From assembly GCF_013122565.1 (NCBI RefSeq), contig NZ_CP053258.1: DNA of 64,000 bases. The stretch is one strand, 5' to 3'. Source of the stretch: Escherichia coli (GTDB lineage: Bacteria > Pseudomonadota > Gammaproteobacteria > Enterobacterales > Enterobacteriaceae). Positions 1 through 64,000 of the stretch are shown here, piece after piece. The notes below the pieces were generated by a model that saw only the letters and a list, made by a program, of their open reading frames with translations, had not been told where the DNA came from and searched no databases. Both the position numbers and the translations under genes were made by a program. Each line of letters opens with the position of its first letter. Positions within the stretch are counted from its first letter, which is position 1.

Positions 1-539
1 TTGCGCCGATGGCCAAAGCCTTGCATGACAGTTTCGGGATAGAAGTCGGCACGATGACGACCATTCATGCCTATACTGGCACCCAGTCACTGGTGGATGG
101 CCCGCGTGGTAAAGATTTACGTGCTTCACGCGCCGCGGCAGAAAATATCATTCCCCACACTACGGGGGCGGCAAAAGCCATTGGTCTGGTGATCCCGGAA
201 CTGAGCGGCAAACTGAAAGGTCATGCGCAACGCGTGCCGGTGAAAACAGGTTCGGTCACTGAACTGGTATCGATTCTCGGAAAAAAAGTGACTGCCGAAG
301 AGGTGAATAACGCACTTAAACAAGCAACCACCAATAACGAGTCATTTGGTTATACCGATGAAGAAATAGTCTCTTCCGATATCATTGGCAGCCATTTCGG
401 TTCGGTGTTTGATGCCACGCAAACGGAAATTACCGCCGTGGGCGATTTACAACTGGTGAAAACGGTCGCCTGGTACGATAACGAATATGGCTTCGTCACG
501 CAGCTTATTCGCACCCTCGAAAAATTCGCTAAACTCTGA
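1..539 (+). CDS. gapC: glyceraldehyde-3-phosphate dehydrogenase, C-terminal part (5' end lies outside the window)
   Basis: ORF 9..539 stays in frame to the window edge; translation is a GAPDH C-terminal catalytic domain; sits next to aldA as in K-12, where gapC is a pseudogene. Intactness of the whole gene cannot be judged here. Confidence 0.8.
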
Positions 540-580
540 CGCGCACAGGCGGAGGAAAAAACCTCCGCCTCTTTCACTCA

Positions 581-2020
581 TCAAGACTGTAAATAAACCA
601 CCTGGGTCTGCAGATATTCATGCAGGCCATGTTTACCATCTGCGCCGCCAATACCGGATTTACGCCATCCGGCGTGGAAGCCTTGCATAGCTTCGAAGTT
701 TTCACGGTTGATGTAAGTTTCACCAAACTTCAGCCCTTTAATGGCTTTCATCGCGACGTTCAGATTTTGGGTATAGATTGATGAGGTCAGGCCGTAATCA
801 CTGTCATTAGCCATTGAGATAGCATCTTCCAGCGTGTCAAATGCGACAACTGGCAGCACCGGGCCAAAGGTTTCCTCATGCATAATCGACATTTCCTGGC
901 GAACATCCAGCAGCAATGTCGGCGGATAATAATATCCTTTCCCCTCTACCGCTTTGCCACCCAACGCCACTCTCGCCCCTTCTTCTACTGCGCGCGCCAC
1001 TTTTTGCTCGACCCTTTCCAGCGCCGCGGCGTTAATCAACGGCCCCATCGCAATGTCGTTGCGTTCAGCGGGGTTACCAAATTGAACCGCCTGCATCGCT
1101 TCACCCAGCCGATTGACGAACTGATCATAAATGCCTTTCTGTACATAAACACGTTCTGCACAGTTACACACTTGCCCACTATTAATGACGCGTGAATCAA
1201 CGATGGCTTTGACTGCCAGTTCAAGATCGGCATCGTCCATTACGATAGCTGGTGCTTTACCACCCAATTCCAGACACACTTTAGTGATGTTTTTCGCCGC
1301 AGTCGCCATGATCTTCTCACCTGCAGAGACGCTGCCTGTCATACTGACCATTGCGACCTTTGGGTTACCCGCCAGTTCTTGCCCAACGGTTTCACCACGC
1401 CCCAGAACAAGGTTAAACACGCCGCGCGGAAGGCCTATTTCATCGACGATTTTGGCGAATGCAATCGCATTGTTTGGCGTAAATTCACTGGGTTTAATGA
1501 CGATGGTATTACCGGTCAAAAGAGCGGGAGCCATTTTGCGGGCAATGAGGAAGAACGGGAAGTTCCACGGCAGAATGCCGGTAGTCACGCCAAGTGCACG
1601 TTTAAACAGAAGAATATTTTCTCCTGGACGATCGCTTTGAATAATCTCGCCCTCGTAACGCCGTGCCCACTCCGCCATGTAATCGATATAGTCCGCAGTA
1701 AAAGCCACTTCGACTTCAGCCAGCTGCTGGATCTTGCCCCCTTCTTCAACAATCAGCGCACTGATTTCACTGGCGCGTTCGCGGATCCCGGCGGAGATTT
1801 TGCGCAACCAACTGGCGCGTTCAATGGCAGGCAACGCTTCCCATTCTGGTTGTGCACGTTCTGCTGCATCGATTGCCTTACGGGCATCCTCGGCCTGACC
1901 ATCGGGAATGCGGGAAATGACAGCCTCTGTAGCAGGGTTTACCACATCAATCCATGCGTCTCCACGCCAGGTAACAAACTGTCCATCAATATACATAGGA
2001 TGTTGAACGGGTACTGACAT
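581..2020 (-). CDS. aldA: lactaldehyde / aldehyde dehydrogenase A
   Basis: 479-aa ORF; N-terminus MSVPVQHPMYIDGQFV and length match AldA; aldehyde dehydrogenase family. Confidence 0.95.
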   Translation of the reverse strand: MSVPVQHPMYIDGQFVTWRGDAWIDVVNPATEAVISRIPDGQAEDARKAIDAAERAQPEWEALPAIERASWLRKISAGIRERASEISALIVEEGGKIQQLAEVEVAFTADYIDYMAEWARRYEGEIIQSDRPGENILLFKRALGVTTGILPWNFPFFLIARKMAPALLTGNTIVIKPSEFTPNNAIAFAKIVDEIGLPRGVFNLVLGRGETVGQELAGNPKVAMVSMTGSVSAGEKIMATAAKNITKVCLELGGKAPAIVMDDADLELAVKAIVDSRVINSGQVCNCAERVYVQKGIYDQFVNRLGEAMQAVQFGNPAERNDIAMGPLINAAALERVEQKVARAVEEGARVALGGKAVEGKGYYYPPTLLLDVRQEMSIMHEETFGPVLPVVAFDTLEDAISMANDSDYGLTSSIYTQNLNVAMKAIKGLKFGETYINRENFEAMQGFHAGWRKSGIGGADGKHGLHEYLQTQVVYLQS

Positions 2021-2216
2021 GGGCGACTCCTGTGATTTATATGTTTGTTTTTGGTAAATGCATTGTTAATTAACATCAATCATCAGAGAGACGGCATCGT
2101 GAAAGGACAATTCTGTGAAGGGCTTCATAAAAACAAGTGTAAAAGGAATAAAAGGCAGAAATAAAAGTCAGGAATCATGCCCGTTTGCAAACAAGTGGTT
2201 CACAAACGGGCAATTT

Positions 2217-3017
2217 TTAACGTAACGAGCGACTTTCCATCGCCTCGATGAGCACCGCATCGTGTTTAAGCGTTTGCCATGCCTGAATGACTTCTGCCGG
2301 AAAATCAACGTGAACGATAAAATCTCGCCCGCGGGGACCGTAGCCATCGCTATCATCGCGTAAACGCGGCAGCTCGCCAGTGAGTAGTGAGAGATAACGC
2401 TCAACCGGCCATAATCCTTGTAACTGATTAATAAAGATTACACTGTCTGCGTTATTTCCTAACTGAGGAACGAATCCGGGATAACTTAACCAGCGTGGTG
2501 CATCGGGATTGTCCCCGGTCATACGGCGGAACGTCGCCATCGTGCGCCGCTGCATGGTGGGGTCCTGTACAACGATAGCTGTGTGAACTCGTTCTACGGC
2601 CTGATTCAATAGCGCGATGCTAAAGCGTGCGTTTTCACCGCAGTTTGTTGACTGGTCTTCAATCCAGATTTTTTCATGCGGAATATGCCAGAACTGATGA
2701 GCGATATCCGCCAGGATGGTCGCTTCTGCTCTGCCAGTGGTGCGGATAGTGTTGTAGTGCGGATGCTGTGCGATGGCGCTATACAAAAAAGTTGTCGAGT
2801 GACCGATACCACCACTAATCAGTAAAGGAATTTGCTGATCGCGGGCAATCTTACATGCCGCATCGATAGTCGGCATAACCGCATTGCCTGCAAGGATCAC
2901 GCAATCGGCCTGATACGGCACCTCACCGGAGAAATCATCCTGCGCCAGCCACTGTCCGATAACATTTATGGCATCTATGGTTGCCGTCGAAAGCGTCGGA
3001 AACGGGGTATTGTTCAT
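2217..3017 (-). CDS. ydcF: DUF218-family protein YdcF
   Basis: 266-aa ORF between aldA and hrpA, same size and position as K-12 ydcF. Confidence 0.85.
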
Positions 3018-3231
3018 GGTTCCTCCTTATCGTTCCCTTAAGAATACTGCGTGAGATAATAGTGAGAAGCGGAGCACTCTGAAAGGAGGAAGTCGTATTT
3101 CCTTAACCGCCACTCCGCAAGCCTGACATATCTTTTAAGGAAATGCTGTAGATAAACATTATTCATCTTGCAGCAGAGAATTGTATTTTTCTGAATTCCT
3201 GAATTTTTGCCCTTACCGTTTTAGAATTAAT

Positions 3232-3264
3232 AAAAAACCCGGCGCTAAATGCTTACCGGGTTTT
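3232..3264 (-). terminator. intrinsic terminator downstream of hrpA
   Basis: Stem AAAACCCGG / CCGGGTTTT followed on the minus strand by a U-run, about 25 nt past the hrpA stop. Confidence 0.7.
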
Positions 3265-3288
3265 AGATTTATCAGGCAAATAGCCGCG

Positions 3289-6200
3289 TTAACCGCTAAT
3301 CTGCTCCATCGCCTGCAAAATACGCTTATCTGAAATCGGATAAGGTGTACCGAGTTGTTGGGCAAAATAGCTGACGCGCAGCTCTTCTATCATCCAGCGG
3401 ATCTCTTTCACGCCTTCATCCTCACGACGTGCGGGCGGGAGTTTGTTGATCCATTGCTGCCACGCCTGCTGGACGTTTTCGACTTTCAGCATCTGTGCAC
3501 GGTCGCGATGTGGATCAATCGCCAGTTTTTCCAGTCGTTTTTCAATCGCCTGCAAATATCGCAGCGTGTCGCCCAGCCGTTTGAAGCCGTTACCAGTCAC
3601 AAAACCGCGATACACCAACCCGCCCATCTGCGCTTTAATGTCAGAAAGCCCCAGCGCCATGGTCATATCCACCCGCCCTTTCAGACGTTTGTTGATATTG
3701 AACACCGCCGTAAGGATTTGCTCGACCTGCTTCGCAATATCCACCACCGTGTCATTCAGTTCGGCGCGCACTTTTTCATGCAGCGCAGCAAAGCCTTCTT
3801 CCGTCCAGACCGGGCCACCATTGGCGTCGATCAGTTGATCCACACCGCAGGAGATACAGTCGTCTATCAACTCCAGCACTTTGCCATACGGGTTAAAGTA
3901 CAGCCCCAGCTTGGCTTTGTTTGGTAACTTCTCATGCAAATACTTGATCGGCGATGGAATATTTAGCAGCAGTAGCCGGCGAAGACCGTTCCACATTGCC
4001 TGCTTTTGCTCCAGCGGGTTATCAAACAGTTTGATCGCCACACTGTCGCGCTCATCCACCAGCGCCGGCCACGCCTTCACTTTGTAGTTGCCGCGCTTCT
4101 GCTCGTAGCTTTCCGGCAGTTGCCCAAAACTCCAGATATGTAAGCCGCTCTGCTCGATACCGTCATCCGCCACCGCAGACAGCGTTTCCTGCACTTTGCC
4201 TTTCAGCGCATCTTTCAGATCTTGTAGCGAGCGCCCTTCTTTTAGCTTCTTGTTTTTGTCATCCACCACGCGGAAGGTGATTTTCAGGTGATCGGGCACC
4301 TGATCCCAGTGCCAGTCTTCGCGGTCAACGGTAACGCCGGTCATCCGCCGTAACTCGCGCTCAAGGCTGTCGAGCAACGGTAACTCCAGCGGTTTGACGC
4401 GGCCTAAAAACGCTTCGGCATAGTTTGGCGCAGGTACAAAATTACGGCGTACCGGTTTCGGCAACGATTTAATCAGAGCAATCACCAGTTCGCGGCGCAG
4501 ACCAGGGATCTGCCATTCAAACCCGCTTTCCTCAACCTGGTTAAGTAACGGCAGCGGAATATGTACGGTCACACCGTCCGCGTCCGCGCCTGGCTCAAAC
4601 TGATAGCTCAAACGCAGCTTGAGATTGCCCTGATGCCAGAAGTTCGGGTAATCCAGCTTGCTGATCTTTTCCGCCCCTTCTTTGATCAACATGCTCTTTT
4701 CAAAGTTGAGCAAATCAGGCGTTTCGCGGCTGACTTTTTTCCACCAGCTGTCGAAGTGACGAGCGGAGATTACATCGTGGCTGATGCGCTGGTCGTAGAA
4801 CTCAAACAGCGTTTCGTCATCAACCAGAATATCGCGGCGACGTGATTTGTGTTCAAGCTCTTCCACTTCGGCCCGCAGTTTCAGGTTTTCACGGAAGAAT
4901 GCGTGACGCGTCTGCCAGTCACCTTCCACCAGCGCGTGGCGAATAAAGAGTTCACGACATAACGCCGGATCGATCTGGCTGTAGTTGACCTTGCGCGCGG
5001 CAACAATCGGCAAACCATAAACGGTGACTTTTTCCGTTGCCATCACCGCGCCCTGCGCCCGTTCCCAGTGCGGTTCGCTGTAGGTACGTTTAATCAAATG
5101 CTGAGCGACGGGTTCCACCCATTCTGGATCGATGCGTGCCGCAATACGTCCCCACAGGCGGCTGGTTTCTACCAGTTCCGCCACCATTACCCATTTCGGC
5201 GGTTTTTTGAATAAACCTGAACCGGGGAAGATGGAGAAACGCGCGTTACGTGCGCCGGTATATTCTTGTTTATCGGCATCTTTCATGCCGATATGGGAAA
5301 GCAAACCCGTCAGCAACGCAATGTGAATTTCGCGATACTCCGCCGGTTCGCTGTTAACCGGAATGCCAAGCTCTTTCACCACCTGGCGCAACTGGGTGTA
5401 GATATCCTGCCATTCGCGCACGCGCAGATAGTTGAGATAATCGGTACGACACAGGCGACGGAAGGCGTTAGAAGAAAGCGCCTTTTGCTGCTCGCCAAGA
5501 TAATTCCACAGATTTACAAACGCGAGGAAGTCGGATTCTTTGTCGTGGAAGCGACGATGTTTTTCGTCCGATGCCTGCTGTTTGTCCATCGGACGTTCGC
5601 GCGGATCCTGAATGGAGAGCGCGGACGTGATAATCATCGCCTCACGCACGCAGCCATGTTTTTGCGCTTCCAGCACCATACGCGCCAGACGAGGGTCGAC
5701 AGGCAACTGCGAGAGCTGGCGACCGAGCGGCGTCAGTTTATAGGCGCTGGCCTGTTCATCAGTGGTGATCGCGCCCAGCTCTTCGAGCAGACGCACGCCA
5801 TCCTGGATATTGCGTTTATCCGGTGCTTCGACAAACGGGAACGCAGCGATATCGCCCAGCCCCAGCGCGGTCATCTGCAAAATAACCGAGGCCAGGTTGG
5901 TACGCAGAATCTCCGGATCGGTAAACTCCGGGCGCGAGAGGAAATCGTCTTCGGAATAGAGACGAATACAGATCCCTTCGGACACACGACCACAGCGGCC
6001 TTTACGCTGATTGGCAGACGCCTGGGAAATCGGCTCAATCGGCAAACGCTGCACTTTGGTGCGATAGCTGTAGCGGCTGATACGTGCTGTACCGGGGTCG
6101 ATAACGTATTTAATCCCCGGTACGGTCAGCGAGGTTTCCGCGACGTTGGTCGCCAGCACAATGCGTCGCCCGCTGTGCGACTGGAACACCCTATTTTGTT

Positions 6201-7191
6201 CGCTGTTCGAAAGCCGCGCATAAAGCGGCAAGATTTCGGTATGGCGTAAGTTCAGCTTGTTCAGCGCATCGGCGGTATCGCGGATTTCCCGCTCGCCGCT
6301 CATAAAGATCAGAATGTCGCCAGGGCTTTCCTGACTCAGTTCGTCTACGGCGTCAAAAATCGCCTGCAACTGATCGCGCTCGGTGTCATCGGCTTCTTCA
6401 ACTATCGGGCGATAGCGCACTTCCACCGGATAGGTCCGACCGGAGACTTCGATAATCGGCGCATTATTAAAGTGGCGCGAAAAGCGTTCCGGGTCGATAG
6501 TCGCGGAAGTGATAATGATTTTTAGGTCAGGACGCCGCGGCAGCAACTCTTTCAAATAGCCGAGCAGGAAATCGATATTCAGGCTACGTTCGTGCGCTTC
6601 GTCAATAATGATGGTGTCGTACTGCATCAGCAGGCGGTCTTGCTGGATCTCCGCCAGCAGGATACCGTCGGTCATCAGCTTGACCATCGTGTTATCACTT
6701 ACGTGATCGCTGAAACGCACTTTGTAACCGATGCAACCGCCCGGCTCCGTTTTCAGCTCTTCCGCAATACGGTTCGCCACTGTTCGTGCCGCCAGACGAC
6801 GCGGCTGGGTATGGCCGATCAGCCCTTTAATCCCACGCCCCAGTTCCATACAGATTTTCGGTAGCTGAGTCGTTTTACCGGAACCCGTTTCCCCCGCGAC
6901 GATCACTACCTGGTGGTCACGAATCGCTTCGAGTATGTCCTGCTTTTTCTGACTAACCGGCAAATTGTCCGGATAGGTAATTTCTGGTCGTGCCGCTTCA
7001 CGCAGCAGGACTTTTCCTGCCGCCTGGTCAATCTCTTTCGCCATCTCCTGGAAAATGGCCTGTTGTGCATCAGGATTTTTAACCTTCTTAACACCGTGCA
7101 GACGGCGAGAAAAACGCAGTCTGTCACGCAGCATCAGCGAATCCAGCCGCTGCTGCAAGGCAGTAAAGGTCAATTTTTGTTGTTCTGTCAT
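3289..7191 (-). CDS. hrpA: ATP-dependent RNA helicase HrpA (DEAH-box)
   Basis: 1300-aa ORF with Walker A GETGSGKT and DEAH motif (IIIDEAHERS). Confidence 0.95.
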   Translation of the reverse strand: MTEQQKLTFTALQQRLDSLMLRDRLRFSRRLHGVKKVKNPDAQQAIFQEMAKEIDQAAGKVLLREAARPEITYPDNLPVSQKKQDILEAIRDHQVVIVAGETGSGKTTQLPKICMELGRGIKGLIGHTQPRRLAARTVANRIAEELKTEPGGCIGYKVRFSDHVSDNTMVKLMTDGILLAEIQQDRLLMQYDTIIIDEAHERSLNIDFLLGYLKELLPRRPDLKIIITSATIDPERFSRHFNNAPIIEVSGRTYPVEVRYRPIVEEADDTERDQLQAIFDAVDELSQESPGDILIFMSGEREIRDTADALNKLNLRHTEILPLYARLSNSEQNRVFQSHSGRRIVLATNVAETSLTVPGIKYVIDPGTARISRYSYRTKVQRLPIEPISQASANQRKGRCGRVSEGICIRLYSEDDFLSRPEFTDPEILRTNLASVILQMTALGLGDIAAFPFVEAPDKRNIQDGVRLLEELGAITTDEQASAYKLTPLGRQLSQLPVDPRLARMVLEAQKHGCVREAMIITSALSIQDPRERPMDKQQASDEKHRRFHDKESDFLAFVNLWNYLGEQQKALSSNAFRRLCRTDYLNYLRVREWQDIYTQLRQVVKELGIPVNSEPAEYREIHIALLTGLLSHIGMKDADKQEYTGARNARFSIFPGSGLFKKPPKWVMVAELVETSRLWGRIAARIDPEWVEPVAQHLIKRTYSEPHWERAQGAVMATEKVTVYGLPIVAARKVNYSQIDPALCRELFIRHALVEGDWQTRHAFFRENLKLRAEVEELEHKSRRRDILVDDETLFEFYDQRISHDVISARHFDSWWKKVSRETPDLLNFEKSMLIKEGAEKISKLDYPNFWHQGNLKLRLSYQFEPGADADGVTVHIPLPLLNQVEESGFEWQIPGLRRELVIALIKSLPKPVRRNFVPAPNYAEAFLGRVKPLELPLLDSLERELRRMTGVTVDREDWHWDQVPDHLKITFRVVDDKNKKLKEGRSLQDLKDALKGKVQETLSAVADDGIEQSGLHIWSFGQLPESYEQKRGNYKVKAWPALVDERDSVAIKLFDNPLEQKQAMWNGLRRLLLLNIPSPIKYLHEKLPNKAKLGLYFNPYGKVLELIDDCISCGVDQLIDANGGPVWTEEGFAALHEKVRAELNDTVVDIAKQVEQILTAVFNINKRLKGRVDMTMALGLSDIKAQMGGLVYRGFVTGNGFKRLGDTLRYLQAIEKRLEKLAIDPHRDRAQMLKVENVQQAWQQWINKLPPARREDEGVKEIRWMIEELRVSYFAQQLGTPYPISDKRILQAMEQISG

Positions 7192-7382
7192 AACGTTAGT
7201 GGGCAGTAGGCTGCCTGATTAATTTTCTTTTAAATGATAGATATAGAGTACCACATCGCAGCTTTCTATGCGTTGTTCAATAAATTCGAACATAGGCTTC
7301 GATTTATTGCGCTATCTCTGTGGCAGGATTGTGAATAAAGTGTCAACAAGCAACGGGGCATCGCCCATTCAAACATCTATAA

Positions 7383-7997
<615 letters not shown>

Positions 7998-8011
7998 CCG
8001 GACACGATCTT

Positions 8012-8038
8012 GATGTGGACTGTAGTTCAGTCCACATC
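8012..8038. terminator. 10-bp-stem hairpin between convergent azoR and ynbD
   Basis: GATGTGGACT (8012..8021) pairs with AGTCCACATC (8029..8038); no clear U-run on either side, so its function as a terminator is uncertain. Confidence 0.45.
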
Positions 8039-8047
8039 TCAATCCAC

Positions 8048-11111
<3,064 letters not shown>

Positions 11112-11126
11112 TTTCTCTATTTTCCT

Positions 11127-12023
11127 TCAGTAACAGCAGTAGCGAATAAAATAAAAAAATACCGGAGCGGTGAAAATTAATGAGTCAATCCTGTCAAGGA
11201 GTCCGCCATGTCCTGGTAATAGTTTTCCACTATCTTTAACACCAATATCTCGTTTGATGGCTGACATCACTACATCGCCGCAAAAACCACTAATACCAAT
11301 TAACAAACCCGCTAATATTGCCTGTAATGTATTTAGCGGTGTCAGTAACGGTCCAATGATCATCGACGCTATCATGGTGGTGATTACGCCGCCGACCAGA
11401 CCTTCCAGCGTTTTTCCAGGGCTGACTTTGGGGACCACTTTTCTTCTGCCGCAGGATTTCCCCCATAAATACTGTGCAATATCGTTTGACTCGGTTAATG
11501 CCAAAAGAAATAACACCAGTAAGGCCCCGCCCTGGATATTTATGGATGGCAACATTAATAACCAGGCGGCATGACTCAAGGCGAAAACGGTCATTATCCA
11601 GCCCCAAAAAATGGCGCTCACGGTACGCAGAAAACCGGAGGGGTCACCCACAAAAACTCGCCAGGTGGCTAATATCAGAAACCCAGCCAAAGGTATAAAT
11701 AACAGAAACAGCTCAAAGCAATTAAAACCGATAAGCAAATAGTTAAGAGGAATAACCCAATATAACCACCGCGGAAAATGTACAGATATAAGCGTACAAT
11801 ATTCTTTCAATGCCAGAAAACTTATCAGCGCAAAAAACGTCAACGTCATCCAGCGTGGACCTGAAATCACCAGTGAAAAACAAATGACGATACCCCACCA
11901 GGTACGAATACGTAATGTAACTTCATCCCCTTTTCTCTCCGGTAACCGCCATACCAGAAAACGGTTTATCAGCGTTGCTAAAATTAACAACGCGAAAAGT
12001 GTTGCCAGAGACTTTTCCAGCAT
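11127..12023 (-). CDS. ynbB: CDP-diglyceride synthetase-like (CdsA family) membrane protein
   Basis: Longest ORF 11127..12059; internal start MLEKSLATLF at 12023 gives 298 aa as in K-12. The ATG overlaps the ynbA stop by 1 nt (TAATG). Confidence 0.8.
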   Translation of the reverse strand: MLEKSLATLFALLILATLINRFLVWRLPERKGDEVTLRIRTWWGIVICFSLVISGPRWMTLTFFALISFLALKEYCTLISVHFPRWLYWVIPLNYLLIGFNCFELFLLFIPLAGFLILATWRVFVGDPSGFLRTVSAIFWGWIMTVFALSHAAWLLMLPSINIQGGALLVLFLLALTESNDIAQYLWGKSCGRRKVVPKVSPGKTLEGLVGGVITTMIASMIIGPLLTPLNTLQAILAGLLIGISGFCGDVVMSAIKRDIGVKDSGKLLPGHGGLLDRIDSLIFTAPVFFYFIRYCCY

Positions 12024-12634
12024 TATCTTACAGCGCTCATAAGAAGCACACTCCGACAACGATTAATCGCAGTCCAGATAAGCAGAATTGAAGCAATGCT
12101 CCATAAAAGATTATTCCATTGCATCCACTGTGGATAAATGGCAACGGTCAGACCCCACAGACCAAATAATAACGCGCGATCGCTTTTGCCAAATGGACCG
12201 GCATAACTGCGAACACCGTTAATCGTCTGCGCGAGTAAACCACAATACTCGGTCAATATGGTGCAAAATAACATGAGTATCACGAGTGATGCGTTACTTT
12301 CCGGTAAAAATAAAAATGGTAAATAGAGCGCAATATCGGAAATAACATCGCCAGTCTCATTCAAAATCGCCCCCAGACGTGTTTGCTGGTTGCACTCACG
12401 CGCCAACATGCCATCCAGCGCATTGAGCGCCATACGGATAAAAAGCACGATGGGCAATAGCAAAAAGAGGATGGGTTGTGCCGCCAACATCAACAGCAAT
12501 CCGGTAAGAAGAGAAAGCGCCAGTGCATCAAGAGTGATGTGATTCGCTGTAACGTGGTGCTTATAAAGCCAAAACATCGTCGGCCTTAACAGCGACTGAA
12601 AGAGCGGTTTTATCTGGTAGAGCGTCATTATCAA
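12023..12634 (-). CDS. ynbA: CDP-alcohol phosphatidyltransferase family membrane protein
   Basis: 203-codon ORF, hydrophobic; first gene of the ynbABCD operon. The start may be 2 codons downstream (MTLYQ). Confidence 0.8.
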   Translation of the reverse strand: MIMTLYQIKPLFQSLLRPTMFWLYKHHVTANHITLDALALSLLTGLLLMLAAQPILFLLLPIVLFIRMALNALDGMLARECNQQTRLGAILNETGDVISDIALYLPFLFLPESNASLVILMLFCTILTEYCGLLAQTINGVRSYAGPFGKSDRALLFGLWGLTVAIYPQWMQWNNLLWSIASILLIWTAINRCRSVLLMSAVR

Positions 12635-12798
12635 TCCTTGATAATTCGGTTTGCGCTATGGTGCATCAATTCCCCTGACGGAGATATCGCAACACGCCGC
12701 TTCATTAAAAATTCAGAATATATCAAGGTATTGGGGACTCACCGTCAGGAATGATTATCCCCAATAAATCAAGTGGTTAAAAATTATTACGCTGTTAT

Positions 12799-15105
12799 TC
12801 AATACAACTCATCAAGTTTTCTCATCGCTTGTTCCCGTATTGCGCGCGTCTTACCGTTAAGCGCCAGCTGCCGAACTAAATCCAGTTCAGGGTTAACAAG
12901 CTCTAACGCCAGCAAAGGATCACGTTTCAGCCTCGCCTTTAATACATCAACTGGAAAACGGGGATTATTCATCGCCACAATCCACCACTCGGGATCAATT
13001 TCTGCCGCCAGTACTGCAGGCGGTGTGTGGCGGTTGTTAAGTGCGCCGAACTTGAAAAATGTGAGATTGCTTTTCGCCAGTGTACTCCACCATATACGAT
13101 CCGGTTGTTTTGCCAGTACATCCAGTTGTGCTAACGCATCGGGGTCTAGTGCATAATAAACACGTAACGCTTCGTTAACCTGCGCACGGGAACTGTTTTC
13201 CTGCCTCAGAAAAAACTTCGCCCAAATATCATTGCGTGGCGTGTTTTGCTGTAATTCCTTGAGAACAACAGCGGGTAAATTATCCCAACTAATTAATGCA
13301 CTCTCTAAAAAGTCCCAGTCGTCCGAACGTATCAGAGAGGTGGCATTTAATAGCATCTGGTCATCAACTTCACCGTAGCTGATAAGCTCAGACAAAATCA
13401 TATCAGCGCTGGTTTCATATGCAGCTGAATCTGCTTTGGGATTATTTTTCCGATGCGATAAAGCACGTTGCCAAATTTTTTGTTTCATTGACGTGCTCAG
13501 ATACTGATTTTTCGCCAGATTACTCCACCCCTCAGGATCGTTGAAACGTGTCAATAACCGTTGTAAAGCAGCGTCAGAGTGAATTACCTGCATATCCCGA
13601 CAGCAAAAGTAGGCAGGGGATTTTTTCTCCATCCTTTTAACAAAATTAAACTGTAAGTTATCTGGCAATGCTAAAAATAACACACGTATTAGATCATCGT
13701 CATTCTCGAATTTTTGGTATAAATATACTGCTATTTTGTCACTCTCTTGTGGCGTCATCCGCAACAATTGACCATGGTGTTTCATCTCTGCCAGCTTTGA
13801 CGCTAAGCTTGTGACAACATCGTTTGATGAATCGTTCGCCAACTGCATTGCCTGATTGTAGGTGAGTTGTCCTCCAGCACCGACCTGACGAATAGAGGAA
13901 TCATCACTGCGGATATAGCCATCAATAATGGATTCGGGCAATAACCACGCATCTTTATAAAGCTCCTGAATGATCATATCCCAATCTCTTTTCGCCAGAG
14001 TCATGACGATATCCAGAGGGAGATTTTCACGTAGCGCAAGATTCAACGGACCGACACCATCAGGTAGATGACTCATTCGCGTCATTATTTCGACAGAGAG
14101 CGGTTCACGGTCGAGCAACCCCAGAACAACAGGCTGGTAACCCAATTGCTGATCGGTCAACTCCAGAATCTCATTGTCAGGCATATATCTCGCCATACTT
14201 TCAATCGTTTGTCCATCATTGCTATTAATAAGTTGTTTGCGTAGGTTAGCTGAAATTCCTTTAAGCCTTGGGAGAGTTCGCATTATGGCAAGATCAAATG
14301 TCGCAATATCTCGTCCTTCAAATGCAGCAACGTTGCCTTCATCCAGCATTTGCAATTCCTGCACTAACTCAGGAGCAGGCTTAGGGCGAAACAGCGCTTC
14401 TTTTTTCATCAGATTACAGACATTCCCTGCCATGCGAATATTGCTTCGCTTAAAAATTTCTTTCAGAGCATCTTCATCATTTATTAGACCCCAATAATAT
14501 GCATCAGGATTTATTATCATCAGCGCTTTTTTGACATTTTCAGTGTCATTTTTGTCACTCGCACGGACCATGAATTCACTATTTGTCGAAGACGCAACAA
14601 CAGGTGCAATTATGTCATTGATAAATATCCCACGCGCATTAATACTCCCCTTAATTGTAGACGGATTATCGTAATATGAGTCGATAAATACCAGTCCACT
14701 TGCATTTATCGAACCGGTAATTAACAGTGGTGAATCCGTAACTATATTCGTTGCCGTCACGTTACCGAGAATAACCCATGGATTAGAAAGAGAGAAAGTG
14801 GAAATATTACCTTTGACTGTCAAATTGCCAAGAACAATCAATTTTTGATTACTCTCTATATTACCGTCTACCACTAAATCGCCACGATGCACTTTCCAGT
14901 CCGATGCAGATAAACCGAAGGGGACAAGATTCACGCTACTGTTGATAGCTTGTTCAACTTGTTGTTTATCTTCAGCGGTAGCCGCAGAAAAAAATGGTTC
15001 AATATCAACTGCATTTGCAACACATCGAAGGTCCGCCTGTACTGGAAGACTCAGCATAAACAGGGGAAGTAAACCTATCCAGCCGCAAATCCTGGCCTTA
15101 AACAT
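12799..15105 (-). CDS. ydbD: large secreted or periplasmic protein YdbD
   Basis: Longest ORF starts at GTG 15111; ATG at 15105 has a GGAG Shine-Dalgarno 5 nt upstream and gives 768 aa as in K-12; N-terminal signal-peptide-like segment. Confidence 0.8.
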   Translation of the reverse strand: MFKARICGWIGLLPLFMLSLPVQADLRCVANAVDIEPFFSAATAEDKQQVEQAINSSVNLVPFGLSASDWKVHRGDLVVDGNIESNQKLIVLGNLTVKGNISTFSLSNPWVILGNVTATNIVTDSPLLITGSINASGLVFIDSYYDNPSTIKGSINARGIFINDIIAPVVASSTNSEFMVRASDKNDTENVKKALMIINPDAYYWGLINDEDALKEIFKRSNIRMAGNVCNLMKKEALFRPKPAPELVQELQMLDEGNVAAFEGRDIATFDLAIMRTLPRLKGISANLRKQLINSNDGQTIESMARYMPDNEILELTDQQLGYQPVVLGLLDREPLSVEIMTRMSHLPDGVGPLNLALRENLPLDIVMTLAKRDWDMIIQELYKDAWLLPESIIDGYIRSDDSSIRQVGAGGQLTYNQAMQLANDSSNDVVTSLASKLAEMKHHGQLLRMTPQESDKIAVYLYQKFENDDDLIRVLFLALPDNLQFNFVKRMEKKSPAYFCCRDMQVIHSDAALQRLLTRFNDPEGWSNLAKNQYLSTSMKQKIWQRALSHRKNNPKADSAAYETSADMILSELISYGEVDDQMLLNATSLIRSDDWDFLESALISWDNLPAVVLKELQQNTPRNDIWAKFFLRQENSSRAQVNEALRVYYALDPDALAQLDVLAKQPDRIWWSTLAKSNLTFFKFGALNNRHTPPAVLAAEIDPEWWIVAMNNPRFPVDVLKARLKRDPLLALELVNPELDLVRQLALNGKTRAIREQAMRKLDELY

Positions 15106-15122
15106 ATGCACTCCATGCCATT

Positions 15123-15159
15123 AAAAAAGAAACAAAAGGGAAATGCATCTTTCCCTTTT
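15123..15159 (-). terminator. intrinsic terminator downstream of ydbC
   Basis: Stem AAAAGGGAAA / TTTCCCTTTT with a 6-nt loop, followed on the minus strand by GUUUCUUUUUU; ends 18 nt upstream of the ydbD ATG. Confidence 0.6.
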
Positions 15160-15168
15160 GTATATTCG

Positions 15169-16029
15169 TTATTCTCGCGAAATACCATCCAACGTAGACA
15201 ACACTTCCTCAGAAAGATGCAATTTTTCAGCAGCCATATTCTCCCGTAAATGCGCAACAGAAGACGTCCCTGGGATCAGCAAAATATTCGGTGAACGTTG
15301 TAACAGCCACGCCAGCGCCACCTGCATTGGTGTTGCACCCAGGCTCGCAGCAACATCGGAAAGCGTGGAGGATTGCAGCGGCGTAAAGCCCCCGAGCGGG
15401 AAGAACGGCACGTAGGCAATGCCATCGCGGGCCAAAGCATCAATCATTGCATCATCCGCACGATGAGCAATGTTGTATTCGTTTTGCACACAGACGATTT
15501 CGGTAATCTTACGCGCCTCTGCAACCTGCGTCGGTGTAACGTTGCTCAGACCAATATGTTTCACCAGGCCTTGTTGTTGCATCTCTGCCAGCACTGTCAG
15601 GCTGGCTTCAATCGAGCCTTCCGCTGGGCCATGACCATCCCCCATCATAATGCGCAAGTTAACCACATCCAGTACGTCCAGCCCGAGATTACGTAGATTA
15701 TCGTGCACCGCTTTTTGCAGCTCTGCCGGAGAAAAGGCAGGCAACCAGGATGCGTCCTCTCCACGCCGCGCACCAATTTTAGTGACAATTGTCAGGTCGT
15801 CAGAGTAAGGATAAAGCGCTTCGCGGATAATCTGATTGGTGACGTGCGGACCATAAAAGTCGCTGGTATCAATGTGATTGACGCCCAATGCCAGCGCCTC
15901 ACGCAGCACGGTAATAGCGACGTGGCGATCTCTTGGGGGGCCAAAAACCCCAGGACCTGCCAGTTGCATCGCGCCATAACCGAGACGGTTAACGGATTTT
16001 GTACCGAGAGTAAATGTATTGCTGCTCAT
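15169..16029 (-). CDS. ydbC: aldo-keto reductase
   Basis: 286-aa ORF with aldo-keto reductase fold sequence; position matches K-12 ydbC. Confidence 0.9.
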   Translation of the reverse strand: MSSNTFTLGTKSVNRLGYGAMQLAGPGVFGPPRDRHVAITVLREALALGVNHIDTSDFYGPHVTNQIIREALYPYSDDLTIVTKIGARRGEDASWLPAFSPAELQKAVHDNLRNLGLDVLDVVNLRIMMGDGHGPAEGSIEASLTVLAEMQQQGLVKHIGLSNVTPTQVAEARKITEIVCVQNEYNIAHRADDAMIDALARDGIAYVPFFPLGGFTPLQSSTLSDVAASLGATPMQVALAWLLQRSPNILLIPGTSSVAHLRENMAAEKLHLSEEVLSTLDGISRE

Positions 16030-16184
16030 CGCACCCTGCCCTGTAATAAAACGGATTAAGAAAAATCAGTATAGAAACGAAAAGAGATAAATAATGCGAA
16101 GGTGTAAACAAGATTGCTTGATGAGTTGCTCTGTTATCCTGAAAGACACCAAAACAAAACGCGTAAAGCGCCGCATCCGGCAAT

Positions 16185-16218
16185 AAAAAAACCGCAACCT
16201 GTATCAGCGTTGCGGTTT
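16185..16218 (-). terminator. intrinsic terminator downstream of ydbA
   Basis: Stem AACCGCAAC / GTTGCGGTT followed on the minus strand by a U-run (plus-strand A-run 16185..16190); a REP-like GCGCCGCATCCGGCA lies alongside. Confidence 0.7.
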
Positions 16219-16237
16219 AGGGATCACATGCTAAAAA

Positions 16238-19200
16238 TTAGAACGTTTTCTTGAAGTTCAGCATCACGCCTTTGTCGCTGATGCCGTCCTCTTTCCAGTT
16301 GTACGCATCCAGGTTCAGTGAGCTTTCTTTGCTGCTGTACTTCACGCCGACGCTTGCCAGGCTGTTGATGCCGCCACCCTTCTGACCGTCATCGACGTTA
16401 AAGTGCTGACTGCCTGCGCCTGCCAGGCTTGCCGTGCGCTGGCTCTTCGCGTAGCTCAGATTCGGCCCGCCTTCCAGCGTGGCGCTAGCGCTCCAGCCGT
16501 CTTTACCTGCGTAATCCAGTTTCAACCCGACGATGCTGTCCACCGCCGTTTCGCTGCCACTGTTCATATTCAGGTTAAAGTCTCCGGCATTGCGCTCCTG
16601 ATAGCCACCTTCCAGTGTGTGACGCAGTTTAACACCCGCATATGGCGTAACCTTCAGTCCTTCGCTCGGTTCGAAAGTCTTCGCCCCTTCGCTGCGGAAC
16701 TCCAGGTACTGCTGCTTCACGTCGGTATCAGCCGTTTTGTTTGTGTTGCTAAATGCAATCGAACGGCTGCTGTCAAGGTTGTGAACGTCATAACGCAATG
16801 CGTTATTCCAGTTCATGCCGTTGTCGAAGGACATCTGATGTTTCAGGCCAAAGAACTGGCTGTAGCCGCCGGTTACGCCGTTGTCGCCCGCTTTCTGCGC
16901 ACCATCGCCATCCAGACGCGCAATACCGTATTCCAGGCTCATGCTCTGGCTTTCGCTCAGGTCGATGGTTTTACGCAATGCCAGCATGTCGTACTCGGTA
17001 TTATTACCTAACTCGGCACGCGGATCGCCTTTCGCCACCACGTTGAACGCCAGACCATTGCCCACTTTCGGCGCGGCATCCGCCAGCATACTAAAGCGGT
17101 TGCTTAACACGCGCGCTTCACGGAACACCGTGGTCGCCAGGCTACCGCTGACCTGTTTCAGGGCGCTGTTCAGTTCGGCGGTGGTGCCAACGTTCAGGCT
17201 GGTATACAGCTCGTTGTTGGTGTAACCCGCATCCAGTGCCTTCGCGACGTCATTTACCGAAGCATCGGTTGCGACATCGGTGTAGGCATTTTTGCTCATG
17301 GTAACGTCAACGTTACCGTTGGCATCGGTGCTGCCTTTGGCGTTCCATACGACCGTAGAGGAAACGATGTTGTCCACACCGCTGATGTTTTCGCCTTTGA
17401 ATACATCGTTAACGACAACGGTGGTATCCGCTGTTCCTGCACTAAACCCGGCATTAACACTCACGTTGTCGCCAATCACCAGGTTATTCGCGCTGAGCGT
17501 ACCGGAACTCCCGTCGCTATTGGTACCGATGGTATAGTTGCTCAGCAGTTGCGGCGCATTTGAATCAGCAGGCGGGGTTGGAACATCACCTTGTGACGGC
17601 GTAGTTGATGCGTCTGGTACGGTGATATCCACAGTACCGTTGTGGTCGTTTTGTGTACCCGTTGTTCCAGGAGCATAAATATCGCATCCGGTATCACACA
17701 GCAGGTTAATTTCACCGTTGTTAATGATGGCTTTCGTTTGCCCACCAAACGCCCAGGAATTATCGGCATAGACATTAATCACACCCGTTTGCGTGTTATT
17801 AATTGTTGTTTCCCGACCATTGCCTTTAATACCAATTAAACCTTCGCCATTGGTTCCATCCTGTTGCCCCTGCTCAGTACCCACATTAATGGTGCCACTG
17901 TTCACCAACTGAACAACATAACTGGTTGTGCCGCCACTGATGCCCACCGCATTATCGCCCTGAACATTAATAACGCCAGCGTTAGCAAAGTTATAACCTC
18001 GTCCTAAATCAACCAACGGAGCCGCAGGGTTAATACCATTGATTACCCCTGTTTCTGTGTTCCAGATCCATTTACCTTTACTGTTCGAGCCAGTACTTTC
18101 GGTTTTGATCGCGCTGTAGCCATTTGTAGCCGTAATGGTTCCACGGTTAACCTGAGATACAGAATCCCCGGTTCTGGTTACATGAATAATCGCGTTTTCA
18201 CCGCCCGTTACCGCATTACCACTATTCGTCAGGGTCGCACCCGCTTCGTTGAAGAACAGGAAACTCCCGTTGATGAGTGATTGCCCATCTTCGGTCACCG
18301 TCATTTCACCGGTATTCACTACGTTCTGTTGATAGCTGTTGCCGGTAATTGAACCGCTGAACTCACCTTCGTTAAAGAAGGAAACCGCACCATTCAACGT
18401 AAGGAGATCTGTTGTCATGCTCCCGGTTTCACGGTTATAGATCGTGGTTTTGCTGTTAATACTGTCAACATCCAGGGTCCCACTATTCTCCAACCCTTGA
18501 GTGACACTCAGTTCGCCATTGATGGTCAGACTGGCATCAGGTTGGTTATATAACCAGCCGTTTGCATCAACATTGCCATTAAGCGTTTCATCTCCGTAGT
18601 TTGCCAGGTTATTAACAACGACAAAACCGTCGGTAGTTGTGGTTTTGCTGATGCTCTCCCCGCTACCAGACAACTCGCTAAGAACATCTTTGTCATCCGG
18701 CGTCACCCCCATATGGGAATCACTTTCATCCATTGGATTACCGAAAAGAGTAATTTTTCCGTAGTTGAGAATGGTACCGGTGCTATCTTTATAAAACGCC
18801 TGACCAATATCAGTATTAATATTAATCACACCATCCTGGTCATTAATGGCCAGACCACCTTGAATTGCCCCCATCGCGAACAACTGGTTATCTTGCTGCT
18901 TCGTCACACCCTCATCGGCGGTGAGATTGATCGTTCCCTGGTTGACAACGGTCCCGCCGCTCATCGCCAGCATACCAAAACCTTCGTTATTAACATTGAT
19001 GGTTCCGGTATTTAACCCACTGGCATCGCCATTTCCGATATCGGTTGACCCTACAACAACGCCACCGGACATAAGATAAGGATGGGGTGGTTGCCAGTAG
19101 GATTTACTAATGATATTGCCATCTTCATCAAGTTCGGGAACAAAACCATCGACATTGATTTCCCCGGCATTTGTCGCCGTGCCTTTAGATGCTGCAGCAG

Positions 19201-22200
19201 CATAGTTTCCCGCGCCTTGCAAATTAATGGTGGCGTCAGATTCATTCACTGTGATGCCGTAATCACTGGCCCACAGCCCGTAGTTGACACCGAAATACCA
19301 TTTCAGGGGGGATTCAGACATCCCGCCTGCGTATGCAGGTGTCGTTACAGAGATCAGATTAATAACCCCACCCGACGCATTCGTAACCTGAGAATTCTGG
19401 CCACGAGCACGCATTGTCCCCCCCCTGGAGAATTCCTCACCGCTAGGTTTGACATTAATAATTCCACTATTAGTGATATGTGCACCATTGTTAGCCGTCA
19501 TTAAATCCTGGCTATCCATTGTGTTAATCACACCTTTGTTTTCAACGCTGGACTGACTGCCAATAGCAGAAATAAGCGCACGTTCAAAGAAGAAAAAGTC
19601 GGTTTCCCTGGCTTTACTGGATATATCCGTTACAGCGTTTTCATCAAATATAACTTTTCCACCGTCCGCCACCGAGACCAACGTAAAGGCACCCAATTCC
19701 TGACGGGTATCCATTGTCGAATGACCACTAATGTTAACGGTATTGTCACCAATAACCGATACGCCATCTATAACATGTGCGGCGCTATCACCACTAATAT
19801 TAATACCGCCATCAATATTAACGGTATTCTTCTCGCCAGAAACAATTATGCCACTCACTAAATTTTCCTGGTGTAGCAGCTCCCCTTGTACGGTGATATC
19901 AACATGGCCACTAATATCTACAGTGTTATTTTTACCACTAATCGTTCCACCTGTTAATGCTGTGATTTGTGCATCAGGGTTATCGCCGAGGATGGAATTA
20001 ACATTGATGCTTCCGTCAACGCTAATATGGCTGTCATTACCCGTCAGACTGAAACCTGTAGCACCCGGCGCATTGCCCTCGCTGTCTGGTTGCTGGAATA
20101 CGTTAATATCGCCGCTTAATTGAACCTGTTCACGGTCACCCGCAATGGATACCCCAGTTCCGTACCGTGAAACATCAATTTCGCCCACGTTACCGAAAAC
20201 TTCATCATCACCATCAATCAGAATCCCCACAGAACCGGAATCCGTGACAACAATTTTGCCTTTATTACTTAACTGCGAGTTATTACCGGCAATATCAATA
20301 CCCGTTGCCCCTCCGCTGACGTAGAGGTCACCTTCCTGGCTAATTGTTGCATTGTGACCGGCAACTTTTGTCCCTACTGCATTCGCACCGTCAACCGTCA
20401 TATCCCCGGCGATATTCATCTCATTGCCATCGCCAGTGATGGTTATACCTGTGGCATTTTCACCCAAAATATTAAGATCATAGGTTGCCAGGGTTATACT
20501 ATTGTTGTCGCCGATAATCTCCATGCCAGTCGTATCGTCTTTAACCAGCATTGAGCCAGCAAGAGAAATACTGCTGCTGTCCCCGGTGATTTTTACACCA
20601 GTACCGCTATTTGTTGTGGTGATGTCTCCCACATTGACAAAGGTAGTATTATCACCATTGATTAACACGCCGTAGGGGTTTCCGTCACTGTCCGCCTGAC
20701 CTACATTGATATCACCAATGTTCATAAAGGTTGTTTGATCGCCATCCAGCAATACACCGATGGAAGTATCATCCACCACAGTAACATTACCCTTATTACT
20801 GACGAGAGTACCTTTACCCTCGGCGTCAATACCGTGTGCGCCACCGCTGACGTATAAATCACCCTGTTGCCTTACAATGGCATCTTCGCCGATAATTTTT
20901 GATCCCGTTGAATTTGCACCATCGACGGTCATGTCGCCTTTGATTTCAATGCGGGCATCATCCCCTGTAATCACACTCCCCGTGCCACCATTCGTGATTT
21001 CGACATCACCAACGGTGTTCAACGTAGTACGATCGCCATTGACAATAACGGCCGTACCACCATCGACATCTGTCTCACCATTATTAGTAATGGTGATATC
21101 GTCACCGGTAAGAATACCTACCACCGAACCTTCACCAATCGCGGTAGTTTGACCGTCGTTGTTCAGGGTGATGTCGTTACCGTCAACGTTTATCACAACG
21201 CCGCCATTCAGCGCGATGTTGCCGCCATGGTCGGTAATAGTGGCATCGTTAATATGGAAATGTTCGCCAGTTGTACCGTCTGCGGTGGTGAGTGACTCTA
21301 TGATTATTTCGATTTTTCCCGCTTCGTCATAGCGCCAGGTGGAGGTTCCGCTCGGATTGACGCCATTGAACGAAGCAGTGTTAGCCGCCTCGTCGACTAA
21401 CCAATCCTTTACGATTGTGGTAGTGCCGCCAGGTCCGGTAAGCGTATAGCTGCCATCGTCATTTTTGGTGTAGGTAAAGGTGGTATCACGTAATTTTAGG
21501 GTCTTCGCGTCCTGATCCCAGGTGACATCGTTTTTATAGACCACTGGATCGTGTTTAACTGGCGTGTCATCGCCACCGTCATCCGGGGTGTCATCGCCGC
21601 CATCATCTGGCGGGACGGGGGTGTCGCCGCCATCATCCGGCGGGACTGGTGTGTCGCCGCCATCATCCGGCGGGACTGGTGTATCACCGCCATCATCCGG
21701 CGGGACTGGTGTGTCGCCGCCATCATCCGGCGGGACTGGTGTGTCACCGCCATCATCCGGCGGGACAGGTGTATCACTGCCATCGTCTGGCGGGACTGGC
21801 GTGTCGCCGCCATCATCCGGCGGGATGGGTGTATCACCGCCATCATCCGGCGGGACGGGTGTATCACCGCCATCATCCGGCGGGACTGGCGTGTCGCCGC
21901 CATCATCCGGCGGGACGGGTGTATCACCACCATCATCCGGCGGGACTGGCGTGTCGCCGCCATCATCCGGCACCGGAGACGAATCGTCATGATGATTATT
22001 ATTATCGTGGAGTGCATATACTGCGACACCTGTGACTGCCGCTGCCAGCCCCACTGCAGCCCAGGGTAATAACTCATTATCTTCAACTGATTTACACTCT
22101 GCCGGCAGCTTTTCTAGCTGTTCTTTACTTAGTGATTTAATATTGGCCGGGCAGCTAATCTTGCTGGATTTACGAGATTCATCCGATGTTTCCGCTATCG

Positions 22201-22273
22201 ACGTATCTGCCGCCCATGTCTGGCTGCTTAACGCCATTGCAACACAGACACTGAGCAATTTTTTCCTTTGCAT
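16238..22273 (-). CDS. ydbA: autotransporter adhesin-like protein, intact 2011-aa form
   Basis: Uninterrupted 2011-codon ORF with signal peptide, N-terminal PDDGGDTPVP tandem repeats, long Gly/Thr/Asn-rich passenger region and C-terminal beta-barrel-like domain ending in F. The K-12 copy is split by IS elements (from memory). Confidence 0.85.
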   Translation of the reverse strand: MQRKKLLSVCVAMALSSQTWAADTSIAETSDESRKSSKISCPANIKSLSKEQLEKLPAECKSVEDNELLPWAAVGLAAAVTGVAVYALHDNNNHHDDSSPVPDDGGDTPVPPDDGGDTPVPPDDGGDTPVPPDDGGDTPVPPDDGGDTPIPPDDGGDTPVPPDDGSDTPVPPDDGGDTPVPPDDGGDTPVPPDDGGDTPVPPDDGGDTPVPPDDGGDTPVPPDDGGDDTPDDGGDDTPVKHDPVVYKNDVTWDQDAKTLKLRDTTFTYTKNDDGSYTLTGPGGTTTIVKDWLVDEAANTASFNGVNPSGTSTWRYDEAGKIEIIIESLTTADGTTGEHFHINDATITDHGGNIALNGGVVINVDGNDITLNNDGQTTAIGEGSVVGILTGDDITITNNGETDVDGGTAVIVNGDRTTLNTVGDVEITNGGTGSVITGDDARIEIKGDMTVDGANSTGSKIIGEDAIVRQQGDLYVSGGAHGIDAEGKGTLVSNKGNVTVVDDTSIGVLLDGDQTTFMNIGDINVGQADSDGNPYGVLINGDNTTFVNVGDITTTNSGTGVKITGDSSSISLAGSMLVKDDTTGMEIIGDNNSITLATYDLNILGENATGITITGDGNEMNIAGDMTVDGANAVGTKVAGHNATISQEGDLYVSGGATGIDIAGNNSQLSNKGKIVVTDSGSVGILIDGDDEVFGNVGEIDVSRYGTGVSIAGDREQVQLSGDINVFQQPDSEGNAPGATGFSLTGNDSHISVDGSINVNSILGDNPDAQITALTGGTISGKNNTVDISGHVDITVQGELLHQENLVSGIIVSGEKNTVNIDGGINISGDSAAHVIDGVSVIGDNTVNISGHSTMDTRQELGAFTLVSVADGGKVIFDENAVTDISSKARETDFFFFERALISAIGSQSSVENKGVINTMDSQDLMTANNGAHITNSGIINVKPSGEEFSRGGTMRARGQNSQVTNASGGVINLISVTTPAYAGGMSESPLKWYFGVNYGLWASDYGITVNESDATINLQGAGNYAAAASKGTATNAGEINVDGFVPELDEDGNIISKSYWQPPHPYLMSGGVVVGSTDIGNGDASGLNTGTINVNNEGFGMLAMSGGTVVNQGTINLTADEGVTKQQDNQLFAMGAIQGGLAINDQDGVININTDIGQAFYKDSTGTILNYGKITLFGNPMDESDSHMGVTPDDKDVLSELSGSGESISKTTTTDGFVVVNNLANYGDETLNGNVDANGWLYNQPDASLTINGELSVTQGLENSGTLDVDSINSKTTIYNRETGSMTTDLLTLNGAVSFFNEGEFSGSITGNSYQQNVVNTGEMTVTEDGQSLINGSFLFFNEAGATLTNSGNAVTGGENAIIHVTRTGDSVSQVNRGTITATNGYSAIKTESTGSNSKGKWIWNTETGVINGINPAAPLVDLGRGYNFANAGVINVQGDNAVGISGGTTSYVVQLVNSGTINVGTEQGQQDGTNGEGLIGIKGNGRETTINNTQTGVINVYADNSWAFGGQTKAIINNGEINLLCDTGCDIYAPGTTGTQNDHNGTVDITVPDASTTPSQGDVPTPPADSNAPQLLSNYTIGTNSDGSSGTLSANNLVIGDNVSVNAGFSAGTADTTVVVNDVFKGENISGVDNIVSSTVVWNAKGSTDANGNVDVTMSKNAYTDVATDASVNDVAKALDAGYTNNELYTSLNVGTTAELNSALKQVSGSLATTVFREARVLSNRFSMLADAAPKVGNGLAFNVVAKGDPRAELGNNTEYDMLALRKTIDLSESQSMSLEYGIARLDGDGAQKAGDNGVTGGYSQFFGLKHQMSFDNGMNWNNALRYDVHNLDSSRSIAFSNTNKTADTDVKQQYLEFRSEGAKTFEPSEGLKVTPYAGVKLRHTLEGGYQERNAGDFNLNMNSGSETAVDSIVGLKLDYAGKDGWSASATLEGGPNLSYAKSQRTASLAGAGSQHFNVDDGQKGGGINSLASVGVKYSSKESSLNLDAYNWKEDGISDKGVMLNFKKTF
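21571..21972 (-). repeat. tandem array of about 13 30-bp repeats inside ydbA (encoding PDDGGDTPVP units)
   Basis: Twelve near-identical head-to-tail 30-bp units (CATCATCCGGCGGGACTGGTGTGTCGCCGC on the plus strand) from 21601 to 21960, plus degenerate flanking units; in frame with ydbA. Confidence 0.95.
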
Positions 22274-22674
22274 ATGAAATTCCTCATAAATAGATGCTTA
22301 CGCAGCCCAGATAAACTGCACAGGGTTAAATAGTTAAAAATATTCGAAATCTGGATATTGTTTTTAACAGAATAAATATATTGATTTAGTGAATGTATTT
22401 ATTCATTAAGTCAATATATCTTTTCTTTAATTTATATTTTTAACGCATTTATTTCAACTTAAAATATGGCGTAATTGAGATTAAATCCGATAACACCGAT
22501 GAATTAAATAATGCAATTAATTCATGAAATAAATAAATTATCATGTGAATGAAGCATTCATCATCGGCATCTATATGAAATTAAATGAAAAATAATTCTC
22601 TATAGCATTGCAGTTAATATTGAATATTTCAGGAGGTACAACCAGGCAGATTTTTCTCGACGAATACCGACTTA

Positions 22675-23001
22675 TTATTTTTGCAACCACATTCCGTTTA
22701 TCCCGCGAATGTATTCTCCCGGCTTAGCTTTTGCTACCAGTTTCTGCCCCGCCAATTTTTCCACTTCCGCAACCGGCAGATTATTTTTCATGGCGAGTTG
22801 TTGATAGCTCTTATTACGCGATTCATTAATCCTTTTGACTAACATCTGTGTTTCGGTATCCGCCTTTAATGCAACCAGATAACCATTATACGTTTCGCCA
22901 ACACGCCCCTGAGTTCGAGCGTCATCCAGCGTCAGAGCCATCGCACTGGTGCTAAATAAGGCATTAATGACAAAACACAGTATTAAACTTCTCTTCATCA
23001 T
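22675..23001 (-). CDS. ydbL: DUF1318-family periplasmic protein
   Basis: Longest ORF is 134 aa; internal start MMKRSLILCF followed by a signal peptide gives 108 aa as in K-12. Confidence 0.75.
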   Translation of the reverse strand: MMKRSLILCFVINALFSTSAMALTLDDARTQGRVGETYNGYLVALKADTETQMLVKRINESRNKSYQQLAMKNNLPVAEVEKLAGQKLVAKAKPGEYIRGINGMWLQK

Positions 23002-23005
23002 CGCC

Positions 23006-23191
23006 TCAGAAAAGATCGCTACGAGTTTCAAGCAGCTCTTCGACATCTTTGTCTGCCTTGATGATGATCTCATGCTCAATTTTAACGTTCATATTGATAG
23101 TGATCGGTTCCTTAGGTGCAGCGACTTCAATGCGAGGCGTACAGCCAACCAGCATAAAAGATGACGTCAACGCAGCCAGTAAAATTTTCAT
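23006..23191 (-). CDS. ynbE: small lipoprotein YnbE
   Basis: 61-aa ORF with lipobox LVGC; start overlaps the ydbH stop by 4 nt. Confidence 0.8.
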   Translation of the reverse strand: MKILLAALTSSFMLVGCTPRIEVAAPKEPITINMNVKIEHEIIIKADKDVEELLETRSDLF

Positions 23192-25827
23192 TGTTTTTCC
23201 TCACACTCTTTTCCTTGCGGACAGTCATTTCCCGGCAGACGTGCGTTCTGCTCCAACCATGCCTGGAGATTATCGCCAAAGCGTAAACTGCGCCACAGCG
23301 TAAAAATATTCTCTTCATGATGGTAATTAAGGTTTACCGTACCGCTTTTACCATCAACGCGACTGGTACCTGTAATGTTGGCCTGCATGGTTAATAAACC
23401 GAGATTATCTAAATTAATATTTGTCGATGAACGGCTAATTTCCATATAGCGCAACCAGTTAATTGCTGAACCCGCAGTCATATTGTCTTTCACCACCGCA
23501 TCTGCGGTGTCTTTATCCAGCCGCAAGGTCATTGGCCCGCTATTTGCCAGCCAACCATCTTTCACAATCCATTTTTCGTTGTTTAGCCATAACGGCAATG
23601 CACCACTAAATGCCCCGGACATGGCGAATTGTTTCGGATTGATGGCGCTAACCAGTTCGCTGGATGAGAGATTATTCAGCCGCAACAGCGCCGGGTCATG
23701 TTGCGGCATACGTAATTGTTTCATCAGCACGTTACCGCCTAACACATCGACGCTAACATCAGTCAACAGCAATGGTTCTTCTTCTGTCCACGGATAGCGC
23801 CCTTGCAAATCAGCCGTAATATTTTTCGCTGTCACCAGATTAATCACTTCGGCAATTCGCAACGTAACGGGGCCGCGAGTCCCCAGATGCCAGGCTCCAT
23901 CGGCAAAACGGAAAGGCAGGACAAAATCGACACCGTTAACCTGATTATCTGGCATCCAGGCACTACCGCCTTTCAACACGCCGTGCCCTCCCGCGCGGAA
24001 TCCTTGTTCAGGCGCAGCAGAAAATGCAACCTGAGCATACAGTTCACCATCGCGTAAGTTCATCTTCCAGTCGGGTGGCACCAGCGGCTGGAATACAGTC
24101 AGTGATTGTTTAGGCCACCAGGCGTTACCGCGCAGACGAATACCGTCCCAGCGACCATTTACCCGAACCGGGCCAATCTCACCAGCATGTAAATCGCCTT
24201 TAAAGAGGAAATAGGTAGGATCGCGCCCATCGACACTAAATTTTAAGGTTGATGGCGGTAACAGACTGCCGCCAGTGAACAGCGTTTGCCCGGCGTCCAG
24301 TGACAGCGCGCCGCTGAAGGAGGGATGCTGTGCGTCACGTACCCAGACGACGGGCTTGTCGAGAATTAGTCGCGGCTTTTCTACCGTCATCGTACCGTAT
24401 TGTAACTGGTCGAAACCGGTGGAGAGATCGGTCAGCGTAATCGTGCTGTCATGCCACTCACCTTTTCCTGCGACATCCCAGGTGGCATTCATCGGTGTAA
24501 AACTGCCTTTTCCCCAGTAGCGCCACTGCCAGCGGCCAGCGTCAGGGAGAAAATCATTCGCCAGCCCATCCATATGCAGCACGAAATCGCCCAGTTCATT
24601 TTCATGCGCCTGCAAGATGGCCTGCAAACGTCCGTCAACACCACGTTGGGTGACTTTTACACCCGCTAAAGGCCAGCGGATTTCATCGATGTCCAGCGAA
24701 TCGATGACTCTTCCCTTCGAACGTAATAACGCGCCTGGCTCAAAGGCTAACGTTGGGTCAGTCAGACTTCCACTTAGCTGCGCGGGTAAGCGGGCATATA
24801 AAATGAGGTCCGCCTGTTTCGCTTCACCGGTCAGCTGCAGAGGCAGCTGACTGTTATCCATGCTTAATTTTCCTGGGCCAAAATTAAGCACCGCGTTGCC
24901 CTTACCCGCTTGCCCCTGGGTCAGCACACTCAGTCGTCCGCTGACCACTGCGTTCTCGATACCTGCCTGCCAGTTGTCGACTTTGACACCCAGTCGTCCA
25001 CTCAAAGGAAAACCTACATACGGCCAGCTCCAGCGACCATCGCTTACCGTCAATTGTTGACGAGTAATTTGCCACGGCAAATCGAGCAACGGATCGCCGT
25101 TATCCCGTGCCAGCACAATCAATTGCCCGCTATTTTCCTGCCAGTCCAGCTCGGCATCCACCAGTGACGGTTCCTGCGGCAAGTTTAACGTCGCAGTAGC
25201 ATGCCCACTTACAGGAAGTCCATCCGGCACTAGCGGCATAGTAAATTCCCCCACCAGTTTTACCGGCGGCTGATTTTCAAACGCGGCGACATCCAGTTCG
25301 CTGACTGTAAGTTGTTGCCCTTTCAACTGGCCTTGAAATTTAACTTTTTCGCCCTGATAACGCAGTTGCTGGATATCAGAGGTTAATGCGAGAGAGAGTT
25401 TTCCCTGCCATTCCTGCCAAGGAGAAAAAATCAGTTTATCGATATTGATCCAGGTGTTAGGCAGCATGGACTGCCACTGCGCGAGGGTTTTTGGAGCGGC
25501 TGGCGATTGCTCCGTCTGCGGCAATTTCGCCAGACAAGCAGAATCAAGTTCTACCGTGCCGACGTTCAATAACCAGCGGCTGGGATGTGAAAGGCTGGCG
25601 TTGGTGATATGCGCAAGCTGACAATCTCCCACCAGATAACGGAGATCGGGAATGATTAAACCTTTACGCGTAATGCGTGGGCTTTCATCTAATGCAATAC
25701 GTGTCCCGAGCGGTAGCCAGATGCCCGCCAGCGTGGGAACCCACAGCCCGAGCGTCATCAGCAGCGTCAACGGCACAAGAATAATCAGTAATAACAGCGC
25801 GAGAACGGCTTTATATTTACCCAGCAT
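23188..25827 (-). CDS. ydbH: AsmA-like envelope protein YdbH
   Basis: 879-aa ORF with N-terminal membrane anchor; first gene of the ydbH-ynbE-ydbL operon. Confidence 0.85.
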   Translation of the reverse strand: MLGKYKAVLALLLLIILVPLTLLMTLGLWVPTLAGIWLPLGTRIALDESPRITRKGLIIPDLRYLVGDCQLAHITNASLSHPSRWLLNVGTVELDSACLAKLPQTEQSPAAPKTLAQWQSMLPNTWINIDKLIFSPWQEWQGKLSLALTSDIQQLRYQGEKVKFQGQLKGQQLTVSELDVAAFENQPPVKLVGEFTMPLVPDGLPVSGHATATLNLPQEPSLVDAELDWQENSGQLIVLARDNGDPLLDLPWQITRQQLTVSDGRWSWPYVGFPLSGRLGVKVDNWQAGIENAVVSGRLSVLTQGQAGKGNAVLNFGPGKLSMDNSQLPLQLTGEAKQADLILYARLPAQLSGSLTDPTLAFEPGALLRSKGRVIDSLDIDEIRWPLAGVKVTQRGVDGRLQAILQAHENELGDFVLHMDGLANDFLPDAGRWQWRYWGKGSFTPMNATWDVAGKGEWHDSTITLTDLSTGFDQLQYGTMTVEKPRLILDKPVVWVRDAQHPSFSGALSLDAGQTLFTGGSLLPPSTLKFSVDGRDPTYFLFKGDLHAGEIGPVRVNGRWDGIRLRGNAWWPKQSLTVFQPLVPPDWKMNLRDGELYAQVAFSAAPEQGFRAGGHGVLKGGSAWMPDNQVNGVDFVLPFRFADGAWHLGTRGPVTLRIAEVINLVTAKNITADLQGRYPWTEEEPLLLTDVSVDVLGGNVLMKQLRMPQHDPALLRLNNLSSSELVSAINPKQFAMSGAFSGALPLWLNNEKWIVKDGWLANSGPMTLRLDKDTADAVVKDNMTAGSAINWLRYMEISRSSTNINLDNLGLLTMQANITGTSRVDGKSGTVNLNYHHEENIFTLWRSLRFGDNLQAWLEQNARLPGNDCPQGKECEEKQ

Positions 25828-26034
25828 GGGTAGTTAATATCCTGATTTAGCGAAAAATTAAGCATTCAATACGGGTATTGTGGCATGTTTAACCGTTCAG
25901 TTGAAGGTTGCGCCTACACTAAGCATAGTTGTTGATGAATTTTTCAATATCACCATGACTTTCAATTATATTTGAAATTTTGTAAAATATTTTTAGTAGC
26001 TTAAATGTGATTCAACATCACTGGAGAAAGTCTT

Positions 26035-27024
26035 ATGAAACTCGCCGTTTATAGCACAAAACAGTACGACAAGAAGTACCTGCAACAGGTGAACGAGTCC
26101 TTTGGCTTTGAGCTGGAATTTTTTGACTTTCTGCTGACGGAAAAAACCGCTAAAACTGCCAATGGCTGCGAAGCGGTATGTATTTTCGTAAACGATGACG
26201 GCAGCCGCCCGGTGCTGGAAGAGCTGAAAAAGCACGGCGTTAAATATATCGCCCTGCGCTGTGCCGGTTTCAATAACGTCGACCTTGACGCGGCAAAAGA
26301 ACTGGGGCTGAAAGTAGTCCGTGTTCCAGCCTATGATCCAGAAGCCGTTGCTGAACACGCCATCGGTATGATGATGACGCTGAACCGCCGTATTCACCGC
26401 GCGTATCAGCGTACCCGTGACGCTAACTTCTCTCTGGAAGGTCTGACCGGCTTTACTATGTATGGCAAAACGGCAGGCGTTATCGGTACCGGTAAAATCG
26501 GTGTGGCGATGCTGCGCATTCTGAAAGGTTTTGGTATGCGTCTGCTGGCGTTCGATCCGTATCCAAGTGCGGCGGCGCTGGAACTCGGTGTGGAGTATGT
26601 CGATCTGCCAACCCTGTTCTCTGAATCAGACGTTATCTCTCTGCACTGCCCACTGACACCGGAAAACTACCATCTGTTGAACGAAGCCGCCTTCGATCAG
26701 ATGAAAAATGGTGTGATGATCGTCAATACCAGTCGCGGTGCATTGATTGATTCTCAGGCGGCAATTGAAGCGCTGAAAAATCAGAAAATTGGTTCGTTGG
26801 GTATGGACGTGTATGAGAACGAACGCGATCTGTTCTTTGAAGATAAATCCAACGACGTAATTCAGGATGACGTATTCCGTCGCCTGTCTGCCTGCCACAA
26901 CGTGCTGTTTACCGGGCACCAGGCATTCCTGACAGCAGAAGCTCTGACCAGTATTTCTCAGACTACGCTGCAAAACTTAAGCAATCTGGAAAAAGGCGAA
27001 ACCTGCCCGAACGAACTGGTTTAA
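26035..27024 (+). CDS. ldhA: fermentative D-lactate dehydrogenase
   Basis: 329-aa ORF of the D-isomer 2-hydroxyacid dehydrogenase family with NAD-binding GxGxxG (GVIGTGKIG). Confidence 0.95.
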   Translation: MKLAVYSTKQYDKKYLQQVNESFGFELEFFDFLLTEKTAKTANGCEAVCIFVNDDGSRPVLEELKKHGVKYIALRCAGFNNVDLDAAKELGLKVVRVPAYDPEAVAEHAIGMMMTLNRRIHRAYQRTRDANFSLEGLTGFTMYGKTAGVIGTGKIGVAMLRILKGFGMRLLAFDPYPSAAALELGVEYVDLPTLFSESDVISLHCPLTPENYHLLNEAAFDQMKNGVMIVNTSRGALIDSQAAIEALKNQKIGSLGMDVYENERDLFFEDKSNDVIQDDVFRRLSACHNVLFTGHQAFLTAEALTSISQTTLQNLSNLEKGETCPNELV

Positions 27025-27031
27025 TCTTGCC

Positions 27032-27058
27032 GCTCCCCTGCATTCCAGGGGAGCTTAT
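27032..27058 (+). terminator. hairpin downstream of ldhA
   Basis: 9-bp stem GCTCCCCTG / CAGGGGAGC with a 5-nt loop, followed by TTATTC (weak U tract). Confidence 0.5.
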
Positions 27059-27134
27059 TCAGATAATCCCCAAAGACCTTTCATCCTCTATTCTTAAAAT
27101 AGCCCTGAGTCAGAAACTGTAATTGAGAACCACA

Positions 27135-27557
27135 ATGAAGAAAGTAGCCGCGCTTGTTGCGCTCAGCCTGCTGATGGCGGGATGTGTAAGTAATGACAAA
27201 ATTGCTGTAACGCCAGAACAGTTACAGCATCATCGTTTTGTGCTGGAAAGCGTAAACGGTAAGCCCGTGACCAGCGATAAAAATCCGCCAGAAATCAGCT
27301 TTGGTGAAAAAATGATGATTTCCGGCAGCATGTGTAACCGCTTTAGCGGTGAAGGCAAACTGTCTAATGGTGAACTGACCGCCAAAGGGCTGGCCATGAC
27401 CCGTATGATGTGCGCTAACCCGCAGCTTAATGAACTCGATAACACCATTAGCGAAATGCTGAAAGAAGGTGCACAAGTGGATCTGACCGCGAACCAGTTA
27501 ACGCTGGCAACCGCGAAACAGACATTAACTTATAAGCTAGCGGATTTAATGAATTAA
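27135..27557 (+). CDS. hslJ: heat-shock lipoprotein HslJ
   Basis: Longest ORF starts at TTG 27123; ATG at 27135 (MKKVAALVAL...) gives 140 aa; lipobox MAGC. Confidence 0.8.
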   Translation: MKKVAALVALSLLMAGCVSNDKIAVTPEQLQHHRFVLESVNGKPVTSDKNPPEISFGEKMMISGSMCNRFSGEGKLSNGELTAKGLAMTRMMCANPQLNELDNTISEMLKEGAQVDLTANQLTLATAKQTLTYKLADLMN

Positions 27558-27820
27558 TAGCTGCCACAGCTTCCGGCGGCAAGTGACTGTTCGCTACAGC
27601 GTTTGCCGTTGGGTAATGCACACATCCCAATCGCCGTACCATCCAGTTGACGGGCAACAGAAAGCGAACCGCCGATCATTGCACAATTTGCTTCTCCACT
27701 ACTGGACATCGACGCTTTTAAACCTGGCGCTACGTGCGCCGCAGTCGCCTGCTGAACAGGTTCACTACTACACGCCGACAACAATAAAGCGGCACCCCCT
27801 ACCCAAAACGCTGCTCGCAT
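27554..27820 (-). CDS. ydbJ: small lipoprotein YdbJ (DUF333)
   Basis: 88-aa ORF with signal peptide and lipobox LSAC; converges on hslJ with a 4-nt overlap. Confidence 0.7.
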   Translation of the reverse strand: MRAAFWVGGAALLLSACSSEPVQQATAAHVAPGLKASMSSSGEANCAMIGGSLSVARQLDGTAIGMCALPNGKRCSEQSLAAGSCGSY

Positions 27821-28093
27821 CTTTTCTTCCTCTGATCTTCAAGCCAAACGACACCGCCATAAATAATAGGCAGCACAGAGGGCGACGTCGAGAGCTGTCC
27901 TGCGCGTTGCCCCGCATTTTTACTTTTTTATGGCTATTTTTTTGCCCTCTGTTTGATCAAAACATTCATTACGCTGATGTGGGGGACACAAAAGCGAAAA
28001 TGCAGAAGAAAGCCATTTGCTAAAATTGAAAGATTACTACTGGGCGCGCAGCAATTTCGTGCGCCCCTCATTTGCGCAATGTAAGGGTGTCAT

Positions 28094-31000
28094 ATGATTA
28101 CTATTGACGGTAATGGCGCGGTTGCTTCGGTGGCGTTTCGCACCAGTGAAGTTATCGCCATCTACCCTATTACCCCCAGTTCCACGATGGCAGAACAGGC
28201 AGATGCCTGGGCCGGAAACGGCTTAAAGAACGTTTGGGGAGACACACCACGCGTGGTTGAAATGCAGTCGGAAGCGGGTGCTATCGCTACCGTGCATGGC
28301 GCTTTGCAGACGGGTGCCCTTTCAACATCGTTTACGTCATCGCAGGGTTTGCTGCTGATGATACCGACGCTGTACAAACTGGCAGGCGAACTCACACCGT
28401 TTGTCCTGCATGTAGCGGCACGTACCGTTGCCACACATGCACTCTCTATTTTTGGCGATCATTCCGACGTTATGGCGGTGCGCCAGACGGGTTGCGCGAT
28501 GTTGTGTGCAGCAAACGTCCAGGAAGCGCAAGACTTTGCTCTCATTTCGCAAATCGCGACGCTGAAAAGCCGCGTGCCATTTATTCATTTCTTTGATGGT
28601 TTCCGCACGTCCCACGAAATCAATAAAATTGTCCCGCTGGCCGATGACACGATTCTTGATCTCATGCCGCAGGCCGAAATTGATGCTCATCGCGCCCGGG
28701 CGCTCAACCCGGAACATCCGGTGATCCGCGGTACGTCCGCCAATCCTGACACTTATTTCCAGTCACGCGAAGCCACCAACCCATGGTACAACGCAGTCTA
28801 TGACCATGTTGAACAGGCGATGAATGATTTCGCTGCCGCGACAGGTCGTCAGTATCAGCCGTTTGAGTATTACGGGCATCCGCAAGCGGAACGGGTGATA
28901 ATCCTGATGGGCTCTGCCATTGGCACCTGTGAAGAAGTGGTTGATGAATTGCTAACCCGTGGCGAAAAAGTCGGCGTGCTGAAAGTTCGCCTGTACCGCC
29001 CCTTCTCCGCCAAACACTTGCTACAAGCTCTGCCGGGATCCGTACGCAGCGTGGCGGTACTGGACAGAACCAAAGAACCCGGTGCCCAGGCAGAACCGCT
29101 CTATCTGGATGTAATGACCGCACTGGCAGAAGCCTTTAATAATGGCGAGCGCGAAACTCTGCCCCGTGTCATTGGTGGGCGCTATGGTCTTTCATCCAAA
29201 GAATTTGGCCCGGACTGTGTACTGGCGGTATTTGCCGAGCTCAACGAGGCTAAACCGAAAGCACGCTTTACGGTTGGTATTTACGATGATGTAACCAATC
29301 TGTCACTACCGTTGCCGGAAAACACCCTGCCAAACTCGGCGAAACTTGAAGCCTTGTTTTATGGCCTTGGTAGTGATGGCAGCGTTTCCGCGACCAAAAA
29401 CAATATCAAGATTATCGGTAATTCCACGCCGTGGTACGCACAGGGCTATTTTGTTTACGACTCCAAAAAGGCGGGCGGCCTGACAGTTTCTCACCTTCGC
29501 GTGAGCGAACAGCCGATTCGTTCCGCTTATCTCATTTCCCAGGCTGATTTTGTTGGCTGCCACCAGTTGCAGTTTATCGATAAATATCAGATGGCTGAGC
29601 GTTTAAAACCTGGCGGCATTTTCCTGCTCAACACGCCATACAGCGCAGATGAAGTGTGGTCGCGCTTGCCGCAAGAAGTTCAGGCCGTGCTAAACCAGAA
29701 AAAAGCGCGCTTCTATGTGATTAACGCAGCGAAAATCGCCCGCGAATGTGGGCTGGCGGCCCGTATTAATACCGTCATGCAGATGGCTTTTTTCCATCTG
29801 ACGCAAATTCTGCCTGGCGATAGCGCCCTCGCAGAATTGCAGGGTGCGATTGCCAAAAGTTACAGTAGCAAAGGCCAGGATCTGGTGGAGCGCAACTGGC
29901 AGGCTCTGGCGCTGGCGCGTGAATCCGTAGAAGAAGTTCCGTTGCAGCCGGTTAATCCGCACAGCGCCAGTCGACCGCCTGTGGTTTCCGATGCCGCTCC
30001 TGATTTCGTGAAAACCGTAACCGCTGCGATGCTCGCCGGGCTTGGTGATGCCCTCCCCGTTTCGGCGCTGCCGCCAGACGGCACCTGGCCGATGGGCACC
30101 ACGCGCTGGGAAAAACGCAATATCGCCGAAGAGATCCCCATCTGGAAAGAGGAACTCTGTACCCAATGTAACCACTGCGTCGCTGCTTGCCCACACTCCG
30201 CTATTCGCGCAAAAGTGGTACCACCTGAAGCGATGGAAAACGCCCCTGCCAGCCTGCATTCGCTGGATGTGAAATCGCGTGATATGCGCGGGCAGAAATA
30301 TGTCTTGCAGGTGGCACCGGAAGATTGCACCGGTTGTAACCTGTGCGTCGAAGTTTGCCCGGCGAAAGACCGTCAGAATCCAGAGATTAAAGCCATCAAT
30401 ATGATGTCTCGCCTGGAACATGTCGAAGAAGAGAAAATCAATTACGATTTCTTCCTCAACCTGCCAGAAATCGACCGTAGCAAACTGGAACGTATTGATA
30501 TTCGTACATCGCAGCTGATTACACCGCTGTTTGAATATTCCGGTGCTTGTTCCGGTTGTGGCGAGACGCCGTATATTAAATTGCTGACTCAGCTCTATGG
30601 CGACCGGATGTTGATCGCTAACGCCACCGGCTGTTCTTCAATTTATGGCGGTAACCTGCCCTCCACACCGTATACTACCGATGCCAATGGTCGTGGACCG
30701 GCATGGGCGAACTCGCTGTTTGAAGATAACGCCGAATTTGGCCTGGGTTTCCGCCTGACGGTCGATCAACACCGTGTCCGGGTGCTGCGTCTGCTGGATC
30801 AATTTGCCGATAAAATCCCTGCGGAATTACTGACGGCGTTGAAATCAGACGCTACGCCAGAGGTTCGTCGAGAACAGGTCGCAGCTTTACGCCAGCAACT
30901 CAACGATGTTGCCGAAGCACATGAACTGCTGCGTGACGCAGATGCTCTGGTGGAAAAATCAATCTGGCTGATTGGTGGCGACGGCTGGGCTTACGATATC

Positions 31001-31618
31001 GGCTTTGGCGGTCTGGATCATGTATTGAGTTTGACGGAAAACGTCAACATTCTGGTGCTGGATACGCAATGCTATTCCAACACCGGTGGTCAGGCGTCGA
31101 AAGCGACACCGCTGGGTGCAGTAACTAAGTTCGGCGAGCACGGCAAACGTAAAGCGCGTAAAGATCTTGGCGTCAGTATGATGATGTACGGTCATGTTTA
31201 TGTGGCGCAGATTTCTCTCGGCGCGCAGCTGAACCAGACGGTGAAAGCGATTCAGGAAGCGGAAGCGTATCCGGGACCATCGCTTGTCATTGCTTATAGC
31301 CCGTGTGAAGAGCATGGTTACGATCTGGCTCTCAGCCACGACCAGATGCGCCAACTCACTGCTACCGGCTTCTGGCCGCTATATCGCTTCGATCCTCGTC
31401 GTGCCGATGAAGGCAAACTGCCGCTGGCGCTGGATTCACGCCCGCCGTCAGAAGCACTGGAAGAAACGTTACTTCATGAGCAGCGTTTCCGTCGTCTGAA
31501 TTCGCAGCAGCCAGAAGTGGCAGAACAGTTATGGAAAGATGCTGCAGCTGATTTGCAAAAACGCTATGACTTCCTGGCACAAATGGCCGGAAAAGCGGAA
31601 AAAAGCAACACCGATTAA
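28094..31618 (+). CDS. pfo: pyruvate:flavodoxin oxidoreductase
   Basis: 1174-aa ORF with two ferredoxin-type 4Fe-4S Cys clusters (CxxCxxCxxxCP) and a TPP-binding C-terminal domain; also known as ydbK. Confidence 0.95.
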   Translation: MITIDGNGAVASVAFRTSEVIAIYPITPSSTMAEQADAWAGNGLKNVWGDTPRVVEMQSEAGAIATVHGALQTGALSTSFTSSQGLLLMIPTLYKLAGELTPFVLHVAARTVATHALSIFGDHSDVMAVRQTGCAMLCAANVQEAQDFALISQIATLKSRVPFIHFFDGFRTSHEINKIVPLADDTILDLMPQAEIDAHRARALNPEHPVIRGTSANPDTYFQSREATNPWYNAVYDHVEQAMNDFAAATGRQYQPFEYYGHPQAERVIILMGSAIGTCEEVVDELLTRGEKVGVLKVRLYRPFSAKHLLQALPGSVRSVAVLDRTKEPGAQAEPLYLDVMTALAEAFNNGERETLPRVIGGRYGLSSKEFGPDCVLAVFAELNEAKPKARFTVGIYDDVTNLSLPLPENTLPNSAKLEALFYGLGSDGSVSATKNNIKIIGNSTPWYAQGYFVYDSKKAGGLTVSHLRVSEQPIRSAYLISQADFVGCHQLQFIDKYQMAERLKPGGIFLLNTPYSADEVWSRLPQEVQAVLNQKKARFYVINAAKIARECGLAARINTVMQMAFFHLTQILPGDSALAELQGAIAKSYSSKGQDLVERNWQALALARESVEEVPLQPVNPHSASRPPVVSDAAPDFVKTVTAAMLAGLGDALPVSALPPDGTWPMGTTRWEKRNIAEEIPIWKEELCTQCNHCVAACPHSAIRAKVVPPEAMENAPASLHSLDVKSRDMRGQKYVLQVAPEDCTGCNLCVEVCPAKDRQNPEIKAINMMSRLEHVEEEKINYDFFLNLPEIDRSKLERIDIRTSQLITPLFEYSGACSGCGETPYIKLLTQLYGDRMLIANATGCSSIYGGNLPSTPYTTDANGRGPAWANSLFEDNAEFGLGFRLTVDQHRVRVLRLLDQFADKIPAELLTALKSDATPEVRREQVAALRQQLNDVAEAHELLRDADALVEKSIWLIGGDGWAYDIGFGGLDHVLSLTENVNILVLDTQCYSNTGGQASKATPLGAVTKFGEHGKRKARKDLGVSMMMYGHVYVAQISLGAQLNQTVKAIQEAEAYPGPSLVIAYSPCEEHGYDLALSHDQMRQLTATGFWPLYRFDPRRADEGKLPLALDSRPPSEALEETLLHEQRFRRLNSQQPEVAEQLWKDAAADLQKRYDFLAQMAGKAEKSNTD

Positions 31619-31646
31619 ATGCACTGGATAAGGATTATCCAATTCT

Positions 31647-31685
31647 AAAAAAAAGCCCGGACGACTGTTCGGGCTTGTCTTTTTA
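31647..31685. terminator. bidirectional intrinsic terminator shared by pfo and micC
   Basis: A8 - GCCCGGACGACTGTTCGGGC - TTGTCTTTTT: a GC-rich hairpin flanked by an A-run and a T-rich run. Confidence 0.8.
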
Positions 31686-31756
31686 TATGTTAGAAAATCA
31701 GTGGCAATGCAATGGCCCAACAGAAAATAAAATCTGTGACAATAAAGGCATATAAC
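31647..31756 (-). ncRNA. micC: MicC small regulatory RNA (OmpC-repressing)
   Basis: Minus strand begins GTTATATGCCTTTATTGTCACAGATTTTATTTTCTG and ends in a GC hairpin plus U8, matching the MicC sequence as I recall it; lies between pfo and ompN. Confidence 0.8.
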
Positions 31757-31983
31757 CCGCGCAGAATAACGTATAGCAAATTAAAAGTATAATTTTTATT
31801 TTGTATGTATTATCTTCGATACATTCACCAGACTTATTATCATTTCAGAAGAATTATTTGATTAAGGTTTTACTTAAGGCGTAACAAATGATATTTATCG
31901 GCTAACTGAACTTCTCCTTTAGGATGTTTTCACTCCCCGAAATGGGGATAAAAGGCAAATAAAATAACTAAAGGATTTATTCA

Positions 31984-33117
31984 ATGAAAAGCAAAGTACT
32001 GGCACTTTTAATTCCTGCCCTGCTCGCCGCAGGTGCTGCACATGCAGCCGAAGTTTATAATAAAGACGGCAATAAATTAGATCTGTATGGCAAAGTTGAT
32101 GGCCTGCATTATTTTTCTGATAATTCAGCGAAAGATGGCGACCAGAGCTATGCGCGTCTGGGTTTTAAAGGCGAAACCCAAATTAACGATCAACTTACTG
32201 GCTACGGTCAATGGGAATACAATATTCAGGCAAACAACACTGAATCTTCAAAAAACCAGTCATGGACCCGTCTGGCATTTGCCGGACTGAAATTTGCAGA
32301 TTACGGTTCTTTCGATTACGGACGTAATTATGGCGTAATGTACGACATCGAAGGCTGGACCGATATGCTGCCTGAATTTGGCGGTGACTCTTATACCAAT
32401 GCAGACAACTTTATGACTGGTCGTGCCAATGGCGTCGCGACTTATCGTAATACTGATTTCTTCGATCTGGTAAATGGTCTGAACTTCGCGGTGCAGTATC
32501 AAGGTAACAACGAAGGTGCCAGTAATGGTCAGGAAGGCACCAACAACGGACGTGATGTTCGCCATGAAAACGGTGACGGCTGGGGTCTTTCCACAACATA
32601 TGATTTAGGCATGGGCTTTAGCGCTGGTGCGGCATACACCTCATCTGACCGCACCAATGACCAGGTTAACCATACTGCGGCAGGTGGTGATAAAGCAGAC
32701 GCGTGGACTGCTGGGCTAAAATACGATGCTAACAATATTTACCTGGCAACCATGTATTCAGAAACGCGTAATATGACCCCGTTTGGCGACAGCGATTATG
32801 CAGTTGCGAACAAAACCCAGAACTTTGAAGTTACTGCACAATACCAGTTTGATTTTGGTCTGCGTCCGGCAGTCTCTTTCCTGATGTCTAAAGGCCGTGA
32901 CCTTCACGCTGCCGGTGGTGCAGACAACCCGGCAGGTGTTGATGATAAAGATCTGGTTAAATACGCCGATGTTGGCGCAACTTACTATTTCAATAAAAAC
33001 ATGTCCACCTATGTTGACTATAAAATCAACCTGTTGGATGAAGATGACAGTTTCTACGCTGCCAACGGCATCTCTACCGATGATATTGTTGCTTTAGGTC
33101 TGGTTTATCAGTTCTAA
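31984..33117 (+). CDS. ompN: outer-membrane porin OmpN
   Basis: 377-aa ORF with signal peptide, general porin (OmpC/OmpF family) sequence and C-terminal YQF. Confidence 0.9.
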
Positions 33118-33125
33118 ATCCTCCT

Positions 33126-33149
33126 GCCCGCTGTTTTGGCGGGCTTTTT
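33126..33149 (+). terminator. intrinsic terminator of ompN
   Basis: Stem GCCCGC / GCGGGC with loop TGTTTTG, followed by T5. Confidence 0.8.
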
Positions 33150-33176
33150 CTGCTTATTCTTCCTCCTTTGATCTAA

Positions 33177-33692
<516 letters not shown>

Positions 33693-33699
33693 CACTAAC

Positions 33700-33724
33700 G
33701 CCCGCACATTGCTGCGGGCTTTTT
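33700..33724 (+). terminator. intrinsic terminator of uspF
   Basis: Stem GCCCGCA / TGCGGGC followed by T5, 8 nt after the uspF stop. Confidence 0.8.
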
Positions 33725-33867
33725 GATTCATTTCGCAAATGTGCTGACATTTTCCCCTCTAATCCGTACCATACACGCCACAGTTTTTATATCAGATTTC
33801 TTATGCTGGGCGTTCCGGCATGACGCATACTCTTCTGATGCCATATAACGAATTGAGTCGCTTTTAA

Positions 33868-34803
33868 ATGTCGCAAAATCAAGAAATTAGCAAGAAAGAA
33901 CAATACAATCTGAACAAATTACAAAAACGCCTGCGTCGTAACGTGGGCGAAGCCATAGCTGACTTCAATATGATTGAAGAAGGCGATCGCATCATGGTTT
34001 GCCTCTCCGGGGGTAAAGACAGCTATACCATGCTGGAGATTCTGCGCAATTTGCAGCAAAGCGCGCCAATCAATTTTTCACTGGTGGCTGTTAACCTCGA
34101 TCAAAAGCAACCGGGCTTCCCGGAACACGTTCTGCCCGAGTATCTTGAAAAGCTGGGCGTTGAGTACAAGATTGTTGAAGAGAACACTTACGGTATCGTG
34201 AAAGAGAAGATTCCAGAGGGCAAAACCACTTGCTCACTGTGTTCTCGGCTACGTCGCGGTATCCTTTATCGCACCGCAACGGAACTGGGGGCGACGAAGA
34301 TCGCGTTGGGCCACCATCGTGACGATATCCTGCAAACGTTGTTCTTAAATATGTTCTACGGCGGCAAGATGAAAGGTATGCCTCCGAAACTGATGAGCGA
34401 TGATGGCAAACATATCGTTATTCGTCCACTGGCCTACTGCCGCGAGAAAGATATTCAGCGATTTGCCGATGCAAAAGCGTTCCCGATTATTCCGTGCAAC
34501 CTGTGCGGTTCACAGCCTAACCTGCAACGACAAGTGATTGCTGACATGTTGCGTGACTGGGATAAACGTTATCCGGGGCGTATCGAGACGATGTTCAGCG
34601 CGATGCAGAATGTGGTGCCGTCGCATCTGTGCGATACCGACCTGTTCGATTTTAAAGGCATTACCCACGGTTCTGAAGTGGTTAACGGCGGTGATCTGGC
34701 GTTTGATCGCGAAGAGATCCCACTACAACCGGCGGGCTGGCAGCCTGAAGAAGATGAAAATCAGTTGGATGAGTTACGGCTGAATGTGGTTGAAGTGAAA
34801 TAA
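33868..34803 (+). CDS. ttcA: tRNA 2-thiocytidine biosynthesis protein TtcA
   Basis: 311-aa ORF with PP-loop SGGKDS and CxxC motifs. Confidence 0.9.
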
Positions 34804-34810
34804 CCAGGAT

Positions 34811-34884
34811 AGCGCCCGATGCGCAAGCGTATCGGGCTACTCTAATGGAGGCCGGATAAGACGCGGCCAGCGTCGCATCCGGCA
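34811..34884. repeat. REP/BIME element between convergent ttcA and dbpA
   Basis: Two imperfect palindromic units (GCGCCCGATGCGCAAGCGTATCGGGC and GGCCGGATAAGACGCGGCCAGCGTCGCATCCGGC), typical enterobacterial REP sequences. Confidence 0.8.
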
Positions 34885-34931
34885 ATCCCGAATAAGATGT
34901 TTACTCTTGCACCCGGCAATTCAACATCTCA

Positions 34932-36305
34932 TTATTTTAATAACCGCACCCGGCACGTTTTTCCTTTAATCTTCCCGCCCTGTAACTGTTTCCATGCTTT
35001 ATGAGCAACAGCCTGACGGACCGCGACATAGACATGCGCCGGATGCACGGCGATTTTGCCAATATCTGCGCCATCAAGCCCGATATCTCCTGTCAGTGCA
35101 CCTAATATATCACCCGGGCGCATTTTGGCTTTTTTCCCGCCATCGATACACAACGTTGCCATTTCTGCTTCCAGCGTCACAATGGAACTATTAGCTGGCG
35201 GCGTTTGCCAGTTAAGTGTTATCTGCAACATGTCAGAAATGATATTGGCCCGCTGTGCTTCTTCCGGAGCACAGAAACTGATCGCCAGACCGCTATTTCC
35301 TGCACGAGCTGTACGACCGATGCGATGTACATGAACTTCAGGGTCCCACGCCAGCTCAAAGTTCACCACCAGCTCAAGCGATTTAATATCCAGACCACGC
35401 GCAGCAACATCAGTCGCGACCAGTACACGGGCGCTACCGTTAGCAAAACGTACCAGGGTCTGATCGCGATCGCGTTGCTCCAGATCGCCATGTAACGACA
35501 ATGCGCTTTGCCCTACTTCATTCAGCGCGTCACACACAGCCTGGCAATCTTTTTTGGTGTTACAAAACACCACACAAGACGATGGCTGATGCAAACTTAA
35601 TAACCGTTGCAACAGAGGAATTTTGCCCTTGCTGGAGGTCTCATAAAATTGTTGTTCAATAGGCGGCAGTGCATCTGTTGTGTCTATTTCAATCGCCAAA
35701 GCATCGCGTTGCACTCGTCCGCTGATTGCAGCGATGGCTTCCGGCCAGGTTGCCGAAAACAGAAGCGTCTGTCGAGATGCTGGCGCAAAACGGATGACAT
35801 CATCAATGGCATCGCTAAATCCCATATCCAGCATGCGGTCGGCCTCATCCATCACCAAAGTATTCAGCGCATCCAGTGATACCGTGCCTTTTTGCAAGTG
35901 ATCCAGCAAACGACCCGGCGTTGCCACGATAATATGCGGCGCATGTTGCAACGAATCACGCTGCATACCGAACGGTTGACCACCGCACAACGTCAAAATT
36001 TTGGTATTTGGCAGAAAACGCGCCAGCCGACGCAATTCACCTGCCACCTGATCCGCCAGTTCACGCGTAGGACACAGCACTAAAGCCTGGGTTTGAAATA
36101 GCGACGCATCAATTTGCTGTAACAAGCCGAGGCCAAAAGCCGCCGTTTTGCCGCTGCCGGTTTTCGCCTGCACGCGAACATCTTTTCCGGCAAGGATCGC
36201 CGGAAGCGCGGCGGCCTGCACCGGCGTCATAGTTAAATAACCCAACTCATTAAGGTTCGTGAGTTGGGCGGGAGGCAAAACATTCAGGGTAGAAAAAGCG
36301 GTCAC
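34932..36305 (-). CDS. dbpA: ATP-dependent RNA helicase DbpA (DEAD-box)
   Basis: 457-aa ORF with Walker A AKTGSGKT and DEAD motif (VMDEADRMLD); starts with GTG at 36305. Confidence 0.95.
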   Translation of the reverse strand: MTAFSTLNVLPPAQLTNLNELGYLTMTPVQAAALPAILAGKDVRVQAKTGSGKTAAFGLGLLQQIDASLFQTQALVLCPTRELADQVAGELRRLARFLPNTKILTLCGGQPFGMQRDSLQHAPHIIVATPGRLLDHLQKGTVSLDALNTLVMDEADRMLDMGFSDAIDDVIRFAPASRQTLLFSATWPEAIAAISGRVQRDALAIEIDTTDALPPIEQQFYETSSKGKIPLLQRLLSLHQPSSCVVFCNTKKDCQAVCDALNEVGQSALSLHGDLEQRDRDQTLVRFANGSARVLVATDVAARGLDIKSLELVVNFELAWDPEVHVHRIGRTARAGNSGLAISFCAPEEAQRANIISDMLQITLNWQTPPANSSIVTLEAEMATLCIDGGKKAKMRPGDILGALTGDIGLDGADIGKIAVHPAHVYVAVRQAVAHKAWKQLQGGKIKGKTCRVRLLK

Positions 36306-36334
36306 AATCTATTCTCGTGGTCATCGACGCAAAG

Positions 36335-36508
36335 TTAGCAGGCGCGTATCCTCGCAGATCTACGCTCACGATGCGACAATTTAATCGGTTCTTCATCGGG
36401 TGGTGGGTCAGGCATGGGTTGCGGGCGAGGGATCGGATCGGGCACTGGAACAGGATCGCCAGGAATCGGTTCAGGGACAGGAATTTGCAAATAAATAAGT
36501 GTCGTCAT
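36335..36508 (-). CDS. candidate 57-aa proline-rich small ORF upstream of dbpA
   Basis: ATG at 36508 preceded by GGAGGG with a 4-nt spacer; translation MTTLIYLQIPVPEPIPGDPVPVPDPIPRPQPMPDPPPDEEPIKLSHRERRSARIRAC; stop 29 nt before the dbpA GTG. Below the 60-aa cutoff of the supplied ORF track. Confidence 0.35.
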   Translation of the reverse strand: MTTLIYLQIPVPEPIPGDPVPVPDPIPRPQPMPDPPPDEEPIKLSHRERRSARIRAC

Positions 36509-36565
36509 ATTTCCCTCCGGTCATTGGGTGGACTCTTAAAGGGTAGACGCTGATAAATAACAGGC

Positions 36566-36687
36566 AAAAAAAAGCCGACTCATCAAAGTCGGCGTCGTAC
36601 GAATCAATTGTGCTATGCAGTAATTCAAAAAAGGAAGTAAGACAATATGGAGCGCAACGCCCATCGCTTGACGTTGCATTCACCTGC
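36566..36687 (-). ncRNA. fnrS: FnrS small regulatory RNA (FNR-activated)
   Basis: Minus strand reads GCAGGTGAATGCAACGTCAAGCGATGGGCG ... GCCGACTTTGATGAGTCGGC + T8, about 122 nt, matching FnrS as I recall it; lies between zntB and dbpA with an FNR box at about -42. Confidence 0.85.
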
Positions 36688-36722
36688 AAGGGAGATATTG
36701 CCCTGAATGGGTAGAGAGTTTA

Positions 36723-36736
36723 TTGACTTCGCTCAA
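36723..36736 (-). promoter_or_regulatory. FNR-binding site upstream of fnrS
   Basis: TTGAC-N4-CTCAA (consensus TTGAT-N4-ATCAA) centred about 42 bp upstream of the inferred FnrS 5' end. Confidence 0.7.
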
Positions 36737-36782
36737 ACTTTGCGGCGTTTTTGTATACAGACAGCCGGAAAAATTGCTTTTG

Positions 36783-37787
<1,005 letters not shown>

Positions 37788-38020
37788 TTATTTTGTAGTC
37801 TAGCCTTCTGGCCCTGTTACGCAACATCTCATCACCCCATTACCCTGAAATGATTAATAAAATTCTGTCTAAATTGAATACAAAAAGCAAAATGCTTTTC
37901 CGTATACAAACCGTGTGAAGTGTTAAATAGCGTCTATCATTATCAGAATTATCTGATCATATGACGTGGCTTTTTTGCGATCGGATAACAACAAAAATTG
38001 ATAAAAATAACGGGATCTCA

Positions 38021-39253
38021 ATGATTACGCACAACTTCAATACCCTGGACTTACTCACCAGTCCTGTCTGGATCGTTTCGCCCTTTGAGGAACAGTTAAT
38101 TTATGCCAATAGCGCGGCGCGACTGTTGATGCAAGACCTCACGTTTAGTCAGCTACGAACCGGACCCTATTCCGTCTCCTCACAAAAAGAACTGCCGAAA
38201 TACCTCTCCGATCTGCAAAACCAACACGATATTATCGAAATCCTCACCGTTCAGCGTAAAGAAGAGGAAACAGCATTAAGCTGTCGGCTTGTTTTGCGAA
38301 AGCTGACAGAAGCAGAACCGGTAATTATTTTCGAAGGTATCGAAGCGCCGGCAACGCTGGGTTTAAAAGCCAGCCGCTCGGCAAATTATCAGCGCAAAAA
38401 ACAAGGTTTTTATGCGCGTTTTTTTCTGACTAACTCTGCACCAATGTTGTTGATTGACCCCTCACGAGATGGCCAAATCGTCGATGCTAACCTCGCCGCG
38501 CTCAATTTCTATGGTTATAACCATGAAACGATGTGCCAGAAACATACCTGGGAAATTAATATGCTCGGGCGTCGCGTCATGCCTATCATGCATGAAATTT
38601 CGCATTTACCCGGTGGTCATAAACCTTTGAATTTTGTTCATAAACTGGCGGATGGTTCTACTCGTCATGTGCAGACCTATGCCGGGCCGATTGAAATTTA
38701 TGGCGACAAGCTCATGTTATGTATTGTGCATGATATTACTGAGCAAAAACGGCTGGAGGAGCAGCTGGAACATGCTGCTCACCATGACGCGATGACCGGA
38801 TTACTGAATCGGCGACAGTTTTATCACATTACCGAGCCAGGCCAAATGCAGCACCTCGCCATCGCTCAGGATTACAGCTTGTTGCTCATCGACACCGATC
38901 GTTTTAAACACATTAACGATCTCTATGGGCATTCTAAAGGTGATGAGGTGTTATGCGCCCTCGCCCGCACCCTCGAAAGTTGCGCTCGTAAAGGCGATTT
39001 GGTGTTTCGTTGGGGAGGCGAAGAGTTTGTCTTATTGCTACCAAGGACCCCACTGGATACCGCGCTTTCGCTGGCTGAAACTATCCGTGTAAGCGTGGCA
39101 AAAGTGAGTATTTCGGGCTTACCACGCTTTACCGTCAGCATTGGTGTGGCGCATCACGAAGGAAATGAAAGCATCGATGAACTGTTTAAACGCGTTGATG
39201 ATGCTTTGTATCGGGCGAAAAATGATGGACGCAACCGCGTGCTGGCGGCATAA
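38021..39253 (+). CDS. dgcM: diguanylate cyclase with PAS and GGDEF domains
   Basis: Longest ORF starts at 37961; ATG at 38021 (MITHNFNTL...) gives 410 aa; GGEEF active-site motif present. Confidence 0.85.
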   Translation: MITHNFNTLDLLTSPVWIVSPFEEQLIYANSAARLLMQDLTFSQLRTGPYSVSSQKELPKYLSDLQNQHDIIEILTVQRKEEETALSCRLVLRKLTEAEPVIIFEGIEAPATLGLKASRSANYQRKKQGFYARFFLTNSAPMLLIDPSRDGQIVDANLAALNFYGYNHETMCQKHTWEINMLGRRVMPIMHEISHLPGGHKPLNFVHKLADGSTRHVQTYAGPIEIYGDKLMLCIVHDITEQKRLEEQLEHAAHHDAMTGLLNRRQFYHITEPGQMQHLAIAQDYSLLLIDTDRFKHINDLYGHSKGDEVLCALARTLESCARKGDLVFRWGGEEFVLLLPRTPLDTALSLAETIRVSVAKVSISGLPRFTVSIGVAHHEGNESIDELFKRVDDALYRAKNDGRNRVLAA

Positions 39254-39273
39254 GCCGCGGATGCGTCTCGAGA

Positions 39274-39837
39274 TCAACGGCTGCGCTTAGCGTGGCGCTC
39301 CCAGTTTTCTTGCTTCGCCTGCGCCGTTTTACGTAGTGCGACGTAACACGCCCCGCTGCCGCCATGATGCGGTAGCGCGGTGCAATATGCCTGAACATCA
39401 TCAAATTCGGTCAGCCAGCGCGCCACATAGCTGCGGACAATATTGGCATGTGATTTATCATCCCGCCCTTTACCATGAATAATCAGCACGTTACGCAAAC
39501 CATCCGCCAGGGCTTGTTGAATGAAACTGAACACCATTTTGCGGCACTCTTCCACCGGCTGGCGCAAAAGATTCAGGCTCGCCTGTTGCGGATATTTACC
39601 ACTACGCAGCTTATCCAGCACCCCATGTTGCAACCCTTCCCGCCGAAACTCCAGCGGCTGACTTAGCGGGATAATGTCGAGAAATCCGGTAGTGAGGAAA
39701 TTATCAAGCTGCAGCGTGTCGATACGCTGTGGCGCACGTTGGTTACGCGTGGGATGCCAGTGGACATCGGTAGCACGTTTCAGCGGCTGGACATCTTCCA
39801 TGGCGTCAAGAAACAGCGATTTGTCGTCAAGGTTCAT
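39274..39837 (-). CDS. smrA: Smr-domain DNA endonuclease
   Basis: 187-aa ORF with Smr-domain sequence; position matches K-12 ydaL/smrA. Confidence 0.8.
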   Translation of the reverse strand: MNLDDKSLFLDAMEDVQPLKRATDVHWHPTRNQRAPQRIDTLQLDNFLTTGFLDIIPLSQPLEFRREGLQHGVLDKLRSGKYPQQASLNLLRQPVEECRKMVFSFIQQALADGLRNVLIIHGKGRDDKSHANIVRSYVARWLTEFDDVQAYCTALPHHGGSGACYVALRKTAQAKQENWERHAKRSR

Positions 39838-40064
39838 GTTACATCCTCCCGCAATTAAGAGCGCGATATGATAACCAGACCGGGTCGGTCCAACAACGTA
39901 TTACCCAAATTTCCAGTAATAAGTTCCAAATATTGCCGATATTTTAAGCAAAATGCTTATGCATGATTATTCATTCATGATATTAATAATGTAACTTATA
40001 TTTTCGTGAAATCTGTCACTGAAGAAAATTGGCAACTAAAGGTTAAAACCGTTATAACACAGTC

Positions 40065-40158
40065 ACCGGCGCAGAGGAGACAATGCCGGATTTAAGACGC
40101 GGATGCACTGCTGTGTGTACTGTAGAGTCTGGCGGATGTCGACAGACTCTATTTTTTT
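40065..40158 (+). ncRNA. mcaS: McaS small regulatory RNA
   Basis: Plus strand ACCGGCGCAGAGGAGACAATGCCGGATTTAAGACGCGGATGCACTGCTGTGTGTACTGTAGAGTCTGGCGGATGTCGACAGACTCT + T7 matches McaS (IsrA) as I recall it; terminator ends 8 nt from the abgR stop. Confidence 0.75.
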
Positions 40159-40166
40159 ATGCAGTT

Positions 40167-41075
40167 TTAACTTTGCAGATAGCCGCATTCTCGCCGGAAT
40201 TGCGTGATTAATGACGCGGTCAGTGGTGTCTGGCGACTATCACGCCGCTGAATCAAATAATAGGCCGCTTTCGGTAAAATTTCGCTAACCGGCAACATCA
40301 CCAGCCCCTGTCCGTGCAAGGGATCGCAGCCCATTTCTTCAGGCAGTATGCTGAGAAAATCGCTTTTTGCCACCAGACTGATACAGGCTGAGAACGTCTC
40401 GCAGACTACACCGACCTGTGGCATTTGCGCCTGATCGTCAAGCAATTCACTCAACTGTTTGTAGTAGCTGCCGTGTGGCGTCGGCATTGTCCAGCTGTAA
40501 TCCAGTAACTGTTTGATCGAACGGGCACCAATGGCGGGATGTCCCGGGCGGCAAAAGATCGCGAATTGCTTTTCCAGTAATTTCTCAAAAGTAAATTCGT
40601 GGTCGTACGGTCCCTGATAATAGGTATTGATGGTGAAATCCAATTCTCCCTGACGCAATTCATTAATCATCGACACCAGTTGCCCTTCCATAATGCGTAC
40701 TTTTACCTGCGGATGCTGCTGATGAAAACGAGATATGACAGCTGGCATCAGACTGCGGGAAATACTGGCCCCCATGCCGATATTAATCTGCCCTGCCAGT
40801 TGCCCTTGTCGTTGGCGAATATCCTCGTGGGCTGCGCGCAGCTCTTCAAGAATAAGACTGGCGTGCTGATAAAAACTTTCACCGGCATCAGTTAACGTCA
40901 CGCCTTTACTACGGCGAAAAAAGAGTTGCGCCGCCAACCCTTCTTCCAGCTCCTGAATAGATTTACTCAGTGCCGGTTGCGACATATTCAACATTCGGCT
41001 CGCTCCGCGAATGCTGCCCTGACGAGCCACTTCAACAAAAGCCCGAATTTGATGAATTTTTACCTGTAAAGCCAT
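40167..41075 (-). CDS. abgR: LysR-family transcriptional regulator of the abg operon
   Basis: 302-aa ORF with N-terminal LysR HTH; divergent from abgA. Confidence 0.9.
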   Translation of the reverse strand: MALQVKIHQIRAFVEVARQGSIRGASRMLNMSQPALSKSIQELEEGLAAQLFFRRSKGVTLTDAGESFYQHASLILEELRAAHEDIRQRQGQLAGQINIGMGASISRSLMPAVISRFHQQHPQVKVRIMEGQLVSMINELRQGELDFTINTYYQGPYDHEFTFEKLLEKQFAIFCRPGHPAIGARSIKQLLDYSWTMPTPHGSYYKQLSELLDDQAQMPQVGVVCETFSACISLVAKSDFLSILPEEMGCDPLHGQGLVMLPVSEILPKAAYYLIQRRDSRQTPLTASLITQFRRECGYLQS

Positions 41076-41250
41076 GACGCCACCGATAACCGTTATTTAT
41101 CAGACCAAAGAAACTGGCATCTACTTTAATGCAGATGATTGTGTCAGGGTAATTTATGAACGGTTAAAACTGTGAAAAATCAGTTAGTGATAAGTAAAAA
41201 CTATCGCTACGTGAACCGGGTCACACTTTTTACTGATGACGGGAAAGGTT

Positions 41251-42561
41251 ATGGAGTCTTTGAATCAATTTGTTAATTCGCTTGCCCCAACATTATCGCA
41301 CTGGCGACGTGATTTTCATCACTATGCAGAGTCTGGCTGGGTGGAATTCCGCACTGCCACCCTTGTTGCGGAAGAATTGCACCAGCTCGGCTATTCACTG
41401 GCGCTGGGTCGCGAAGTAGTTAATGAAAGTAGCCGGATGGGATTACCTGATGAATTCACTCTACAACGCGAATTCGAACGCGCTCGTCAACAGGGTGCGC
41501 TAGCACAATGGATTGCGGCGTTTGAAGGTGGTTTCACTGGTATCGTCGCCACCCTGGATACCGGTCGCCCCGGTCCGGTGATGGCTTTCCGTGTCGATAT
41601 GGACGCGCTGGATCTCAGTGAAGAGCAGGATGTCAGCCATCGCCCCTACCGCGACGGTTTTGCGTCATGTAACGCCGGAATGATGCATGCCTGTGGTCAT
41701 GATGGACATACCGCCATTGGGCTTGGGCTGGCGCATACCCTTAAACAGTTCGAGTCCGGACTACATGGCGTCATCAAACTGATTTTTCAGCCTGCAGAGG
41801 AAGGTACGCGTGGCGCGCGGGCGATGGTCGATGCAGGTGTCGTAGATGATGTTGATTATTTTACTGCCGTGCACATTGGCACTGGCGTACCTGCGGGCAC
41901 CGTGGTGTGCGGCAGTGATAATTTTATGGCAACCACCAAATTTGACGCGCACTTCACCGGGACCGCCGCTCACGCAGGCGCAAAACCAGAAGACGGTCAC
42001 AATGCCTTGTTGGCGGCAGCACAAGCAACTCTTGCACTACATGCAATCGCCCCGCACAGCGAAGGAGCTTCCAGAGTAAACGTGGGCGTTATGCAGGCAG
42101 GAAGCGGTCGTAATGTTGTTCCTGCCTCGGCGTTGCTGAAAGTGGAAACACGCGGGGCCAGCGACGTCATTAATCAATATGTTTTTGACCGTGCACAACA
42201 AGCGATTCAGGGCGCAGCAACCATGTATGGTGTCGGCGTTGAAACTCGTCTGATGGGTGCAGCTACCGCCAGTTCTCCTTCGCCGCAATGGGTCGCATGG
42301 TTGCAAAGTCAGGCGGCTCAGGTCGCGGGGGTCAATCAGGCCATTGAACGTGTTGAAGCGCCTGCGGGTTCCGAAGATGCCACATTAATGATGGCCCGCG
42401 TGCAGCAACATCAAGGGCAAGCCTCCTACGTGGTGTTTGGCACGCAACTGGCGGCAGGTCATCACAACGAAAAATTCGATTTTGACGAGCAGGTTCTCGC
42501 TATTGCCGTCGAAACGCTGGCGCGCACCGCGCTCAATTTTCCCTGGACGCGAGGTATCTGA
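41251..42561 (+). CDS. abgA: p-aminobenzoyl-glutamate hydrolase subunit A (M20 peptidase)
   Basis: ATG at 41251 preceded by GGGAAAGG; 436 aa; M20 peptidase sequence. Confidence 0.9.
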   Translation: MESLNQFVNSLAPTLSHWRRDFHHYAESGWVEFRTATLVAEELHQLGYSLALGREVVNESSRMGLPDEFTLQREFERARQQGALAQWIAAFEGGFTGIVATLDTGRPGPVMAFRVDMDALDLSEEQDVSHRPYRDGFASCNAGMMHACGHDGHTAIGLGLAHTLKQFESGLHGVIKLIFQPAEEGTRGARAMVDAGVVDDVDYFTAVHIGTGVPAGTVVCGSDNFMATTKFDAHFTGTAAHAGAKPEDGHNALLAAAQATLALHAIAPHSEGASRVNVGVMQAGSGRNVVPASALLKVETRGASDVINQYVFDRAQQAIQGAATMYGVGVETRLMGAATASSPSPQWVAWLQSQAAQVAGVNQAIERVEAPAGSEDATLMMARVQQHQGQASYVVFGTQLAAGHHNEKFDFDEQVLAIAVETLARTALNFPWTRGI

Positions 42562-44006
42562 TGCAGGAAATCTATCGTTTTATCGACGATGCGATTGAAG
42601 CCGATCGCCAACGTTATACCGATATTGCCGATCAAATCTGGGATCATCCAGAAACACGTTTTGAAGAGTTCTGGTCAGCGGAGCATCTGGCTTCGGCGCT
42701 GGAATCTGCAGGCTTCACCGTTACCCGCAACGTAGGCAATATCCCAAATGCCTTTATTGCTTCGTTTGGTCAAGGCAAACCGGTTATCGCCCTGCTGGGG
42801 GAATATGACGCCCTGGCAGGTTTAAGTCAGCGAGCAGGTTGCGCGCAACCTACATCCGTGACGCCCGGTGAAAATGGTCACGGTTGCGGACACAATTTGC
42901 TGGGAACCGCCGCCTTTGCCGCTGCAATAGCCGTCAAGAAATGGCTGGAACAATATGGGCAAGGCGGCACAGTGCGCTTTTATGGTTGTCCTGGCGAAGA
43001 AGGCGGCTCGGGTAAAACGTTCATGGTCCGCGAGGGGGTATTTGATGATGTGGATGCGGCACTCACCTGGCACCCGGAAGCCTTTGCCGGTATGTTCAAT
43101 ACCCGCACGCTGGCAAACATTCAGGCATCATGGCGCTTTAAAGGGATCGCAGCACATGCCGCAAATTCCCCTCATTTGGGACGCAGCGCCCTTGATGCCG
43201 TAACGTTGATGACCACTGGCACCAACTTCCTCAACGAACATATTATTGAAAAAGCGCGCGTACACTATGCCATCACAAATAGCGGCGGGATCTCGCCCAA
43301 CGTGGTCCAGGCGCAGGCAGAAGTGCTTTATCTTATCCGCGCCCCCGAAATGACCGACGTGCAGCATATTTATGATCGGGTCGCCAAAATCGCCGAAGGT
43401 GCGGCATTGATGACCGAAACCAAGGTTGAATGCCGCTTCGACAAAGCCTGTTCCAGTTATCTCCCGAATCGCACCTTAGAAAATGCCATGTACAGAGCCC
43501 TATCCCATTTTGGTACCCCGGAATGGAACTCCGAAGAACTGGCTTTTGCGAAACAAATTCAGGCTACGCTCACCCCCAACGATCGGCAAAACAGTCTGAA
43601 TAATATCGCCGCAACCGGTGGCGAAAACGGCAAGGCTTTTGCACTACGTCATCGTGAAACGGTACTGGCGAATGAAGTCGCGCCATATGCCGCCACCGAT
43701 AACGTGCTTGCGGCATCGACTGATGTCGGCGACGTCAGTTGGAAACTTCCAGTTGCCCAGTGTTTCAGCCCCTGTTTTGCCGTCGGTACACCACTACATA
43801 CGTGGCAACTGGTTAGCCAGGGGCGAACATCTATTGCTCATAAAGGAATGCTGCTGGCGGCGAAAACTATGGCAGCAACCACAGTCAATCTCTTCATTGA
43901 TTCAGGGCTATTGCAACAATGCCAACAAGAGCATCAGCAAGTAACGGACACGCAACCGTATCACTGCCCTATCCCGAAAAACGTGACACCGTCACCTTTA
44001 AAATAA
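42561..44006 (+). CDS. abgB: p-aminobenzoyl-glutamate hydrolase subunit B (M20 peptidase)
   Basis: 481-aa ORF; start overlaps the abgA stop (ATGA-type coupling). Confidence 0.9.
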   Translation: MQEIYRFIDDAIEADRQRYTDIADQIWDHPETRFEEFWSAEHLASALESAGFTVTRNVGNIPNAFIASFGQGKPVIALLGEYDALAGLSQRAGCAQPTSVTPGENGHGCGHNLLGTAAFAAAIAVKKWLEQYGQGGTVRFYGCPGEEGGSGKTFMVREGVFDDVDAALTWHPEAFAGMFNTRTLANIQASWRFKGIAAHAANSPHLGRSALDAVTLMTTGTNFLNEHIIEKARVHYAITNSGGISPNVVQAQAEVLYLIRAPEMTDVQHIYDRVAKIAEGAALMTETKVECRFDKACSSYLPNRTLENAMYRALSHFGTPEWNSEELAFAKQIQATLTPNDRQNSLNNIAATGGENGKAFALRHRETVLANEVAPYAATDNVLAASTDVGDVSWKLPVAQCFSPCFAVGTPLHTWQLVSQGRTSIAHKGMLLAAKTMAATTVNLFIDSGLLQQCQQEHQQVTDTQPYHCPIPKNVTPSPLK

Positions 44007-44042
44007 CAACAACAACGCAAACACAACAACCGAGGAATGCCC

Positions 44043-45569
44043 ATGAGTATGTCATCCATACCGTCATCCTCCCAATCCGGGAAGCTCTATGGCTGGGTCG
44101 AAAGAATTGGTAACAAGGTTCCCCATCCTTTTTTGCTCTTTATCTATTTGATTATCGTACTCATGGTGACGACGGCAATTTTGTCGGCCTTTGGCGTCAG
44201 TGCGAAAAACCCGACCGATGGTACGCCAGTGGTGGTGAAAAACCTGCTCAGTGTGGAAGGATTACACTGGTTTTTACCCAATGTTATTAAAAACTTTAGC
44301 GGTTTTGCTCCACTTGGTGCGATCCTGGCGCTGGTTTTAGGTGCCGGTCTGGCGGAGCGCGTCGGCTTACTGCCAGCGCTAATGGTTAAAATGGCATCGC
44401 ATGTTAATGCCCGCTACGCCAGTTATATGGTGCTGTTTATTGCTTTTTTCAGCCACATTTCTTCCGATGCGGCGTTAGTGATCATGCCACCGATGGGTGC
44501 GCTGATTTTTCTGGCGGTGGGCAGGCATCCAGTTGCAGGTTTACTGGCTGCCATTGCAGGCGTAGGTTGCGGCTTTACGGCTAATTTACTGATTGTCACA
44601 ACCGACGTGTTGCTGTCGGGGATCAGCACGGAAGCGGCAGCTGCGTTCAATCCGCAAATGCACGTCAGTGTAATTGATAACTGGTATTTTATGGCCAGCT
44701 CCGTAGTCGTACTGACGATTGTTGGCGGCCTGATAACCGACAAAATCATCGAGCCACGGTTAGGTCAATGGCAGGGAAACAGCGATGAGAAACTGCAGAC
44801 ATTGACCGAAAGTCAGCGTTTTGGTTTACGCATAGCAGGTGTCGTATCGCTACTTTTTATTGCTGCGATCGCGCTGATGGTGATCCCGGAAAACGGGATA
44901 TTGCGCGATCCGATTAATCACACCGTGATGCCATCACCCTTTATTAAAGGTATCGTGCCACTGATCATTCTTTTTTTCTTTGTGGTCTCGCTGGCTTATG
45001 GCATCGCTACCCGCACAATTCGACGTCAGGCGGATTTACCGCATTTAATGATTGAACCGATGAAAGAGATGGCGGGATTTATCGTGATGGTTTTTCCCCT
45101 CGCCCAGTTTGTCGCCATGTTTAACTGGAGCAACATGGGGAAATTCATCGCCGTGGGGCTGACCGATATACTGGAAAGTTCAGGGCTTAGCGGCATCCCG
45201 GCGTTTGTCGGTCTGGCGTTGCTTTCCTCTTTCTTATGCATGTTTATCGCCAGCGGTTCCGCAATCTGGTCGATTCTGGCCCCCATTTTCGTACCAATGT
45301 TTATGCTACTTGGCTTTCACCCGGCATTTGCGCAAATCCTCTTTCGTATTGCCGACTCATCCGTATTGCCTTTAGCGCCAGTATCTCCTTTTGTTCCACT
45401 GTTTCTTGGATTCCTGCAACGCTACAAACCAGACGCGAAACTGGGTACTTACTATTCGTTAGTCTTGCCCTATCCGCTTATCTTTTTGGTGGTATGGCTG
45501 CTGATGTTGCTGGCGTGGTATCTTGTGGGCCTGCCGATAGGTCCGGGGATTTACCCACGTTTGTCTTAA
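44043..45569 (+). CDS. abgT: p-aminobenzoyl-glutamate transporter (AbgT family)
   Basis: Polytopic membrane protein; ATG at 44043 has a GAGGA Shine-Dalgarno 6 nt upstream and gives 508 aa. Confidence 0.9.
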
Positions 45570-45579
45570 GAGAGAACGG

Positions 45580-46095
45580 ATGCTGAGATTACTTGAAGAA
45601 AAAATTGCCACGCCACTGGGTCCACTGTGGGTGATTTGCGATGAGCAATTTCGCCTGCGGGCGGTTGAATGGGAAGAGTACAGCGAACGCATGGTGCAGC
45701 TGCTGGACATCCATTATCGCAAAGAAGGCTATGAGCGCATTTCTGCCACCAATCCAGGCGGTTTAAGCGACAAGCTTCGTGAATATTTTGCCGGTAATCT
45801 TAGCATTATTGATACGCTTCCCACTGCTACGGGGGGGACGCCATTTCAGCGCGAAGTCTGGAAAACACTACGCACTATCCCCTGCGGGCAGGTAATGCAT
45901 TACGGCGAACTGGCTGAGCAATTGGGCCGTCCTGGCGCGGCGCGTGCCGTTGGTGCGGCAAACGGATCGAATCCCATCAGCATCGTCGTACCTTGCCATC
46001 GGGTTATTGGCCGAAACGGCACCATGACCGGATATGCAGGCGGAGTTCAGCGAAAAGAGTGGTTATTGCGCCATGAAGGTTATCTTTTGCTGTAA
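45580..46095 (+). CDS. ogt: methylated-DNA--protein-cysteine methyltransferase
   Basis: 171-aa ORF with active-site PCHRV motif. Confidence 0.9.
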
Positions 46096-46256
46096 ACATT
46101 AAACAATTTGTGCCAGCTTGTTCACACTTTTATGTAAAGTTACCCTTAACAACTTAAGGGTTTTCAAATAGATAGACATATATTTACATCTAATATCGGA
46201 ATTCTCTGCTGTTAAGGTTTGCTTAGACTTACTTGCTCCCTAAAAAGATGTTAAAA

Positions 46257-46270
46257 TTGACAAATATCAA
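46257..46270 (+). promoter_or_regulatory. FNR-binding site in the fnr promoter (autoregulation)
   Basis: TTGAC-AAAT-ATCAA, a near-consensus FNR box 20 nt upstream of the fnr ATG. Confidence 0.7.
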
Positions 46271-46289
46271 TTACGGCTTGAGCAGACCT

Positions 46290-47042
46290 ATGATCCCGGA
46301 AAAGCGAATTATACGGCGCATTCAGTCTGGCGGTTGTGCTATCCATTGCCAGGATTGCAGCATCAGCCAGCTTTGCATCCCGTTCACACTCAACGAACAT
46401 GAGCTTGATCAGCTTGATAATATCATTGAGCGGAAGAAGCCTATTCAGAAAGGCCAGACGCTGTTTAAGGCTGGTGATGAACTTAAATCGCTTTATGCCA
46501 TCCGCTCCGGTACGATTAAAAGTTATACCATCACTGAGCAAGGCGACGAGCAAATCACTGGTTTCCATTTAGCAGGCGACCTGGTGGGATTTGACGCCAT
46601 CGGCAGCGGCCATCACCCGAGCTTCGCGCAGGCGCTGGAAACCTCGATGGTATGTGAAATCCCGTTCGAAACGCTGGACGATTTGTCCGGTAAAATGCCG
46701 AATCTGCGTCAGCAGATGATGCGTCTGATGAGCGGTGAAATCAAAGGCGATCAGGACATGATCCTGCTGTTGTCGAAGAAAAATGCCGAGGAACGTCTGG
46801 CTGCATTCATCTACAACTTGTCCCGTCGTTTTGCCCAACGCGGCTTCTCCCCTCGTGAATTCCGCCTGACGATGACTCGTGGCGATATCGGTAACTATCT
46901 GGGCCTGACGGTAGAAACCATCAGCCGTCTGCTGGGTCGCTTCCAGAAAAGCGGTATGCTGGCAGTCAAAGGTAAATACATCACCATCGAAAATAACGAT
47001 GCGCTGGCCCAGCTTGCTGGTCATACGCGTAACGTTGCCTGA
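46290..47042 (+). CDS. fnr: fumarate/nitrate reduction transcriptional regulator FNR
   Basis: Longest ORF starts at TTG 46233; ATG at 46290 ([24 protein letters not shown]...) gives the 250-aa FNR with its N-terminal Cys cluster and C-terminal HTH. Confidence 0.95.
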
Positions 47043-47193
47043 TTTTTCCGCATAACTCACTATCCTTCTGTCATATCATTAAATTTTTCTGATTTATTGA
47101 TCTGGCAGAAGGTTCATCACTGTTTCATTCACCAGATATGGGTTAATCTTTTAATTACAAACTGCGTTGACAGTTGTTGTAAGGAGACCCTGT

Positions 47194-48144
47194 ATGGCTA
47201 TGTATCAGAACATGCTCGTTGTTATCGATCCTAACCAGGACGACCAACCAGCATTGCGGCGAGCTGTTTATTTACATCAACGGATTGGTGGCAAAATTAA
47301 AGCCTTTTTGCCGATCTATGACTTCTCATACGAAATGACCACCCTGCTCTCCCCGGACGAACGTACCGCTATGCGTCAGGGCGTCATCAGCCAGCGTACA
47401 GCCTGGATCCACGAGCAGGCAAAATATTATCTCAATGCTGGCGTTCCCATTGAAATTAAAGTGGTCTGGCATAACCGTCCTTTCGAAGCCATCATTCAGG
47501 AAGTGATCAGCGGCGGGCACGATTTGGTGCTAAAAATGGCGCACCAACATGACCGTCTGGAAGCGGTGATTTTTACGCCAACGGACTGGCATCTGTTACG
47601 CAAATGCCCAAGCCCGGTATGGATGGTGAAAGACCAGCCGTGGCCGGAAGGGGGTAAGGCGCTGGTGGCGGTGAATCTCGCCAGTGAAGAGCCGTATCAT
47701 AATGCGCTCAATGAAAAACTGGTCAAAGAGACGATCGAACTGGCAGAACAAGTCAACCATACCGAAGTTCATCTGGTTGGCGCTTACCCAGTAACGCCAA
47801 TTAATATCGCGATTGAACTGCCGGAATTTGATCCGAGCGTTTATAACGATGCCATTCGTGGGCAACATTTGCTGGCAATGAAAGCTCTGCGGCAGAAATT
47901 CGGCATTAATGAAAACATGACGCACGTAGAAAAAGGTCTGCCAGAAGAGGTGATTCCTGATTTGGCGGAGCACTTACAGGCGGGGATTGTGGTTCTGGGC
48001 ACGGTCGGACGCACCGGTATTTCAGCAGCATTCCTCGGCAACACGGCGGAACAGGTGATTGATCATCTTCGCTGCGATCTGTTGGTCATTAAACCTGACC
48101 AGTATCAGACACCCGTTGAACTGGATGACGAAGAAGACGATTAA
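47194..48144 (+). CDS. uspE: universal stress protein E (tandem Usp domains)
   Basis: ATG at 47194 preceded by AAGGAGA; 316 aa. Confidence 0.9.
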
Positions 48145-48165
48145 CGACTCTTCAATAACTGACAA

Positions 48166-48192
48166 GGCCCGAGTTATCGGGCCTATTTTTTA
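48166..48192 (+). terminator. intrinsic terminator of uspE
   Basis: Stem GGCCCGA / TCGGGCC with loop GTTA, followed by TATTTTTTA. Confidence 0.8.
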
Positions 48193-48193
48193 C

Positions 48194-48451
48194 TTACTGC
48201 TCTTCGCCGCCAAGGAAATAAATTCCCAACGGGATTGCCAGCAACACAGTAAAGACCAGGCTATAAACAAAAATCATCGATGACTGAATCACATACATTG
48301 ATGTCGTCCACTCAGACAGCGGAATATTGTACTGTTCTATAACGCCGCCGATAGTCGCGCGAGTCACAACCGACGCCGCAATAATGAAAACCGCCAACAA
48401 ACCAAAGAGAAATTTCTTCCCTTTCGCTGACTTCAGTTTCGCCATAATCAT
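48194..48451 (-). CDS. ynaJ: small inner-membrane protein YnaJ
   Basis: 85-aa ORF with two predicted transmembrane helices. Confidence 0.75.
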   Translation of the reverse strand: MIMAKLKSAKGKKFLFGLLAVFIIAASVVTRATIGGVIEQYNIPLSEWTTSMYVIQSSMIFVYSLVFTVLLAIPLGIYFLGGEEQ

Positions 48452-48694
48452 GATGTAATCCTTGTGCAGACAAATTTCTTGTTACCTAAACGTAACAATA
48501 CCATGACATTTCACCGTTGTCTGCTCTGAAAAGCTCACCTCTTAGCTGGATTTACAATCAACGCATTGATTAGTTAGCTAATGTTGCTACTTCCTTCCCT
48601 GACTATTGATGATCTGAATGAATTGTCGCGGTAAAATAGCCCCGCCAGGGGTTTCCGGCATGACGACAATTATCTGGAGGAGCCTGATAAAACA

Positions 48695-49726
48695 ATGATC
48701 GCTGAACTGTTTACAAATAATGCGCTTAATCTGGTCATTATTTTCGGTAGCTGCGCAGCATTGATTCTGATGAGCTTTTGGTTTCGCCGCGGAAATCGTA
48801 AAAGAAAAGGCTTTTTATTCCATGCGGTGCAATTTTTAATCTACACCATAATTATCAGTGCTGTTGGTAGCATTATTAATTATGTTATAGAAAACTATAA
48901 ACTCAAATTTATCACCCCAGGCGTTATCGATTTTATCTGTACGTCCCTGATTGCGGTTATTCTGACGATTAAGCTATTTTTGCTGATTAATCAGTTTGAA
49001 AAACAGCAGATTAAAAAAGGTCGCGATATCACCAGTGCGCGGATTATGTCGCGCATTATCAAAATCACCATTATTGTGGTGCTTGTTCTGCTTTATGGCG
49101 AACATTTCGGCATGAGCCTTTCTGGCTTGTTGACCTTTGGTGGTATTGGTGGTCTGGCTGTCGGTATGGCCGGTAAAGATATTTTGAGTAACTTCTTTTC
49201 CGGGATCATGCTCTATTTCGACCGTCCTTTTAGTATTGGCGACTGGATCCGTTCACCGGACAGAAATATCGAAGGTACAGTAGCGGAAATTGGCTGGCGA
49301 ATTACCAAGATTACGACTTTTGATAATCGTCCATTGTACGTACCGAACTCGCTGTTTTCGTCGATCAGCGTAGAAAACCCAGGACGAATGACCAACCGGC
49401 GCATTACCACGACCATTGGTTTACGTTATGAGGATGCGGCAAAAGTGGGCGTTATTGTCGAAGCCGTACGTGAGATGCTGAAAAATCACCCGGCCATTGA
49501 CCAGCGACAAACCTTACTGGTTTATTTCAACCAGTTTGCTGACTCCTCATTGAATATTATGGTTTATTGCTTTACCAAAACCACGGTATGGGCTGAATGG
49601 CTTGCTGCACAGCAAGACGTTTATTTGAAGATTATCGATATTGTACAGTCACACGGCGCGGACTTTGCCTTCCCCAGCCAGACGCTGTATATGGATAACA
49701 TTACACCGCCGGACCAGGGTCGCTAA
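48695..49726 (+). CDS. ynaI: MscS-family mechanosensitive channel
   Basis: 343-aa ORF with N-terminal transmembrane helices and an MscS-like beta domain. Confidence 0.85.
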
Positions 49727-49736
49727 ATCAGACATC

Positions 49737-49766
49737 ACTGGCGTTATCCACAAGGGTAACGCCAGT
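49737..49766. terminator. 10-bp-stem hairpin between convergent ynaI and mppA
   Basis: ACTGGCGTTA pairs with TAACGCCAGT, loop of 10 nt; likely a bidirectional terminator. Confidence 0.55.
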
Positions 49767-49776
49767 TCCCATCACA

Positions 49777-51390
49777 TCAATGCTTCACAATATACATAGT
49801 CCGACTGTACGCCACATCTTCCGGGTTATTAATGGGATAACCTTTCAGCCACGGCTTGATTAATCGTCCATTGGTATATTGATAAATTGGTGCAATCGGT
49901 GCTTGCTCCATGAGGATTTTTTCTGCCGCATTGTAATCGGCATTACGCGCTTTAACGGTATTTTCCGTTGATGCCTGGGCCAGTACTTTGTCGTATGCCG
50001 GATTGTTAAAGCGTGAAATATTTCCTGAATGCGTTGACGTTAATAATGTCAGGAAAGTGGAGGGTTCATTATAATCCCCTACCCACGAGGCTCGGATAAC
50101 ATCAAAATTGCCGGTGTTACGGCTATCGATATAGGTTTTCCATTCCTGATTTTGCAATTTAACATCTACGCCAAGGTTCTTTTTCCACATCGATGCTACA
50201 GCAATCGCAATTTTTTGATGGTTTTCTGAAGTGTTATACAAAAGCGTCAGCTTCAGCGGTTTTTGCGGACCATAACCAGCTGCGCTCAACAAAGTTTTTG
50301 CCTGCGCATTCAGTTCTTCCTGACTCATTTGTTCAAACGGCGAAGGCTCCGGCGTAAAACCGGCAGTAACATCTGGTGTAAAATGCCACGCTGGCTTTTC
50401 ACCCGTCCCCAACACTTTTTCGGTCATCAGGCGGCGATCTATCGTCATACTTAATGCCAGACGAACGCGCTGATCTGCCGTCGGCCCTTTTTGCGTGTTA
50501 AACGCATAATAATAGGTCCCGAGCTGCGGCGGCGTATAAACCTGCCCCGGAATATCCTTCAACAGCTTCTGATACATATTTTTCGGGAAGGATTCGGTGA
50601 TATCAATATCCCCCGCGAGATAACGCTTAGTGGCTGCGGATTCCTGATTAATTGGCAGGAAGGTCACTTTTTGCAGCACCGTTTTGGCGTTATCCCAATA
50701 ATGGGTATTCGGTACCACGACCAGTTTTTCATTGACTACGCGCTCTTTAAGAACATAAGCGCCATTACCGATCAGATTTCCGGGTTTCGTCCACTCTTTA
50801 CTGCTTTCTACGTTGGCTTTTTGCACCGGGAAGAAGGCAAAGTTAGCGGTTAAATTCACAAACCACGGCAACGGTTTATCAAGCTGGATTTTCAAAGTAT
50901 GGGCATCAACTGCGGTGACGCCAAGCTGGTCAGGCGCGGCTTTACCATCAATAATCGCCTGTGCGTTGTTGATTCCCGCCAGCGCGGCAAACCATGCAAA
51001 TGGCGACAATGTTTTTGGGTCCACCAGACGTTGCCAGCTGTAGACAAAATCTTGCGCCGTTACCGGTGTGCCATCCGCCCATTTTGCGTTATCGCGCAGG
51101 GTAAAAGTCCAGATACGGTTGTCATTACTTTTCCACTGAGTCGCAACGCCGGGGACAATCTCCCCTTTCTCGTTCTGATTCACCAGTCCTTCAAACAGAT
51201 CGCGAATGACCTGAATCTCTGGCAGGCCCACGGCTTTAGCGGGATCCAGCGACGCAGGCTCATCTTTAATGTGGCGCACCAGCTCCTGCTTCTCTGCCAG
51301 TACTGTGCCGCTCGGAACTTCTGCAGCATACGAAAGAGAAATGCTGCTGACCAACAGCGCACAACACGTGACTGAAACAGAGTGCTTCAT
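49777..51390 (-). CDS. mppA: periplasmic murein tripeptide-binding protein
   Basis: Longest ORF is 544 aa; ATG at 51390 (MKHSVSVT...) preceded by AGAGGGA gives 537 aa; signal peptide; OppA-like solute-binding protein. Confidence 0.9.
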   Translation of the reverse strand: MKHSVSVTCCALLVSSISLSYAAEVPSGTVLAEKQELVRHIKDEPASLDPAKAVGLPEIQVIRDLFEGLVNQNEKGEIVPGVATQWKSNDNRIWTFTLRDNAKWADGTPVTAQDFVYSWQRLVDPKTLSPFAWFAALAGINNAQAIIDGKAAPDQLGVTAVDAHTLKIQLDKPLPWFVNLTANFAFFPVQKANVESSKEWTKPGNLIGNGAYVLKERVVNEKLVVVPNTHYWDNAKTVLQKVTFLPINQESAATKRYLAGDIDITESFPKNMYQKLLKDIPGQVYTPPQLGTYYYAFNTQKGPTADQRVRLALSMTIDRRLMTEKVLGTGEKPAWHFTPDVTAGFTPEPSPFEQMSQEELNAQAKTLLSAAGYGPQKPLKLTLLYNTSENHQKIAIAVASMWKKNLGVDVKLQNQEWKTYIDSRNTGNFDVIRASWVGDYNEPSTFLTLLTSTHSGNISRFNNPAYDKVLAQASTENTVKARNADYNAAEKILMEQAPIAPIYQYTNGRLIKPWLKGYPINNPEDVAYSRTMYIVKH

Positions 51391-51572
51391 AAGTTTCCCT
51401 CTAACCGACATTAAAATTGATGCGTAATTATTTGTTTCGCCTTAAAGAAATGCAAACAACTTCCATCAAAAAAGTGATACAAGATCGATAACATAGCGTT
51501 GAAGAAAAGGATTTGATAATCCGCAAAATTTGCACAACACTGCCTGTAATACTTCCTGAACCAGAGACGATC

Positions 51573-52301
51573 ATGACCGTAACCCGCCCACGCGCCGAAC
51601 GCGGCGCATTTCCGCCCGGAACAGAACATTACGGACGTTCATTATTGGGCGCGCCGTTAATCTGGTTTCCGGCCCCTGCAGCCAGTCGCGAAAGTGGTTT
51701 GATACTGGCTGGCACTCACGGTGATGAAAACTCTTCGGTCGTCACGCTCTCCTGTGCTCTGCGGACTTTGACACCGTCTTTGCGCCGCCATCATGTGGTG
51801 CTGTGTGTGAATCCTGACGGCTGCCAGTTGGGGTTACGGGCCAATGCTAATGGTGTGGATTTAAACAGAAACTTTCCTGCGGCGAACTGGAAGGAAGGTG
51901 AAACGGTTTATCGCTGGAACAGCGCCGCTGAAGAACGTGATGTTGTATTACTGACAGGTGACAAACCTGGCTCCGAACCTGAAACCCAGGCGCTGTGCCA
52001 GCTTATACACCGCATTCAACCTGCCTGGGTGGTCTCATTCCACGATCCACTGGCTTGTATTGAAGATCCCAGACACAGCGAATTAGGCGAATGGCTGGCC
52101 CAGGCGTTTGAATTGCCTCTGGTAACCAGCGTCGGTTATGAAACGCCTGGCTCTTTCGGCAGTTGGTGTGCAGATCTCAACTTGCATTGCATCACCGCAG
52201 AGTTTCCGCCCATCTCCTCCGACGAAGCCAGCGAAAAATATCTCTTTGCGATGGCAAACTTGCTGCGCTGGCATCCTAAAGATGCAATTCGCCCGTCGTG
52301 A
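51573..52301 (+). CDS. mpaA: murein peptide amidase A (zinc carboxypeptidase-like)
   Basis: Longest ORF starts at 51513; ATG at 51573 (MTVTRPRAERG...) gives 242 aa; 3' end overlaps convergent ycjG by 26 nt. Confidence 0.85.
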   Translation: MTVTRPRAERGAFPPGTEHYGRSLLGAPLIWFPAPAASRESGLILAGTHGDENSSVVTLSCALRTLTPSLRRHHVVLCVNPDGCQLGLRANANGVDLNRNFPAANWKEGETVYRWNSAAEERDVVLLTGDKPGSEPETQALCQLIHRIQPAWVVSFHDPLACIEDPRHSELGEWLAQAFELPLVTSVGYETPGSFGSWCADLNLHCITAEFPPISSDEASEKYLFAMANLLRWHPKDAIRPS

Positions 52302-53241
52302 ACTGAAGCGCCGGTTCCACATCTACCGCCAGCCAGGTCGGTCCGTCAAGATCGGCGAAACTGACCTGCGGCACCAGCGGTAAAGCGGCGCTAATGGCAC
52401 GAGAGGTACACAACATGCAGCCCAGCATCAGACGAAAACCTTGTGCACGTGCTTCAGTCGCCAGCGCCAGCGCTTCCGTCAGACCGCCGGTTTTATCGAG
52501 CTTAATGTTAACCATCTCATAGCGCCCTTTCAGCGCCTTCAGATTGCTACGAGTATGACAACTTTCATCAGCACAAATCGGCAACGGATGAATAAAATTC
52601 TCCAGCGCCGCATCGTCCTGCGCAGGAAGCGGTTGTTCAAGCATCGCAACGCCTAAATCCGCCAATAGCTGGCAACGCGCCGCCAACCCTTCTGCACGCC
52701 AGGATTCATTTGCGTCAACGATCAGCGTGGCATCGGGCACAGCTGTGCGAATTGCCACCATCCGCTCACTGATAAGATGGTTATCCAGCTTCACTTTCAG
52801 TAATTTCGCGCCTGCCTGCCAGAGTGTTGATGCACTATTGGCCATCTGATCAGGCGTACCGATGACTACCGTCTGGGCAGTGGTGACTGTCTCGGGAAGC
52901 GTTATGCCGATCAAATCAGCCAGCGTTTGCTGCTGTTTTCGCGCCGCCAGATCCCACAATGCACAATCCAGCGCATTACGTGCTGCGCCGGCAGGGAGAA
53001 TTTTTTGCAACTCCTCCCGTGTCAGCCCTTTCTCTAATTGCGGCACGACGCTTATAATTTGCGCCATTACCGAGGCATCACTTTCTCCATAACGCGGATA
53101 CGGCGTGCATTCACCGGTGCCTTTAATACCCTCTTCTTCCAGTTCAACCACCACCACGCGCGCTTCACTGCGACTTCCCCGGGCAATCACAAACGGGGTA
53201 TGTAAGGGCCAGGCTTCCTCAAATACCTTAACGGTTCTCAT
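52276..53241 (-). CDS. ycjG: L-Ala-D/L-Glu epimerase (enolase superfamily)
   Basis: Longest ORF is 335 aa; ATG at 53241 (MRTVKVFEE...) gives 321 aa. Confidence 0.85.
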   Translation of the reverse strand: MRTVKVFEEAWPLHTPFVIARGSRSEARVVVVELEEEGIKGTGECTPYPRYGESDASVMAQIISVVPQLEKGLTREELQKILPAGAARNALDCALWDLAARKQQQTLADLIGITLPETVTTAQTVVIGTPDQMANSASTLWQAGAKLLKVKLDNHLISERMVAIRTAVPDATLIVDANESWRAEGLAARCQLLADLGVAMLEQPLPAQDDAALENFIHPLPICADESCHTRSNLKALKGRYEMVNIKLDKTGGLTEALALATEARAQGFRLMLGCMLCTSRAISAALPLVPQVSFADLDGPTWLAVDVEPALQFTTGELHL

Positions 53242-53359
53242 CTTTACTCCTTGTTGTCGCGGTGGTCTGCGGATTAAGCGCAAATAGCGTTTGCTGTGTT
53301 ATTGACAGTTAGCATAAACTAGGTGTGACGTTAACTATATGTAAACAGGAAAGATAATC

Positions 53360-53863
53360 ATGTCACAAACCGTTCATTTCCAGGGCAACCCGGTTACAGT
53401 CGCCAACTCCATCCCGCAGACGGGTAGCAAAGCGCAGACTTTTACTCTCGTGGCAAAAGATCTGTCTGACGTCACCCTCGGTCAGTTTGCGGGTAAACGC
53501 AAAGTGCTGAACATTTTCCCGAGTATTGATACCGGTGTTTGCGCCGCATCAGTACGTAAGTTTAACCAACTGGCAACCGAGATCGACAACACCGTTGTGC
53601 TGTGTATCTCTGCCGATCTGCCGTTCGCCCAGTCTCGTTTCTGCGGCGCAGAAGGTCTGAACAACGTTATCACCCTCTCCACTTTCCGTAACGCTGAATT
53701 TCTGCAAGCCTACGGTGTGGCAATTGCTGATGGCCCACTGAAAGGTCTGGCAGCGCGTGCCGTTGTGGTTATTGATGAAAATGACAACGTGATTTTCAGC
53801 CAGCTGGTGGATGAAATCACCACCGAGCCGGATTACGAAGCAGCTCTGGCTGTACTGCGCTAA
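53360..53863 (+). CDS. tpx: thiol peroxidase
   Basis: 167-aa ORF starting [20 protein letters not shown] with peroxidatic Cys motif (SIDTGVC). Confidence 0.95.
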
Positions 53864-53871
53864 ACAACTGT

Positions 53872-53910
53872 GCCGTTCACTGAATCACCACCGGTGAACG
53901 GCAGTTTTTT
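53872..53910 (+). terminator. intrinsic terminator of tpx
   Basis: Stem GCCGTTCAC (53872..53880) / GTGAACGGC (53894..53902), then AG + T6 (53905..53910), 9 nt after the tpx stop. Confidence 0.85.
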
Positions 53911-54017
53911 GATCTACCAGTCCCACTATTTTCCAGAGTTCCTGCCACTATTCCCCCTAACCGTTGTGCATTAAGATTGCTCTTTGCCAATATTGGCCCA
54001 GCGGAGTGATGACTATT

Positions 54018-56060
54018 ATGGATGATAAACAAATTACGGTCTGGCTTAAACACAATTGCTGTTCAACGGACATTCCTGCCATTGCCGAGGCACTAACGAA
54101 CCATGCAGAATGGCTTTTAGAGCTAGCGCCAGATCCTATTGAACAAGGTAGTTCATGTTTACCGCCGACAGCTGCAGCCGGTATTTTTCTTGGCGCAGCG
54201 GCGATGGTTCACTGCGGCGAGGCTAGTGGTGCAGAAACCTGGCTCGAAGCAGCCATTACTGATTACCATTTCTTTAATCCAAATGGATATAGTTCATGGA
54301 GAGGCAGTACGCCTGTTTTTACAGCATTATCGCGTTACCCGGCATTAAGAATGGTGTTATTTAACGCCGCTTGCGCAATGGAAGACTGGAATAAAGCATC
54401 CGCTGTTCTTGAATCGCTTTTCCATGCCAGCGATGTCCCGGAAGATAACCCTGTCGCCCCAAATTTTACCCCTTATGCGCTGAAAGCGTTTATCGCGGAT
54501 TACCACCCGTTAGGACCAGCTCATTATGATGAAACCTGGTTGCTGGCAAAACAAGCGTGGTTAATTAATGCGAGCGTTCTGGATGAGCGAACCTGCAATA
54601 CCTGGAAGCAATATACCCGCCACTTGCGCCATTTGATCCACAATGCACAGTTTGCCGATGCGCTCTCTTTTGTACGCAGTAAAAAAGAACCGTTAAATCA
54701 TATCCATACCTACTCAGACTTTTATCTGTATGCGATTGGTTTATTTTCTTATACTGGTCAGCTAAATGAAGCGCTGACCTGGATAAAACAGTTAATCCAC
54801 AACAATGATGGTCATTTCTGTGATCTTTTCGTTTCAACTGGCAAAGAGCGCCGAATAAAGCCTGAACTTAGTACCTTGCTGAATAATCTCTTGCACAGCG
54901 CAGAGTTTCAGGCGTTGCAGGATAAATATCTCACCGTCGGACATGATGTTGTGCATTCTGGTCCCTTCATGTCAGTTTATGAAAAGGTTCTTGGCGGAAA
55001 GTCCCGAAAGCGCTGCGCGATTAGTCGAAAATTAATCTCGCCCGGCGAAGCGGTTTATGAATATCGTCAGCTGGATAGTGTGGCATATATTGCAGCGAAA
55101 GCGGCCTTTCAGGCATCTGCGCTAAATAATATCGCCCTCCGGCATACAAATGATAGTTATCAGTGGCAGGATTTTGCCGCCCAATGGCCTCGTCGGGGTG
55201 CGCTTTCTCACCCGGATATTGCCCGTTATATGTTTGAGCGCCAGAAAGGGAAATGTTTTGATGCCGCAGAGTTTATTCAACTGATTGCCGAACCGTTTGT
55301 CTTTCCGATGCGTTTCAGATGGGTTGCCGGGTTGTCCTTTGAATTACATCAGTACCCGGATGCCTATTTCGTAAATGACAATATGGCGGGTGAATTTGTT
55401 AATCTCTGCTGGATGGCTATAAAATGCGGACATGCTGGCGACATTTTTAAACAACTGGCGAAGGAGTCGCATGACGTTGCCGACCCTATTTACGCTATGC
55501 TCGCCACGTTTGACCGCGCTGATTGCCGCAGCGCTGCCGCCGCGCACTTTGGACGACCGGAGCTTGCGGAAATAATGGCGCTGGCTTTCAGTTCGAGGTT
55601 ATCGCTCGACAGCGTCCTTACCATCGCTGAGTTTGGTAAAAATCAGCCGCGCTTTTCACATGCGTTGGCAACGGCCCTCCTGCGTTACAACCTGCACATC
55701 TACTCAAACTATATGCCGCAGGTTAACTGGTTCCTTCAGGGGCTGGAACACTATGCTTTGGCAAAAGGCGGTCAACTTTTAAATTTCTTTGTGCATATTC
55801 CAGAACAAATTCCCGTTCTGGCGACCATGCTGGAACATGGCGTATTAGTGCGTGGGATCGGTGAAGGTGCCTATGATGGTTATGATAATTCAGCAAATTC
55901 ATTTCATCATGCCGCCGTGATGCACTGCCTCACGCACGCGCCGGAAAAAGTTCGCTACTGGATGGAAACACCCTGGATTCAGAACTATTTAGTGAATGCG
56001 CCGCTGCGTCAAACGGCGCGCCATGTGGAAGCCTGGCATAAAAAGTTTGGCATCAAATGA
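54018..56060 (+). CDS. uncharacterized ~680-aa protein with no recognisable motif, encoded on an insertion between tpx and tyrR
   Basis: Uninterrupted ORF (longest form from TTG 53964, 698 codons); ATG at 54018 sits about 7 nt after a GGAGTGAT Shine-Dalgarno-like sequence (alternative ATG at 54009). No Walker A, HTH, signal peptide or nuclease motif seen; rare codons CGA and ATA are used; bounded by the tpx terminator and an inverted repeat at the tyrR 3' end. Confidence 0.7.
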   Translation: MDDKQITVWLKHNCCSTDIPAIAEALTNHAEWLLELAPDPIEQGSSCLPPTAAAGIFLGAAAMVHCGEASGAETWLEAAITDYHFFNPNGYSSWRGSTPVFTALSRYPALRMVLFNAACAMEDWNKASAVLESLFHASDVPEDNPVAPNFTPYALKAFIADYHPLGPAHYDETWLLAKQAWLINASVLDERTCNTWKQYTRHLRHLIHNAQFADALSFVRSKKEPLNHIHTYSDFYLYAIGLFSYTGQLNEALTWIKQLIHNNDGHFCDLFVSTGKERRIKPELSTLLNNLLHSAEFQALQDKYLTVGHDVVHSGPFMSVYEKVLGGKSRKRCAISRKLISPGEAVYEYRQLDSVAYIAAKAAFQASALNNIALRHTNDSYQWQDFAAQWPRRGALSHPDIARYMFERQKGKCFDAAEFIQLIAEPFVFPMRFRWVAGLSFELHQYPDAYFVNDNMAGEFVNLCWMAIKCGHAGDIFKQLAKESHDVADPIYAMLATFDRADCRSAAAAHFGRPELAEIMALAFSSRLSLDSVLTIAEFGKNQPRFSHALATALLRYNLHIYSNYMPQVNWFLQGLEHYALAKGGQLLNFFVHIPEQIPVLATMLEHGVLVRGIGEGAYDGYDNSANSFHHAAVMHCLTHAPEKVRYWMETPWIQNYLVNAPLRQTARHVEAWHKKFGIK

Positions 56061-56068
56061 ACGTTGCC

Positions 56069-56089
56069 GCTGCGCCTGAACGGCGCAGC
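56069..56089. terminator. inverted repeat between the inserted ORF and the tyrR 3' end
   Basis: 8-bp stem GCTGCGCC / GGCGCAGC with loop TGAAC, between the ORF stop (56060) and the tyrR stop (56098); no U-run, so terminator function is uncertain. Confidence 0.4.
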
Positions 56090-56097
56090 CAGCACAA

Positions 56098-57639
56098 TCA
56101 CTCTTCGCTTTTCTTCTGGTTTAAGCCATATTCCCGCAACTTATTGGCAATCGCGGTATGTGAAACACCGAGACGTTTTGCCAGTTTGCGCGTGCTGGGA
56201 TAATTGCGATAAAGCTGAGTTAATACCGAGCGTTCAAAACGGCTGGTAATTTCGTCCAGCGAACCTTCCATCGCATCTTCGCCCACGGCTACCGTTGCGG
56301 CGTCATAATCAGGCAACAAAATATCCTGAGGACGCAGCTCATAACCGTCCAGTTGTGTCAGTGCGCGATAGATAGCGTTCTTTAACTGCCGCACATTTCC
56401 CGGCCACGCATAACGCGTAAGTACAGTATTCAGGTCAGCGGCCAGTTTCGGACGCGGCACGCCCTGCTCGTCGGCAAAGCGGGCGACGAACAGCTCAGTT
56501 AACGGCATGATGTCCTGCGGACAGTCACGTAGCGGTGGCAGATTGAGCGTCAACACGTTCAGACGATAATAGAGATCTTCACGGAACATGCCTTTTTGCA
56601 CCAGTTCGACCAGATTTTTCTGCGTAGCGCAAATCACCCGCACATCGACATGCACCTCATGGTCTTCGCCAACCCGACGGAAAGTGCCATCATTAAGGAA
56701 ACGCAGTAATTTCGCCTGCATCCGTGGTGACATTTCCCCTATTTCATCCAACAGCACCGAACCACCGTTCGCCTGCTCAAAGAATCCTTTCTTCCCTTCC
56801 GGAGCATGACCAAACAGTTCACTCTCGACCGCATCTTCCGGTATAGACGCACAGTTCAGCGCCAGGTAAGGTTTGCCCGCTCTGGGGCTTGCCTGATGGC
56901 AGGCGTAGGCAAAGAGATCTTTACCTGTACCTGTGTCACCCGTAATCAGCAGCGGCGCGCTTAGCATCGCCAGTTTCTGCGCCTGTTCGACAACGTGCTT
57001 CATTTTCGGGCTGACGGCGACAATTTGACTGAAGGCGCTGACGTCCTGGGCGGCGACATTTTGCAACTGGCGGCCCATACGAATCGTTGATCGCAACATC
57101 ACCACCGCACCGGTCAGGACGTGTTGAGCATTTTCATCCTGAAGATAAACAGGCGTAATCTCCATCAGGAAATTCTGCCCATTAATAACGACATGCTCGT
57201 TATGCGAATCTTGCGGTTCGCTTTCCAGCCAACGTAAAAAATTAAAGCCGTTAATCAATTGTGCGGCGGTATGGTTGCGCAGGCGATCCAATTTTTGCCC
57301 AAAAAGCTGACAGCTCGCCGGGTTCGCCATATCCACTTTGCTTTTCATATCGACAGAGAGCACAGGTTCGGGCAACGCCTCCAGTAACGCGCTCAACGCC
57401 AGATGCTCACGTTCGGAAGGCATCCACGGGACAGTACGCACATCGGTAACACCTGCAATACGGCGTATTTCGGCCATCAGACTGCTGAAACTCTCAAACT
57501 CCAGTTCAGCAAAATTGAGGTAGATTCGCCCAATGGGATCAATCTCAATACCGCGTAAATCAATGCCTCTTAGCACGAGTAGATCGAGTAATTCGCGGGT
57601 CAGACCGAGTCGGTCTTCACAAAAGACTTCCAGACGCAT
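56098..57639 (-). CDS. tyrR: transcriptional regulator TyrR (sigma-54 activator family)
   Basis: Longest ORF starts at TTG 57666; ATG at 57639 (MRLEVFCEDRLGLTREL...) gives 513 aa; AAA+ motif GDTGTGKD and C-terminal HTH. Confidence 0.95.
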   Translation of the reverse strand: MRLEVFCEDRLGLTRELLDLLVLRGIDLRGIEIDPIGRIYLNFAELEFESFSSLMAEIRRIAGVTDVRTVPWMPSEREHLALSALLEALPEPVLSVDMKSKVDMANPASCQLFGQKLDRLRNHTAAQLINGFNFLRWLESEPQDSHNEHVVINGQNFLMEITPVYLQDENAQHVLTGAVVMLRSTIRMGRQLQNVAAQDVSAFSQIVAVSPKMKHVVEQAQKLAMLSAPLLITGDTGTGKDLFAYACHQASPRAGKPYLALNCASIPEDAVESELFGHAPEGKKGFFEQANGGSVLLDEIGEMSPRMQAKLLRFLNDGTFRRVGEDHEVHVDVRVICATQKNLVELVQKGMFREDLYYRLNVLTLNLPPLRDCPQDIMPLTELFVARFADEQGVPRPKLAADLNTVLTRYAWPGNVRQLKNAIYRALTQLDGYELRPQDILLPDYDAATVAVGEDAMEGSLDEITSRFERSVLTQLYRNYPSTRKLAKRLGVSHTAIANKLREYGLNQKKSEE

Positions 57640-57709
57640 GGGAACCTTCACCTGAAAAAAGAACAATTAATATGATGATATGACACTATTTGAATAGCAG
57701 GAAGGTTTC

Positions 57710-57727
57710 TGTCAACAATCATTGACA
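57710..57727 (-). promoter_or_regulatory. TyrR-box-like palindrome upstream of tyrR
   Basis: TGTCAA-N6-TTGACA (consensus TGTAAA-N6-TTTACA) about 70-90 nt upstream of the tyrR ATG; tyrR is known to be autoregulated. Confidence 0.5.
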
Positions 57728-57786
57728 CAAAGACGGAAAAACGGGCACTTCGGCGTAAAGATATCCGGTCAGCACCCGATATTGCA

Positions 57787-58848
57787 TTATTTTTCGCTGG
57801 GCGTTTTGCCTTTTTGCAGCGTTTCTTTCACCTGACCGATAAGCTGACGACGGAAATCCCCAAGGCGAGGTTTGTCATCGTCAATCCACGGCAGCGGGCG
57901 GCAAAGCTCCATAGCTTTAATCCCGAGTCGTGCCGTCAGAAGTCCAGCACCAATTCCCTGAGCTGCGCGGGTAGACAAACGAGCAGCGAGATCTTGCGAC
58001 ATCCAGTCCATCCCCACTTCGCGCACCAGTTCGCTGGCTCCGGCGAAAGCGATATTCAGCAATACCAGCTTGAACAGGCGCAAACGGCTGTAATACCCCA
58101 GTTCAATGCCATACAGCGTGGCGATGCGATTAATCAAACGCAGATTGCGCCAGGCGATAAATGCCATATCCACTAGCGCCAGCGGGCTGACCGCAATCAT
58201 CAACGTTGATTCCGCTGCCGAACGGCTGATTTCGCGCCGCGCCTGGGCATCTAAAACTGGCTGGACCAAATGCGCATACAAACTGACCACTTCACGGTCG
58301 TTTTGCGTTTCATGGATTGAGGCATACCAGCGTTGCAGCGCCGGATGTGACTGATCGATGCCCGCCTTCTGCGCCAGTTTTTCGCAAAATGCGCGGCCTT
58401 TGCCGGTTCCGTGGCTATGCAATAAATCACGCGCTTCGTCGCGTTCATGGGCGCGCTGTCGCAAGCGCCATAAGCGCCGCCACTCTGTTACCACGGAACC
58501 TACGCCAGCGCCGATAATCAATGCCCCAGCGGCACATCCACCCAGCGCTACCCAGTCCTGGGTTTGCCAGGCATTCATTGTCCACTGTATACCCTGCCCG
58601 ACAACGCTTGCGCCAAACAGAGCCAGCCCGCCCATCACCATTTTGCGCCACAGGCTGCGTTTCGGACGTAACGCTGCGTCCATTACCGCTTCGACTTGCC
58701 CCTCTTCTTCCTGCGCTTCATCGAGCGTGGCCGGGGCAAAATTTTGCGCCTGATTTTCGTCAAAGGTCTGCTGCGCCCTGAATTTTGGATTCTGATCGAC
58801 CTCCAGCGGACCGTCGAAATCAATACGTGGTTTTAACGGTTCGGTCAT
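57787..58848 (-). CDS. ycjF: inner-membrane protein YcjF (DUF697/UPF0283)
   Basis: 353-aa ORF with central hydrophobic segments; start overlaps the ycjX stop by 4 nt. Confidence 0.8.
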
Positions 58849-60242
58849 CGCAATTTATCTCCTATTAAAAATTCCAGCGCAGCATCAAGACGAATATGCG
58901 GTAGTGGTTTGTCGACATCCATCACCTGCGGACGAAATGCCTCAAACTGGAAGCCTTGCTTATCCCAGAACGCCTGACCAGGCAAACGTGCGGGAACTTC
59001 GCCAGGATAAACAGTGAGCGGTGCGCCATCGCTGAGTCGATTACCGCGCAGCGCCGGGATTTTCTCACCGTTAACATCAATAATGCCGCTGGTGGTCGCC
59101 TGAACTGACGCCAGCCCCAGGCAGTCCATGCTGATCCCTTCGAACGCCGCATTTTGCCAGGCATCCTGAATCAGTTGTTGCAGTAATGAAACCATATTAG
59201 CGTGCTGATCGATGGTCACATGGTCCGCTTTAGTAGCAGCAAACAATAGCTTATCGATAACCGGCGAAAACAAACGCCGGAACAGGGTACGCTGCCCGTA
59301 GTGAAAACTTTGCATCAGCTGCGTCAGCGCCAGACGCATATCATTAAATGCCTGTGGCCCACTGTTGAGAGGTTGCAGGCAGTCCACCAGCACAATCTGG
59401 CGGTCAAAGCGCAGAAAATGATTCTTATAGAACCCCTTCACCACCTTCTCGCAATAATAATTAAAGCGCTCGCGCAGCATTCCGGCATTGGTATGCTTGT
59501 CGGCCTGCGCCAGTTTGGACTCACCCCAGACATCGACATCCGGCCACGGGAAGAATTGCAGCGCGGGCGCACCTGCCATATCTCCCGGCAAGACAAAGCG
59601 CCCAGGCTGAATAAAGTGCAGCCCCTGCTGTTTACAGTGGTGGAGATAATCAGTCCAGGCGGTGGCAATGTCTGCCAGCCGGTTTTCGTCGGCAGGCGCT
59701 AGCGGGTCCAGCCCTTCGCACATCATTCGCCATTTCGCCGACCACACGCCGCGCTGACCATTGAGTAAGCCCGTCATCTGGCGCGACCAGCTTAAATAGT
59801 CCTGCGCCAGCATCGGCAGGTCGAGCAACCATTCGCCGGGATAATCCACAATCTCCAGATACAGCGTGGAGGTGTCCTTAAAGTGGCGTAGCAGCGAATC
59901 GTTCGATTTAAAACGTAACGCCAGGCGAATTTCGCTGACGCCGCGCGTTGGCGTTGGCCAGGCGGGTGGATTGCCGTACAGCTGCGCCAGCCCTTCATCA
60001 TAGGTGAAGCGCGGAATGCCAAAGTCACGCTGGGGAATGCGTTTTACGCCCAGCAGGCGCTCTTCACGCACCGCGCTTAACAGCGGCAAACGTGCTCCGG
60101 CGTGAATATTGAGCAACTGATTGACCATCGCAGTGATAAACGCCGTTTTGCCGCTGCGGCTAAGTCCGGTTACGGCGAGGCGCAGATGTCTGTCGACACC
60201 CCGATTCACCAGCGCATTAAGTTCATTTTTAAGTCGCTTCAT
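58845..60242 (-). CDS. ycjX: P-loop NTPase YcjX (DUF463)
   Basis: Longest ORF is 507 aa; ATG at 60242 ([12 protein letters not shown]...) gives 465 aa; Walker A GLSRSGKT. Confidence 0.85.
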
Positions 60243-60394
60243 TGCTGTCCTGTGCTGCTCTGAAGACCAGAAAAACATGTGTAAGGATACAAATGTGGGG
60301 GCCATGCCATTGATTATCAACTGGCCCGTGTTGTCATCCACGGACGAACTCCATAAGATGTGCACCATTCACGTTCGGACGGAGTTCCTTATCT

Positions 60395-61393
60395 ATGTCC
60401 CCTACTATTTATGATATCGCCAGGGTTGCGGGCGTATCAAAATCTACCGTATCACGCGTGCTGAATAAGCAAACTAATATCTCCCCGGAAGCGCGCGAAA
60501 AAGTGTTACGGGCCATTGAAGAATTAGAGTATCAACCAAACAAGCTGGCCCGTGCGCTCACCTCTTCCGGTTTTGATGCGATTATGGTTATTTCTACCCG
60601 TTCCACGAAAACCACGGCGGGTAATCCTTTTTTCTCTGAAGTTCTACATGCCATCACCGCCAAAGCTGAAGAAGAAGGTTTCGACGTGATATTGCAAACG
60701 TCGCACAATCCTGCGGAAGACTTACAAAAATGTGAAAGCAAAATTAAGCAGAAAATGATTAAAGGCATTATTATGCTAAGTTCGCCAGCGGATGAGTCAT
60801 TTTTTGCCCAACTCGATAAATACGATATTCCGGTGGTGGTAATTGGCAAAGTTGAAGGTCAATATGCCCATGTTTATTCTGTCGATACCGATAATTTTGG
60901 CGACAGCATTGCGCTAACCGATGCGTTAATTGAAAGTGGGCATCAAAATATTGCCTGCCTTCATGCACCGCTTGATGTCCATGTTTCGGTTGATCGGGTT
61001 AATGGTTATAAGCAGAGTCTGGAAGATCATAATATTGCAGTGCGTGATGAATGGATCGTTGATGGCGGTTATACCCATGAAACAGCACTGCAAGCAGCAC
61101 GGCAATTATTAAGTCAGTCACCGTTGCCAGAAGCCGTATTTGCCACTGACAGTCTGAAATTAATGAGTATTTATCGTGCGGCGGCAGAGAAAAATATTGC
61201 TATTCCGCAGCAGTTAGCGGTGGTGGGTTATAGTAATGAAACGCTGTCGTTTATTTTAACGCCTGCACCAGGCGGCATCGATGTCCCGACGCAGGAGTTA
61301 GGGCAACAAAGCTGTGAGTTATTATTCCGCTTAATTGCCGGAAAACCGTCACCACAAAATATTACCGTTGCCACGCATATGACGCTGAAATAA
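60395..61393 (+). CDS. ycjW: LacI-family transcriptional repressor
   Basis: 332-aa ORF with N-terminal LacI-type HTH ([21 protein letters not shown]) and a periplasmic-binding-protein-like sugar-binding core. Confidence 0.85.
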
Positions 61394-61415
61394 ATACCAG
61401 CTACCTTGCCTGAAT

Positions 61416-61490
61416 GCCGGATGCGATGCTGGCGCATCTTATCCGGCCTACATTTATAGACCGGATAAAGTACTCGCGCCGCATCCGGCA
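61416..61490. repeat. REP/BIME element between convergent ycjW and ompG
   Basis: GCCGGATGCGATGCTGGCGCATCTTATCCGGCC and GACCGGATAAAGTACTCGCGCCGCATCCGGCA palindromic units. Confidence 0.8.
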
Positions 61491-61503
61491 ATTTAACCCA
61501 TTA

Positions 61504-62409
61504 TCAGAACGAGTAATTTACGCCGACACCTGCATAATGGAATTTATCGCTGTCGCCTTCGTCGTGATTCTGCCACTCAAACGCGTATTCCAGCGAAACG
61601 GAAAGTCCGTTCTGGAAATCATAACCGTAAAATAAACCCACACGGTTAAAATCATGGCCTTCACGTTCAATATCATCCTGCCAGTCCCAGTTACTCCAGC
61701 GATCCAGCCCAATGCGTGTATACGGCGTCACCGAGTGGTTGCCGAGCGTCAGCGGCAAATAGGCGCGAATTTCTTGCGTGGAAAACTCACCGTTATTGCG
61801 GCTGTCGTCCATATTGAAGCCGCGCTCGAGATAATAGTTCACTCGCAAAGCAACCGTTTCGTTGAAGGTATATTGCAGACCTGTTTCCGTTTCTACACGG
61901 GTATCAGCGTAACCGGTCGTGTCCAGATCGTTGGCAAATTTATACATCGACAACCAACCGTTGAAACGTAAATCGTCAGTCAGTTTCACATCCCAGTCTG
62001 GCGCGATTTTCCAGCGCTGCATATTCGCCGTGTCTTTACCCGGTTCATCAACGTAGTGATAACCATAATTACGGAAACCGCCGGTCAGGCCGAAACTGAA
62101 ATCATCGCTTTCGAGGAACTGATAATGCACCTCCAGCTCCGGGCGATCAAACCACGTTCCACGTTTACCCGCGCTATAATCTACCGGCCCTTCCTGATAA
62201 TAGGCCAAAGAAATTCTCCACGGCCCGTTGGCAGCATTAAAATAGACAGAAGGCTCCGCCAGCCCATCCATATCTTCGCCATAACCCTCGACGTTTTCTA
62301 TTTCGTACATCGCGCCGATATTAAAGTGCCAGTCATTCTTTTCCTCTGCCTGTGCGCAGGCCATTCCCGCACACATCACCAGTGCGGTACAGGGTAATAA
62401 CTTTTTCAT
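61504..62409 (-). CDS. ompG: outer-membrane porin OmpG
   Basis: 301-aa ORF with signal peptide, beta-barrel-like alternating aromatic pattern and C-terminal F. Confidence 0.9.
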   Translation of the reverse strand: MKKLLPCTALVMCAGMACAQAEEKNDWHFNIGAMYEIENVEGYGEDMDGLAEPSVYFNAANGPWRISLAYYQEGPVDYSAGKRGTWFDRPELEVHYQFLESDDFSFGLTGGFRNYGYHYVDEPGKDTANMQRWKIAPDWDVKLTDDLRFNGWLSMYKFANDLDTTGYADTRVETETGLQYTFNETVALRVNYYLERGFNMDDSRNNGEFSTQEIRAYLPLTLGNHSVTPYTRIGLDRWSNWDWQDDIEREGHDFNRVGLFYGYDFQNGLSVSLEYAFEWQNHDEGDSDKFHYAGVGVNYSF

Positions 62410-62453
62410 TATTGTTCCTTGTATTATCCTGGGGGAATGCCTTCCCCCTGTAT

Positions 62454-63536
62454 TTAGCGAATTGCTATTTCCGTTTCTGCATCAAAGAAATGACATTTAG
62501 TCATATCAAAATGAATAGTGATATTTTCTCCTGCATGATAATCATTCAACGCACCAGCACGGACCACTAACTCGTGCCCCCCAACCGTGGTGTAGAGCAT
62601 AAATTCCGCACCGGTTAATTCTGCCACGCTAATTTTGGCGGAAATCTTATTTTCCTCTTGCGCGTCCGGATGAATATCTTCCGGGCGTATTCCCATCACG
62701 ATGGGCTTATGCAAACTTTCCTGTGTTTTCAGAACCGCTAATTTCTCTTCGGGAATGGTTAATTTAAGCGTTTCCGTAACGAATTTATCGCCATCGATCG
62801 TGCCACGAATAAAATTCATCGCCGGTGATCCAATAAATCCGGCAACAAACATATTCGCTGGTTGGTTATAAACCGTTTTCGGCGCACCAACTTGCTGAAC
62901 AATCCCATCCTTCATAATCACAATCCGCGTCGCCATGGTCATCGCTTCGGTCTGATCGTGGGTCACGTAGATCATGGTGGTATTCAGCTTCTGGTGCAGC
63001 TTGCTGATCTCTGCGCGCATTTGCACGCGCAGCTTGGCATCAAGGTTAGAGAGCGGTTCATCCATTAAAAACACGCCCGCTTCGCGCACAATCGCCCGCC
63101 CGAGCGCCACACGCTGGCGTTGCCCGCCGGAAAGCGCGCCCGGCTTGCGTTTCAGGTACTCTCGCAGGCCGAGAATTTGCGCCGCCCAGTTCACCCGCTC
63201 ATCAATCACCTCTTTGGCGATTTTTTGCATCTTCAGGCCAAACGCCATGTTGTCGTAGACCGTCATATGCGGATACAGCGCATAGTTCTGGAACACCATC
63301 GCGATATTGCGCTCTTTAGCCGGAACGTCATTCATTCGTTTGCCGTCGATCAACAGATCGCCGCCGCTGATCTCCTCAAGCCCGGCAATCATGCGAAGGG
63401 TGGTCGACTTACCGCAGCCTGACGGGCCGACAAACACGATGAACTCTTTATCGGCAATTTCCAGGTTGAAGTCCTTCACCACATGCACCTGGTTATCGTA
63501 GATTTTTTGAATATGTTGTAACGAAAGCTGTGCCAT
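62454..63536 (-). CDS. ycjV: ABC transporter ATP-binding protein (MalK-like), intact
   Basis: 360-aa ORF with Walker A GPSGCGKST, signature LSGGQRQR and Walker B VFLMDEP plus a C-terminal regulatory domain; the K-12 copy is truncated (from memory). Confidence 0.85.
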   Translation of the reverse strand: MAQLSLQHIQKIYDNQVHVVKDFNLEIADKEFIVFVGPSGCGKSTTLRMIAGLEEISGGDLLIDGKRMNDVPAKERNIAMVFQNYALYPHMTVYDNMAFGLKMQKIAKEVIDERVNWAAQILGLREYLKRKPGALSGGQRQRVALGRAIVREAGVFLMDEPLSNLDAKLRVQMRAEISKLHQKLNTTMIYVTHDQTEAMTMATRIVIMKDGIVQQVGAPKTVYNQPANMFVAGFIGSPAMNFIRGTIDGDKFVTETLKLTIPEEKLAVLKTQESLHKPIVMGIRPEDIHPDAQEENKISAKISVAELTGAEFMLYTTVGGHELVVRAGALNDYHAGENITIHFDMTKCHFFDAETEIAIR

Positions 63537-63549
63537 GTTGATTCCTTTG

Positions 63550-64000
63550 CTATACGTTTTGCCAGAAGGCCGATAACCGCGGCCAGGTCAGGGAGTCCGT
63601 TGAGGGCAACAGTAATTGCGCCCCGGTTAAGCCCGCGCCGATCCCCACCGAGCGCATACCGCTGGCGTTAATGGCGTCAATGCCCGCCTGCGCATCTTCA
63701 ATGCCGATACATGCCTGCGGCGGCACGCCCAGCCCGGCACAGGCAGCGAGAAAGATTTCCGGATCCGGTTTCGAGTTTTTAAGTTGGGAAGCATCCGCGC
63801 AGAAGGTGAAAAACTCGCGCAGCTCCAGCGCCGCTAAAATCGTCGGCGCATTCAGGGAGACGGAAGCCAGCCCTACCGGAATCTGCTGTGCACGGAGCTC
63901 TGCCAGCAAATTGCGAATACCGGGCAGCACAGCATTAACCGTCAGCTCGCGCAGTGAGTGGACGTAAAGCAGATTTTTGCGATACGCCAGTTGCGCCCGC
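63550..64000 (-). CDS. ycjU: beta-phosphoglucomutase-like HAD hydrolase, C-terminal part (5' end lies outside the window)
   Basis: Reading frame open from 63550 to the window edge; HAD-family C-terminal motifs ([11 protein letters not shown]); position matches K-12 ycjU. Confidence 0.75.

Follow-up and report, generated by a model that had tools for sequence, protein, structure and literature searches.

A probable intrinsic terminator of pdxI at the edge of the ydbD insertion in Escherichia coli

Our results suggest that the hairpin and U-tract lying between the Escherichia coli vitamin B6 gene pdxI (ydbC) and its neighbor ydbD are probably the intrinsic terminator of a monocistronic, sigma-S-type pdxI unit, and that ydbD was inserted beside this unit and is fed by leak-through. 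The two genes are co-directional and 63 nt apart on the minus strand of the window, by which we mean the whole 64-kb stretch of DNA that was analyzed. The name pdxI for the ydbC ORF matches the annotation in E. coli genomes. An earlier note on this DNA had named ydbC and ydbD and had pointed to the hairpin, the U-tract, the GGAG motif and the 18-nt distance to the ydbD start codon, all of which are borne out by the minus-strand sequence, the ORF list and the fold. It had missed the simplest reading, namely that the hairpin terminates pdxI and lies on the left border of the inserted DNA with ydbD.

The features of the region are listed in Table 1. The stop codon of pdxI in the ORF list is a TAA on the minus strand (15171-15169), and the hairpin begins 7 nt after it, with the G-C core of the stem reached after 13 nt. 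The 5' arm (15161-15150) and the 3' arm (15143-15132) form 12 Watson-Crick pairs without a mismatch, four of them G-C, and enclose a loop of 6 nt, GAUGCA (15149-15144). The 10-bp stem that had been described at 15134..15159 is therefore real but is only the inner part of a 12-bp hairpin spanning 15161-15132. An A-rich stretch 5' of the hairpin mirrors the U-tract, and the tail on the plus strand, ATATTCGTTA, is poor. The region thus combines a stable, G-C-containing stem-loop, within the limits taken for intrinsic terminators (a stem of about 5 to 14 bp and a loop of 3 to 8 nt), with an adjoining U-rich tract and a same-strand stop codon shortly upstream. The loop region also contains the palindrome ATGCAT, and GCAT occurs three times within 15147-15106.

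Table 1. Features around the pdxI-ydbD junction (window coordinates)
Feature	Position	Strand	Basis
Inferred pdxI promoter, sigma-S-type extended -10 TCTATACT	16068..16075	-	about 40 nt upstream of the pdxI ATG
pdxI (ydbC) CDS, aldo/keto reductase of 286 aa	15169..16029	-	ORF list; Pfam PF00248, E = 1.9e-50
Upstream arm of a second inverted repeat, in pdxI codons; candidate antiterminator, E. coli only	15212..15224	-	inverted-repeat listing
Left junction of the ydbD-containing insertion	15176..15177	-	alignment with ydbD-less lineages
AT-rich 7-nt spacer CGAATAT, from the pdxI stop to the hairpin base	15162..15168	-	sequence
Terminator hairpin ACAAAAGGGAAA / GATGCA / TTTCCCTTTTGT	15132..15161	-	fold; inverted-repeat listing
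U-tract UUCUUUUUU (also given as tail TTCTTTTTT), 8/9 U, expected RNA release site	15123..15131	-	sequence
ydbD Shine-Dalgarno GGAG, within the near-invariant segment TTTTTAAYGGCATGGAGYGCATATG	15111..15114	-	sequence, species comparison
ydbD CDS, 768 aa, DUF2773 at the C-terminus	12799..15105	-	ORF list; K-12 annotation uses the same start

The structure stands out statistically. Folded alone, the hairpin has a free energy of -15.2 to -16.2 kcal/mol (z = -5.4), and none of 200 shuffled sequences was as stable; its base-pair probabilities at equilibrium in a 178-nt context are 0.92 to 1.0. When the 64-kb window is dinucleotide-shuffled and both strands are counted, stems of 12 bp or more that have 6 or more T among the following 9 nt occur 0.03 times per window; the real window contains exactly one such site.

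The junction is also conserved. A 76-nt segment across it is single-copy, and of the 4414 E. coli genomes that have it, 3436 carry it with an identity of at least 99%. With a median of one place per genome in these 4414 genomes, identity as a dispersed repeat (REP/BIME-like) was rejected. In the K-12 allele, a 1-nt deletion drops a C-G and an A-U pair, leaving a 10-bp stem of -11.5 kcal/mol directly followed on its 3' side by the U-tract UUUCUUUUUU. Escherichia whittamii and Escherichia albertii have hairpins at the same place (-11.4 and -14.1 kcal/mol, respectively), each with a GGGA/UCCC core and then U5. Their stems and loops differ through indels, substitutions and one swap of A-U for U-A, and the terminator structure is thus maintained although the sequence is not. 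RNAalifold on a MAFFT alignment found no compensatory pair among just three to four independent variants, a number at which covariation statistics are weak.

Upstream of pdxI, the element TCTATACT, a putative pdxI promoter, matches the -10 consensus of sigma-S. An element of this type is consistent with the expression of ydbC in EDL933, which is about 100-fold RpoS dependent in published arrays (log2 8.9 versus 2.2). The ydbC promoter reported by Ishihama (TTAACA-17-TCGAAT) is absent from the 64-kb window.

The position of the hairpin so close to ydbD can be explained by the history of the locus. We compared it with the ydbD-less lineages Escherichia marmotae, Citrobacter koseri and E. coli SCU-485, in which pdxI is convergent with azoR and a different hairpin is common to both genes. 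In the alignment, ATTTCGC is the last stretch homologous to these lineages, and 5 nt remain from there to the pdxI stop codon. The GC content is 52 to 54% in pdxI versus 38 to 48% in ydbD, and the YdbD homologues that were found, one locus in a search of genome contigs (E. whittamii) and the others by protein look-ups, are all from Escherichia. In E. coli, ydbD is accompanied by ynbABCD. At the level of sequence, these comparisons show ydbD to be a low-GC, Escherichia-only insertion with the hairpin at its left edge. The insert would have replaced the last few pdxI codons together with the ancestral hairpin shared by pdxI and azoR. Like that ancestral bidirectional terminator (E. marmotae and E. 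coli SCU-485), the present hairpin is placed to end pdxI and has A-/T-rich flanks, but the ancestral one has another sequence and a T-run facing azoR, whereas the hairpin of the window would serve pdxI only. The hairpin lies so near the ydbD start because ydbD was inserted there with the hairpin at the insert edge, and the simplest reading of the tight spacing is that it marks a junction of evolutionary origin and was not designed for regulation. E. coli, E. whittamii and E. albertii all keep pdxI next to ydbD, although their flanking genes differ. Deletion of ydbD with retention of pdxI and the hairpin is frequent; B2 strains such as EcN have lost an internal part of ydbD but retain its first 30 nt and the hairpin without change.

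The start of ydbD lies just beyond the terminator. Its ATG (15105-15103) is about 17 to 18 nt past the U-tract, and the GGAG is 8 nt downstream of it. The longest ydbD frame, which had been said to overlap the U-tract, is closed by a TAA (15123-15121) that shares just the last T with the tract. The first possible start codon is a GTG at 15111; since this codon is GCG in E. albertii, the ATG at 15105 is the conserved start. By eye, the N-terminus of YdbD resembles a signal peptide. The ydbD Shine-Dalgarno sequence should stay free in read-through RNA, where 27 nt separate the end of the hairpin from the ATG. Two candidate structures over this region were rejected: a long-range pairing over the Shine-Dalgarno sequence in read-through RNA, which is weak, and a 4-bp mini-hairpin around the GGAG, neither of which has supporting compensatory changes.

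A scan with the sigma-70 consensus, a procedure that may miss weak or activator-dependent promoters, gave nothing at a threshold of 9 of 12 matches, either in the 3' part of pdxI or over the roughly 400 nt that precede the ydbD ATG. The sole promoter-like site of this quality in pdxI belongs to the 5' part of the gene, some 670 nt ahead of the ydbD start, which lends little support to the earlier suggestion of a ydbD promoter inside ydbC. No sigma-E-like site was found in the scanned region upstream of ydbD; a candidate at TCTGA (15213-15209) was discarded, as it has no -35 element and reads TCTGC in sister species. A sigma-54 candidate, TGGCATGGAGTGCAT, has the wrong spacing (TGGCAT-N4-TGCAT, i.e., GG-N8-GC), the consensus being GG-N10-GC. 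The hexamer TTTAAT in the U-tract was rejected as a -10 element because it is TTTAAC in E. albertii; in a whittamii-like contig (L012) it is TTTATT, still a -10-like hexamer. With no recognizable promoter between the terminator and the ATG, ydbD would be supplied by leak-through alone. The reasoning of the earlier note, that ydbD transcription must either read through the hairpin or start inside ydbC, is essentially sound for a gap of about 17 nt, apart from its dismissal of a third route, a start at or inside the 5' arm, which is considered below.

Taken together, these observations point to the following course of events. RNA polymerase coming from pdxI would transcribe the 12-bp hairpin and the U-run, and the RNA would mostly be released at about 15131-15123, a region corresponding to approximately 1,475,120-1,475,126 in K-12. 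The hairpin would thereby insulate ydbD from the strong stationary-phase transcription of pdxI, and ydbD would be fed solely by polymerases that leak past the terminator after starting at the pdxI promoter or, weakly, inside pdxI. The available expression data fit efficient termination with leak-through only. While ydbC changes about 100-fold with RpoS, ydbD is missing from the EDL933 list of RpoS-regulated genes that includes ydbC, which is negative evidence from a single array study. YdbD is present at less than 1 ppm in K-12. The protein has also been put at about 6 copies per cell, yet fitness and methylglyoxal phenotypes have been reported for mutants of ydbD. Leak-through may be higher than assumed: translating ribosomes can repress a terminator that lies a few base pairs past a gene (PMC4824070), and the base of the hairpin is only 7 nt past the pdxI stop.

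The transcript-end data sets that were searched contain no entry for the locus. The curated Term-seq 3'-end tables of Adams et al. 2021 (PMC7815308) have none for ydbC or ydbD, the supplements of TERMITe, SMRT-Cappable-seq and Cappable-seq gave no match for the two genes, and neither did the OperonSEQer data. This is probably due to low expression under the conditions used.

Other explanations of the region have to be weighed against termination of pdxI. The one built on the third route places a promoter, weak or dependent on an activator, within the terminator itself: the AT-rich spacer would act as the -10 element, and ydbD transcripts would begin at the 5' arm or within it. Such RNAs, whose hairpin is truncated or 5'-terminal, would partly escape termination, and the stem-loop at their 5' end would stabilize the mRNA. 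We consider this unlikely. An AT-rich, -10-like hexamer does end 6 to 7 nt before the GGG of the hairpin in three lineages (GAATAT or TATACA in E. coli, TAATTT in E. whittamii and TAATAT in E. albertii). Moreover, ydbD is listed alone among the genes induced upon sigma-E overexpression and is a target of YciT in ChIP-exo, and it is not listed with ydbC in the RpoS regulon; the sigma-E response and the YciT signal hint that ydbD is under separate control, for which plain leak-through does not account. However, the hexamer has neither a -35 element nor the TG of an extended -10, the best combined matches reach 6 to 8 of 12, and the consensus scan is empty there, with no sigma-E-like site and only the misspaced sigma-54-like motif. 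Transcripts starting at the GGG would still contain the U-run and a hairpin of 6 bp, GGGAAA/UUUCCC, and AT-richness after stop codons is common. It is very improbable that pdxI and ydbD form one operon in which the hairpin is a designed partial terminator fixing a low ratio of ydbD to pdxI. The co-directional genes, their close spacing, the lack of a ydbD promoter and the persistence of the pair in three species despite differing flanks would all suit such an operon, as would the view, expressed in PMC8783025, that termination is generally stochastic and that terminated and read-through isoforms are both made. Against it, ydbD is not co-listed as RpoS dependent despite the 100-fold change of ydbC, neither GC content nor origin is the same for the two genes, ydbD is frequently lost while pdxI and the hairpin stay, and there is no known functional link between PdxI and YdbD. 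A palindrome without any role at the RNA level, arising by chance or serving as the DNA site of a protein such as YciT, is hardly credible: although the loop palindrome, the repeated GCAT and the YciT signal at ydbD could be taken that way, the expectation by chance is 0.03 per window, the U-run is on the correct strand directly past the stem, and sister species retain the structure rather than the sequence.

The earlier note had also raised attenuation-like control, and E. coli does have a candidate antiterminator. The segment 15224-15212 is complementary at 12 of 13 positions (92%) to 15153-15141, that is, to the upper 5' arm, the loop and the first 3 nt of the 3' arm. Until the 3' arm has been transcribed, the resulting helix belongs to the minimum free energy structure and contributes -4.6 to -6.7 kcal/mol, and complementarity of at least 11 bp occurs in 0.12% of shuffled upstream sequences (P about 0.001, for a statistic chosen post hoc). 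In a regulated attenuator, this helix would compete with the terminator; ribosomes on pdxI would block the upstream arm and cause termination, whereas untranslated or uncoupled RNA would be read through. The pdxI stop is near enough to the hairpin for the position of the ribosome to matter (PMC4824070). We nevertheless regard regulated attenuation as quite improbable. The terminator is far more stable (-15.2 kcal/mol, with the pair probabilities given above), the candidate antiterminator being about 9 to 10 kcal/mol weaker, and the 5' arms of E. whittamii and E. albertii have no equivalent partner, which leaves the pairing specific to E. coli; it may be a side effect of the events that produced the loop insertion specific to E. 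coli. Neither a conserved, mutually exclusive antiterminator nor a sensor element was found. Just 7 non-coding nt precede the hairpin, with no aptamer and no leader peptide, and no Rfam family reached its threshold: the sole match, the patAB leader, scored 25.9 bits against a gathering score of 92 and was set aside as a chance-level match. The pairing raises the further, very doubtful possibility that the E. coli pdxI terminator gained a translation-sensing antiterminator (15224-15212), through which untranslated RNA, from internal starts or under translation stress, would be read into ydbD and ynbABCD while translated pdxI mRNA would terminate. If true, the C-terminal end of a full-length enzyme gene would play the part of the "leader peptide" in an attenuator, and the site would become more interesting only if the E. 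coli-specific pairing worked.

The proposed termination of pdxI can be placed among known arrangements. Like canonical E. coli intrinsic terminators, e.g., lambda tR2 and the many single-gene ones that predictors of hairpins with U-tracts pick up, the element has a stem with G-C pairs, a short loop and a U-run that follows directly, a few nucleotides past a stop codon, but its stem is A/U-rich (4/12 G-C) and the Shine-Dalgarno sequence of the next gene lies 8 nt after its U-tract. Internal or partial terminators between co-directional genes include T1 of rpsU-dnaG-rpoD and the rplL-rpoB attenuator. The pdxI-ydbD pair resembles them as a same-strand pair whose distal gene has no visible promoter and is expected to be expressed at a small fraction of the level of the proximal gene; it differs in that the genes have different origins and no reported co-regulation, and the site looks like an insertion junction. 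RNA 3' ends within 5' untranslated regions are described as widespread by Adams et al. 2021 (PMC7815308). As in 5'-untranslated-region attenuators and riboswitches, the terminator is immediately upstream of the ribosome-binding site of an ORF, but here no dedicated upstream promoter, sensor, conserved antiterminator or curated Adams 3'-end entry was found.

If the hairpin does terminate pdxI, the consequence is mostly one of routine annotation, with pdxI as a self-contained RpoS-dependent unit and ydbD expressed by leak-through. The locus would also be a small, clean example of a horizontally acquired gene that landed behind a terminator and was insulated from its neighbor, and of a terminator that was remodeled through indels and turnover of its arms while its function was kept. 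In practical terms, constructs of ydbD would need the 3' end of pdxI and the hairpin for native expression.

The 1.1 kb around the pdxI-ydbD junction is 95 to 99% identical to most of 5,219 complete genomes, in which the product of pdxI (the former ydbC, an aldo/keto reductase gene) is annotated as pyridoxine 4-dehydrogenase/pyridoxal reductase and ydbD as "DUF2773 domain-containing bactofilin." The hairpin that the earlier note described between these genes is present, although the 10-bp stem reported there is only the inner part of the 12 pairs recovered by the terminator scan. In K-12, the stem is 10 bp, followed by UUUCUUUUUU, because the G at 15133 is missing. The claim that the longest ydbD frame overlaps the U-tract does not hold, as a TAA at 15123-15121 closes the frame and the earliest possible start is GTG at 15111. 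Since this GTG is GCG in E. albertii, the ATG at 15105 is the conserved start.

Features of the pdxI-ydbD junction (window coordinates)
Feature	Coordinates	Strand	Details and basis
pdxI (ydbC)	16029 to 15169	minus	TAA 15171-15169; ORF reading
Second inverted repeat	15224-15212 (pdxI codons L-H-L-S) with 15153-15141	minus	13 nt, 12/13 complementary (92%)
Left junction of ydbD insertion	15176-15177		alignment of the two locus kinds
Spacer CGAATAT		minus	7 nt, after pdxI stop; sequence
Hairpin ACAAAAGGGAAA-GATGCA-TTTCCCTTTTGT	15161-15132	minus	12-pair stem, 6-nt loop; terminator scan
U-tract TTCTTTTTT	15131-15123	minus	sequence
AATGGCAT		minus	between U-tract and GGAG; sequence
GGAG Shine-Dalgarno of ydbD	15114-15111	minus	then TGCAT, then ATG
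ydbD	ATG 15105 to 12799	minus	768 aa; ORF reading

The hairpin is more than a chance structure. Its 48-nt segment folds at -16.2 kcal/mol, whereas shuffled versions average -5.5 (z = -5.4) and none of 200 is as stable; every stem pair has a probability of 0.92 to 1.0 in a 178-nt context. It was the sole match in a strict scan of both strands of the whole window, which required a stem of 12 bp or more with no fewer than 3 G-C pairs and 6 or more T among the 9 nt that follow; for these settings, 100 dinucleotide shuffles give an expectation of 0.03 sites per window. When the stem requirement is relaxed to 9 bp or more, 2 sites are found in the window versus 0.7 expected, the second being AAGCCCGGACGACTGTTCGGGCTT then GTCTTTTTA at 31653-31676 on the plus strand. 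The site displays all sequence-level features of a Rho-independent terminator and is predicted to be an ordinary intrinsic terminator of a well-known kind; it is not listed among the 3' ends in the published end-mapping supplements searched. The terminator would insulate an acquired gene from its older neighbor, mechanistically resembling the internal partial terminators of operons but differing in that pdxI and ydbD are not reported to be co-regulated.

The evolutionary context of the terminator is modestly interesting. In E. marmotae, Citrobacter koseri, and a minority of E. coli (e.g., SCU-485), a convergent azoR directly follows pdxI, with a gap of 40 to 60 nt that contains another, different hairpin. 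Judging from the alignments, ydbD entered as an insert restricted to this lineage, along with ynbABCD in E. coli, because homology between the two kinds of locus stops after ATTTCGC (15183-15177), 5 nt ahead of the pdxI stop, the C terminus of PdxI is ...ISRE* with ydbD and ...ISQKAG* or ...IAKKAS* elsewhere, and GC content falls from 52 to 54% in pdxI to 38 to 48% in ydbD. The insert replaced the last pdxI codons and an old terminator shared with azoR. The present hairpin starts 15 nt in from the left end of the insert; it may have arrived with it or evolved later. The tight terminator-to-ATG spacing is best seen as a junction rather than an evolved regulatory design.

All YdbD homologs found belong to Escherichia (E. 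coli, E. albertii, and E. whittamii), and in all of these ydbD immediately follows pdxI. The 76-nt junction is single-copy, which rules out a dispersed repeat; of the 4,414 genomes carrying it, 3,436 match at 99% identity or better, so that it is more uniform than the adjoining coding sequence. There are 3 or 4 independent intergenic versions, including a 9-bp stem in E. whittamii (CAGGGAAGCAUUUUGUUUCCCUUUUUAAU, -11.4 kcal/mol) and a 12-bp stem in E. albertii (GAAAGGGAGGCUCUUAGUUUCCCUUUUUAAC, -14.1 kcal/mol). All share a GGGA/UCCC core and a U-run; the upper stem varies, for instance in a pair that is A-U in one and U-A in the other of E. whittamii and E. albertii. In E. coli the sequence is 8 to 9 nt longer than in these two sister species, and because MAFFT places the E. 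coli U-tract GTTTCTTTTTT opposite their 3' arm plus U-run GTTTCCCTTTTT, the terminator seems to have been remodeled rather than simply conserved. Unlike the hairpin, TTTTTAAYGGCATGGAGYGCATATG (U-run end, Shine-Dalgarno sequence, and start codon) is almost invariant. Two loci (L008 and L009, the latter an NCBI assembly; 2378-2546) harbor an exact E. coli-type junction with a YdbD cluster that is 89% identical and named E. albertii by the source, and other E. albertii loci (L006 and L007) harbor a hairpin of their own. This suggests interspecies recombination at the locus.

The hairpin, as far as genome comparison tells, travels with pdxI. In B2-type strains such as Nissle (EcN), ydbD is internally deleted by about 2.2 kb (locus L002, 4597-4700), with the hairpin and first 30 nt of ydbD unchanged and ynbA about 200 nt on; the terminator, Shine-Dalgarno sequence, and ATG still precede ynbA, as does a remnant ORF of about 32 codons. 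The 5' region of ydbD is missing in roughly a quarter of pdxI-bearing genomes, and in several 100%-identical junction matches pdxI is the only gene annotated. Two rare predicted proteins join an aldo/keto-reductase domain to YdbD sequence (P0031, also with DUF2773, and P0033), which suggests that deletions fusing pdxI and ydbD have removed the terminator in a few isolates.

The "attenuation-like control" proposed in the earlier note would need an antiterminator, and only the second inverted repeat of E. coli, whose partner is the loop of the terminator together with its upper 5' arm, resembles one. Until the 3' arm has been transcribed, this repeat forms part of the MFE structure (gain of -4.6 to -6.7 kcal/mol), and the match is equaled in only 0.12% of shuffled upstream sequences, a post hoc statistic. 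However, the repeat is much weaker than the terminator, has no counterpart in E. whittamii or E. albertii, and lies within translated sequence; in EcN it is weakened by a G-to-T change at 15220. We regard it as one unexplained E. coli-specific complementarity. As no sensor, conserved antiterminator, or dedicated promoter was found and an Rfam search gave sub-threshold matches only, attenuation is not supported; the note's observation of a hairpin stands, and its interpretation does so in part. In a 91-nt fold, the terminator is bracketed by a weak long-range helix rich in G-U pairs (15178-15185 with 15108-15115, minus strand). In read-through RNA this helix would mask the ydbD GGAG, and the sister-species changes are not compensatory.

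Because any start upstream of 15161 has to cross the terminator, we prefer leak-through as the source of ydbD mRNA, with a small fraction of polymerases presumably passing the hairpin. The roughly 400 nt upstream of the ydbD ATG contain no sigma-70-like site with 9/12 or more matches; the top candidates (TTTACG-17-AAAAAT and TTGTCT-19-GAGAAT) score 8/12, and the sister species conserve neither. No sigma-E-like site was found upstream of ydbD, and a sigma-54 candidate, TGGCAT...TGCAT, was rejected for its spacing. Besides the second inverted repeat, an alternative to plain leak-through is that transcription starts weakly at the hairpin, from an AT-rich -10-like hexamer ending 6 to 7 nt before the hairpin GGG in all three lineages, but this hexamer has no -35. 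The pdxI stop is also near enough to the hairpin that termination might become less efficient with a ribosome trailing behind (PMC4824070).

Upstream of pdxI, TCTATACT is located at 16075-16068 (minus strand), about 40 nt before the ATG, and we take it to be a sigma-S-type extended -10. The element fits the published RpoS dependence of ydbC, which is about 100-fold in E. coli O157:H7 EDL933 (log2 8.9 versus 2.2) as a single-gene listing; ydbD is not in the supplementary list of RpoS-regulated genes of that strain (PMC2907692). It was induced 3.9-fold, listed alone, on sigma-E overexpression (PMC2731931), is among the YciT ChIP-exo targets (PMC8464067), and its protein level in K-12 is below 1 ppm, or about 6 copies per cell (PMC5053530). 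Taken together, these observations are consistent with efficient termination between pdxI and ydbD and with very little transcription of ydbD. Ishihama's ydbC promoter motif, TTAACA-17-TCGAAT, is absent from the window.

No terminator-like hairpin follows ydbD before ynbA in the window. YdbD is annotated as a bactofilin/polymer-forming cytoskeletal protein; Pfam recognizes only its C-terminal 81-aa DUF2773, and its N terminus, MFKARICGWIGLLPLFMLSLPVQA|D, resembles a cleavable signal peptide. The autotransporter gene ydbA, in K-12 a pseudogene split by IS2 and IS30, is intact here (16238-22273, minus strand, 2011 aa). After ydbA, at 16150-16215, come a separate terminator of that gene (ACCGCAAC...GTTGCGGT plus T8) and a REP-like GCCGGATGCGGCG element, both of which precede the pdxI TCTATACT element.

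Follow-up and report, generated by a model that had tools for sequence, protein, structure and literature searches.

BigA, annotated in Salmonella and other Enterobacteriaceae as 'autotransporter adhesin BigA', combines an AIDA-like passenger with a barrel of the NalP type according to Celik et al. (PMC3419190). Bordetella pertactin carries the Pro-rich tandem repeats R1 (GGXXP) and R2 (PQP), the copy number of which varies across strains and species (PMC12994607). These pertactin repeats are 3-5 residues long, are present in 1-8 copies and are located in loops protruding from the β-helix, and a role in immune selection is documented for them only, not for the repeats of YdbA. Our literature search yielded neither functional studies on YdbA and enterobacterial BigA nor evidence on ydbA expression or localisation.

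The window, i.e., the whole 64,000-nt stretch of Escherichia coli DNA analysed here, contains a ydbA allele whose product resembles pertactin in being a type Va passenger with short Pro-rich repeats of variable copy number. In contrast to those of pertactin, the YdbA repeats have 10 residues and a copy number of 6-12 or more, and together they make up a free linker of ~150 aa that precedes the folded passenger. The allele very probably encodes an intact type Va YdbA with a disordered N-terminal linker, the length of which varies in frame through gain and loss of repeat units.

Identity and locus of the ydbA gene

The ydbA coding sequence occupies 16238..22273 on the minus strand, as do all features described below, and is a single ORF with an ATG start, 2011 codons plus stop, and no internal stop in translation. 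A first-pass annotation made from the letters alone had reported an uninterrupted ydbA of ~6 kb, in contrast to a K-12 copy disrupted by IS elements. Both statements hold, the MG1655 annotation consisting of two pseudogene pieces with IS2 and IS30 between them. The dN/dS values along the gene are 0.02-0.25, which indicates a maintained coding sequence under purifying selection. The gene order in the window is ydbH-ynbE-ydbL-ydbA-pdxI(ydbC)-ydbD, with the neighbours ydbL and pdxI/ydbD matching those in strains XJ5.2 and KE47, and the position of the locus fits orthology with K-12 ydbA in a flanking-gene test. The ORF is an intact E. coli ydbA allele, encoding a classical monomeric (type Va) autotransporter of the BigA/YdbA family.

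In the Pfam analysis of the window protein, BigA_N and BigA_beta both exceed the gathering cutoff, and both domains are shared with Salmonella and other enterobacterial BigA. The NCBIfam model NF033178 (auto_BigA) aligns with aa 534-2011 at 2053 bits, below its curated cutoff of 3400 bits; by the NCBI rule the window YdbA is therefore a relative of the family, and an assignment to BigA proper was rejected. A protein identical to the window YdbA is present in NCBI (WP_171459426.1 / QJU24328.1, E. coli, BigA/YdbA-family), and the window ydbA is an ordinary gene that has been annotated before. The GenBank name for this exact protein is BigA. An intact ydbA is not unusual: besides the NCBI record of the identical protein, the gene has been reported as full-length in ~42% of phylogroup A strains (PMC4951805).

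A Shine-Dalgarno sequence GAGGA (22281..22285) can be read 7 nt before the ATG. Further upstream, a σ70-like promoter match, TTGAAA-17-TAAATT (22429..22457), is weak and lies in a region with fewer such matches than expected by chance. A terminator-like stem-loop with a T run (16157..16178), a consensus match only, follows ~60 nt past the stop codon. The 400 bp upstream of ydbA have a GC content of 32%, which is typical of silenced genes.

Domain architecture of YdbA

The first-pass annotation had proposed a signal peptide and a C-terminal β-barrel, and both are found. By inspection of the translation, aa 1-21 (22211..22273) form a Sec-type signal peptide, MQRKK-LLSVCVAMALSS-QTWA↓AD, with the n-region MQRKK, a hydrophobic core and the QTWA↓AD cleavage site; this pattern is conserved at the N-terminus of homologues. 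The C-terminal outer-membrane β-barrel spans aa 1741-2011 (16241..17053) and ends in ...NFKKTF, with Phe as the C-terminal residue. When the last 350 aa were scanned alone, aa 1783-1982 were matched by PF03797 (E = 2e-19), the score of 70.8 bits being well above the cutoff of 26; this model is absent from the match list of the full-length Pfam scan. The AlphaFold2 model of the C-terminal part has a pLDDT of 85.7 and ~12 long strands, and its top PDB matches in Foldseek are the solved autotransporter translocators EstA, AaaA, EspP, NalP, BrkA and Hbp, with E down to 3e-10. NalP, the barrel type ascribed to BigA, is thus among the best structural matches of the window barrel, with a target-normalised TM-score (TMt) of 0.67-0.69.

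Between the two ends, the BigA_N β-barrel domain (PF25784, E = 7.8e-26) occupies aa 244-323 (21305..21544) with pLDDT of ~90 or higher. It is followed by a repetitive Gly/Asn/Asp-rich passenger, aa 324-1578 (17540..21304), predicted to be a β-helix. Regular short strands with pLDDT >90 are modelled at aa 320-420, and some ydbA alleles are labelled 'pectate lyase-fold' by RefSeq; a Foldseek search of the N-terminal model against the PDB gave no significant match to this predicted β-helix. The BigA_beta sandwich domain (PF25783, E = 2.7e-25), aa 1579-1663 (17285..17539), coincides with a β region in the C-terminal model. It leads into a helical segment, aa 1664-1733 (17075..17284), whose long helix (model residues 164-182) directly precedes the first barrel strand in the AlphaFold2 model and, by analogy with solved type Va structures, may sit in the barrel pore.

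The mature N-terminus carries a module of three elements that sequence comparison indicates to be conserved and family-specific. A Cys loop, CP...LPxEC, at aa 41-60 (22094..22153) has C41, P42, L56 and C60 invariant in 16 homologues; the Cys pair is present in all 22 sequences examined, with a spacing of 19 residues in 21 and of 21 residues in one. The Gly/Ala-rich hydrophobic helix at aa 68-88 (22010..22072), LLPWAAVGLAAAVTGVAVYAL, is the most hydrophobic 19-residue window in the protein (Kyte-Doolittle 1.77) and has a counterpart in all the family members that were compared, where its summed values on the Hessa scale range from +0.4 to +5. The residues immediately preceding this segment are acidic throughout the family. 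A His/Asn/Asp patch, HDNNNHHDDSSPV, follows at aa 89-101 (21971..22009), with H94 and H95 invariant in alignment A1, and His-rich, K/R-poor patches come after the hydrophobic helix family-wide.

In H. pylori VacA, the N-terminus of the mature passenger has a Gly/Ala-rich (GxxxG-type) hydrophobic helix, which is required for membrane channel formation. VacA has no sequence relationship to YdbA and lacks the Cys loop, the His patch and the repeat linker. The YdbA helix, a marginally hydrophobic Gly/Ala zipper flanked by acidic residues and the His patch, could insert into membranes or self-associate at the passenger tip under certain conditions (e.g., in response to pH or metal), loosely analogous to the VacA helix or to a NalP-type lipid anchor, with the repeat number setting its reach. 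We consider this improbable, and a membrane activity of the helix is pure conjecture by analogy. If true, this so far undescribed N-terminal device, common to the whole BigA/YdbA family, would extend type Va autotransporters by a new function. The module is without published function and offers a defined target in an uncharacterised adhesin family; its role is the only lead remaining from this analysis of ydbA.

The repeat array and its coding constraint

The array separates the N-terminal module from BigA_N. It had been put at about 13 PDDGGDTPVP units at 21571..21972, which is essentially right: the in-frame reading gives 12 full 30-bp units encoding aa 102-221 (21611..21970) and two short end units, PDDGGDDT and PDDGGDDTPV, encoding aa 222-239 (21557..21610), for a total of 414 bp at 21557..21970. 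Tandem Repeats Finder reports a period of 30 with 12.6 copies, 88% matches and a score of 574 at 21594..21971, far above chance. The units had also been called near-identical. This is too strong for an identity of 88%, yet exact repeated words of up to 56 bp are present among them. The short terminal units are kept at the array end in XJ5.2, MB53, VE-T9, 7/2 and EFF60, and the PDDGGD core is also found in relatives from Yokenella, Enterobacter and E. albertii.

Pairwise codon differences among the units are synonymous in 172 cases and nonsynonymous in 22, and seven of the nine variable columns are at the third codon position. Since the differences are mostly synonymous, the PDDGGDTPVP peptide is under constraint, with purifying selection acting on the repeat-unit peptide as on the whole gene. 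The encoded linker of ~150 aa is rich in Pro, Asp and Gly, with a net charge of about -47. It is predicted to be intrinsically disordered, pLDDT being <55 at aa 63-230 in the AlphaFold2 model.

The array had been interpreted as a stalk, and this does not agree with its position at aa 102-239 of 2011, where the passenger begins and not beside the barrel. Because the barrel of a type Va protein is C-terminal and the passenger N-terminus is its distal end, the array is not a membrane-to-passenger stalk. It is a linker joining the conserved N-terminal module to the BigA_N domain.

Copy-number variation among isolates

In-frame copy-number change had been expected, and comparison of isolates bears this out, as unit counts differ between them with the frame kept. 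The compared records include several complete chromosomes and some draft assemblies. The same ydbA allele, differing by 2 substitutions, has 8 units in another E. coli versus 12 in the window, and E. coli genomes sharing the window-type N-terminus gave counts of 6, 7, 10 and 11 for the full units, with the reservation that repeat counts in public assemblies may err where the array exceeds the read length. The spans of the records differ from that of the window by 30, 60, 129, 159 and 180 bp, each divisible by 3. Two Houston 'strain 405' clinical isolates differ across 5.75 kb solely by one 51-bp indel in the array. In the E. albertii orthologues (n=14), 3-16 nine-residue units are present, with the length outside the units fixed at 1769 aa.

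Every array difference seen (30, 51, 60, 120, 129, 159 and 180 bp) is a multiple of 3. With a unit of 30 bp, adding or removing copies alters the length of the linker and leaves the frame intact; a phase-variable on/off contingency locus was considered and rejected on these grounds. Judged from the compared sequences, the array is a length-polymorphic (VNTR-type) region in a surface-protein gene, a real but ordinary variation. Little is changed by this result, intact ydbA alleles being common and annotated and repeat-length variation in surface proteins being familiar. Nevertheless, even clinical isolates that are identical elsewhere differ in the array, so that this clean in-frame VNTR could be a fine-scale typing marker. 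Short-read assemblies are not to be trusted at this array.

Proposed mechanism and alternative explanations

In the proposed mechanism, the Sec signal peptide would take YdbA to the periplasm, where the C-terminal 12-stranded barrel would insert into the outer membrane and the passenger of ~1700 aa, a predicted β-helix, would be exported through or alongside it. The acidic Pro-rich linker would tie the N-terminal module, with its disulfide-type Cys loop, helix and His patch, to BigA_N and the β-helix. Slippage during replication, or else unequal recombination from one unit to another, would add or delete units. The exact repeated words of up to 56 bp provide a substrate for slippage, and slippage or recombination is the probable cause of the copy-number change. 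The length of the linker presumably matters, either through the reach of the N-terminal module or through antigenic variation as in pertactin.

A different view takes the linker as a neutral spacer whose sequence and length drift, with the copy-number differences being mutational noise in a low-complexity region. The predicted disorder, the range of linker lengths from 22 to 164 aa with lineage-specific unit types across the family, and the presence in K-12 of only a degenerate 45-aa version would suit such a spacer. However, the unit differences are almost only synonymous, the PDDGGD core is retained across genera, and every family member examined has the linker at a constant position, which together argue that the composition is constrained, though perhaps not the exact length; we regard a neutral spacer as rather unlikely. 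Another alternative is that the repeat number in the window is an assembly artefact, the true array being shorter or longer. The 414-bp array is longer than short reads, and draft assemblies are among the compared records, but the synonymous differences tell the units apart, the identical protein is encoded on a 4.82-Mb contig, complete chromosomes vary too, and all the differences are whole units or in frame, leaving an artefact very unlikely. It is even harder to accept that aa 68-88 are the core of a bipartite, ESPR-like signal peptide of ~88 aa, cut after VYA, so that the mature protein would start with the His patch and the repeats. Extended signal peptides (ESPR) do occur in some autotransporters and give a precedent, and in most homologues the segment ends in small-x-small followed by a polar stretch. 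Such a motif is trivial in Gly/Ala-rich helices, though, and aa 1-21 are already canonical, with a positive n-region and an AxA-type site. An N-in orientation is disfavoured by the acidic, not basic, residues before the second segment, the conserved Cys pair that separates this segment from the first would suit an oxidising compartment, and neither the full-length Pfam scan nor that of the last 350 aa gave an ESPR match on the window YdbA.

More weight should be given to the possibility, still somewhat short of probable, that ydbA is intact but cryptic, with H-NS-type silencing of its AT-rich promoter and no surface protein under ordinary conditions. The low GC content of the upstream 400 bp and the weak promoter match are consistent with silencing, and pseudogenes and truncations are frequent, as in K-12, MB53 and chimeric or truncated fragments. 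The K-12 ydbA transcript is increased ~7-fold, only in an rpoZ mutant (PMC5811629), and Salmonella researchers state that most adhesins lack known inducing conditions (PMC13228587). On the other hand, silencing and function can coexist, and the dN/dS of 0.02-0.25 reflects selection on the protein, which implies that YdbA is made under some conditions. An expressed and surface-exposed YdbA with a linker varying in frame is the reading that we favour.

Allelic mosaicism and comparison with K-12

Sliding identity divides the window ydbA into an XJ5.2-type part (aa 1-1100) and a KE47-type part (aa 1100-2011) with a junction at ~18970, so that the allele is a mosaic combining two ydbA types already described. 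None of the complete RefSeq E. coli genomes covers at least 80% of the window ydbA. The dS of ydbA is 0.17-0.4, versus a divergence of ~1% in the flanking sequence. These comparisons mark ydbA as an old, mosaic and recombining locus, as is usual for surface antigens on which diversifying pressure acts.

K-12 ydbA (the b1401/b1405 pseudogene) adjoins pdxI(ydbC)/ydbD as the window allele does, and shares with it the N-terminal module, BigA_N and the barrel. The last 1.1 kb of the two alleles are ~94% identical in DNA, whereas the N-terminal half of the K-12 allele is only 30-33% identical to that of the window. The K-12 gene, split by IS2 and IS30 where the window copy is intact, lies downstream of paaY instead of ydbL, the paa cluster being inserted upstream of it. 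Its linker is a short degenerate Pro/Asp stretch of 45 aa without the tandem array of the window. The K-12 passenger instead has, by eye in its translation, near-identical repeats of ~93 aa.

The ydbA gene and its product

ydbA is a single unbroken ORF at 16238..22273 on the minus strand, with an ATG start and 2011 codons. The uninterrupted reading frame claimed in the first-pass annotation, which did not give the strand, is thus confirmed. A ribosome-binding site, GAGGA, precedes the ATG by 7 nt, and a terminator-like hairpin is found ~60 nt past the stop codon. The gene is flanked by ydbH-ynbE-ydbL on one side and by pdxI(ydbC)-ydbD on the other; these flanks share 98.8% identity with many E. 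coli chromosomes. An identical 2011-aa protein is already present in NCBI (QJU24328.1 / WP_171459426.1, E. coli, 4.82-Mb contig); it was found through its cluster, the exact-protein contig look-up with YdbA having returned no match.

Pfam places BigA_N at aa 244-323 and BigA_beta at aa 1579-1663. The scan of full-length YdbA did not report the autotransporter beta-domain PF03797, which was matched at aa 1783-1982 (E = 2e-19) once the last 350 residues were scanned alone. AlphaFold2, run on the C-terminal 460 residues with 17 homologues, gave a model (mean pLDDT 85.7) that comprises a beta-sandwich, a helical stretch whose last part is a long helix, and ~12 long barrel strands. The PDB entries that match this model best are translocators, those of EstA, AaaA, EspP, NalP, BrkA and Hbp, with TMt of 0.67-0.69 for NalP. 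The domain match and the model together support the C-terminal beta-barrel proposed earlier, and the presence of NalP among the best matches agrees with the placement by Celik et al., who grouped the BigA barrel with NalP-type barrels (PMC3419190). The NCBIfam BigA model (NF033178) aligns to aa 534-2011 with 2053 bits, below its cutoff of 3400, so YdbA is a member of the BigA/YdbA family and not BigA proper. A PDB sequence search with full YdbA gave no match at E <= 1. Foldseek comparison of the N-terminal model with the PDB gave none that was significant (best E = 0.2), leaving BigA_N and the first beta-helix rungs without a fold assignment. The literature searched yielded no functional work on YdbA or on the BigA of enterobacteria.

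Intact and disrupted copies of ydbA

The MG1655 annotation shows ydbA as two pseudogene fragments with IS2 and IS30 between them, preceded by paaY, in accord with the statement in the first-pass annotation that the K-12 copy is disrupted by IS elements. Full-length ydbA has been reported in ~42% of phylogroup A genomes (PMC4951805), and an intact gene is annotated at the locus in many complete genomes; intact copies are not rare. The gene and its exact allele are already public, and neither an intact allele nor a surface repeat of variable length is out of the ordinary.

The paa/tynA/feaRB cluster, which lies between ydbL and ydbA in K-12, is absent at 22274..22674, so that ydbA directly follows ydbL; presence or absence of this cluster is a known polymorphism (PMC4951805). 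In three database proteins from other genomes (P0009, P0016 and P0006), the YdbA N-terminus is fused either to sequence resembling phage tail fibres or to a ynbC-like methyltransferase, which indicates prophage insertions or deletions truncating ydbA in other strains.

A mosaic allele under purifying selection

At megablast sensitivity, coverage of this ydbA stays below 80% in every complete RefSeq E. coli genome, because the allele is mosaic, as seen from sliding protein identity. Over aa 1-1100 the protein is 72-99% identical to that of E. coli XJ5.2 and 45-67% identical to that of KE47, whereas over aa 1200-1600 the corresponding values are 23-37% and 90-98%. Across aa 1100-2011, where the figure is for KE47 only, identity is 90-100%. 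The recombination junction is located at aa ~1100-1150 (about 18800..19000), with XJ5.2-type sequence 5' and KE47-type sequence 3'. The 400 bp upstream of the gene are XJ5.2-type like the 5' half and unrelated to the corresponding DNA of K-12 and KE47. The whole combination of an XJ5.2-type 5' part and a KE47-type 3' part was found in no complete RefSeq E. coli genome. Synonymous divergence of 0.17-0.4 within ydbA greatly exceeds the ~1% by which the flanks diverge. The barrel has a dN/dS of 0.02, and the passenger one of 0.07-0.25. Taken together, the mosaic structure, the high synonymous divergence and the low dN/dS imply that ydbA is old, recombining and under purifying selection. Nearby, at 8048..15111, the ydbD (770 aa) and ynbA-D ORFs are intact; in XJ5.2 (loci L001/L008), a stop codon interrupts ydbD and part of ynbA-ynbC is deleted.

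Copy number of the repeat array

Tandem Repeats Finder reports a period of 30 with 12.6 copies, 88% matches and a score of 574 at 21594..21971. In-frame reading gives 12 full PDDGGDTPVP units at 21611..21970 (aa 102-221), followed by the terminal units PDDGGDDT and PDDGGDDTPV at 21557..21610. The earlier coordinates and count of about 13 units were therefore essentially correct. Several overlapping ORFs in other frames or on the other strand of the array, among them 21496..22086 and 21551..22069, were rejected as stop-free artefacts of the 30-bp periodicity.

The window-type N-terminal allele was found in 114 of 5426 genomes. Against the 931-bp query, the homologous spans are 901, 871, 802, 772 or 751 bp, shorter by 30, 60, 129, 159 and 180 bp, each of which keeps the reading frame; none of the spans listed for the 114 genomes exceeds that of the window. 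Direct counting gave 12 full units in the window, 11 in XJ5.2 and in MB53, 10 in VE-T9, 6 in EFF60, and 7 plus one 7-residue unit in 7/2. KE47, of a different N-terminal lineage, has 8 full units, and in K-12 YdbA there is just a degenerate linker. Apart from YdbA itself, its 90% cluster has a single full-length member, which is set apart by two substitutions and a difference of exactly four units. The sole difference over 5.75 kb between two Houston 'strain 405' isolates is a 51-bp indel within the array. In 14 full-length E. albertii orthologues, 3-16 units of a 9-residue PDDGG[ND]VTP are found, and the length minus 9 x units is 1769 aa in each. Unit counts thus differ between isolates, as the first-pass annotation had anticipated in proposing in-frame copy-number change. 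Since the unit length is divisible by three, copy-number change alters the length of the array and does not amount to phase variation. Exact repeated words of up to 56 bp in the window array suffice for slippage or unequal recombination, which we infer to be the mechanism.

RefSeq annotates ydbA of one 'strain 405' isolate as a truncated pseudogene (L010, NZ_CM132957.1, 2558..3337). Over the first 3.2 kb of the gene, the 51-bp repeat indel is all that distinguishes it from the intact copy of the sister isolate, so the defect, if real, lies further downstream.

Seven of the nine variable nucleotide columns in the 12 units are at third codon positions, and pairwise codon differences are 172 synonymous vs 22 nonsynonymous. 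The PDDGGD core is found again in Yokenella, Enterobacter and E. albertii relatives. By these comparisons the unit peptide is constrained. Reading the unit as a Ca-binding DxDxDG or RTX motif was rejected, as the pattern does not match. The linker at aa 89-236 (Asp 32%, Pro 26%, Gly 18%; net charge ~-47) is predicted to be disordered, with pLDDT < 55. The repeat most closely parallels those of pertactin, in which Pro-rich GGXXP and PQP repeats differ in number among Bordetella strains (PMC12994607). However, the pertactin repeats are loops on a folded helix, while the YdbA repeat is an N-terminal tether.

A conserved module N-terminal to the repeats

With the barrel at the C-terminus, the passenger N-terminus is farthest from it, and an array near that N-terminus can form no stalk between membrane and passenger. 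This is the chief correction to the first-pass annotation, which was sound in its observation and partly so in its interpretation: the IS-split K-12 gene and the copy-number change hold, and the stalk does not. The array joins BigA_N to a conserved N-terminal module at 21971..22153 (aa 41-101), located after the signal peptide and with homologues among database proteins P0015-P0103. In the module, two Cys residues 19 positions apart (CP...LPxEC) are followed by a helix at aa 68-88 that is the most hydrophobic segment of YdbA (Kyte-Doolittle 1.77) and is rich in Gly/Ala small-xxx-small patterns, and then by a His-containing acidic patch.

An exhaustive N-terminal profile search found only 117 clusters among 1.84 billion representatives, and a word-indexed homologue search with the N-terminal 330 aa found only 14 proteins, mostly fragments. 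The order of the module elements is identical in 22 of 22 BigA/YdbA-family sequences (the window and 21 long or nearly full-length members), in which the low-complexity linker spans 22-164 aa of lineage-specific repeats. A YdbA-type C-terminus is also present in 16 aligned homologues with the module. The module is family-specific and is the sole lead worth noting here.

Summed Hessa-scale values for the helix are +0.4 to +5, and its neighbouring residues are acidic, not basic. Based on these positive sums and acidic flanks, the helix is probably translocated and not kept in the inner membrane. An inner-membrane anchor formed by this second hydrophobic segment was rejected on the same sums and on the lack of basic residues after the segment; it would also keep the passenger in the cytoplasm after signal cleavage. 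A lipoprotein signal at LSVC (residues 7-10) was likewise discarded, since the leader would be 9 residues and V at -1 is unlike a lipobox. A membrane-active or self-associating role for the helix is a reading of low probability. AlphaFold2 gave no confident structure for aa 1-240 and is thus uninformative on the helix.

Upstream region and other features of the window

The region upstream of ydbA has 32% GC and one weak sigma-70-like match. An imperfect inverted repeat at 22369..22426, ~100-150 bp upstream of the start, has 26-nt arms of 85% complementarity and a 6-nt spacer, and overlaps a weak 21-bp tandem repeat (TRF). This inverted repeat could be bound by a regulator, or could have arisen by chance in such AT-rich sequence. 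In K-12, the ydbA transcript is up ~7-fold in an rpoZ mutant (PMC5811629).

An inverted cybB at 9..539 was only apparent, being the 3' part of gapC cut at the window edge. At 33700..33870, uspF is followed directly by ttcA with no Rac prophage remnant; XJ5.2 has a remnant of ~12 kb at this position. Rfam gathering-score matches identify the sRNA genes FnrS (36570..36687, minus strand), MicC (31639..31759, minus strand) and McaS (40065..40160, plus strand), all of which are expected for E. coli here.

Follow-up and report, generated by a model that had tools for sequence, protein, structure and literature searches.

The 401 bp between ydbL and ydbA in this Escherichia coli sequence probably form the native sequence upstream of an intact autotransporter gene of the ydbA/BigA type and are part of one of several old, non-alignable ydbL-spacer-ydbA haplotypes, in this case one free of the feaRB-tynA-paa island. 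The spacer would supply ydbA with a promoter, a 5′ leader, and a ribosome-binding site, and several such mutually non-alignable haplotypes would circulate in E. coli through recombination. The haplotype described here bears no sign that the island ever lay between ydbL and ydbA. What is mildly new is the depth of the divergence among ydbL/spacer/ydbA haplotypes, together with a conserved dyad in the spacer. The window is the whole stretch of DNA that was analyzed (64 kb), and the features at this locus are as follows.

16238–22273, minus strand: intact ydbA/BigA-family autotransporter gene (2011 aa)
17354–23000, no strand assigned: haplotype block divergent from K-12 (ydbA passenger region, spacer, and ydbL; ~5.6 kb)
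21594–21971, minus strand: 30-bp tandem repeat in ydbA, 12.6 copies, encoding PVPPDDGGDT units after the N-terminal region
22274–22674, minus strand: AT-rich spacer, 26.7% GC; presumed ydbA regulatory region and 5′ leader
22280–22285, minus strand: Shine-Dalgarno sequence GAGGAA, 6 nt 5′ of the ydbA ATG; unchanged in the six alleles aligned below
22369–22426, minus strand: 58-bp imperfect dyad (26-nt arms, 22/26 complementary, 6-nt spacer)
22429–22457, minus strand: sigma-70 promoter-like site (-35 TTGAAA, 17-nt spacer, -10 TAAATT); predicted start near 22422
22675–23001, minus strand: ydbL (DUF1318), deeply divergent allele (~70% nucleotide identity and 68% mature-protein identity to K-12)

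The limits of the spacer (22274 to 22674) follow from the ATG of the ydbA-like open reading frame (ORF), which ends at 22273, and from the ydbL stop codon at 22675 to 22677. The minus-strand order is the ydbA-like ORF (16238 to 22273), the 401-bp spacer, ydbL (22675 to 23001), ynbE (23006 to 23191), and ydbH (23188 to 25827), and ldhA lies on the plus strand. The GC content of the spacer, 26.7%, compares with 49.6% for the whole window. No other 401 bp of the window are as AT-rich, and nowhere else in the 64 kb is a 401-bp stretch below 32% GC. An earlier note on this DNA had pointed to an AT-rich ydbL-ydbA junction of about 400 bp, and our coordinates and base composition confirm it.

A divergent block spanning ydbL, the spacer, and the ydbA passenger region

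Right of ~23000 (ynbE onward), the window and K-12 are 99 to 100% identical; going leftward, the drop to ~70% coincides exactly with the ydbL start codon. On the other side, up to 17353, in the autotransporter barrel and beyond, identity to K-12 is 97%, and the match vanishes through the passenger region. Within 17354 to 23000, only ydbL aligns with K-12, at ~70%. The earlier note had taken the spacer for the boundary of a variable locus. Because the divergence runs well past the spacer on both sides, the spacer is not an edge; it sits inside the block of ~17354 to 23000, which is bounded by the ydbL start codon on one side and ends within ydbA on the other.

The gene downstream of the spacer matches the Pfam domains BigA_N and BigA_beta (PF25784 and PF25783) and carries, as expected of a BigA/YdbA locus, both domains plus a C-terminal barrel homologous to that of K-12 ydbA. 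The NCBIfam model auto_BigA covers residues 534 to 2011 with 2053 bits, which is under its 3400-bit cutoff. The barrel end (16238 to 17353) is 97% identical to K-12 ydbA_2; insertions of IS2 and IS30 split the gene in K-12. It is also interrupted in other strains: 6EVA carries an internal stop, and in WP7-S17 and MB06232 the gene is fragmented. Identity of the passenger region to other E. coli alleles is only 30 to 60%. Within the set of genomes carrying this junction, the first ~400 YdbA residues and the barrel are conserved, and the central passenger is mosaic, with 18 to 59% amino acid identity to the ST405 allele. Gaps relative to the ST405 allele over residues 101 to 300, a stretch that includes the tandem repeat, suggest that repeat copy number varies between strains. 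The N-terminal layout of the protein is unusual: at residues ~52 to 90 (22058 to 22120), a second hydrophobic stretch, LLPWAAVGLAAAVTGVAVYAL, follows the predicted signal peptide and is itself followed by a His/Asn/Asp-rich segment and then by the proline-rich repeats.

The ydbL allele is as distinctive as the passenger. In a search of 5.8 billion proteins, the 96 to 99% matches to the window YdbL were all labeled E. coli (one, P0005, is also labeled MULTISPECIES Enterobacteriaceae), and nothing from another genus exceeded ~72%. Other YdbL alleles, from other E. coli, E. albertii, E. marmotae, E. ruysiae, Citrobacter, and Salmonella, are 63 to 75% identical to it, and the Escherichia, Citrobacter, and Salmonella alleles are mutually 72 to 90% identical. 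In a neighbor-joining tree, the window YdbL branches outside all of the Escherichia, Citrobacter, and Salmonella alleles compared. E. coli has at least five deep alleles of ydbL, a gene commonly counted as core. One protein, P0014, appears from its sequence to be a YdbL recombinant, since its N terminus is window-like and its remainder is K-12-like.

The position of the window YdbL in the tree, its identity of 68 to 75% to all Escherichia, Citrobacter, and Salmonella alleles (mutually 72 to 90%), and the onset of divergence exactly at the ydbL start codon would all be expected if a block comprising ydbL, the spacer, and the 5′ part of ydbA had been imported from an enterobacterium outside Escherichia, replacing earlier content including the island. 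We consider such an import unlikely, because no donor was found in 100,044 species-representative genomes, which were scanned with six 8-residue YdbL peptides and yielded no carrier and only an unrelated 37% Arsukibacterium match. The labels of the close protein matches likewise argue against a foreign donor: all those at 96 to 99% are E. coli, and other genera reach ~72% at most. So does a 9.8-kb contig from Logan accession SRR14866762 (L012) with a 90%-identical ydbL allele and a 75 to 91%-identical spacer. Its backbone is ~95% identical to E. coli over nifJ to ydbH, and the contig may come from a divergent Escherichia lineage. A 90% allele on an Escherichia-like backbone is compatible with a lineage that has long resided in the genus and evolved quickly next to a hypervariable surface-protein gene.

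The best match to positions 1 to 16200 among 5426 complete E. coli genomes is 98.3%, and none reaches 99%, so the source lineage seems to be poorly represented in complete RefSeq genomes. At 33118 to 34803, ompN, uspF, and ttcA are directly consecutive, as in 6EVA (according to the 6EVA annotation and a collinear alignment). K-12 carries the Rac prophage between ttcA and uspF, a site that appears to be unoccupied in the window.

A promoter-like site and a conserved dyad in the spacer

Six alleles of the spacer were aligned: those of the window, 6EVA, ST405, WP7-S17, MB06232, and the divergent contig L012. In a promoter consensus scan, TTGAAA-17-TAAATT was the only minus-strand consensus match inside the spacer, and both hexamers are unchanged in all six alleles, including the 75 to 91%-identical one. 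The scan returned fewer sites, not more, than expected over 22000 to 23100 (2, versus 4.0 ± 2.0 in shuffles), and because the region has fewer consensus sites than its shuffles, a single promoter-like site counts as weak evidence.

The dyad at 22369 to 22426 starts at the predicted transcription start, and its score was equaled by none of 500 shuffles. It folds as a hairpin in both minimum free energy and centroid RNA predictions, with only a moderate gain for the RNA fold of the whole leader (z = -2.4 versus shuffles). Pairing within the dyad is kept in 98.6% of cells over the six alleles, a count that does not discriminate between an RNA hairpin and a DNA operator. Variation consists of three pairs with a one-sided, wobble-compatible change, one of which is already G-U in the window, and two pairs that are broken, each in one of the six alleles; no compensatory substitutions occur among the six. 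Scanning metagenomes with a conserved 28-mer recovered six contigs, all from the same locus and all of known alleles, so the covariation test of the dyad gained no power. We regard the dyad as a candidate 5′-terminal RNA hairpin or DNA operator. If transcription starts at TTGAAA-17-TAAATT, as we infer, the dyad would form the 5′ end of the ydbA leader in one role or the other.

Conservation along the spacer is uneven. Between the window and L012, the ydbA-proximal 184 bp, which include the promoter-like site, the Shine-Dalgarno sequence, and the dyad, are 90.8% identical. The ydbL-side 217 bp are 74.7% identical and the ydbL third codon positions are 81.5% identical. That the proximal half exceeds both the distal half and the third codon positions indicates constraint in the ydbA-proximal half of the spacer.

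This pattern bears on two other readings of the spacer, as AT-rich DNA without function or as what is left of a small mobile element whose inverted repeats form the dyad. A long inverted repeat within AT-rich DNA would suit such readings, as would the lack of a known RNA family match: no covariance model of Rfam 15 matched positions 21900 to 23300 up to E = 1. Both are nevertheless improbable. An 86-nt query with the dyad sequence matches the same 114 of 5426 complete genomes as the spacer does, in essentially one place each, and is not dispersed in the manner of a repeat or MITE. The dyad-bearing half of the spacer is more conserved than the ydbL third codon positions, and no comparable dyad turned up when the spacers of K-12, the O157 type, and MS8345 were searched; the dyad is absent from these other haplotypes.

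Two other elements were considered and dropped. The earlier note had drawn attention to short palindromes in the spacer. The palindrome TGAATGAAGCATTCA does exist, at 22546 to 22560, but perfect palindromes with 6-nt arms are no more frequent in the spacer than chance predicts (2, versus 1.9 ± 1.8 in 500 dinucleotide-preserving shuffles), and TGAATGAAGCATTCA is lost in related alleles; on both grounds it is ruled out as a meaningful element. No conserved small ORF was found in the spacer, and a 31-aa ORF at 22449 to 22544 was dropped as a gene after a stop codon was found to interrupt it in the aligned WP7-S17 and MB06232 alleles.

The spacer as native upstream region of ydbA may also be a target for silencing. 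The K-12 paaY/ydbA spacer (1463061_385, H-NS class K) is among 78 “promoter islands” recorded as H-NS bound in ChIP data sets (Panyukov and Ozoline 2013, PMC3661553, Table 1). By analogy with this K-12 counterpart, we infer that the extreme AT content of the window spacer would make it a target for H-NS, and H-NS-type silencing of the ydbA promoter region is plausible. Like a promoter island, the spacer comprises at least 300 bp of strongly AT-rich DNA next to a variable or acquired gene (401 bp, 26.7% GC, beside the hypervariable ydbA). The dense promoter-like sites that also characterize such islands were not seen in the consensus scan, which is a weak test since the original definition uses PlatProm. 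Near-matches to the H-NS motif TCGATAAATT occur at 7.5 per kb versus 1.6 per kb, an enrichment attributable to AT-rich composition alone.

The missing island and the haplotypes of the ydbL-ydbA interval

In the annotated K-12 MG1655 record, the order is ydbL-feaR-feaB-tynA-paaZ-paaABCDEFGHIJK-paaX-paaY-(21-aa ORF)-ydbA, which is the order that the earlier note had given. Its figure of about 17 kb for the intervening DNA was too low: in K-12 the two genes lie 19.2 kb apart, and the inserted segment defined against a clean empty site (that of MS8345) is ~18.8 kb. In the window, ydbL is the immediate neighbor of ydbA and no fea, tynA, or paa coding sequence separates them, as in strains negative for the paa island. 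A tblastn search of the 64-kb window with 17 K-12 island proteins found no fea, tynA, or paa genes and gave only paralog-level matches to aldA, and when the window was compared with the K-12 locus by blastn, no island remnant was found. The note's claim that the island is missing thus holds at this locus, where the gap of 401 bp leaves no trace of the 17 island genes in the window by either method. With no island between ydbL and ydbA, this haplotype is predicted to lack the phenylethylamine and phenylacetate catabolism encoded at this site.

The spacer has no detectable similarity to the K-12 ydbL-feaR or paaY-ydbA spacer by blastn, even at word size 9. Homology with the paaY-ydbA spacer was rejected, as a forced alignment gave ~50% identity, the level that AT-rich DNA reaches by chance through composition. 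Other island-free or reduced arrangements differ from the one in the window. The MS8345 type (L007) consists of the K-12-type paaY-ydbA and ydbL-feaR spacers cleanly joined, with the island gone. Genomes with this clean junction are not countable by the MS8345 spacer, since 83% of that query also matches island-bearing genomes. In another type (L004, NZ_CP098203.1), found in ~900 genomes, the last 250 bp of feaR are joined to a fragment of paaY, leaving a feaR′/′paaY scar. The giant autotransporter gene beside this scar (positions 1 to 8346 of L004) is annotated in RefSeq as “EntS/YbdA MFS transporter,” which looks like a naming error in which YbdA was mistaken for YdbA. A third haplotype, that of O157:H7/ETEC6335, occurs in 375 genomes; there, ydbL adjoins a full-length autotransporter gene across a spacer of ~408 bp and 27% GC that is alignable with neither the window nor K-12. 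The ydbA-upstream spacers of all haplotypes have 25 to 30% GC.

The clean join in MS8345 and the feaR′/′paaY remnant in ~900 genomes are real deletions, but that the window spacer is itself a deletion scar, a fused ydbL-feaR and paaY-ydbA spacer left when a K-12-like ancestor lost feaR through paaY, is very improbable and largely refuted by the alignments, because sequence searches link the spacer neither to the K-12 spacers nor to feaR or paaY, and because ydbL at only ~70% identity and a non-alignable ydbA passenger show that the whole block differs, beyond the junction alone.

Counts were taken over the 5426 complete E. coli genomes. The spacer is present at 91 to 98% identity in 114 of them, and 3147 contain paaABC. 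When the spacer and K-12 paaC through feaB were queried together, 3426 places in 3416 genomes matched. Some part of the paaC-feaB block is present in ~3302 genomes, and ~2124 (39%) lack it. The paa and fea queries alone already give 4 and 6 surplus places, so co-occurrence of the junction with paa, tynA, or feaB elsewhere in the genome is near zero: by these counts, at most ~10 of the 114 junction genomes carry such genes elsewhere, and probably none does. Goldstone et al. 2016 (PMC4951805) described the paa locus as a heterogeneous region that is flanked by ydbH-ynbE-ydbL and ynbC-ynbD and includes ydbA, and Leimbach et al. 2017 (PMC5422975) noted that phylogroups B2 and E lack the island. 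Since ~39% of genomes lack the block and the heterogeneity is already published, absence of the island is ordinary and already documented.

The picture suggested by these comparisons is that of a hypervariable surface-protein locus whose adjacent control region and ydbL would have diverged along with it and been swapped by recombination. We put forward more tentatively, as a possibility, that the module at ~21000 to 23000 is an ancient allelic lineage with its own regulation, maintained by adhesin-linked selection across Escherichia or introgressed from an unsampled enterobacterium, and that the presence or absence of paa hitchhikes on ydbA haplotypes. If so, the regulatory logic of the module would lie in the conserved promoter and the 58-bp 5′-terminal dyad, which is missing from other haplotypes, and paa presence or absence would be a hitchhiking property rather than simple gain or loss of an island.

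Comparison with known systems

The wider importance of the locus is slight: it predicts no use of phenylacetate or phenylethylamine via the paa/fea/tynA route, an absence common to ~39% of sequenced E. coli. Modestly useful is the finding that the interval between ydbL and ydbA exists as several deeply diverged haplotypes (ydbL, ydbA control region, and adhesin passenger) and is not a simple site with the island in or out. This calls for caution when “core” genes such as ydbL are used to anchor flanks or when results on ydbA regulation in K-12 are carried over to other strains.

The junction occupies the same site as the paa region of Goldstone et al. 2016 and Leimbach et al. 2017 (PMC4951805 and PMC5422975), between ydbH-ynbE-ydbL and ydbA…ynbC-ynbD, with ydbA included and the island missing from lineages such as B2 and E. 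Those studies describe the presence and absence of genes, whereas the window adds non-alignable ydbL/spacer/ydbA alleles and this particular spacer sequence. A structural parallel is the O157:H7/ETEC6335 junction, in which ydbL also adjoins a full-length BigA-type gene across an AT-rich spacer of similar length (~408 bp, 27% GC) with no paa island. It is nonetheless a third haplotype: its spacer is not alignable with that of the window, its ydbL has ~74% nucleotide identity, it lacks the dyad, and it is commoner (375 genomes versus 114).

The K-12 promoter island resembles the window spacer in its position directly 5′ of ydbA, its length (330 to 385 bp), and its base composition (25% GC versus 26.7% here), and it likewise precedes a variable, presumably acquired surface-protein gene. 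The two differ in that they have no detectable sequence similarity, and the ChIP-documented H-NS binding belongs to the K-12 allele only. With respect to the Salmonella BigA/E. coli YdbA adhesin family, the window gene departs from known members in its auto_BigA score (2053 versus the 3400-bit cutoff) and in its mosaic passenger, 30 to 60% identical to other E. coli alleles, but it shares with the family the BigA_N and BigA_beta domains and an auto_BigA match over residues 534 to 2011.

Follow-up and report, generated by a model that had tools for sequence, protein, structure and literature searches.

What does the interval between uspF and ttcA hold in an Escherichia coli strain whose ttcA appears undisturbed, given that this is where the cryptic prophage Rac resides in K-12? 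There, Rac sits between ttcA and the fragment ttcC (Liu et al. 2015, Sci Rep 5:16074, PMC4632033). A first-pass annotation of the DNA studied here, a stretch of 64,000 nucleotides of contig NZ_CP053258.1 (hereinafter the window), started from a K-12 arrangement with Rac at the 5′ end of ttcA and ttcC next to uspF, and on this basis read positions 33693–33950 as the apparently native, phage-free locus. This layout agrees with the annotation of MG1655, in which Rac spans 1411899–1434958, with ttcA (1411013–1411948) and intR at one end and the 51-bp pseudogene ttcC (1434958–1435008) and uspF at the other. We find that the segment 33892–33917 of the window, lying in codons 9–17 of ttcA, is almost certainly an unoccupied attB for Rac-family lambdoid prophages. 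The empty site is correctly identified, ordinary, and of a kind already published (PMC4632033); what is mildly new are a 15-bp bound on the crossover, the recovery of attP in viral contigs and an association between the alleles at the two prophage junctions.

The uspF–ttcA locus and the Rac junctions of K-12

The locus lies in the gene order ydbK–ompN–uspF–ttcA–dbpA–zntB, with ydbK at 28094–31618, ompN at 31984–33117, dbpA at 34932–36305 (minus strand) and zntB at 36783–37766 (minus strand), and the same gene names appear in the RefSeq annotation of matching genomes. The left-hand host flank of the attachment site is uspF (33258–33692, plus strand), which begins with an ATG at 33258, has a stop codon ending at 33692, and codes for a 144-residue universal stress protein F with a full-length match to the Pfam Usp domain (PF00582, E 3.6e-31). 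Its intrinsic terminator (33700–33724, plus strand), recovered by a terminator scan and folding, starts eight bases past the uspF stop and consists of the hairpin GCCCGCA-cattgc-TGCGGGC at 33700–33719 followed by TTTTT; the 7-bp stem has six G–C pairs and closes a 6-nt loop, with a minimum free energy of −14.1 kcal/mol. The alignment shows the same terminator in K-12. The 175-bp intergenic region (33693–33867, plus strand) constitutes the native upstream or promoter region of ttcA. Within it, the segment 33744–33772 holds one weak sigma-70-like match that is no better than expected from shuffled sequence, and an Rfam scan of 30000–39000 found no family in the spacer. The same scan recovered two full-length sRNA genes in the neighborhood, both placed as in K-12: MicC upstream of ompN (31639–31759, minus strand) and FnrS between zntB and dbpA (36570–36687, minus strand). 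Downstream of the spacer, ttcA (33868–34803, plus strand) is an intact, uninterrupted frame of 311 codons for the tRNA 2-thiocytidine-32 synthetase with its PP-loop domain (PF01171). Thus, the description of an intact ttcA lying 175 bp after uspF, with an intrinsic terminator between them, holds in every element and position.

To map the K-12 junctions, we used a three-way alignment together with a BLAST comparison between the window and 106 kb of K-12 sequence. Colinearity with the window extends to 33917 on the uspF/ttcC side of K-12 (BLAST segment 22677–33917) and starts at 33875 on its intR/ttcA side (BLAST segment 33875–48577), such that the homologies of the two junctions overlap on the window at 33875–33917. 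Over 33693–33917, the K-12 host flanks depart from the window by just one 1-nt indel in a T-run and two SNPs. The indel, a single T after 33783, is the sole difference between the uspF–ttcA spacer and the uspF–ttcC spacer of K-12; elsewhere in ttcA, K-12 and the window differ by 20 substitutions. The ttcC stub of K-12 translates to 17 residues identical to the N-terminus of the window TtcA. Both K-12 junctions hence map inside 33693–33950 and neither falls outside it, bearing out the claim of a phage-free native locus at the Rac site, and aligning the ttcA–intR and ttcC–uspF junctions narrows their exact common core to 26 bp at 33892–33917.

These alignments also bear on the notion that Rac attaches outside this interval altogether, or that uspF and ttcA were brought together by an imprecise deletion of a prophage. 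We found nothing in its favor beyond the precedent of an unrelated imprecise loss in strain CAVP776. With both K-12 junctions mapping to 33875–33917, a window colinear base for base with both K-12 host flanks and a full-length ttcA standing against it, we assign this reading a next to negligible probability.

Consistent with an unoccupied site, the uspF and ttcA flanks are contiguous, with no sequence interposed. Megablast returned no match between the 64-kb window and the 23-kb Rac prophage of K-12, and tblastn with 15 Rac proteins, including IntR, XisR, RecE, RecT, RacR, KilR and StfR, gave no hit at E ≤ 1e-3 across the 64-kb window. The parts of the window that have no K-12 counterpart (1–22676 and 53860–56100) are of non-prophage nature, the former carrying aldA, hrpA, ynb genes and an intact ydbA-type autotransporter.

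Several further differences from K-12 were observed along the window. The K-12 feaR–feaB–tynA–paa cluster is absent, with a synteny break at 22677, and the autotransporter frame (16238–22273, minus strand) codes for an intact ydbA/BigA-type protein of 2011 residues, while in K-12 the ydbA gene is interrupted by IS2 and IS30. At 48574–48577 the window has no IS5 where K-12 has IS5F, and at about 51448–51477, between mppA and the mpaA side, approximately 2.4 kb of K-12 (1390724–1393139, with ycjY and pgrR) is missing. Conversely, the 2.2-kb segment at 53860–56100, between tpx and tyrR, is absent from K-12 and displays a GC content down to 0.43–0.48 as compared to about 0.53 in its flanks. It holds one open reading frame (53964–56060, plus strand) of up to 698 codons, for which we obtained no hit in Pfam, NCBIfam, PADLOC, PHROGs or the PDB sequences; the segment is present in 32 of 5426 complete E. 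coli genomes at 94–97.6% identity, where its product is always labeled a hypothetical protein. Among complete RefSeq genomes of E. coli, the nearest shares 98.8% identity with the window over 25 kb (23000–47900) and about 96% over 1–22700. As the best identity over those 25 kb is just 98.8%, the lineage has no close representative among the 5426 complete genomes.

The attachment core and its counterpart in phage DNA

The 26-bp core, AAGAAAGAACAATACAACCTGAACAA, is found exactly at both Rac junctions of K-12 (1411899–1411924 and 1434959–1434984), the two copies being 23060 bp apart. The window has a single copy at 33892–33917, AAGAAAGAACAATACAATCTGAACAA, which is identical to the K-12 attL/attR sequence at 25 of 26 positions, the exception being position 18, where K-12 has C. 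The same 26 bp are annotated as the attP/attB sites in the GenBank record of Rac-SA53 (KU052037), and in occupied genomes the match to the window runs out at 33917, where the core ends. A search of 33860–33950 for inverted repeats of at least 6 nt, such as might mark core-type integrase binding sites, returned just an unrelated TTTAAA palindrome.

Similarity between the two K-12 junctions extends for another 24 nt leftward of the core, with seven differences between the bacterial version, ATGTCGCAAAATCAAGAAATTAGC, and the phage version, ATGCAAGAAAATCAACAAATTACA. In the window, this stretch corresponds to the first eight codons of ttcA (33868–33891, plus strand) and is wholly of the bacterial type. 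These are the codons that are imperfectly imitated in the Rac-type attP and replaced on integration. Because the phage brings its own start codon and its own imitation of these eight codons, the TtcA of K-12 begins with MQENQQIT and that of the window with MSQNQEIS. Overall, the two proteins are identical at 305 of 311 positions (98%), and four of the six differences fall in this imitated stretch, at residues 2, 3, 6 and 8.

Beyond E. coli, a sample of GTDB species representatives showed the exact 26-bp core in many Citrobacter and in representatives of Enterobacter, Lelliottia, Phytobacter, Mangrovibacter, Shimwellia and Ca. Pantoea formicae. Judged at the nucleotide level, the attachment target thus appears strongly conserved across several enterobacterial genera, and such conservation would make it a durable target for phages. 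Several species of Citrobacter have phage-type codons (ATGCAAGA.AATCAACAAGTTACA) ahead of the core, suggesting that Rac-like prophages might occupy ttcA in those species too.

The attP predicted from the two K-12 junctions is found contiguous in five IMG/VR contigs, in which the IntR gene is followed by a ttcA mimic of 17 codons terminated by TAA, by the core and by the right arm of the phage, with no host genes (uspF or the body of ttcA) near attP in any of the five. Two of these contigs have a full-length IntR, with 99–100% identity, while in the remaining three it is truncated or partial. The GenBank phage collection has no record spanning both arms; Rac-SA53, vB_EcoS-683R6 and the record named Salmonella phage SPF_0923 are prophage-derived entries with host flanks. 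In the last of these the flank is of the E. coli ydbK–ompN–uspF type, and hence the record is an excerpt of a prophage rather than a free phage genome.

The catalytic roles of IntR and XisR are known from the literature and from their families: the tyrosine integrase IntR, joined by XisR for excision, would recombine the core at 33892–33917 with the identical core of attP. The latter would lie directly downstream of intR and supply its own ATG plus eight codons (MQENQQIT) that mimic the beginning of ttcA, after which comes the core. By this route, integration would keep ttcA full length, albeit with an upstream region supplied by the phage and four altered N-terminal residues, and would leave the original promoter region and codons 1–17 stranded next to uspF, where they form the ttcC stub, with 23–52 kb of prophage between the stub and ttcA. 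By the same literature and family knowledge, ttcA in a lysogen would be expressed from signals on the phage side. As there is no integration in the window, its ttcA retains the native upstream region and the MSQNQEIS N-terminus, and the strain is accordingly one without a Rac-type prophage at ttcA. From the sequence, TtcA is predicted to be made with its native N-terminus and under its native upstream region.

This configuration has been met before in experiments on K-12. Rac excision driven by IntR and XisR alters four N-terminal residues of TtcA owing to the imperfect match of attL and attR, and strains of E. coli and Shigella without a rac-like prophage carry the post-excision form TtcA′, which was termed the ancient copy (PMC4632033); the window thus belongs to this TtcA-prime class. 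The account of Rac excision and TtcA′ is repeated in PMC11014345 and PMC6379469, and under carbenicillin the Rac-altered N-terminus has been tied to a slight difference in fitness (PMC4632033). A 2023 paper reports “three base changes (Q6E, T8S)” along with a 23060-bp deletion after Rac excision; we infer that its product is the same TtcA′, with the deletion placed in the shared AAAATCAA run and thereby absorbing the differences in codons 2–3.

Occupancy across E. coli and the allele at 33909

Among the 5426 complete E. coli genomes, 2487–2488 (46%) have a contiguous uspF–ttcA site and 2908 (54%) show intR abutting ttcA, i.e., the Rac-type junction. As the two counts cover essentially all genomes, the locus presents a simple dimorphism of about 46:54 and offers a clean presence/absence marker in E. 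coli, although its importance goes little beyond such bookkeeping. The K-12-type right phage arm is present in at least 1608 genomes. In CAVP776, where the match to the window stops at 33880, we considered a different integration and rejected it in favor of an IS1-associated deletion, with IS1 next to uspF and ttcA lost. Near-complete Rac-like prophages of about 50 kb were observed at ttcA in SCU-316, 042 and the SPF_0923 record, in all of which a sitABCD iron/manganese transporter cargo adjoins the uspF-side junction; the SCU-316 prophage additionally holds the anti-phage genes iteA/iteS.

With more than half of the genomes occupied, gain and loss would be frequent, and the window site might be an attB restored by precise IntR/XisR-mediated excision of a Rac-like prophage in the past of this lineage. 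This would refine rather than contradict its identification as an empty attB. Precise Rac excision yields exactly this sequence (PMC4632033, PMC11014345), and the flanking haplotypes at 33891, 33909 and 33930 (C-C-C, T-T-T and C-T-T) are shuffled among empty and occupied sites. However, a cured site is identical in sequence to a naive one, so that the window itself argues neither way, and its flanks have no phage-derived alleles, with 33868–33891 being fully bacterial. We see a past excision as possible yet somewhat unlikely.

Natural variants of the core bound the point of strand exchange. On the intR side, the junctions of the lysogens SA53 and 042 have a phage version of the core, AAGAAAGAGATATACAACCTGAACAA, with GAT at positions 9–11, contiguous with a diverged left arm of the phage, while their uspF-side junction keeps the bacterial ACA at these positions. 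The presence of GAT on one side and ACA on the other places the crossover rightward of position 11, in the stretch ATACAA(C/T)CTGAACAA. In the window, this corresponds to the 15-bp sub-segment ATACAATCTGAACAA (33903–33917), which must contain the strand-exchange (overlap) region.

The one position at which the window core departs from that of K-12 falls inside this sub-segment. It is a synonymous C-to-T change at 33909, core position 18, giving AAT for AAC (Asn14). Allele counts from seed-restricted searches mark T as the minority allele: it adjoins the bacterial right flank in 164 of the 5426 genomes, of which about 130 show the empty-site pattern (including IAI39, SMS-3-5 and CE10), and occurs at the uspF-side junction of at least 41 lysogens and at the intR-side junction of about 30. 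The natural Rac-type lysogen SCU-316 has T at both junctions, with the exact core variant of the window, while 042 has T on the uspF side and C on the intR side, and 23CRST011 the reverse. The T-bearing lysogens on either side, together with the T/T configuration of SCU-316, rule out the T allele as an absolute block to integration; by these genomic counts, it does not appear to prevent lysogeny. Taken with the published excision experiments in K-12, the natural T-allele lysogens further indicate that the window allele is probably competent for integration.

Both junctions carry T in 13 of the 41 genomes with T on the uspF side, as against about 0.4 expected if the alleles were independent, a comparison in which the genomes are phylogenetically non-independent. 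The excess could reflect shared ancestry, T-allele phages or the location of position 18 inside the overlap. Haplotype parsimony over 33891, 33909 and 33930, using 23CRST011 and 042, did not place position 18 on either side of the crossover, as the C-C-C and T-T-T haplotypes, on which the alternative model depends, are indeed seen at empty sites. We regard it as quite unlikely, though worth stating, that core position 18 lies inside the IntR overlap and that the window allele is a partly refractory attB. Were this so, a C-allele phage entering a T-allele host would form a heteroduplex at both junctions and give rise to T/T, C/C and both mixed pairs; the T/T excess, the two heteroallelic configurations and the apparent under-occupancy of T hosts would then be explained without invoking T-allele phages, and natural variation would map the Rac overlap to a few bases around 33909.

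A stronger version would have the window empty precisely because its T within the overlap makes it a poor or refractory attB, partly immune to the common C-allele Rac phages. In line with this, the SNP sits in the 15-bp block holding the crossover, all five attP contigs carry C at position 18, the T-allele genomes appear mostly empty and T is paired with T across the junctions in the excess noted above. Nevertheless, the T lysogens on both sides attest to the use of T sites, heteroallelic lysogens of both kinds are known (042 and 23CRST011), the junction counts come from genomes related by descent, and the absence of T-allele or GAT-type attP matches in IMG/VR, set against just 10 C-allele hits, is uninformative. 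We accordingly hold immunity as the cause of the vacancy to be very unlikely, and retain the reading of the window site as an ordinary empty attB.

Relationship to known attachment sites

The closest known counterpart of the window site is the K-12 attB formed after Rac excision (PMC4632033), which shares the locus, the position of the 26-bp core and the native MSQNQEIS N-terminus. Relative to the K-12 reconstruction, the window has three synonymous SNPs (33891 C, 33909 T and 33930 C), constituting a minority haplotype, and it is a natural site, whereas the TtcA′ site of K-12 came from induced excision. A second set of comparisons is offered by the occupied loci. CP-933R and Sp10 of O157:H7 share the Rac site (PMC4632033), and they, along with Rac-SA53 and the sitABCD-bearing prophages of 042 and SCU-316, show the same core and a uspF-side junction ending at the same base. 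Unlike in the window, which has no phage arm, ttcA is occupied in all of these, and the arms themselves differ, with an O157-type right arm and the GAT-variant left arm of SA53 and 042.

Among other prophages, e14 at icd offers a close parallel in that its attP likewise holds an imperfect duplicate of a gene terminus, leaving a pseudo-fragment at the other junction and, as with Rac, a functional target gene with a few residue changes (PMC6379469). The two differ in the end of the gene that they replace: e14 replaces the 3′ end of icd, whereas for Rac it is the 5′ end of ttcA, and with it the promoter and the translation start. At the attB of lambda, too, phage and host have a short core in common, acted on by a lambda-family tyrosine integrase and an excisionase. 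In comparison to it, the Rac core is distinguished by 26 bp of identity lying within a coding region; no inverted repeat of 6 nt or more is evident there.

Follow-up and report, generated by a model that had tools for sequence, protein, structure and literature searches.

An unoccupied K-12 IS5F insertion site in the ynaJ/ynaI intergenic region of an Escherichia coli genome

Introduction

In Escherichia coli K-12 MG1655 (NC_000913.3), the feature 'insertion sequence:IS5F' is annotated at 1396044..1397238 (1195 bp, insH4/b1331) between ynaI (b1330) and ynaJ (b1332), where the IS5 element is upstream of both genes, 121 bp from the start of ynaI and 126 bp from that of ynaJ. The target tetranucleotide that IS5 duplicates is YTAR, which CTAA fits. 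The position of IS5F is already known, both from the MG1655 annotation and from a study in which the ynaI/ynaJ copy was one of 11 IS5 copies in BW25113, with CTAA/CTAG-type flanking sites (PMC11677980). Additionally, b1331 recombines with a second IS5, resulting in a ynaJ-uspE-fnr deletion in a W3110 stock (PMC2072959). The ynaI mRNA is readily detected in K-12 strain Frag1 (PMC3508906), and the K-12 IS5 insertion therefore does not silence ynaI.

This study compared the K-12 locus with its counterpart in a 64-kb stretch of E. coli DNA (hereafter the window, meaning the whole stretch that was analysed), and placed both alleles within a population of 5,426 complete RefSeq E. coli genomes, from which all population counts below were drawn.

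Results and Discussion

The ynaJ/ynaI locus in the window

From the open reading frame (ORF) listing and the RefSeq annotation under the matches, the region around the spacer is the E. coli segment abgT-ogt-fnr-uspE-ynaJ/ynaI-mppA-mpaA (Table 1). The original prediction described ynaJ and ynaI as divergent genes with a clean 243-bp intergenic region, and its coordinates were confirmed, with no IS sequence found between the two genes. According to the ORF listing, no ORF of at least 40 aa lies wholly within 48452..48694, and no ORF for an InsH (DDE) transposase is present between ynaJ and ynaI. An Rfam scan of the window returned FnrS, MicC and McaS only, leaving the spacer empty, and no promoter-like site in the spacer passed a simple sigma-70 consensus scan. 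The spacer presumably serves ynaJ and ynaI as a common upstream regulatory region, with the promoter positions likewise putative. Within the ynaI 5' leader, the consensus scan also gave a terminator-like hairpin with a T-run behind it, antisense to ynaI.

Table 1. Positions of the features discussed, in window coordinates.
Feature	Position	Strand	Description
ynaJ	48194..48451	−	85 aa, DUF2534 small membrane protein; Pfam E 4.5e-41; length equal to K-12 b1332
ynaI	48695..49726	+	343 aa, MscS-family low-conductance mechanosensitive channel; Pfam MS_channel 1st/2nd/3rd domains; RefSeq annotation
ynaJ/ynaI divergent spacer	48452..48694		exactly 243 bp, uninterrupted, 42% G+C
TTAGTTAGCTAA cluster	48570..48581		three abutting YTAR sites, of five in the whole spacer
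Unoccupied IS5 target	48574..48577		TTAG on +, CTAA on −; K-12 has these 4 bp on both sides of IS5F
IS5 in K-12	48574-48577		target duplication, CTAA on −
ISSfl7-like IS5-family element in FDAARGOS_943	48571-48573		915-bp element; TAG duplication
IS1A in NCTC9966	48576-48584		9-bp duplication
Terminator-like hairpin and T-run	48643..48660	−	consensus scan only
ydbA ORF	16238..22273	−	2011 aa, intact; region 16238..22677
698-aa ORF	53964..56060	+	in extra segment 53857..56100

Comparison of the occupied and empty alleles

An alignment with K-12 had been proposed as the check on the IS5 (insH) copy, and K-12 does carry an IS at this position: the blastn blocks between the window and K-12 end at IS5F. 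One block joins window 33875..48577 to K-12 1411941..1397239 and the next joins window 48574..51477 to K-12 1396043..1393140, so that both stop exactly at the IS5F ends and have 4 bp of the window (48574..48577) in common. The two K-12 junctions read ...TTAGCTAA followed by GGAAGGTGCGAACAAG, and ...CGCACCTTCC followed by CTAACTAATC. In full, K-12 has ...ATTAGCTAA|GGAAGGTGCGAACAAG...IS5...CGCACCTTCC|CTAACTAATC..., whereas the window equivalent is ...ATTAGCTAACTAATC..., with a single CTAA in place of the CTAA-IS5-CTAA arrangement of K-12. When IS5F and one CTAA are removed from K-12 in silico, a 243-bp spacer results that differs from the window at 1 of 243 bases (position 48533).

An IS5 copy was defined as an element of ~1.2 kb with 16-bp terminal inverted repeats, an InsH (DDE) transposase gene and a 4-bp YTAR duplication, and none of these was found in the window spacer. 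A search of the window for the terminal inverted repeat (16 bp, GGAAGGTGCGAA(C/T)AAG; up to 3 mismatches) gave two matches with 3 mismatches each, both elsewhere in the window and at chance level, and the spacer lacks a YTAR target-site duplication, its one CTAA at the target being the unduplicated copy. The window flanks are instead collinear with both K-12 flanks and join at exactly one target copy. The two sequences have the locus, the flanks and the target CTAA in common; K-12 additionally has IS5F (1195 bp) and a second CTAA, both absent from the window. Since the alignment breakpoints fall at the IS5F ends, one CTAA is present, and the rebuilt K-12 spacer is one base off, the allele in the window is the unoccupied form of the site into which IS5F inserted in K-12. 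The finding is one of presence or absence, to which a chance statistic does not apply.

Frequency of the empty and occupied alleles in E. coli

The spacer is uninterrupted in 5055 of the 5422 matching genomes (93%; a single match spanning 80% or more of a 303-bp query). The K-12-type junction on the ynaI side (160-bp query, consisting of 80 bp of flank and 80 bp of IS5) had full-length matches in 355 genomes; 60 of these carriers were listed, and each is a K-12 laboratory strain (MG1655, C600, DH5alpha, DH1, J53, NCM3722 and others). The ynaJ-side junction was fully matched in 346 genomes, again all K-12 laboratory strains among the matches listed. The gap of nine genomes between the two junctions fits an IS5-mediated loss of ynaJ-uspE-fnr, as documented for the W3110 stock, and also fits one W3110 assembly in which the query matched over its ynaI half only. 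In the median genome, each of the two junction queries matches at one place; because this match is to the flank by itself, no IS5 end is seen in the median complete E. coli genome.

Outside of K-12, the locus of most E. coli shows no material difference from that of the window. O157:H7 Sakai (NC_002695.2), for example, has an uninterrupted spacer with a 64-bp core that is 100% identical to the window, and across most E. coli the rows sampled show 99.0-99.7% identity over the 303-bp query, with the order uspE-ynaJ/ynaI-mppA as in the window. With a strict E-value, the 64-bp core query matched 5010 genomes and was 100% identical in most, a census that is confounded by small indels and SNPs near 48595-48605 which drop matches, so that the count falls below the 5055 genomes with a whole spacer. 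This query was intended to show whether every interruption lies at the target, and it gives no hotspot statistic. An exact 24-mer across the empty site had 0 matches in the species-representative genomes, among which the E. coli representative is possibly K-12 itself.

The agreement with finished genomes also bears on the quality of the source assembly, from which an IS copy could in principle have been collapsed out. No support for such a collapse was found; in short-read assemblies, repeats cause contigs to break and do not leave two flanks joined seamlessly at a single copy of the target, and the window spacer agrees base for base with thousands of finished genomes through the core just described. 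An assembly artefact is accordingly regarded as extremely improbable.

The timing of the K-12 insertion is addressed by strain E2 (NZ_CP195953.1, wastewater, Panama), which has an empty site at 4875..4878 of the E2 locus sequence. In the 9.6 kb around the site, E2 differs from MG1655 by 4 mismatches (99.94-99.98% identity) and has the same gene content, and its genome size and coordinates are K-12-like. Strain E2 is closely related to K-12, of natural origin, and predates the IS5F insertion. Since this near-K-12 strain has the empty site, the IS5F insertion is recent and lies on the K-12 branch. The counts and strain E2 combined show an empty allele that is widespread and an occupied allele that, among the carriers listed, is confined to one recent clade.

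Probable ancestral state of the spacer

The window spacer is very probably the native, never-occupied allele, with the K-12 lineage having recently gained IS5F/insH4 there. The polarity, in which the empty allele would be ancestral, is supported by the logic of the target duplication and by the distribution within E. coli. Of the two readings offered in the original prediction, the ancestral state at ynaJ/ynaI is therefore upheld by the single CTAA, the population frequency and strain E2; the second reading, an IS-poor lineage, is not, and is taken up with the IS content below.

The single CTAA is also exactly the sequence that precise excision would yield, had the window lineage once held IS5 at this site and then lost it. 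However, precise excision of IS5 is generally rare, the near-universal empty allele in E. coli makes an excision unnecessary, and identity between K-12 and the window in this region is only 98.6-98.9% (blastn), so that the window is not a K-12 descendant. A past occupation followed by excision thus has next to no probability, and the never-occupied allele is retained as the explanation.

On this explanation, IS5 transposes into YTAR tetranucleotides, which it duplicates. In K-12 the insertion is at the middle CTAA of the TTAGTTAGCTAA cluster. The window strain has kept a single CTAA, and its divergent promoter region, the promoters being putative, is intact. With no IS5 here, the window strain would presumably also lack an IS5-IS5 recombination substrate for the ynaJ-uspE-fnr deletion.

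Independent insertions within the target cluster

Roughly 12 interrupted genomes lie outside K-12, and two of these were characterised: FDAARGOS_943 and NCTC9966. Together with K-12, they reveal that three different IS (IS5, the ISSfl7-like element and IS1A) landed independently within the 14 bp from 48571 to 48584 (Table 1). The insertions in FDAARGOS_943 and NCTC9966 have this 14-bp stretch in common with the K-12 IS5 target, but they are different elements that arrived in independent events, each found in a single listed genome, and both are absent from the window. The ISSfl7-like junction is unique to FDAARGOS_943, where the junction query found 32 places; one of these is the junction itself, leaving roughly 30 copies of the element end.

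The cluster of YTAR sites adequately explains both IS5-family insertions. This stretch of the spacer is about 70% A+T, and IS1 favours AT-rich DNA. That the cluster is a true landing hotspot for IS is a tentative suggestion, and rather doubtful at present, as the sample is too small for a statistic. If the hotspot were true, it would matter for how the two genes are understood: the regulation of ynaI and ynaJ is known experimentally from K-12 only, in which the control region is split by IS5, and the wild-type regulation could differ.

IS content of the window

The window is IS-free throughout its 64 kb and aligns to non-IS K-12 DNA as six collinear blocks. Two stretches are unaligned, namely the middle of the ydbA ORF and the 698-aa ORF, which has no transposase domain. 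No 20-mers are common to the window and IS5F, IS5Y, IS2D, IS30C, IS1A or the ISSfl7-like element. The claim that ydbA is free of IS elements was likewise correct: in K-12, IS2D and IS30C interrupt ydbA, and the window has one uninterrupted ORF in its place.

The original prediction took the empty ynaJ/ynaI site and the intact ydbA as possible symptoms of an IS-poor lineage. The lack of any IS in the window agrees with this reading, as does the homologous 110 kb of K-12, which holds four IS (IS5F, IS5Y, IS2D and IS30C). However, the empty site is the norm in E. coli: it is common to 93% of the complete genomes whatever their IS load, including O157:H7, whose genomes are generally IS-rich. The occupied state is K-12-specific among the carriers listed, making K-12 the outlier and not the window. 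K-12 itself contains roughly 40 IS in 4.64 Mb, and zero IS in 64 kb is therefore uninformative, because even the K-12 expectation is below one (~0.6 per 64 kb). An IS-free 64-kb stretch would be the outcome for most E. coli genomes, and the absence of IS5 at the spacer carries no information on the genome-wide IS load. An IS-poor lineage is consequently considered an unlikely account of the window, and the empty site is attributed to the never-occupied allele.

Other differences between the window and K-12

Several further differences from K-12 were noted along the window. The ydbA ORF is intact in the window, and its central 5.3 kb could not be aligned to K-12 (blastn, 11-base words). Between ydbL and ydbA, the K-12 feaRB-tynA-paa cluster (about 1446202..1465100) is wholly missing from the window. 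The Rac prophage (K-12 1411899..1434958) is also absent, and the alignment blocks on either side overlap by 43 bp, at window 33875..33917, at the ttcA 3' end, corresponding to an empty attachment site.

In the window, mppA adjoins mpaA, while K-12 has a 2.4-kb pgrR-ycjY-ymjD-ymjC block between the two genes (1390724..1393139). A 30-bp stretch of the window (51448..51477) aligns to both edges of the K-12 pgrR-ymjC block, and the block is therefore flanked by 30-bp direct repeats in K-12. These repeats point to either an insertion of the block or its deletion by recombination between the repeats.

The 698-aa ORF lies between tpx and tyrR in a segment that is absent from K-12. Only 30 of the 5,426 complete genomes have it, at 97.7% identity and under the annotation 'hypothetical protein', making it a rare orphan gene with no Pfam, NCBIfam or PADLOC match and with a G+C content of 47.7% compared to about 52% in its flanks. 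Exact-protein searches with the 698-aa product and with YdbA of the window gave no recorded match for either.

With respect to the window as a whole, the best identity to a complete RefSeq E. coli genome is 98.9% over 25001..50000 and 96.5%, at 88% coverage, over 1..25000. All 5,426 complete E. coli genomes differ from the window by at least 1.1% over 25 kb. With no near counterpart among the complete RefSeq genomes, the lineage of the window is poorly represented.

Conclusions

The overall importance of the empty site is very little. For E. coli in general, K-12 carries the atypical allele at ynaJ/ynaI, where IS5F was recently acquired on the K-12 branch and also seeds recurrent ynaJ-uspE-fnr deletions in some K-12 stocks. 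Since K-12 is atypical here, missing K-12 IS copies are not evidence on the IS load of another strain. For the window strain, the practical consequences are that the divergent ynaJ/ynaI control region is intact and that IS5 is absent beside fnr, where a copy could seed deletions.

Follow-up and report, generated by a model that had tools for sequence, protein, structure and literature searches.

Precise deletions between short direct repeats occur by RecA-independent slippage or by short-homology recombination, and deletions in lacI as well as the precise excision of transposons represent the classic cases. The locus analyzed here resembles such deletions, and it corresponds to the region between mpaA and mppA of Escherichia coli K-12, in which PgrR (YcjZ) acts as repressor of the ycjY-ymjDC-mpaA operon and has been described as a switch for the recycling of peptidoglycan peptides. 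According to the RefSeq annotation of strain MG1655 (NC_000913.3), the genes are arranged in the order mpaA-ymjC-ymjD-ycjY-pgrR-mppA, and 2,628 bp separate the start codons of mpaA and mppA. The PgrR regulon of K-12 comprises ycjY-ymjDC-mpaA, ycjG, and ycjXF-tyrR (PMC5934670).

A shorter arrangement is present in the DNA investigated here, a stretch of 64,000 nucleotides from contig NZ_CP053258.1 of E. coli (assembly GCF_013122565.1), which is called the window in the following. The genes pgrR and ycjY and the small open reading frames ymjC and ymjD, hereafter the cassette, are missing between mppA and mpaA. We compared the locus with 5,426 complete E. coli genomes (RefSeq) and with one genome per species of the family Enterobacteriaceae. 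The latter scan found 80 loci encoding MpaA, of which 76 were informative as to the distance between mppA and mpaA; the scan did not return the species representative of E. coli. The different forms of the cassette were collected from contigs found via exact look-ups of the MppA and MpaA proteins.

The mppA-mpaA locus of the window

The preliminary description of the sequence had stated that mppA and mpaA are directly divergent with about 180 bp between them, which was borne out with exact coordinates (Table 1). It had also placed ycjY, pgrR, ymjC, and ymjD between mpaA and mppA in K-12, in agreement with the RefSeq annotation, and regarded the ycjY-pgrR segment as missing here. This view is correct as well, because the blastn comparison with K-12 splits at the spacer and no homologue of the cassette exists in the 64-kb window. 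Equal adjacency of the two genes in K-12, which had been named as the observation that would contradict this view, did not arise, because the distance is 2,628 bp in K-12 and 182 bp here. The lack of the cassette in the window is a structural fact and not a statistical signal.

Table 1. Positions of genes and sequence features at the mppA-mpaA locus, counted from the first nucleotide of the window.
Feature	Position	Strand	Basis
mppA, murein tripeptide ABC transporter periplasmic binding protein	49777-51390	-	537 aa plus stop; translation, RefSeq annotation of homologous loci
Divergent mppA/mpaA spacer, without cassette, ancestral-type	51391-51572		182 bp between start codons
Promoter-like site for mppA: -35 TTTGCA (51456-51451), 18-nt spacer, -10 AATAAT (51432-51427)	51427-51456	-	Consensus scan, 9/12
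30-bp segment AAATGCAAACAACTTCCATCAAAAAAGTGA, single-copy, presumed deletion junction	51448-51477		blastn overlap with K-12, three-way alignment
AT dinucleotide (CCAT variant), diagnostic of the mppA-side repeat copy of the cassette	51465-51466		Repeat comparison
Poorly conserved spacer centre; insertions in E. coli, L069, and L093 fall here	51478-51506		Conservation profile, border sequences
Candidate mpaA promoter: -35-like TTGATA (51513-51518), 17-nt spacer, -10-like AACACT (51536-51541)	51513-51541	+	Read from the sequence
mpaA, murein tripeptide amidase A	51573-52301	+	242 aa plus stop; translation, exact-protein look-up

The mppA start codon occupies positions 51390-51388 on the minus strand and the translated product begins with MKHSVSV, while the ATG of mpaA at 51573-51575 on the plus strand opens a product beginning with MTVTRPRAERG. 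Both proteins are ordinary members of the species: exact-protein look-ups found identical copies of MppA encoded on very many E. coli contigs, and MpaA is the same protein as in K-12-type strains. The flanking genes mppA, mpaA, ycjG, and tpx show the same order and orientation as around the K-12 locus (mpaA-ymjC-ymjD-ycjY/pgrR-mppA, b1326-b1329), and the flanks share 98.3-98.6% DNA identity with K-12. The identity to Escherichia sp. MOD1-EC7003 is 94.5%.

The blastn comparison with K-12 returned two collinear matches, one on the mppA side (48617-51477) and one on the mpaA side (51448-53857). The matches overlap by 30 bp, and this sequence occurs twice in K-12, once at each border of the additional segment. 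Compared with K-12, the window hence lacks a 2,416-bp segment together with one copy of the 30-bp repeat. A second copy of the sequence at 51448-51477 was searched for in the window and not found. Moreover, neither DNA nor protein similarity to the pgrR-ycjY cassette was detected elsewhere within the 64-kb window, which encodes none of the proteins PgrR, YcjY, YmjC, and YmjD; the only hit is a generic LysR paralogue that is 26% identical over the N-terminal 135 residues.

Predicted promoters in the divergent spacer

The promoter-like site upstream of mppA was the only match of the consensus scan in the spacer, and both of its hexamers fall into blocks conserved at 90% or more in a profile over 70 species loci. 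A second, candidate promoter in front of mpaA has 8 of 12 consensus matches, which is under the scan threshold; its position matches that of GGATTTGAT and TTTGCACAACACTG, the two blocks with the highest conservation on the mpaA side. In the profile, two conserved promoter-like modules thus flank a variable centre, and the point at which the cassette is inserted in other strains corresponds to position 51477/51478 of the window, i.e. to the edge of this centre. No matches to Rfam were obtained in the spacer. We infer that the spacer represents the ancestral back-to-back promoter region of mppA and mpaA. The predicted -35 element of mppA lies inside the 30-bp segment that is duplicated in cassette-bearing strains; therefore, the proximal upstream sequences of both genes would have survived the insertion.

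The short layout in other Enterobacteriaceae

Directly divergent mppA and mpaA genes, separated by 138-233 bp, were found in 71 of the 76 informative species loci. These loci span Citrobacter, Enterobacter, Lelliottia, Leclercia, Kluyvera, Kosakonia, Pluralibacter, Trabulsiella, and Yokenella, and they also include E. albertii, E. whittamii, and three other Escherichia species distinct from E. coli, Escherichia sp. MOD1-EC7003 being among the Escherichia. The 182-bp spacer of the window falls into the size range of these species and shares conserved blocks with them, including the predicted -35 and -10 elements of mppA and the block TTTGCACAACACTG near mpaA. In each of the 71 loci the 30-bp sequence occurs once, within the conserved spacer. 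The wide distribution of the divergent arrangement with a single 30-bp copy indicates that the short form is ancestral and that the additional segment of E. coli represents an insertion, upon which 30 bp of the target were duplicated. The window differs from its outgroup in a small detail of this sequence, because it carries the E. coli-specific CCAT where four of the five sampled outgroup Escherichia have CCGG.

PgrR is missing from 75 of the 76 loci from other species, the exception being Escherichia sp. E1V33. The latter strain carries a decayed cassette of the K-12 type (locus L018, 7374-10000) that is 96-99% identical to K-12, while the flanks show only 85-91% identity. That the cassette is far closer to K-12 than its flanks indicates a transfer between species, with E. 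coli as donor.

The cassette and its forms in E. coli

The fullest form of the cassette spans approximately 4.0 kb and contains pgrR, ycjY, a gene for a second hydrolase, and a gene for an NmrA-like oxidoreductase. In the full-form locus L014, which has a gap of 4,191 bp between mppA and mpaA, the second alpha/beta hydrolase has 310 aa and is 42% identical to YcjY, whereas the NAD(P)-binding NmrA-like protein has 212 aa. Shorter forms lack part of this content. The second hydrolase gene is broken in some of them, for example by ISEc20 in O145:H28 (O145 RM12275-C1, L102), and it is deleted in a form of 3,293 bp. The K-12 form has lost the second hydrolase and, in addition, the 3' part of the oxidoreductase gene along with the spacer downstream of it. 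Hence, ymjD and ymjC of K-12 are the deletion remnants of these two lost genes. The K-12-specific deletion that cut the NmrA-like gene and created ymjC ends exactly at the left edge of the mpaA-side repeat (L014 7192-7869 compared with the K-12 locus L001), hence the last 44 bp of the ymjC reading frame (L001 7681-7724) are shared with the cassette-free spacer; they consist of the 30-bp repeat copy and the adjoining 14 bp.

The G+C content of the cassette is 44.6% compared with 49.6% in the window. In E. coli O145 RM12275-C1 (L102 1646-1720), the PGAP annotation shows a 75-bp internal fragment of a queH (epoxyqueuosine reductase) pseudogene at the left end of the cassette, in the spacer between pgrR and mppA, which may be a trace of the original neighbourhood of the cassette. 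Both the low G+C content and the queH fragment fit a foreign origin.

It has to be considered whether the cassette is a mobile element, i.e. a transposon or an integrative element, that excised itself by means of its own recombinase, with the 30-bp repeats as attL and attR. Direct repeats, namely the 30-bp duplication of the native spacer, are indeed found exactly at the borders, the cassette has moved into another Escherichia species (E1V33), and other inserts occupy the same spacer in Salmonella arizonae/diarizonae and at L069. However, the only Pfam domains encoded by the cassette are LysR, alpha/beta hydrolase (twice), and NAD(P)-binding, i.e. no transposase or site-specific recombinase such as an integrase was found among the four cassette genes, and the cassette ends in L014 show no terminal inverted repeats. 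In E1V33, the E. coli-like tract reaches at least 27 bp past the right repeat, which fits an ordinary homologous exchange better than site-specific integration. We therefore regard self-excision as improbable. A Campbell-type integration at the 30-bp site was likewise considered for E1V33 and found to be unsupported, because the E. coli-like sites run past the right repeat.

Frequency of the short form among complete E. coli genomes

Among the 5,426 complete E. coli genomes, 5,219 (about 96%) contain pgrR-ycjY at a coverage of at least 80%, while 183 show no match to pgrR-ycjY anywhere. The oxidoreductase gene is intact in 2,899 and the second hydrolase in 1,272 genomes. The 182-bp short form occurs in 172-173 genomes (3.2%). 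The close agreement between this number and the 183 genomes without any pgrR-ycjY indicates that the cassette was lost from, or never present in, such strains rather than moved to another place. The feature of the window is an ordinary strain-to-strain presence/absence polymorphism of an accessory cassette and opens no new question.

These counts also bear on the possibility that the short junction is an assembly artefact, in which the 30-bp repeats were collapsed and the cassette was dropped. The collapse of repeats can in principle remove the sequence between them. Here, however, sequencing reads are far longer than the repeat of only 30 bp, 172-173 complete genomes have independently yielded this junction, which is also the usual state in other genera, and no cassette sequence was left elsewhere in the window. 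An artefact is therefore implausible, and we consider its probability to be negligible.

The short forms are not uniform. Like the window, the six short-form E. coli sampled have a gap of 182 bp; three of them have CCAT at the junction (PT62, SCU-172, and CP131) and three CCGG or CCGA (2014C-3075, E200086, and IAI39). Most of the 172 short forms belong to an IAI39/CE10/ST648 type of phylogroup F. They share the 182-bp gap and the lack of the cassette with the window, but differ from it by the junction CCGA and other substitutions as well as by 47 and 51 sites in the flanks. The different junctions and flanks indicate that the IAI39-type and the window short forms are independent alleles. The highest identity to any of the 5,426 complete genomes amounts to 97.5% for a 10-kb and 98.7% for a 24-kb query, i.e. 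neither a close relative of the window strain nor a direct progenitor bearing the cassette is present in this set. Exact look-ups of two larger proteins of the window, the 683-aa product of the insert between tpx and tyrR and the 1,174-aa NifJ/YdbK, gave no record.

The 30-bp repeat and the origin of the short form

Direct repeats, identical at 27-30 of 30 positions, border the cassette in 15 of 15 long-form E. coli loci and also in O145; they are perfect (30/30) in O145:H28 strains and agree at 28 of 30 positions in K-12. The 30-bp segment corresponds to the repeat family D2/D5 in the full-form locus L014. In K-12, the mppA-side copy is AAATGCAAACAACTTCCATCAAAAAAGTGA and the mpaA-side copy AAATGCAAACAACTTCCGGCAAAAAAGTGA. 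The repeat is regarded as real, because a match of at least 27 out of 30 positions at both borders of a 4-kb segment would be expected by chance with a probability estimated at about 1e-9. The junction of the window contains exactly one copy of the repeat and no other scar, and the flanks are collinear on both sides.

The two repeat copies can be told apart by one dinucleotide. In the long forms of E. coli, the mppA-side copy always reads CCAT and the mpaA-side copy usually CCGG. Among the five outgroup Escherichia sampled, four have CCGG (MOD1-EC7003, E69, E. albertii, and E. whittamii), one has CCGT (SCPM-O-B-8794), and none has CCAT. The window combines CCAT, the mppA-side variant, with the mpaA-side flank, which is the product expected from a deletion between the repeats. 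The same combination of CCAT and right-flank junction was found in 107 genomes. Hence, the short form of the window is probably secondary, i.e. it goes back to a precise deletion between the 30-bp repeats in a lineage that once carried the cassette. We assign a probability of roughly 0.7 to this reading.

The competing explanation is that the window has kept an ancestral site that was never occupied, either in an early-branching lineage or as an old empty allele, in which case CCAT would have been the state of the empty site at the time of insertion. The layout as such is the same as in the 71 loci of other species, none of the complete E. coli genomes is a close relative of the window lineage, and long forms with CCAT in both copies exist (L013; common in O145:H28 and porcine ETEC strains), which could be the primary product of such an insertion. 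Furthermore, CCGG was not found in the mppA-side copy of any long form among the complete E. coli genomes, and the CCGG/CCGG long form that is predicted as primary product if the target was CCGG was likewise not found. On the other hand, the junction of the window is not in the state seen in the sampled outgroup, where CCGG prevails and CCAT does not occur. Most long forms have kept CCGG in the mpaA-side copy, which, with CCAT at the empty site, would call for the exact reversion of both bases or for a conversion tract that ends within 17 bp.

The flanking haplotypes tend to speak against an empty site as well. In the 300 bp to the left of the junction the window is identical to L013, a CCAT/CCAT long form, and in the 300 bp to the right it differs at 2 positions; the corresponding differences to E200086, a basal short form with CCGG, number 9 and 12. 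A neighbour-joining tree computed from some 5.1 kb of flanking sequence, which reflects only the local sequence of a recombining species, places the window among the cassette-bearing lineages and not in a basal position, while E200086 is basal. The other sampled short forms with CCAT (CP131, PT62, and SCU-172) are all nested in long-form clades. The clearest case is CP131, which differs from K-12 at 0 of 2,753 positions in the left and at 3 of 2,380 positions in the right flank. Its junction is a chimera of CCAT and the K-12 right flank, in which the crossover falls within the final 11 bp of the repeat. Given the near-identity to K-12, the cassette was deleted here precisely and recently, in a background like that of K-12. 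Considering both sides, a never-occupied site is the distinctly less likely explanation for the window. The main weakness of the argument is that its polarity is given by one dinucleotide and short flanking haplotypes in a recombining species. About equally parsimonious, with a similar count of events, is an alternative course in which CCAT was present at the empty target, the insertion generated CCAT/CCAT, and CCGG arose in the mpaA-side copy by a later conversion.

Under the preferred reading of a secondary deletion, the following course of events is proposed. An ancestor of most E. coli would have gained the cassette (about 4.0 kb) within the central part of the spacer, together with the 30-bp target duplication. 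The cassette would then have decayed stepwise, one outcome being the K-12 form, in which the second hydrolase is gone and little of the oxidoreductase gene is left. In the lineage of the window, the whole cassette would have been removed by recombination or replication slippage between the 30-bp direct repeats, leaving one repeat copy and regaining exactly the ancestral layout. This deletion may have happened in the window lineage itself, or elsewhere with a later import of the allele. As mechanism we infer slippage or short-homology recombination between the 30-bp direct repeats. The event would thereby resemble the deletions in lacI and the precise excision of transposons: a repeat-bounded segment is missing, a single copy is left, the junction is chimeric, most clearly in CP131, and the identical junction recurs in unrelated E. 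coli backgrounds. It differs from these cases in that the repeats consist of duplicated native promoter DNA and not of transposon ends, and the deletion is deduced from sequence. The locus could also serve as a clean natural example of an acquired cassette that decays stepwise and is then removed precisely via its own target duplication.

Regulatory implications

Upstream of mpaA, both pgrR and the ycjY promoter are missing from the window. The strain would hence lack the repressor PgrR as well as read-through into mpaA driven from ycjY, and transcription of both mpaA and mppA would start at the conserved promoters of the spacer, without PgrR control, as is presumably the case in other Enterobacteriaceae. 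This regulatory consequence of the cassette loss is drawn from predicted promoters. The lack of PgrR in about 3% of the complete E. coli genomes and at 75 of 76 loci of other species suggests that control by PgrR was laid over mpaA and ycjG in one lineage only, on top of an older, conserved layout with divergent promoters. PgrR of K-12 is encoded on an E. coli-specific accessory cassette, which matters for genome annotation and for views on regulation that are based on K-12.

Other insertions in the same spacer and nearby

Some other genomes carry different DNA between mppA and mpaA. In Salmonella enterica subsp. arizonae CCUG 6322T (L035 7449-9677) and subsp. diarizonae (L038), a canonical cdtABC operon was found in the spacer. 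The three proteins CdtA (270 aa), CdtB (275 aa), and CdtC (191 aa) account for two CDtoxinA domains and one Exo_endo_phos domain in Pfam, and the CdtB is nearer to PDB entry 2f1n (E = 6e-104) than to the CdtB of typhoid toxin (4k6l, 1e-73). For subsp. arizonae, only orthologues of the typhoid-toxin-type cdtB/pltA/pltB have been mentioned in a review (PMC4885037). In 'Citrobacter sp. 18056' (L069 1282-9882), the spacer contains an open reading frame of 2,866 aa with GH94 and glucoamylase domains, which resembles a cyclic-glucan synthase, and in Kluyvera genomosp. 1 (L093) it is about 130 bp longer. The borders of the latter two inserts lie in the unconserved spacer centre, which suggests a spot that tolerates insertions. 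One might speculate further that the 30-bp segment is a reusable, recombinase-independent attachment point, at which the cassette was lost and regained, also across species, and that the spacer centre serves as a family-wide landing pad for accessory operons such as cdtABC or the GH94 gene; at present we regard this extension as doubtful.

A second difference in gene content lies close to the locus, between tpx and tyrR. The insert at 53858-56099 of the window contains an open reading frame of 698 aa (53964-56060) without a match in Pfam, and 30 of the 5,426 complete E. coli genomes cover at least 80% of a 10-kb query that includes it. Both cassette-bearing and cassette-free strains are found among these 30 genomes, which indicates that the tpx-tyrR and the mppA-mpaA indels are independent of each other.
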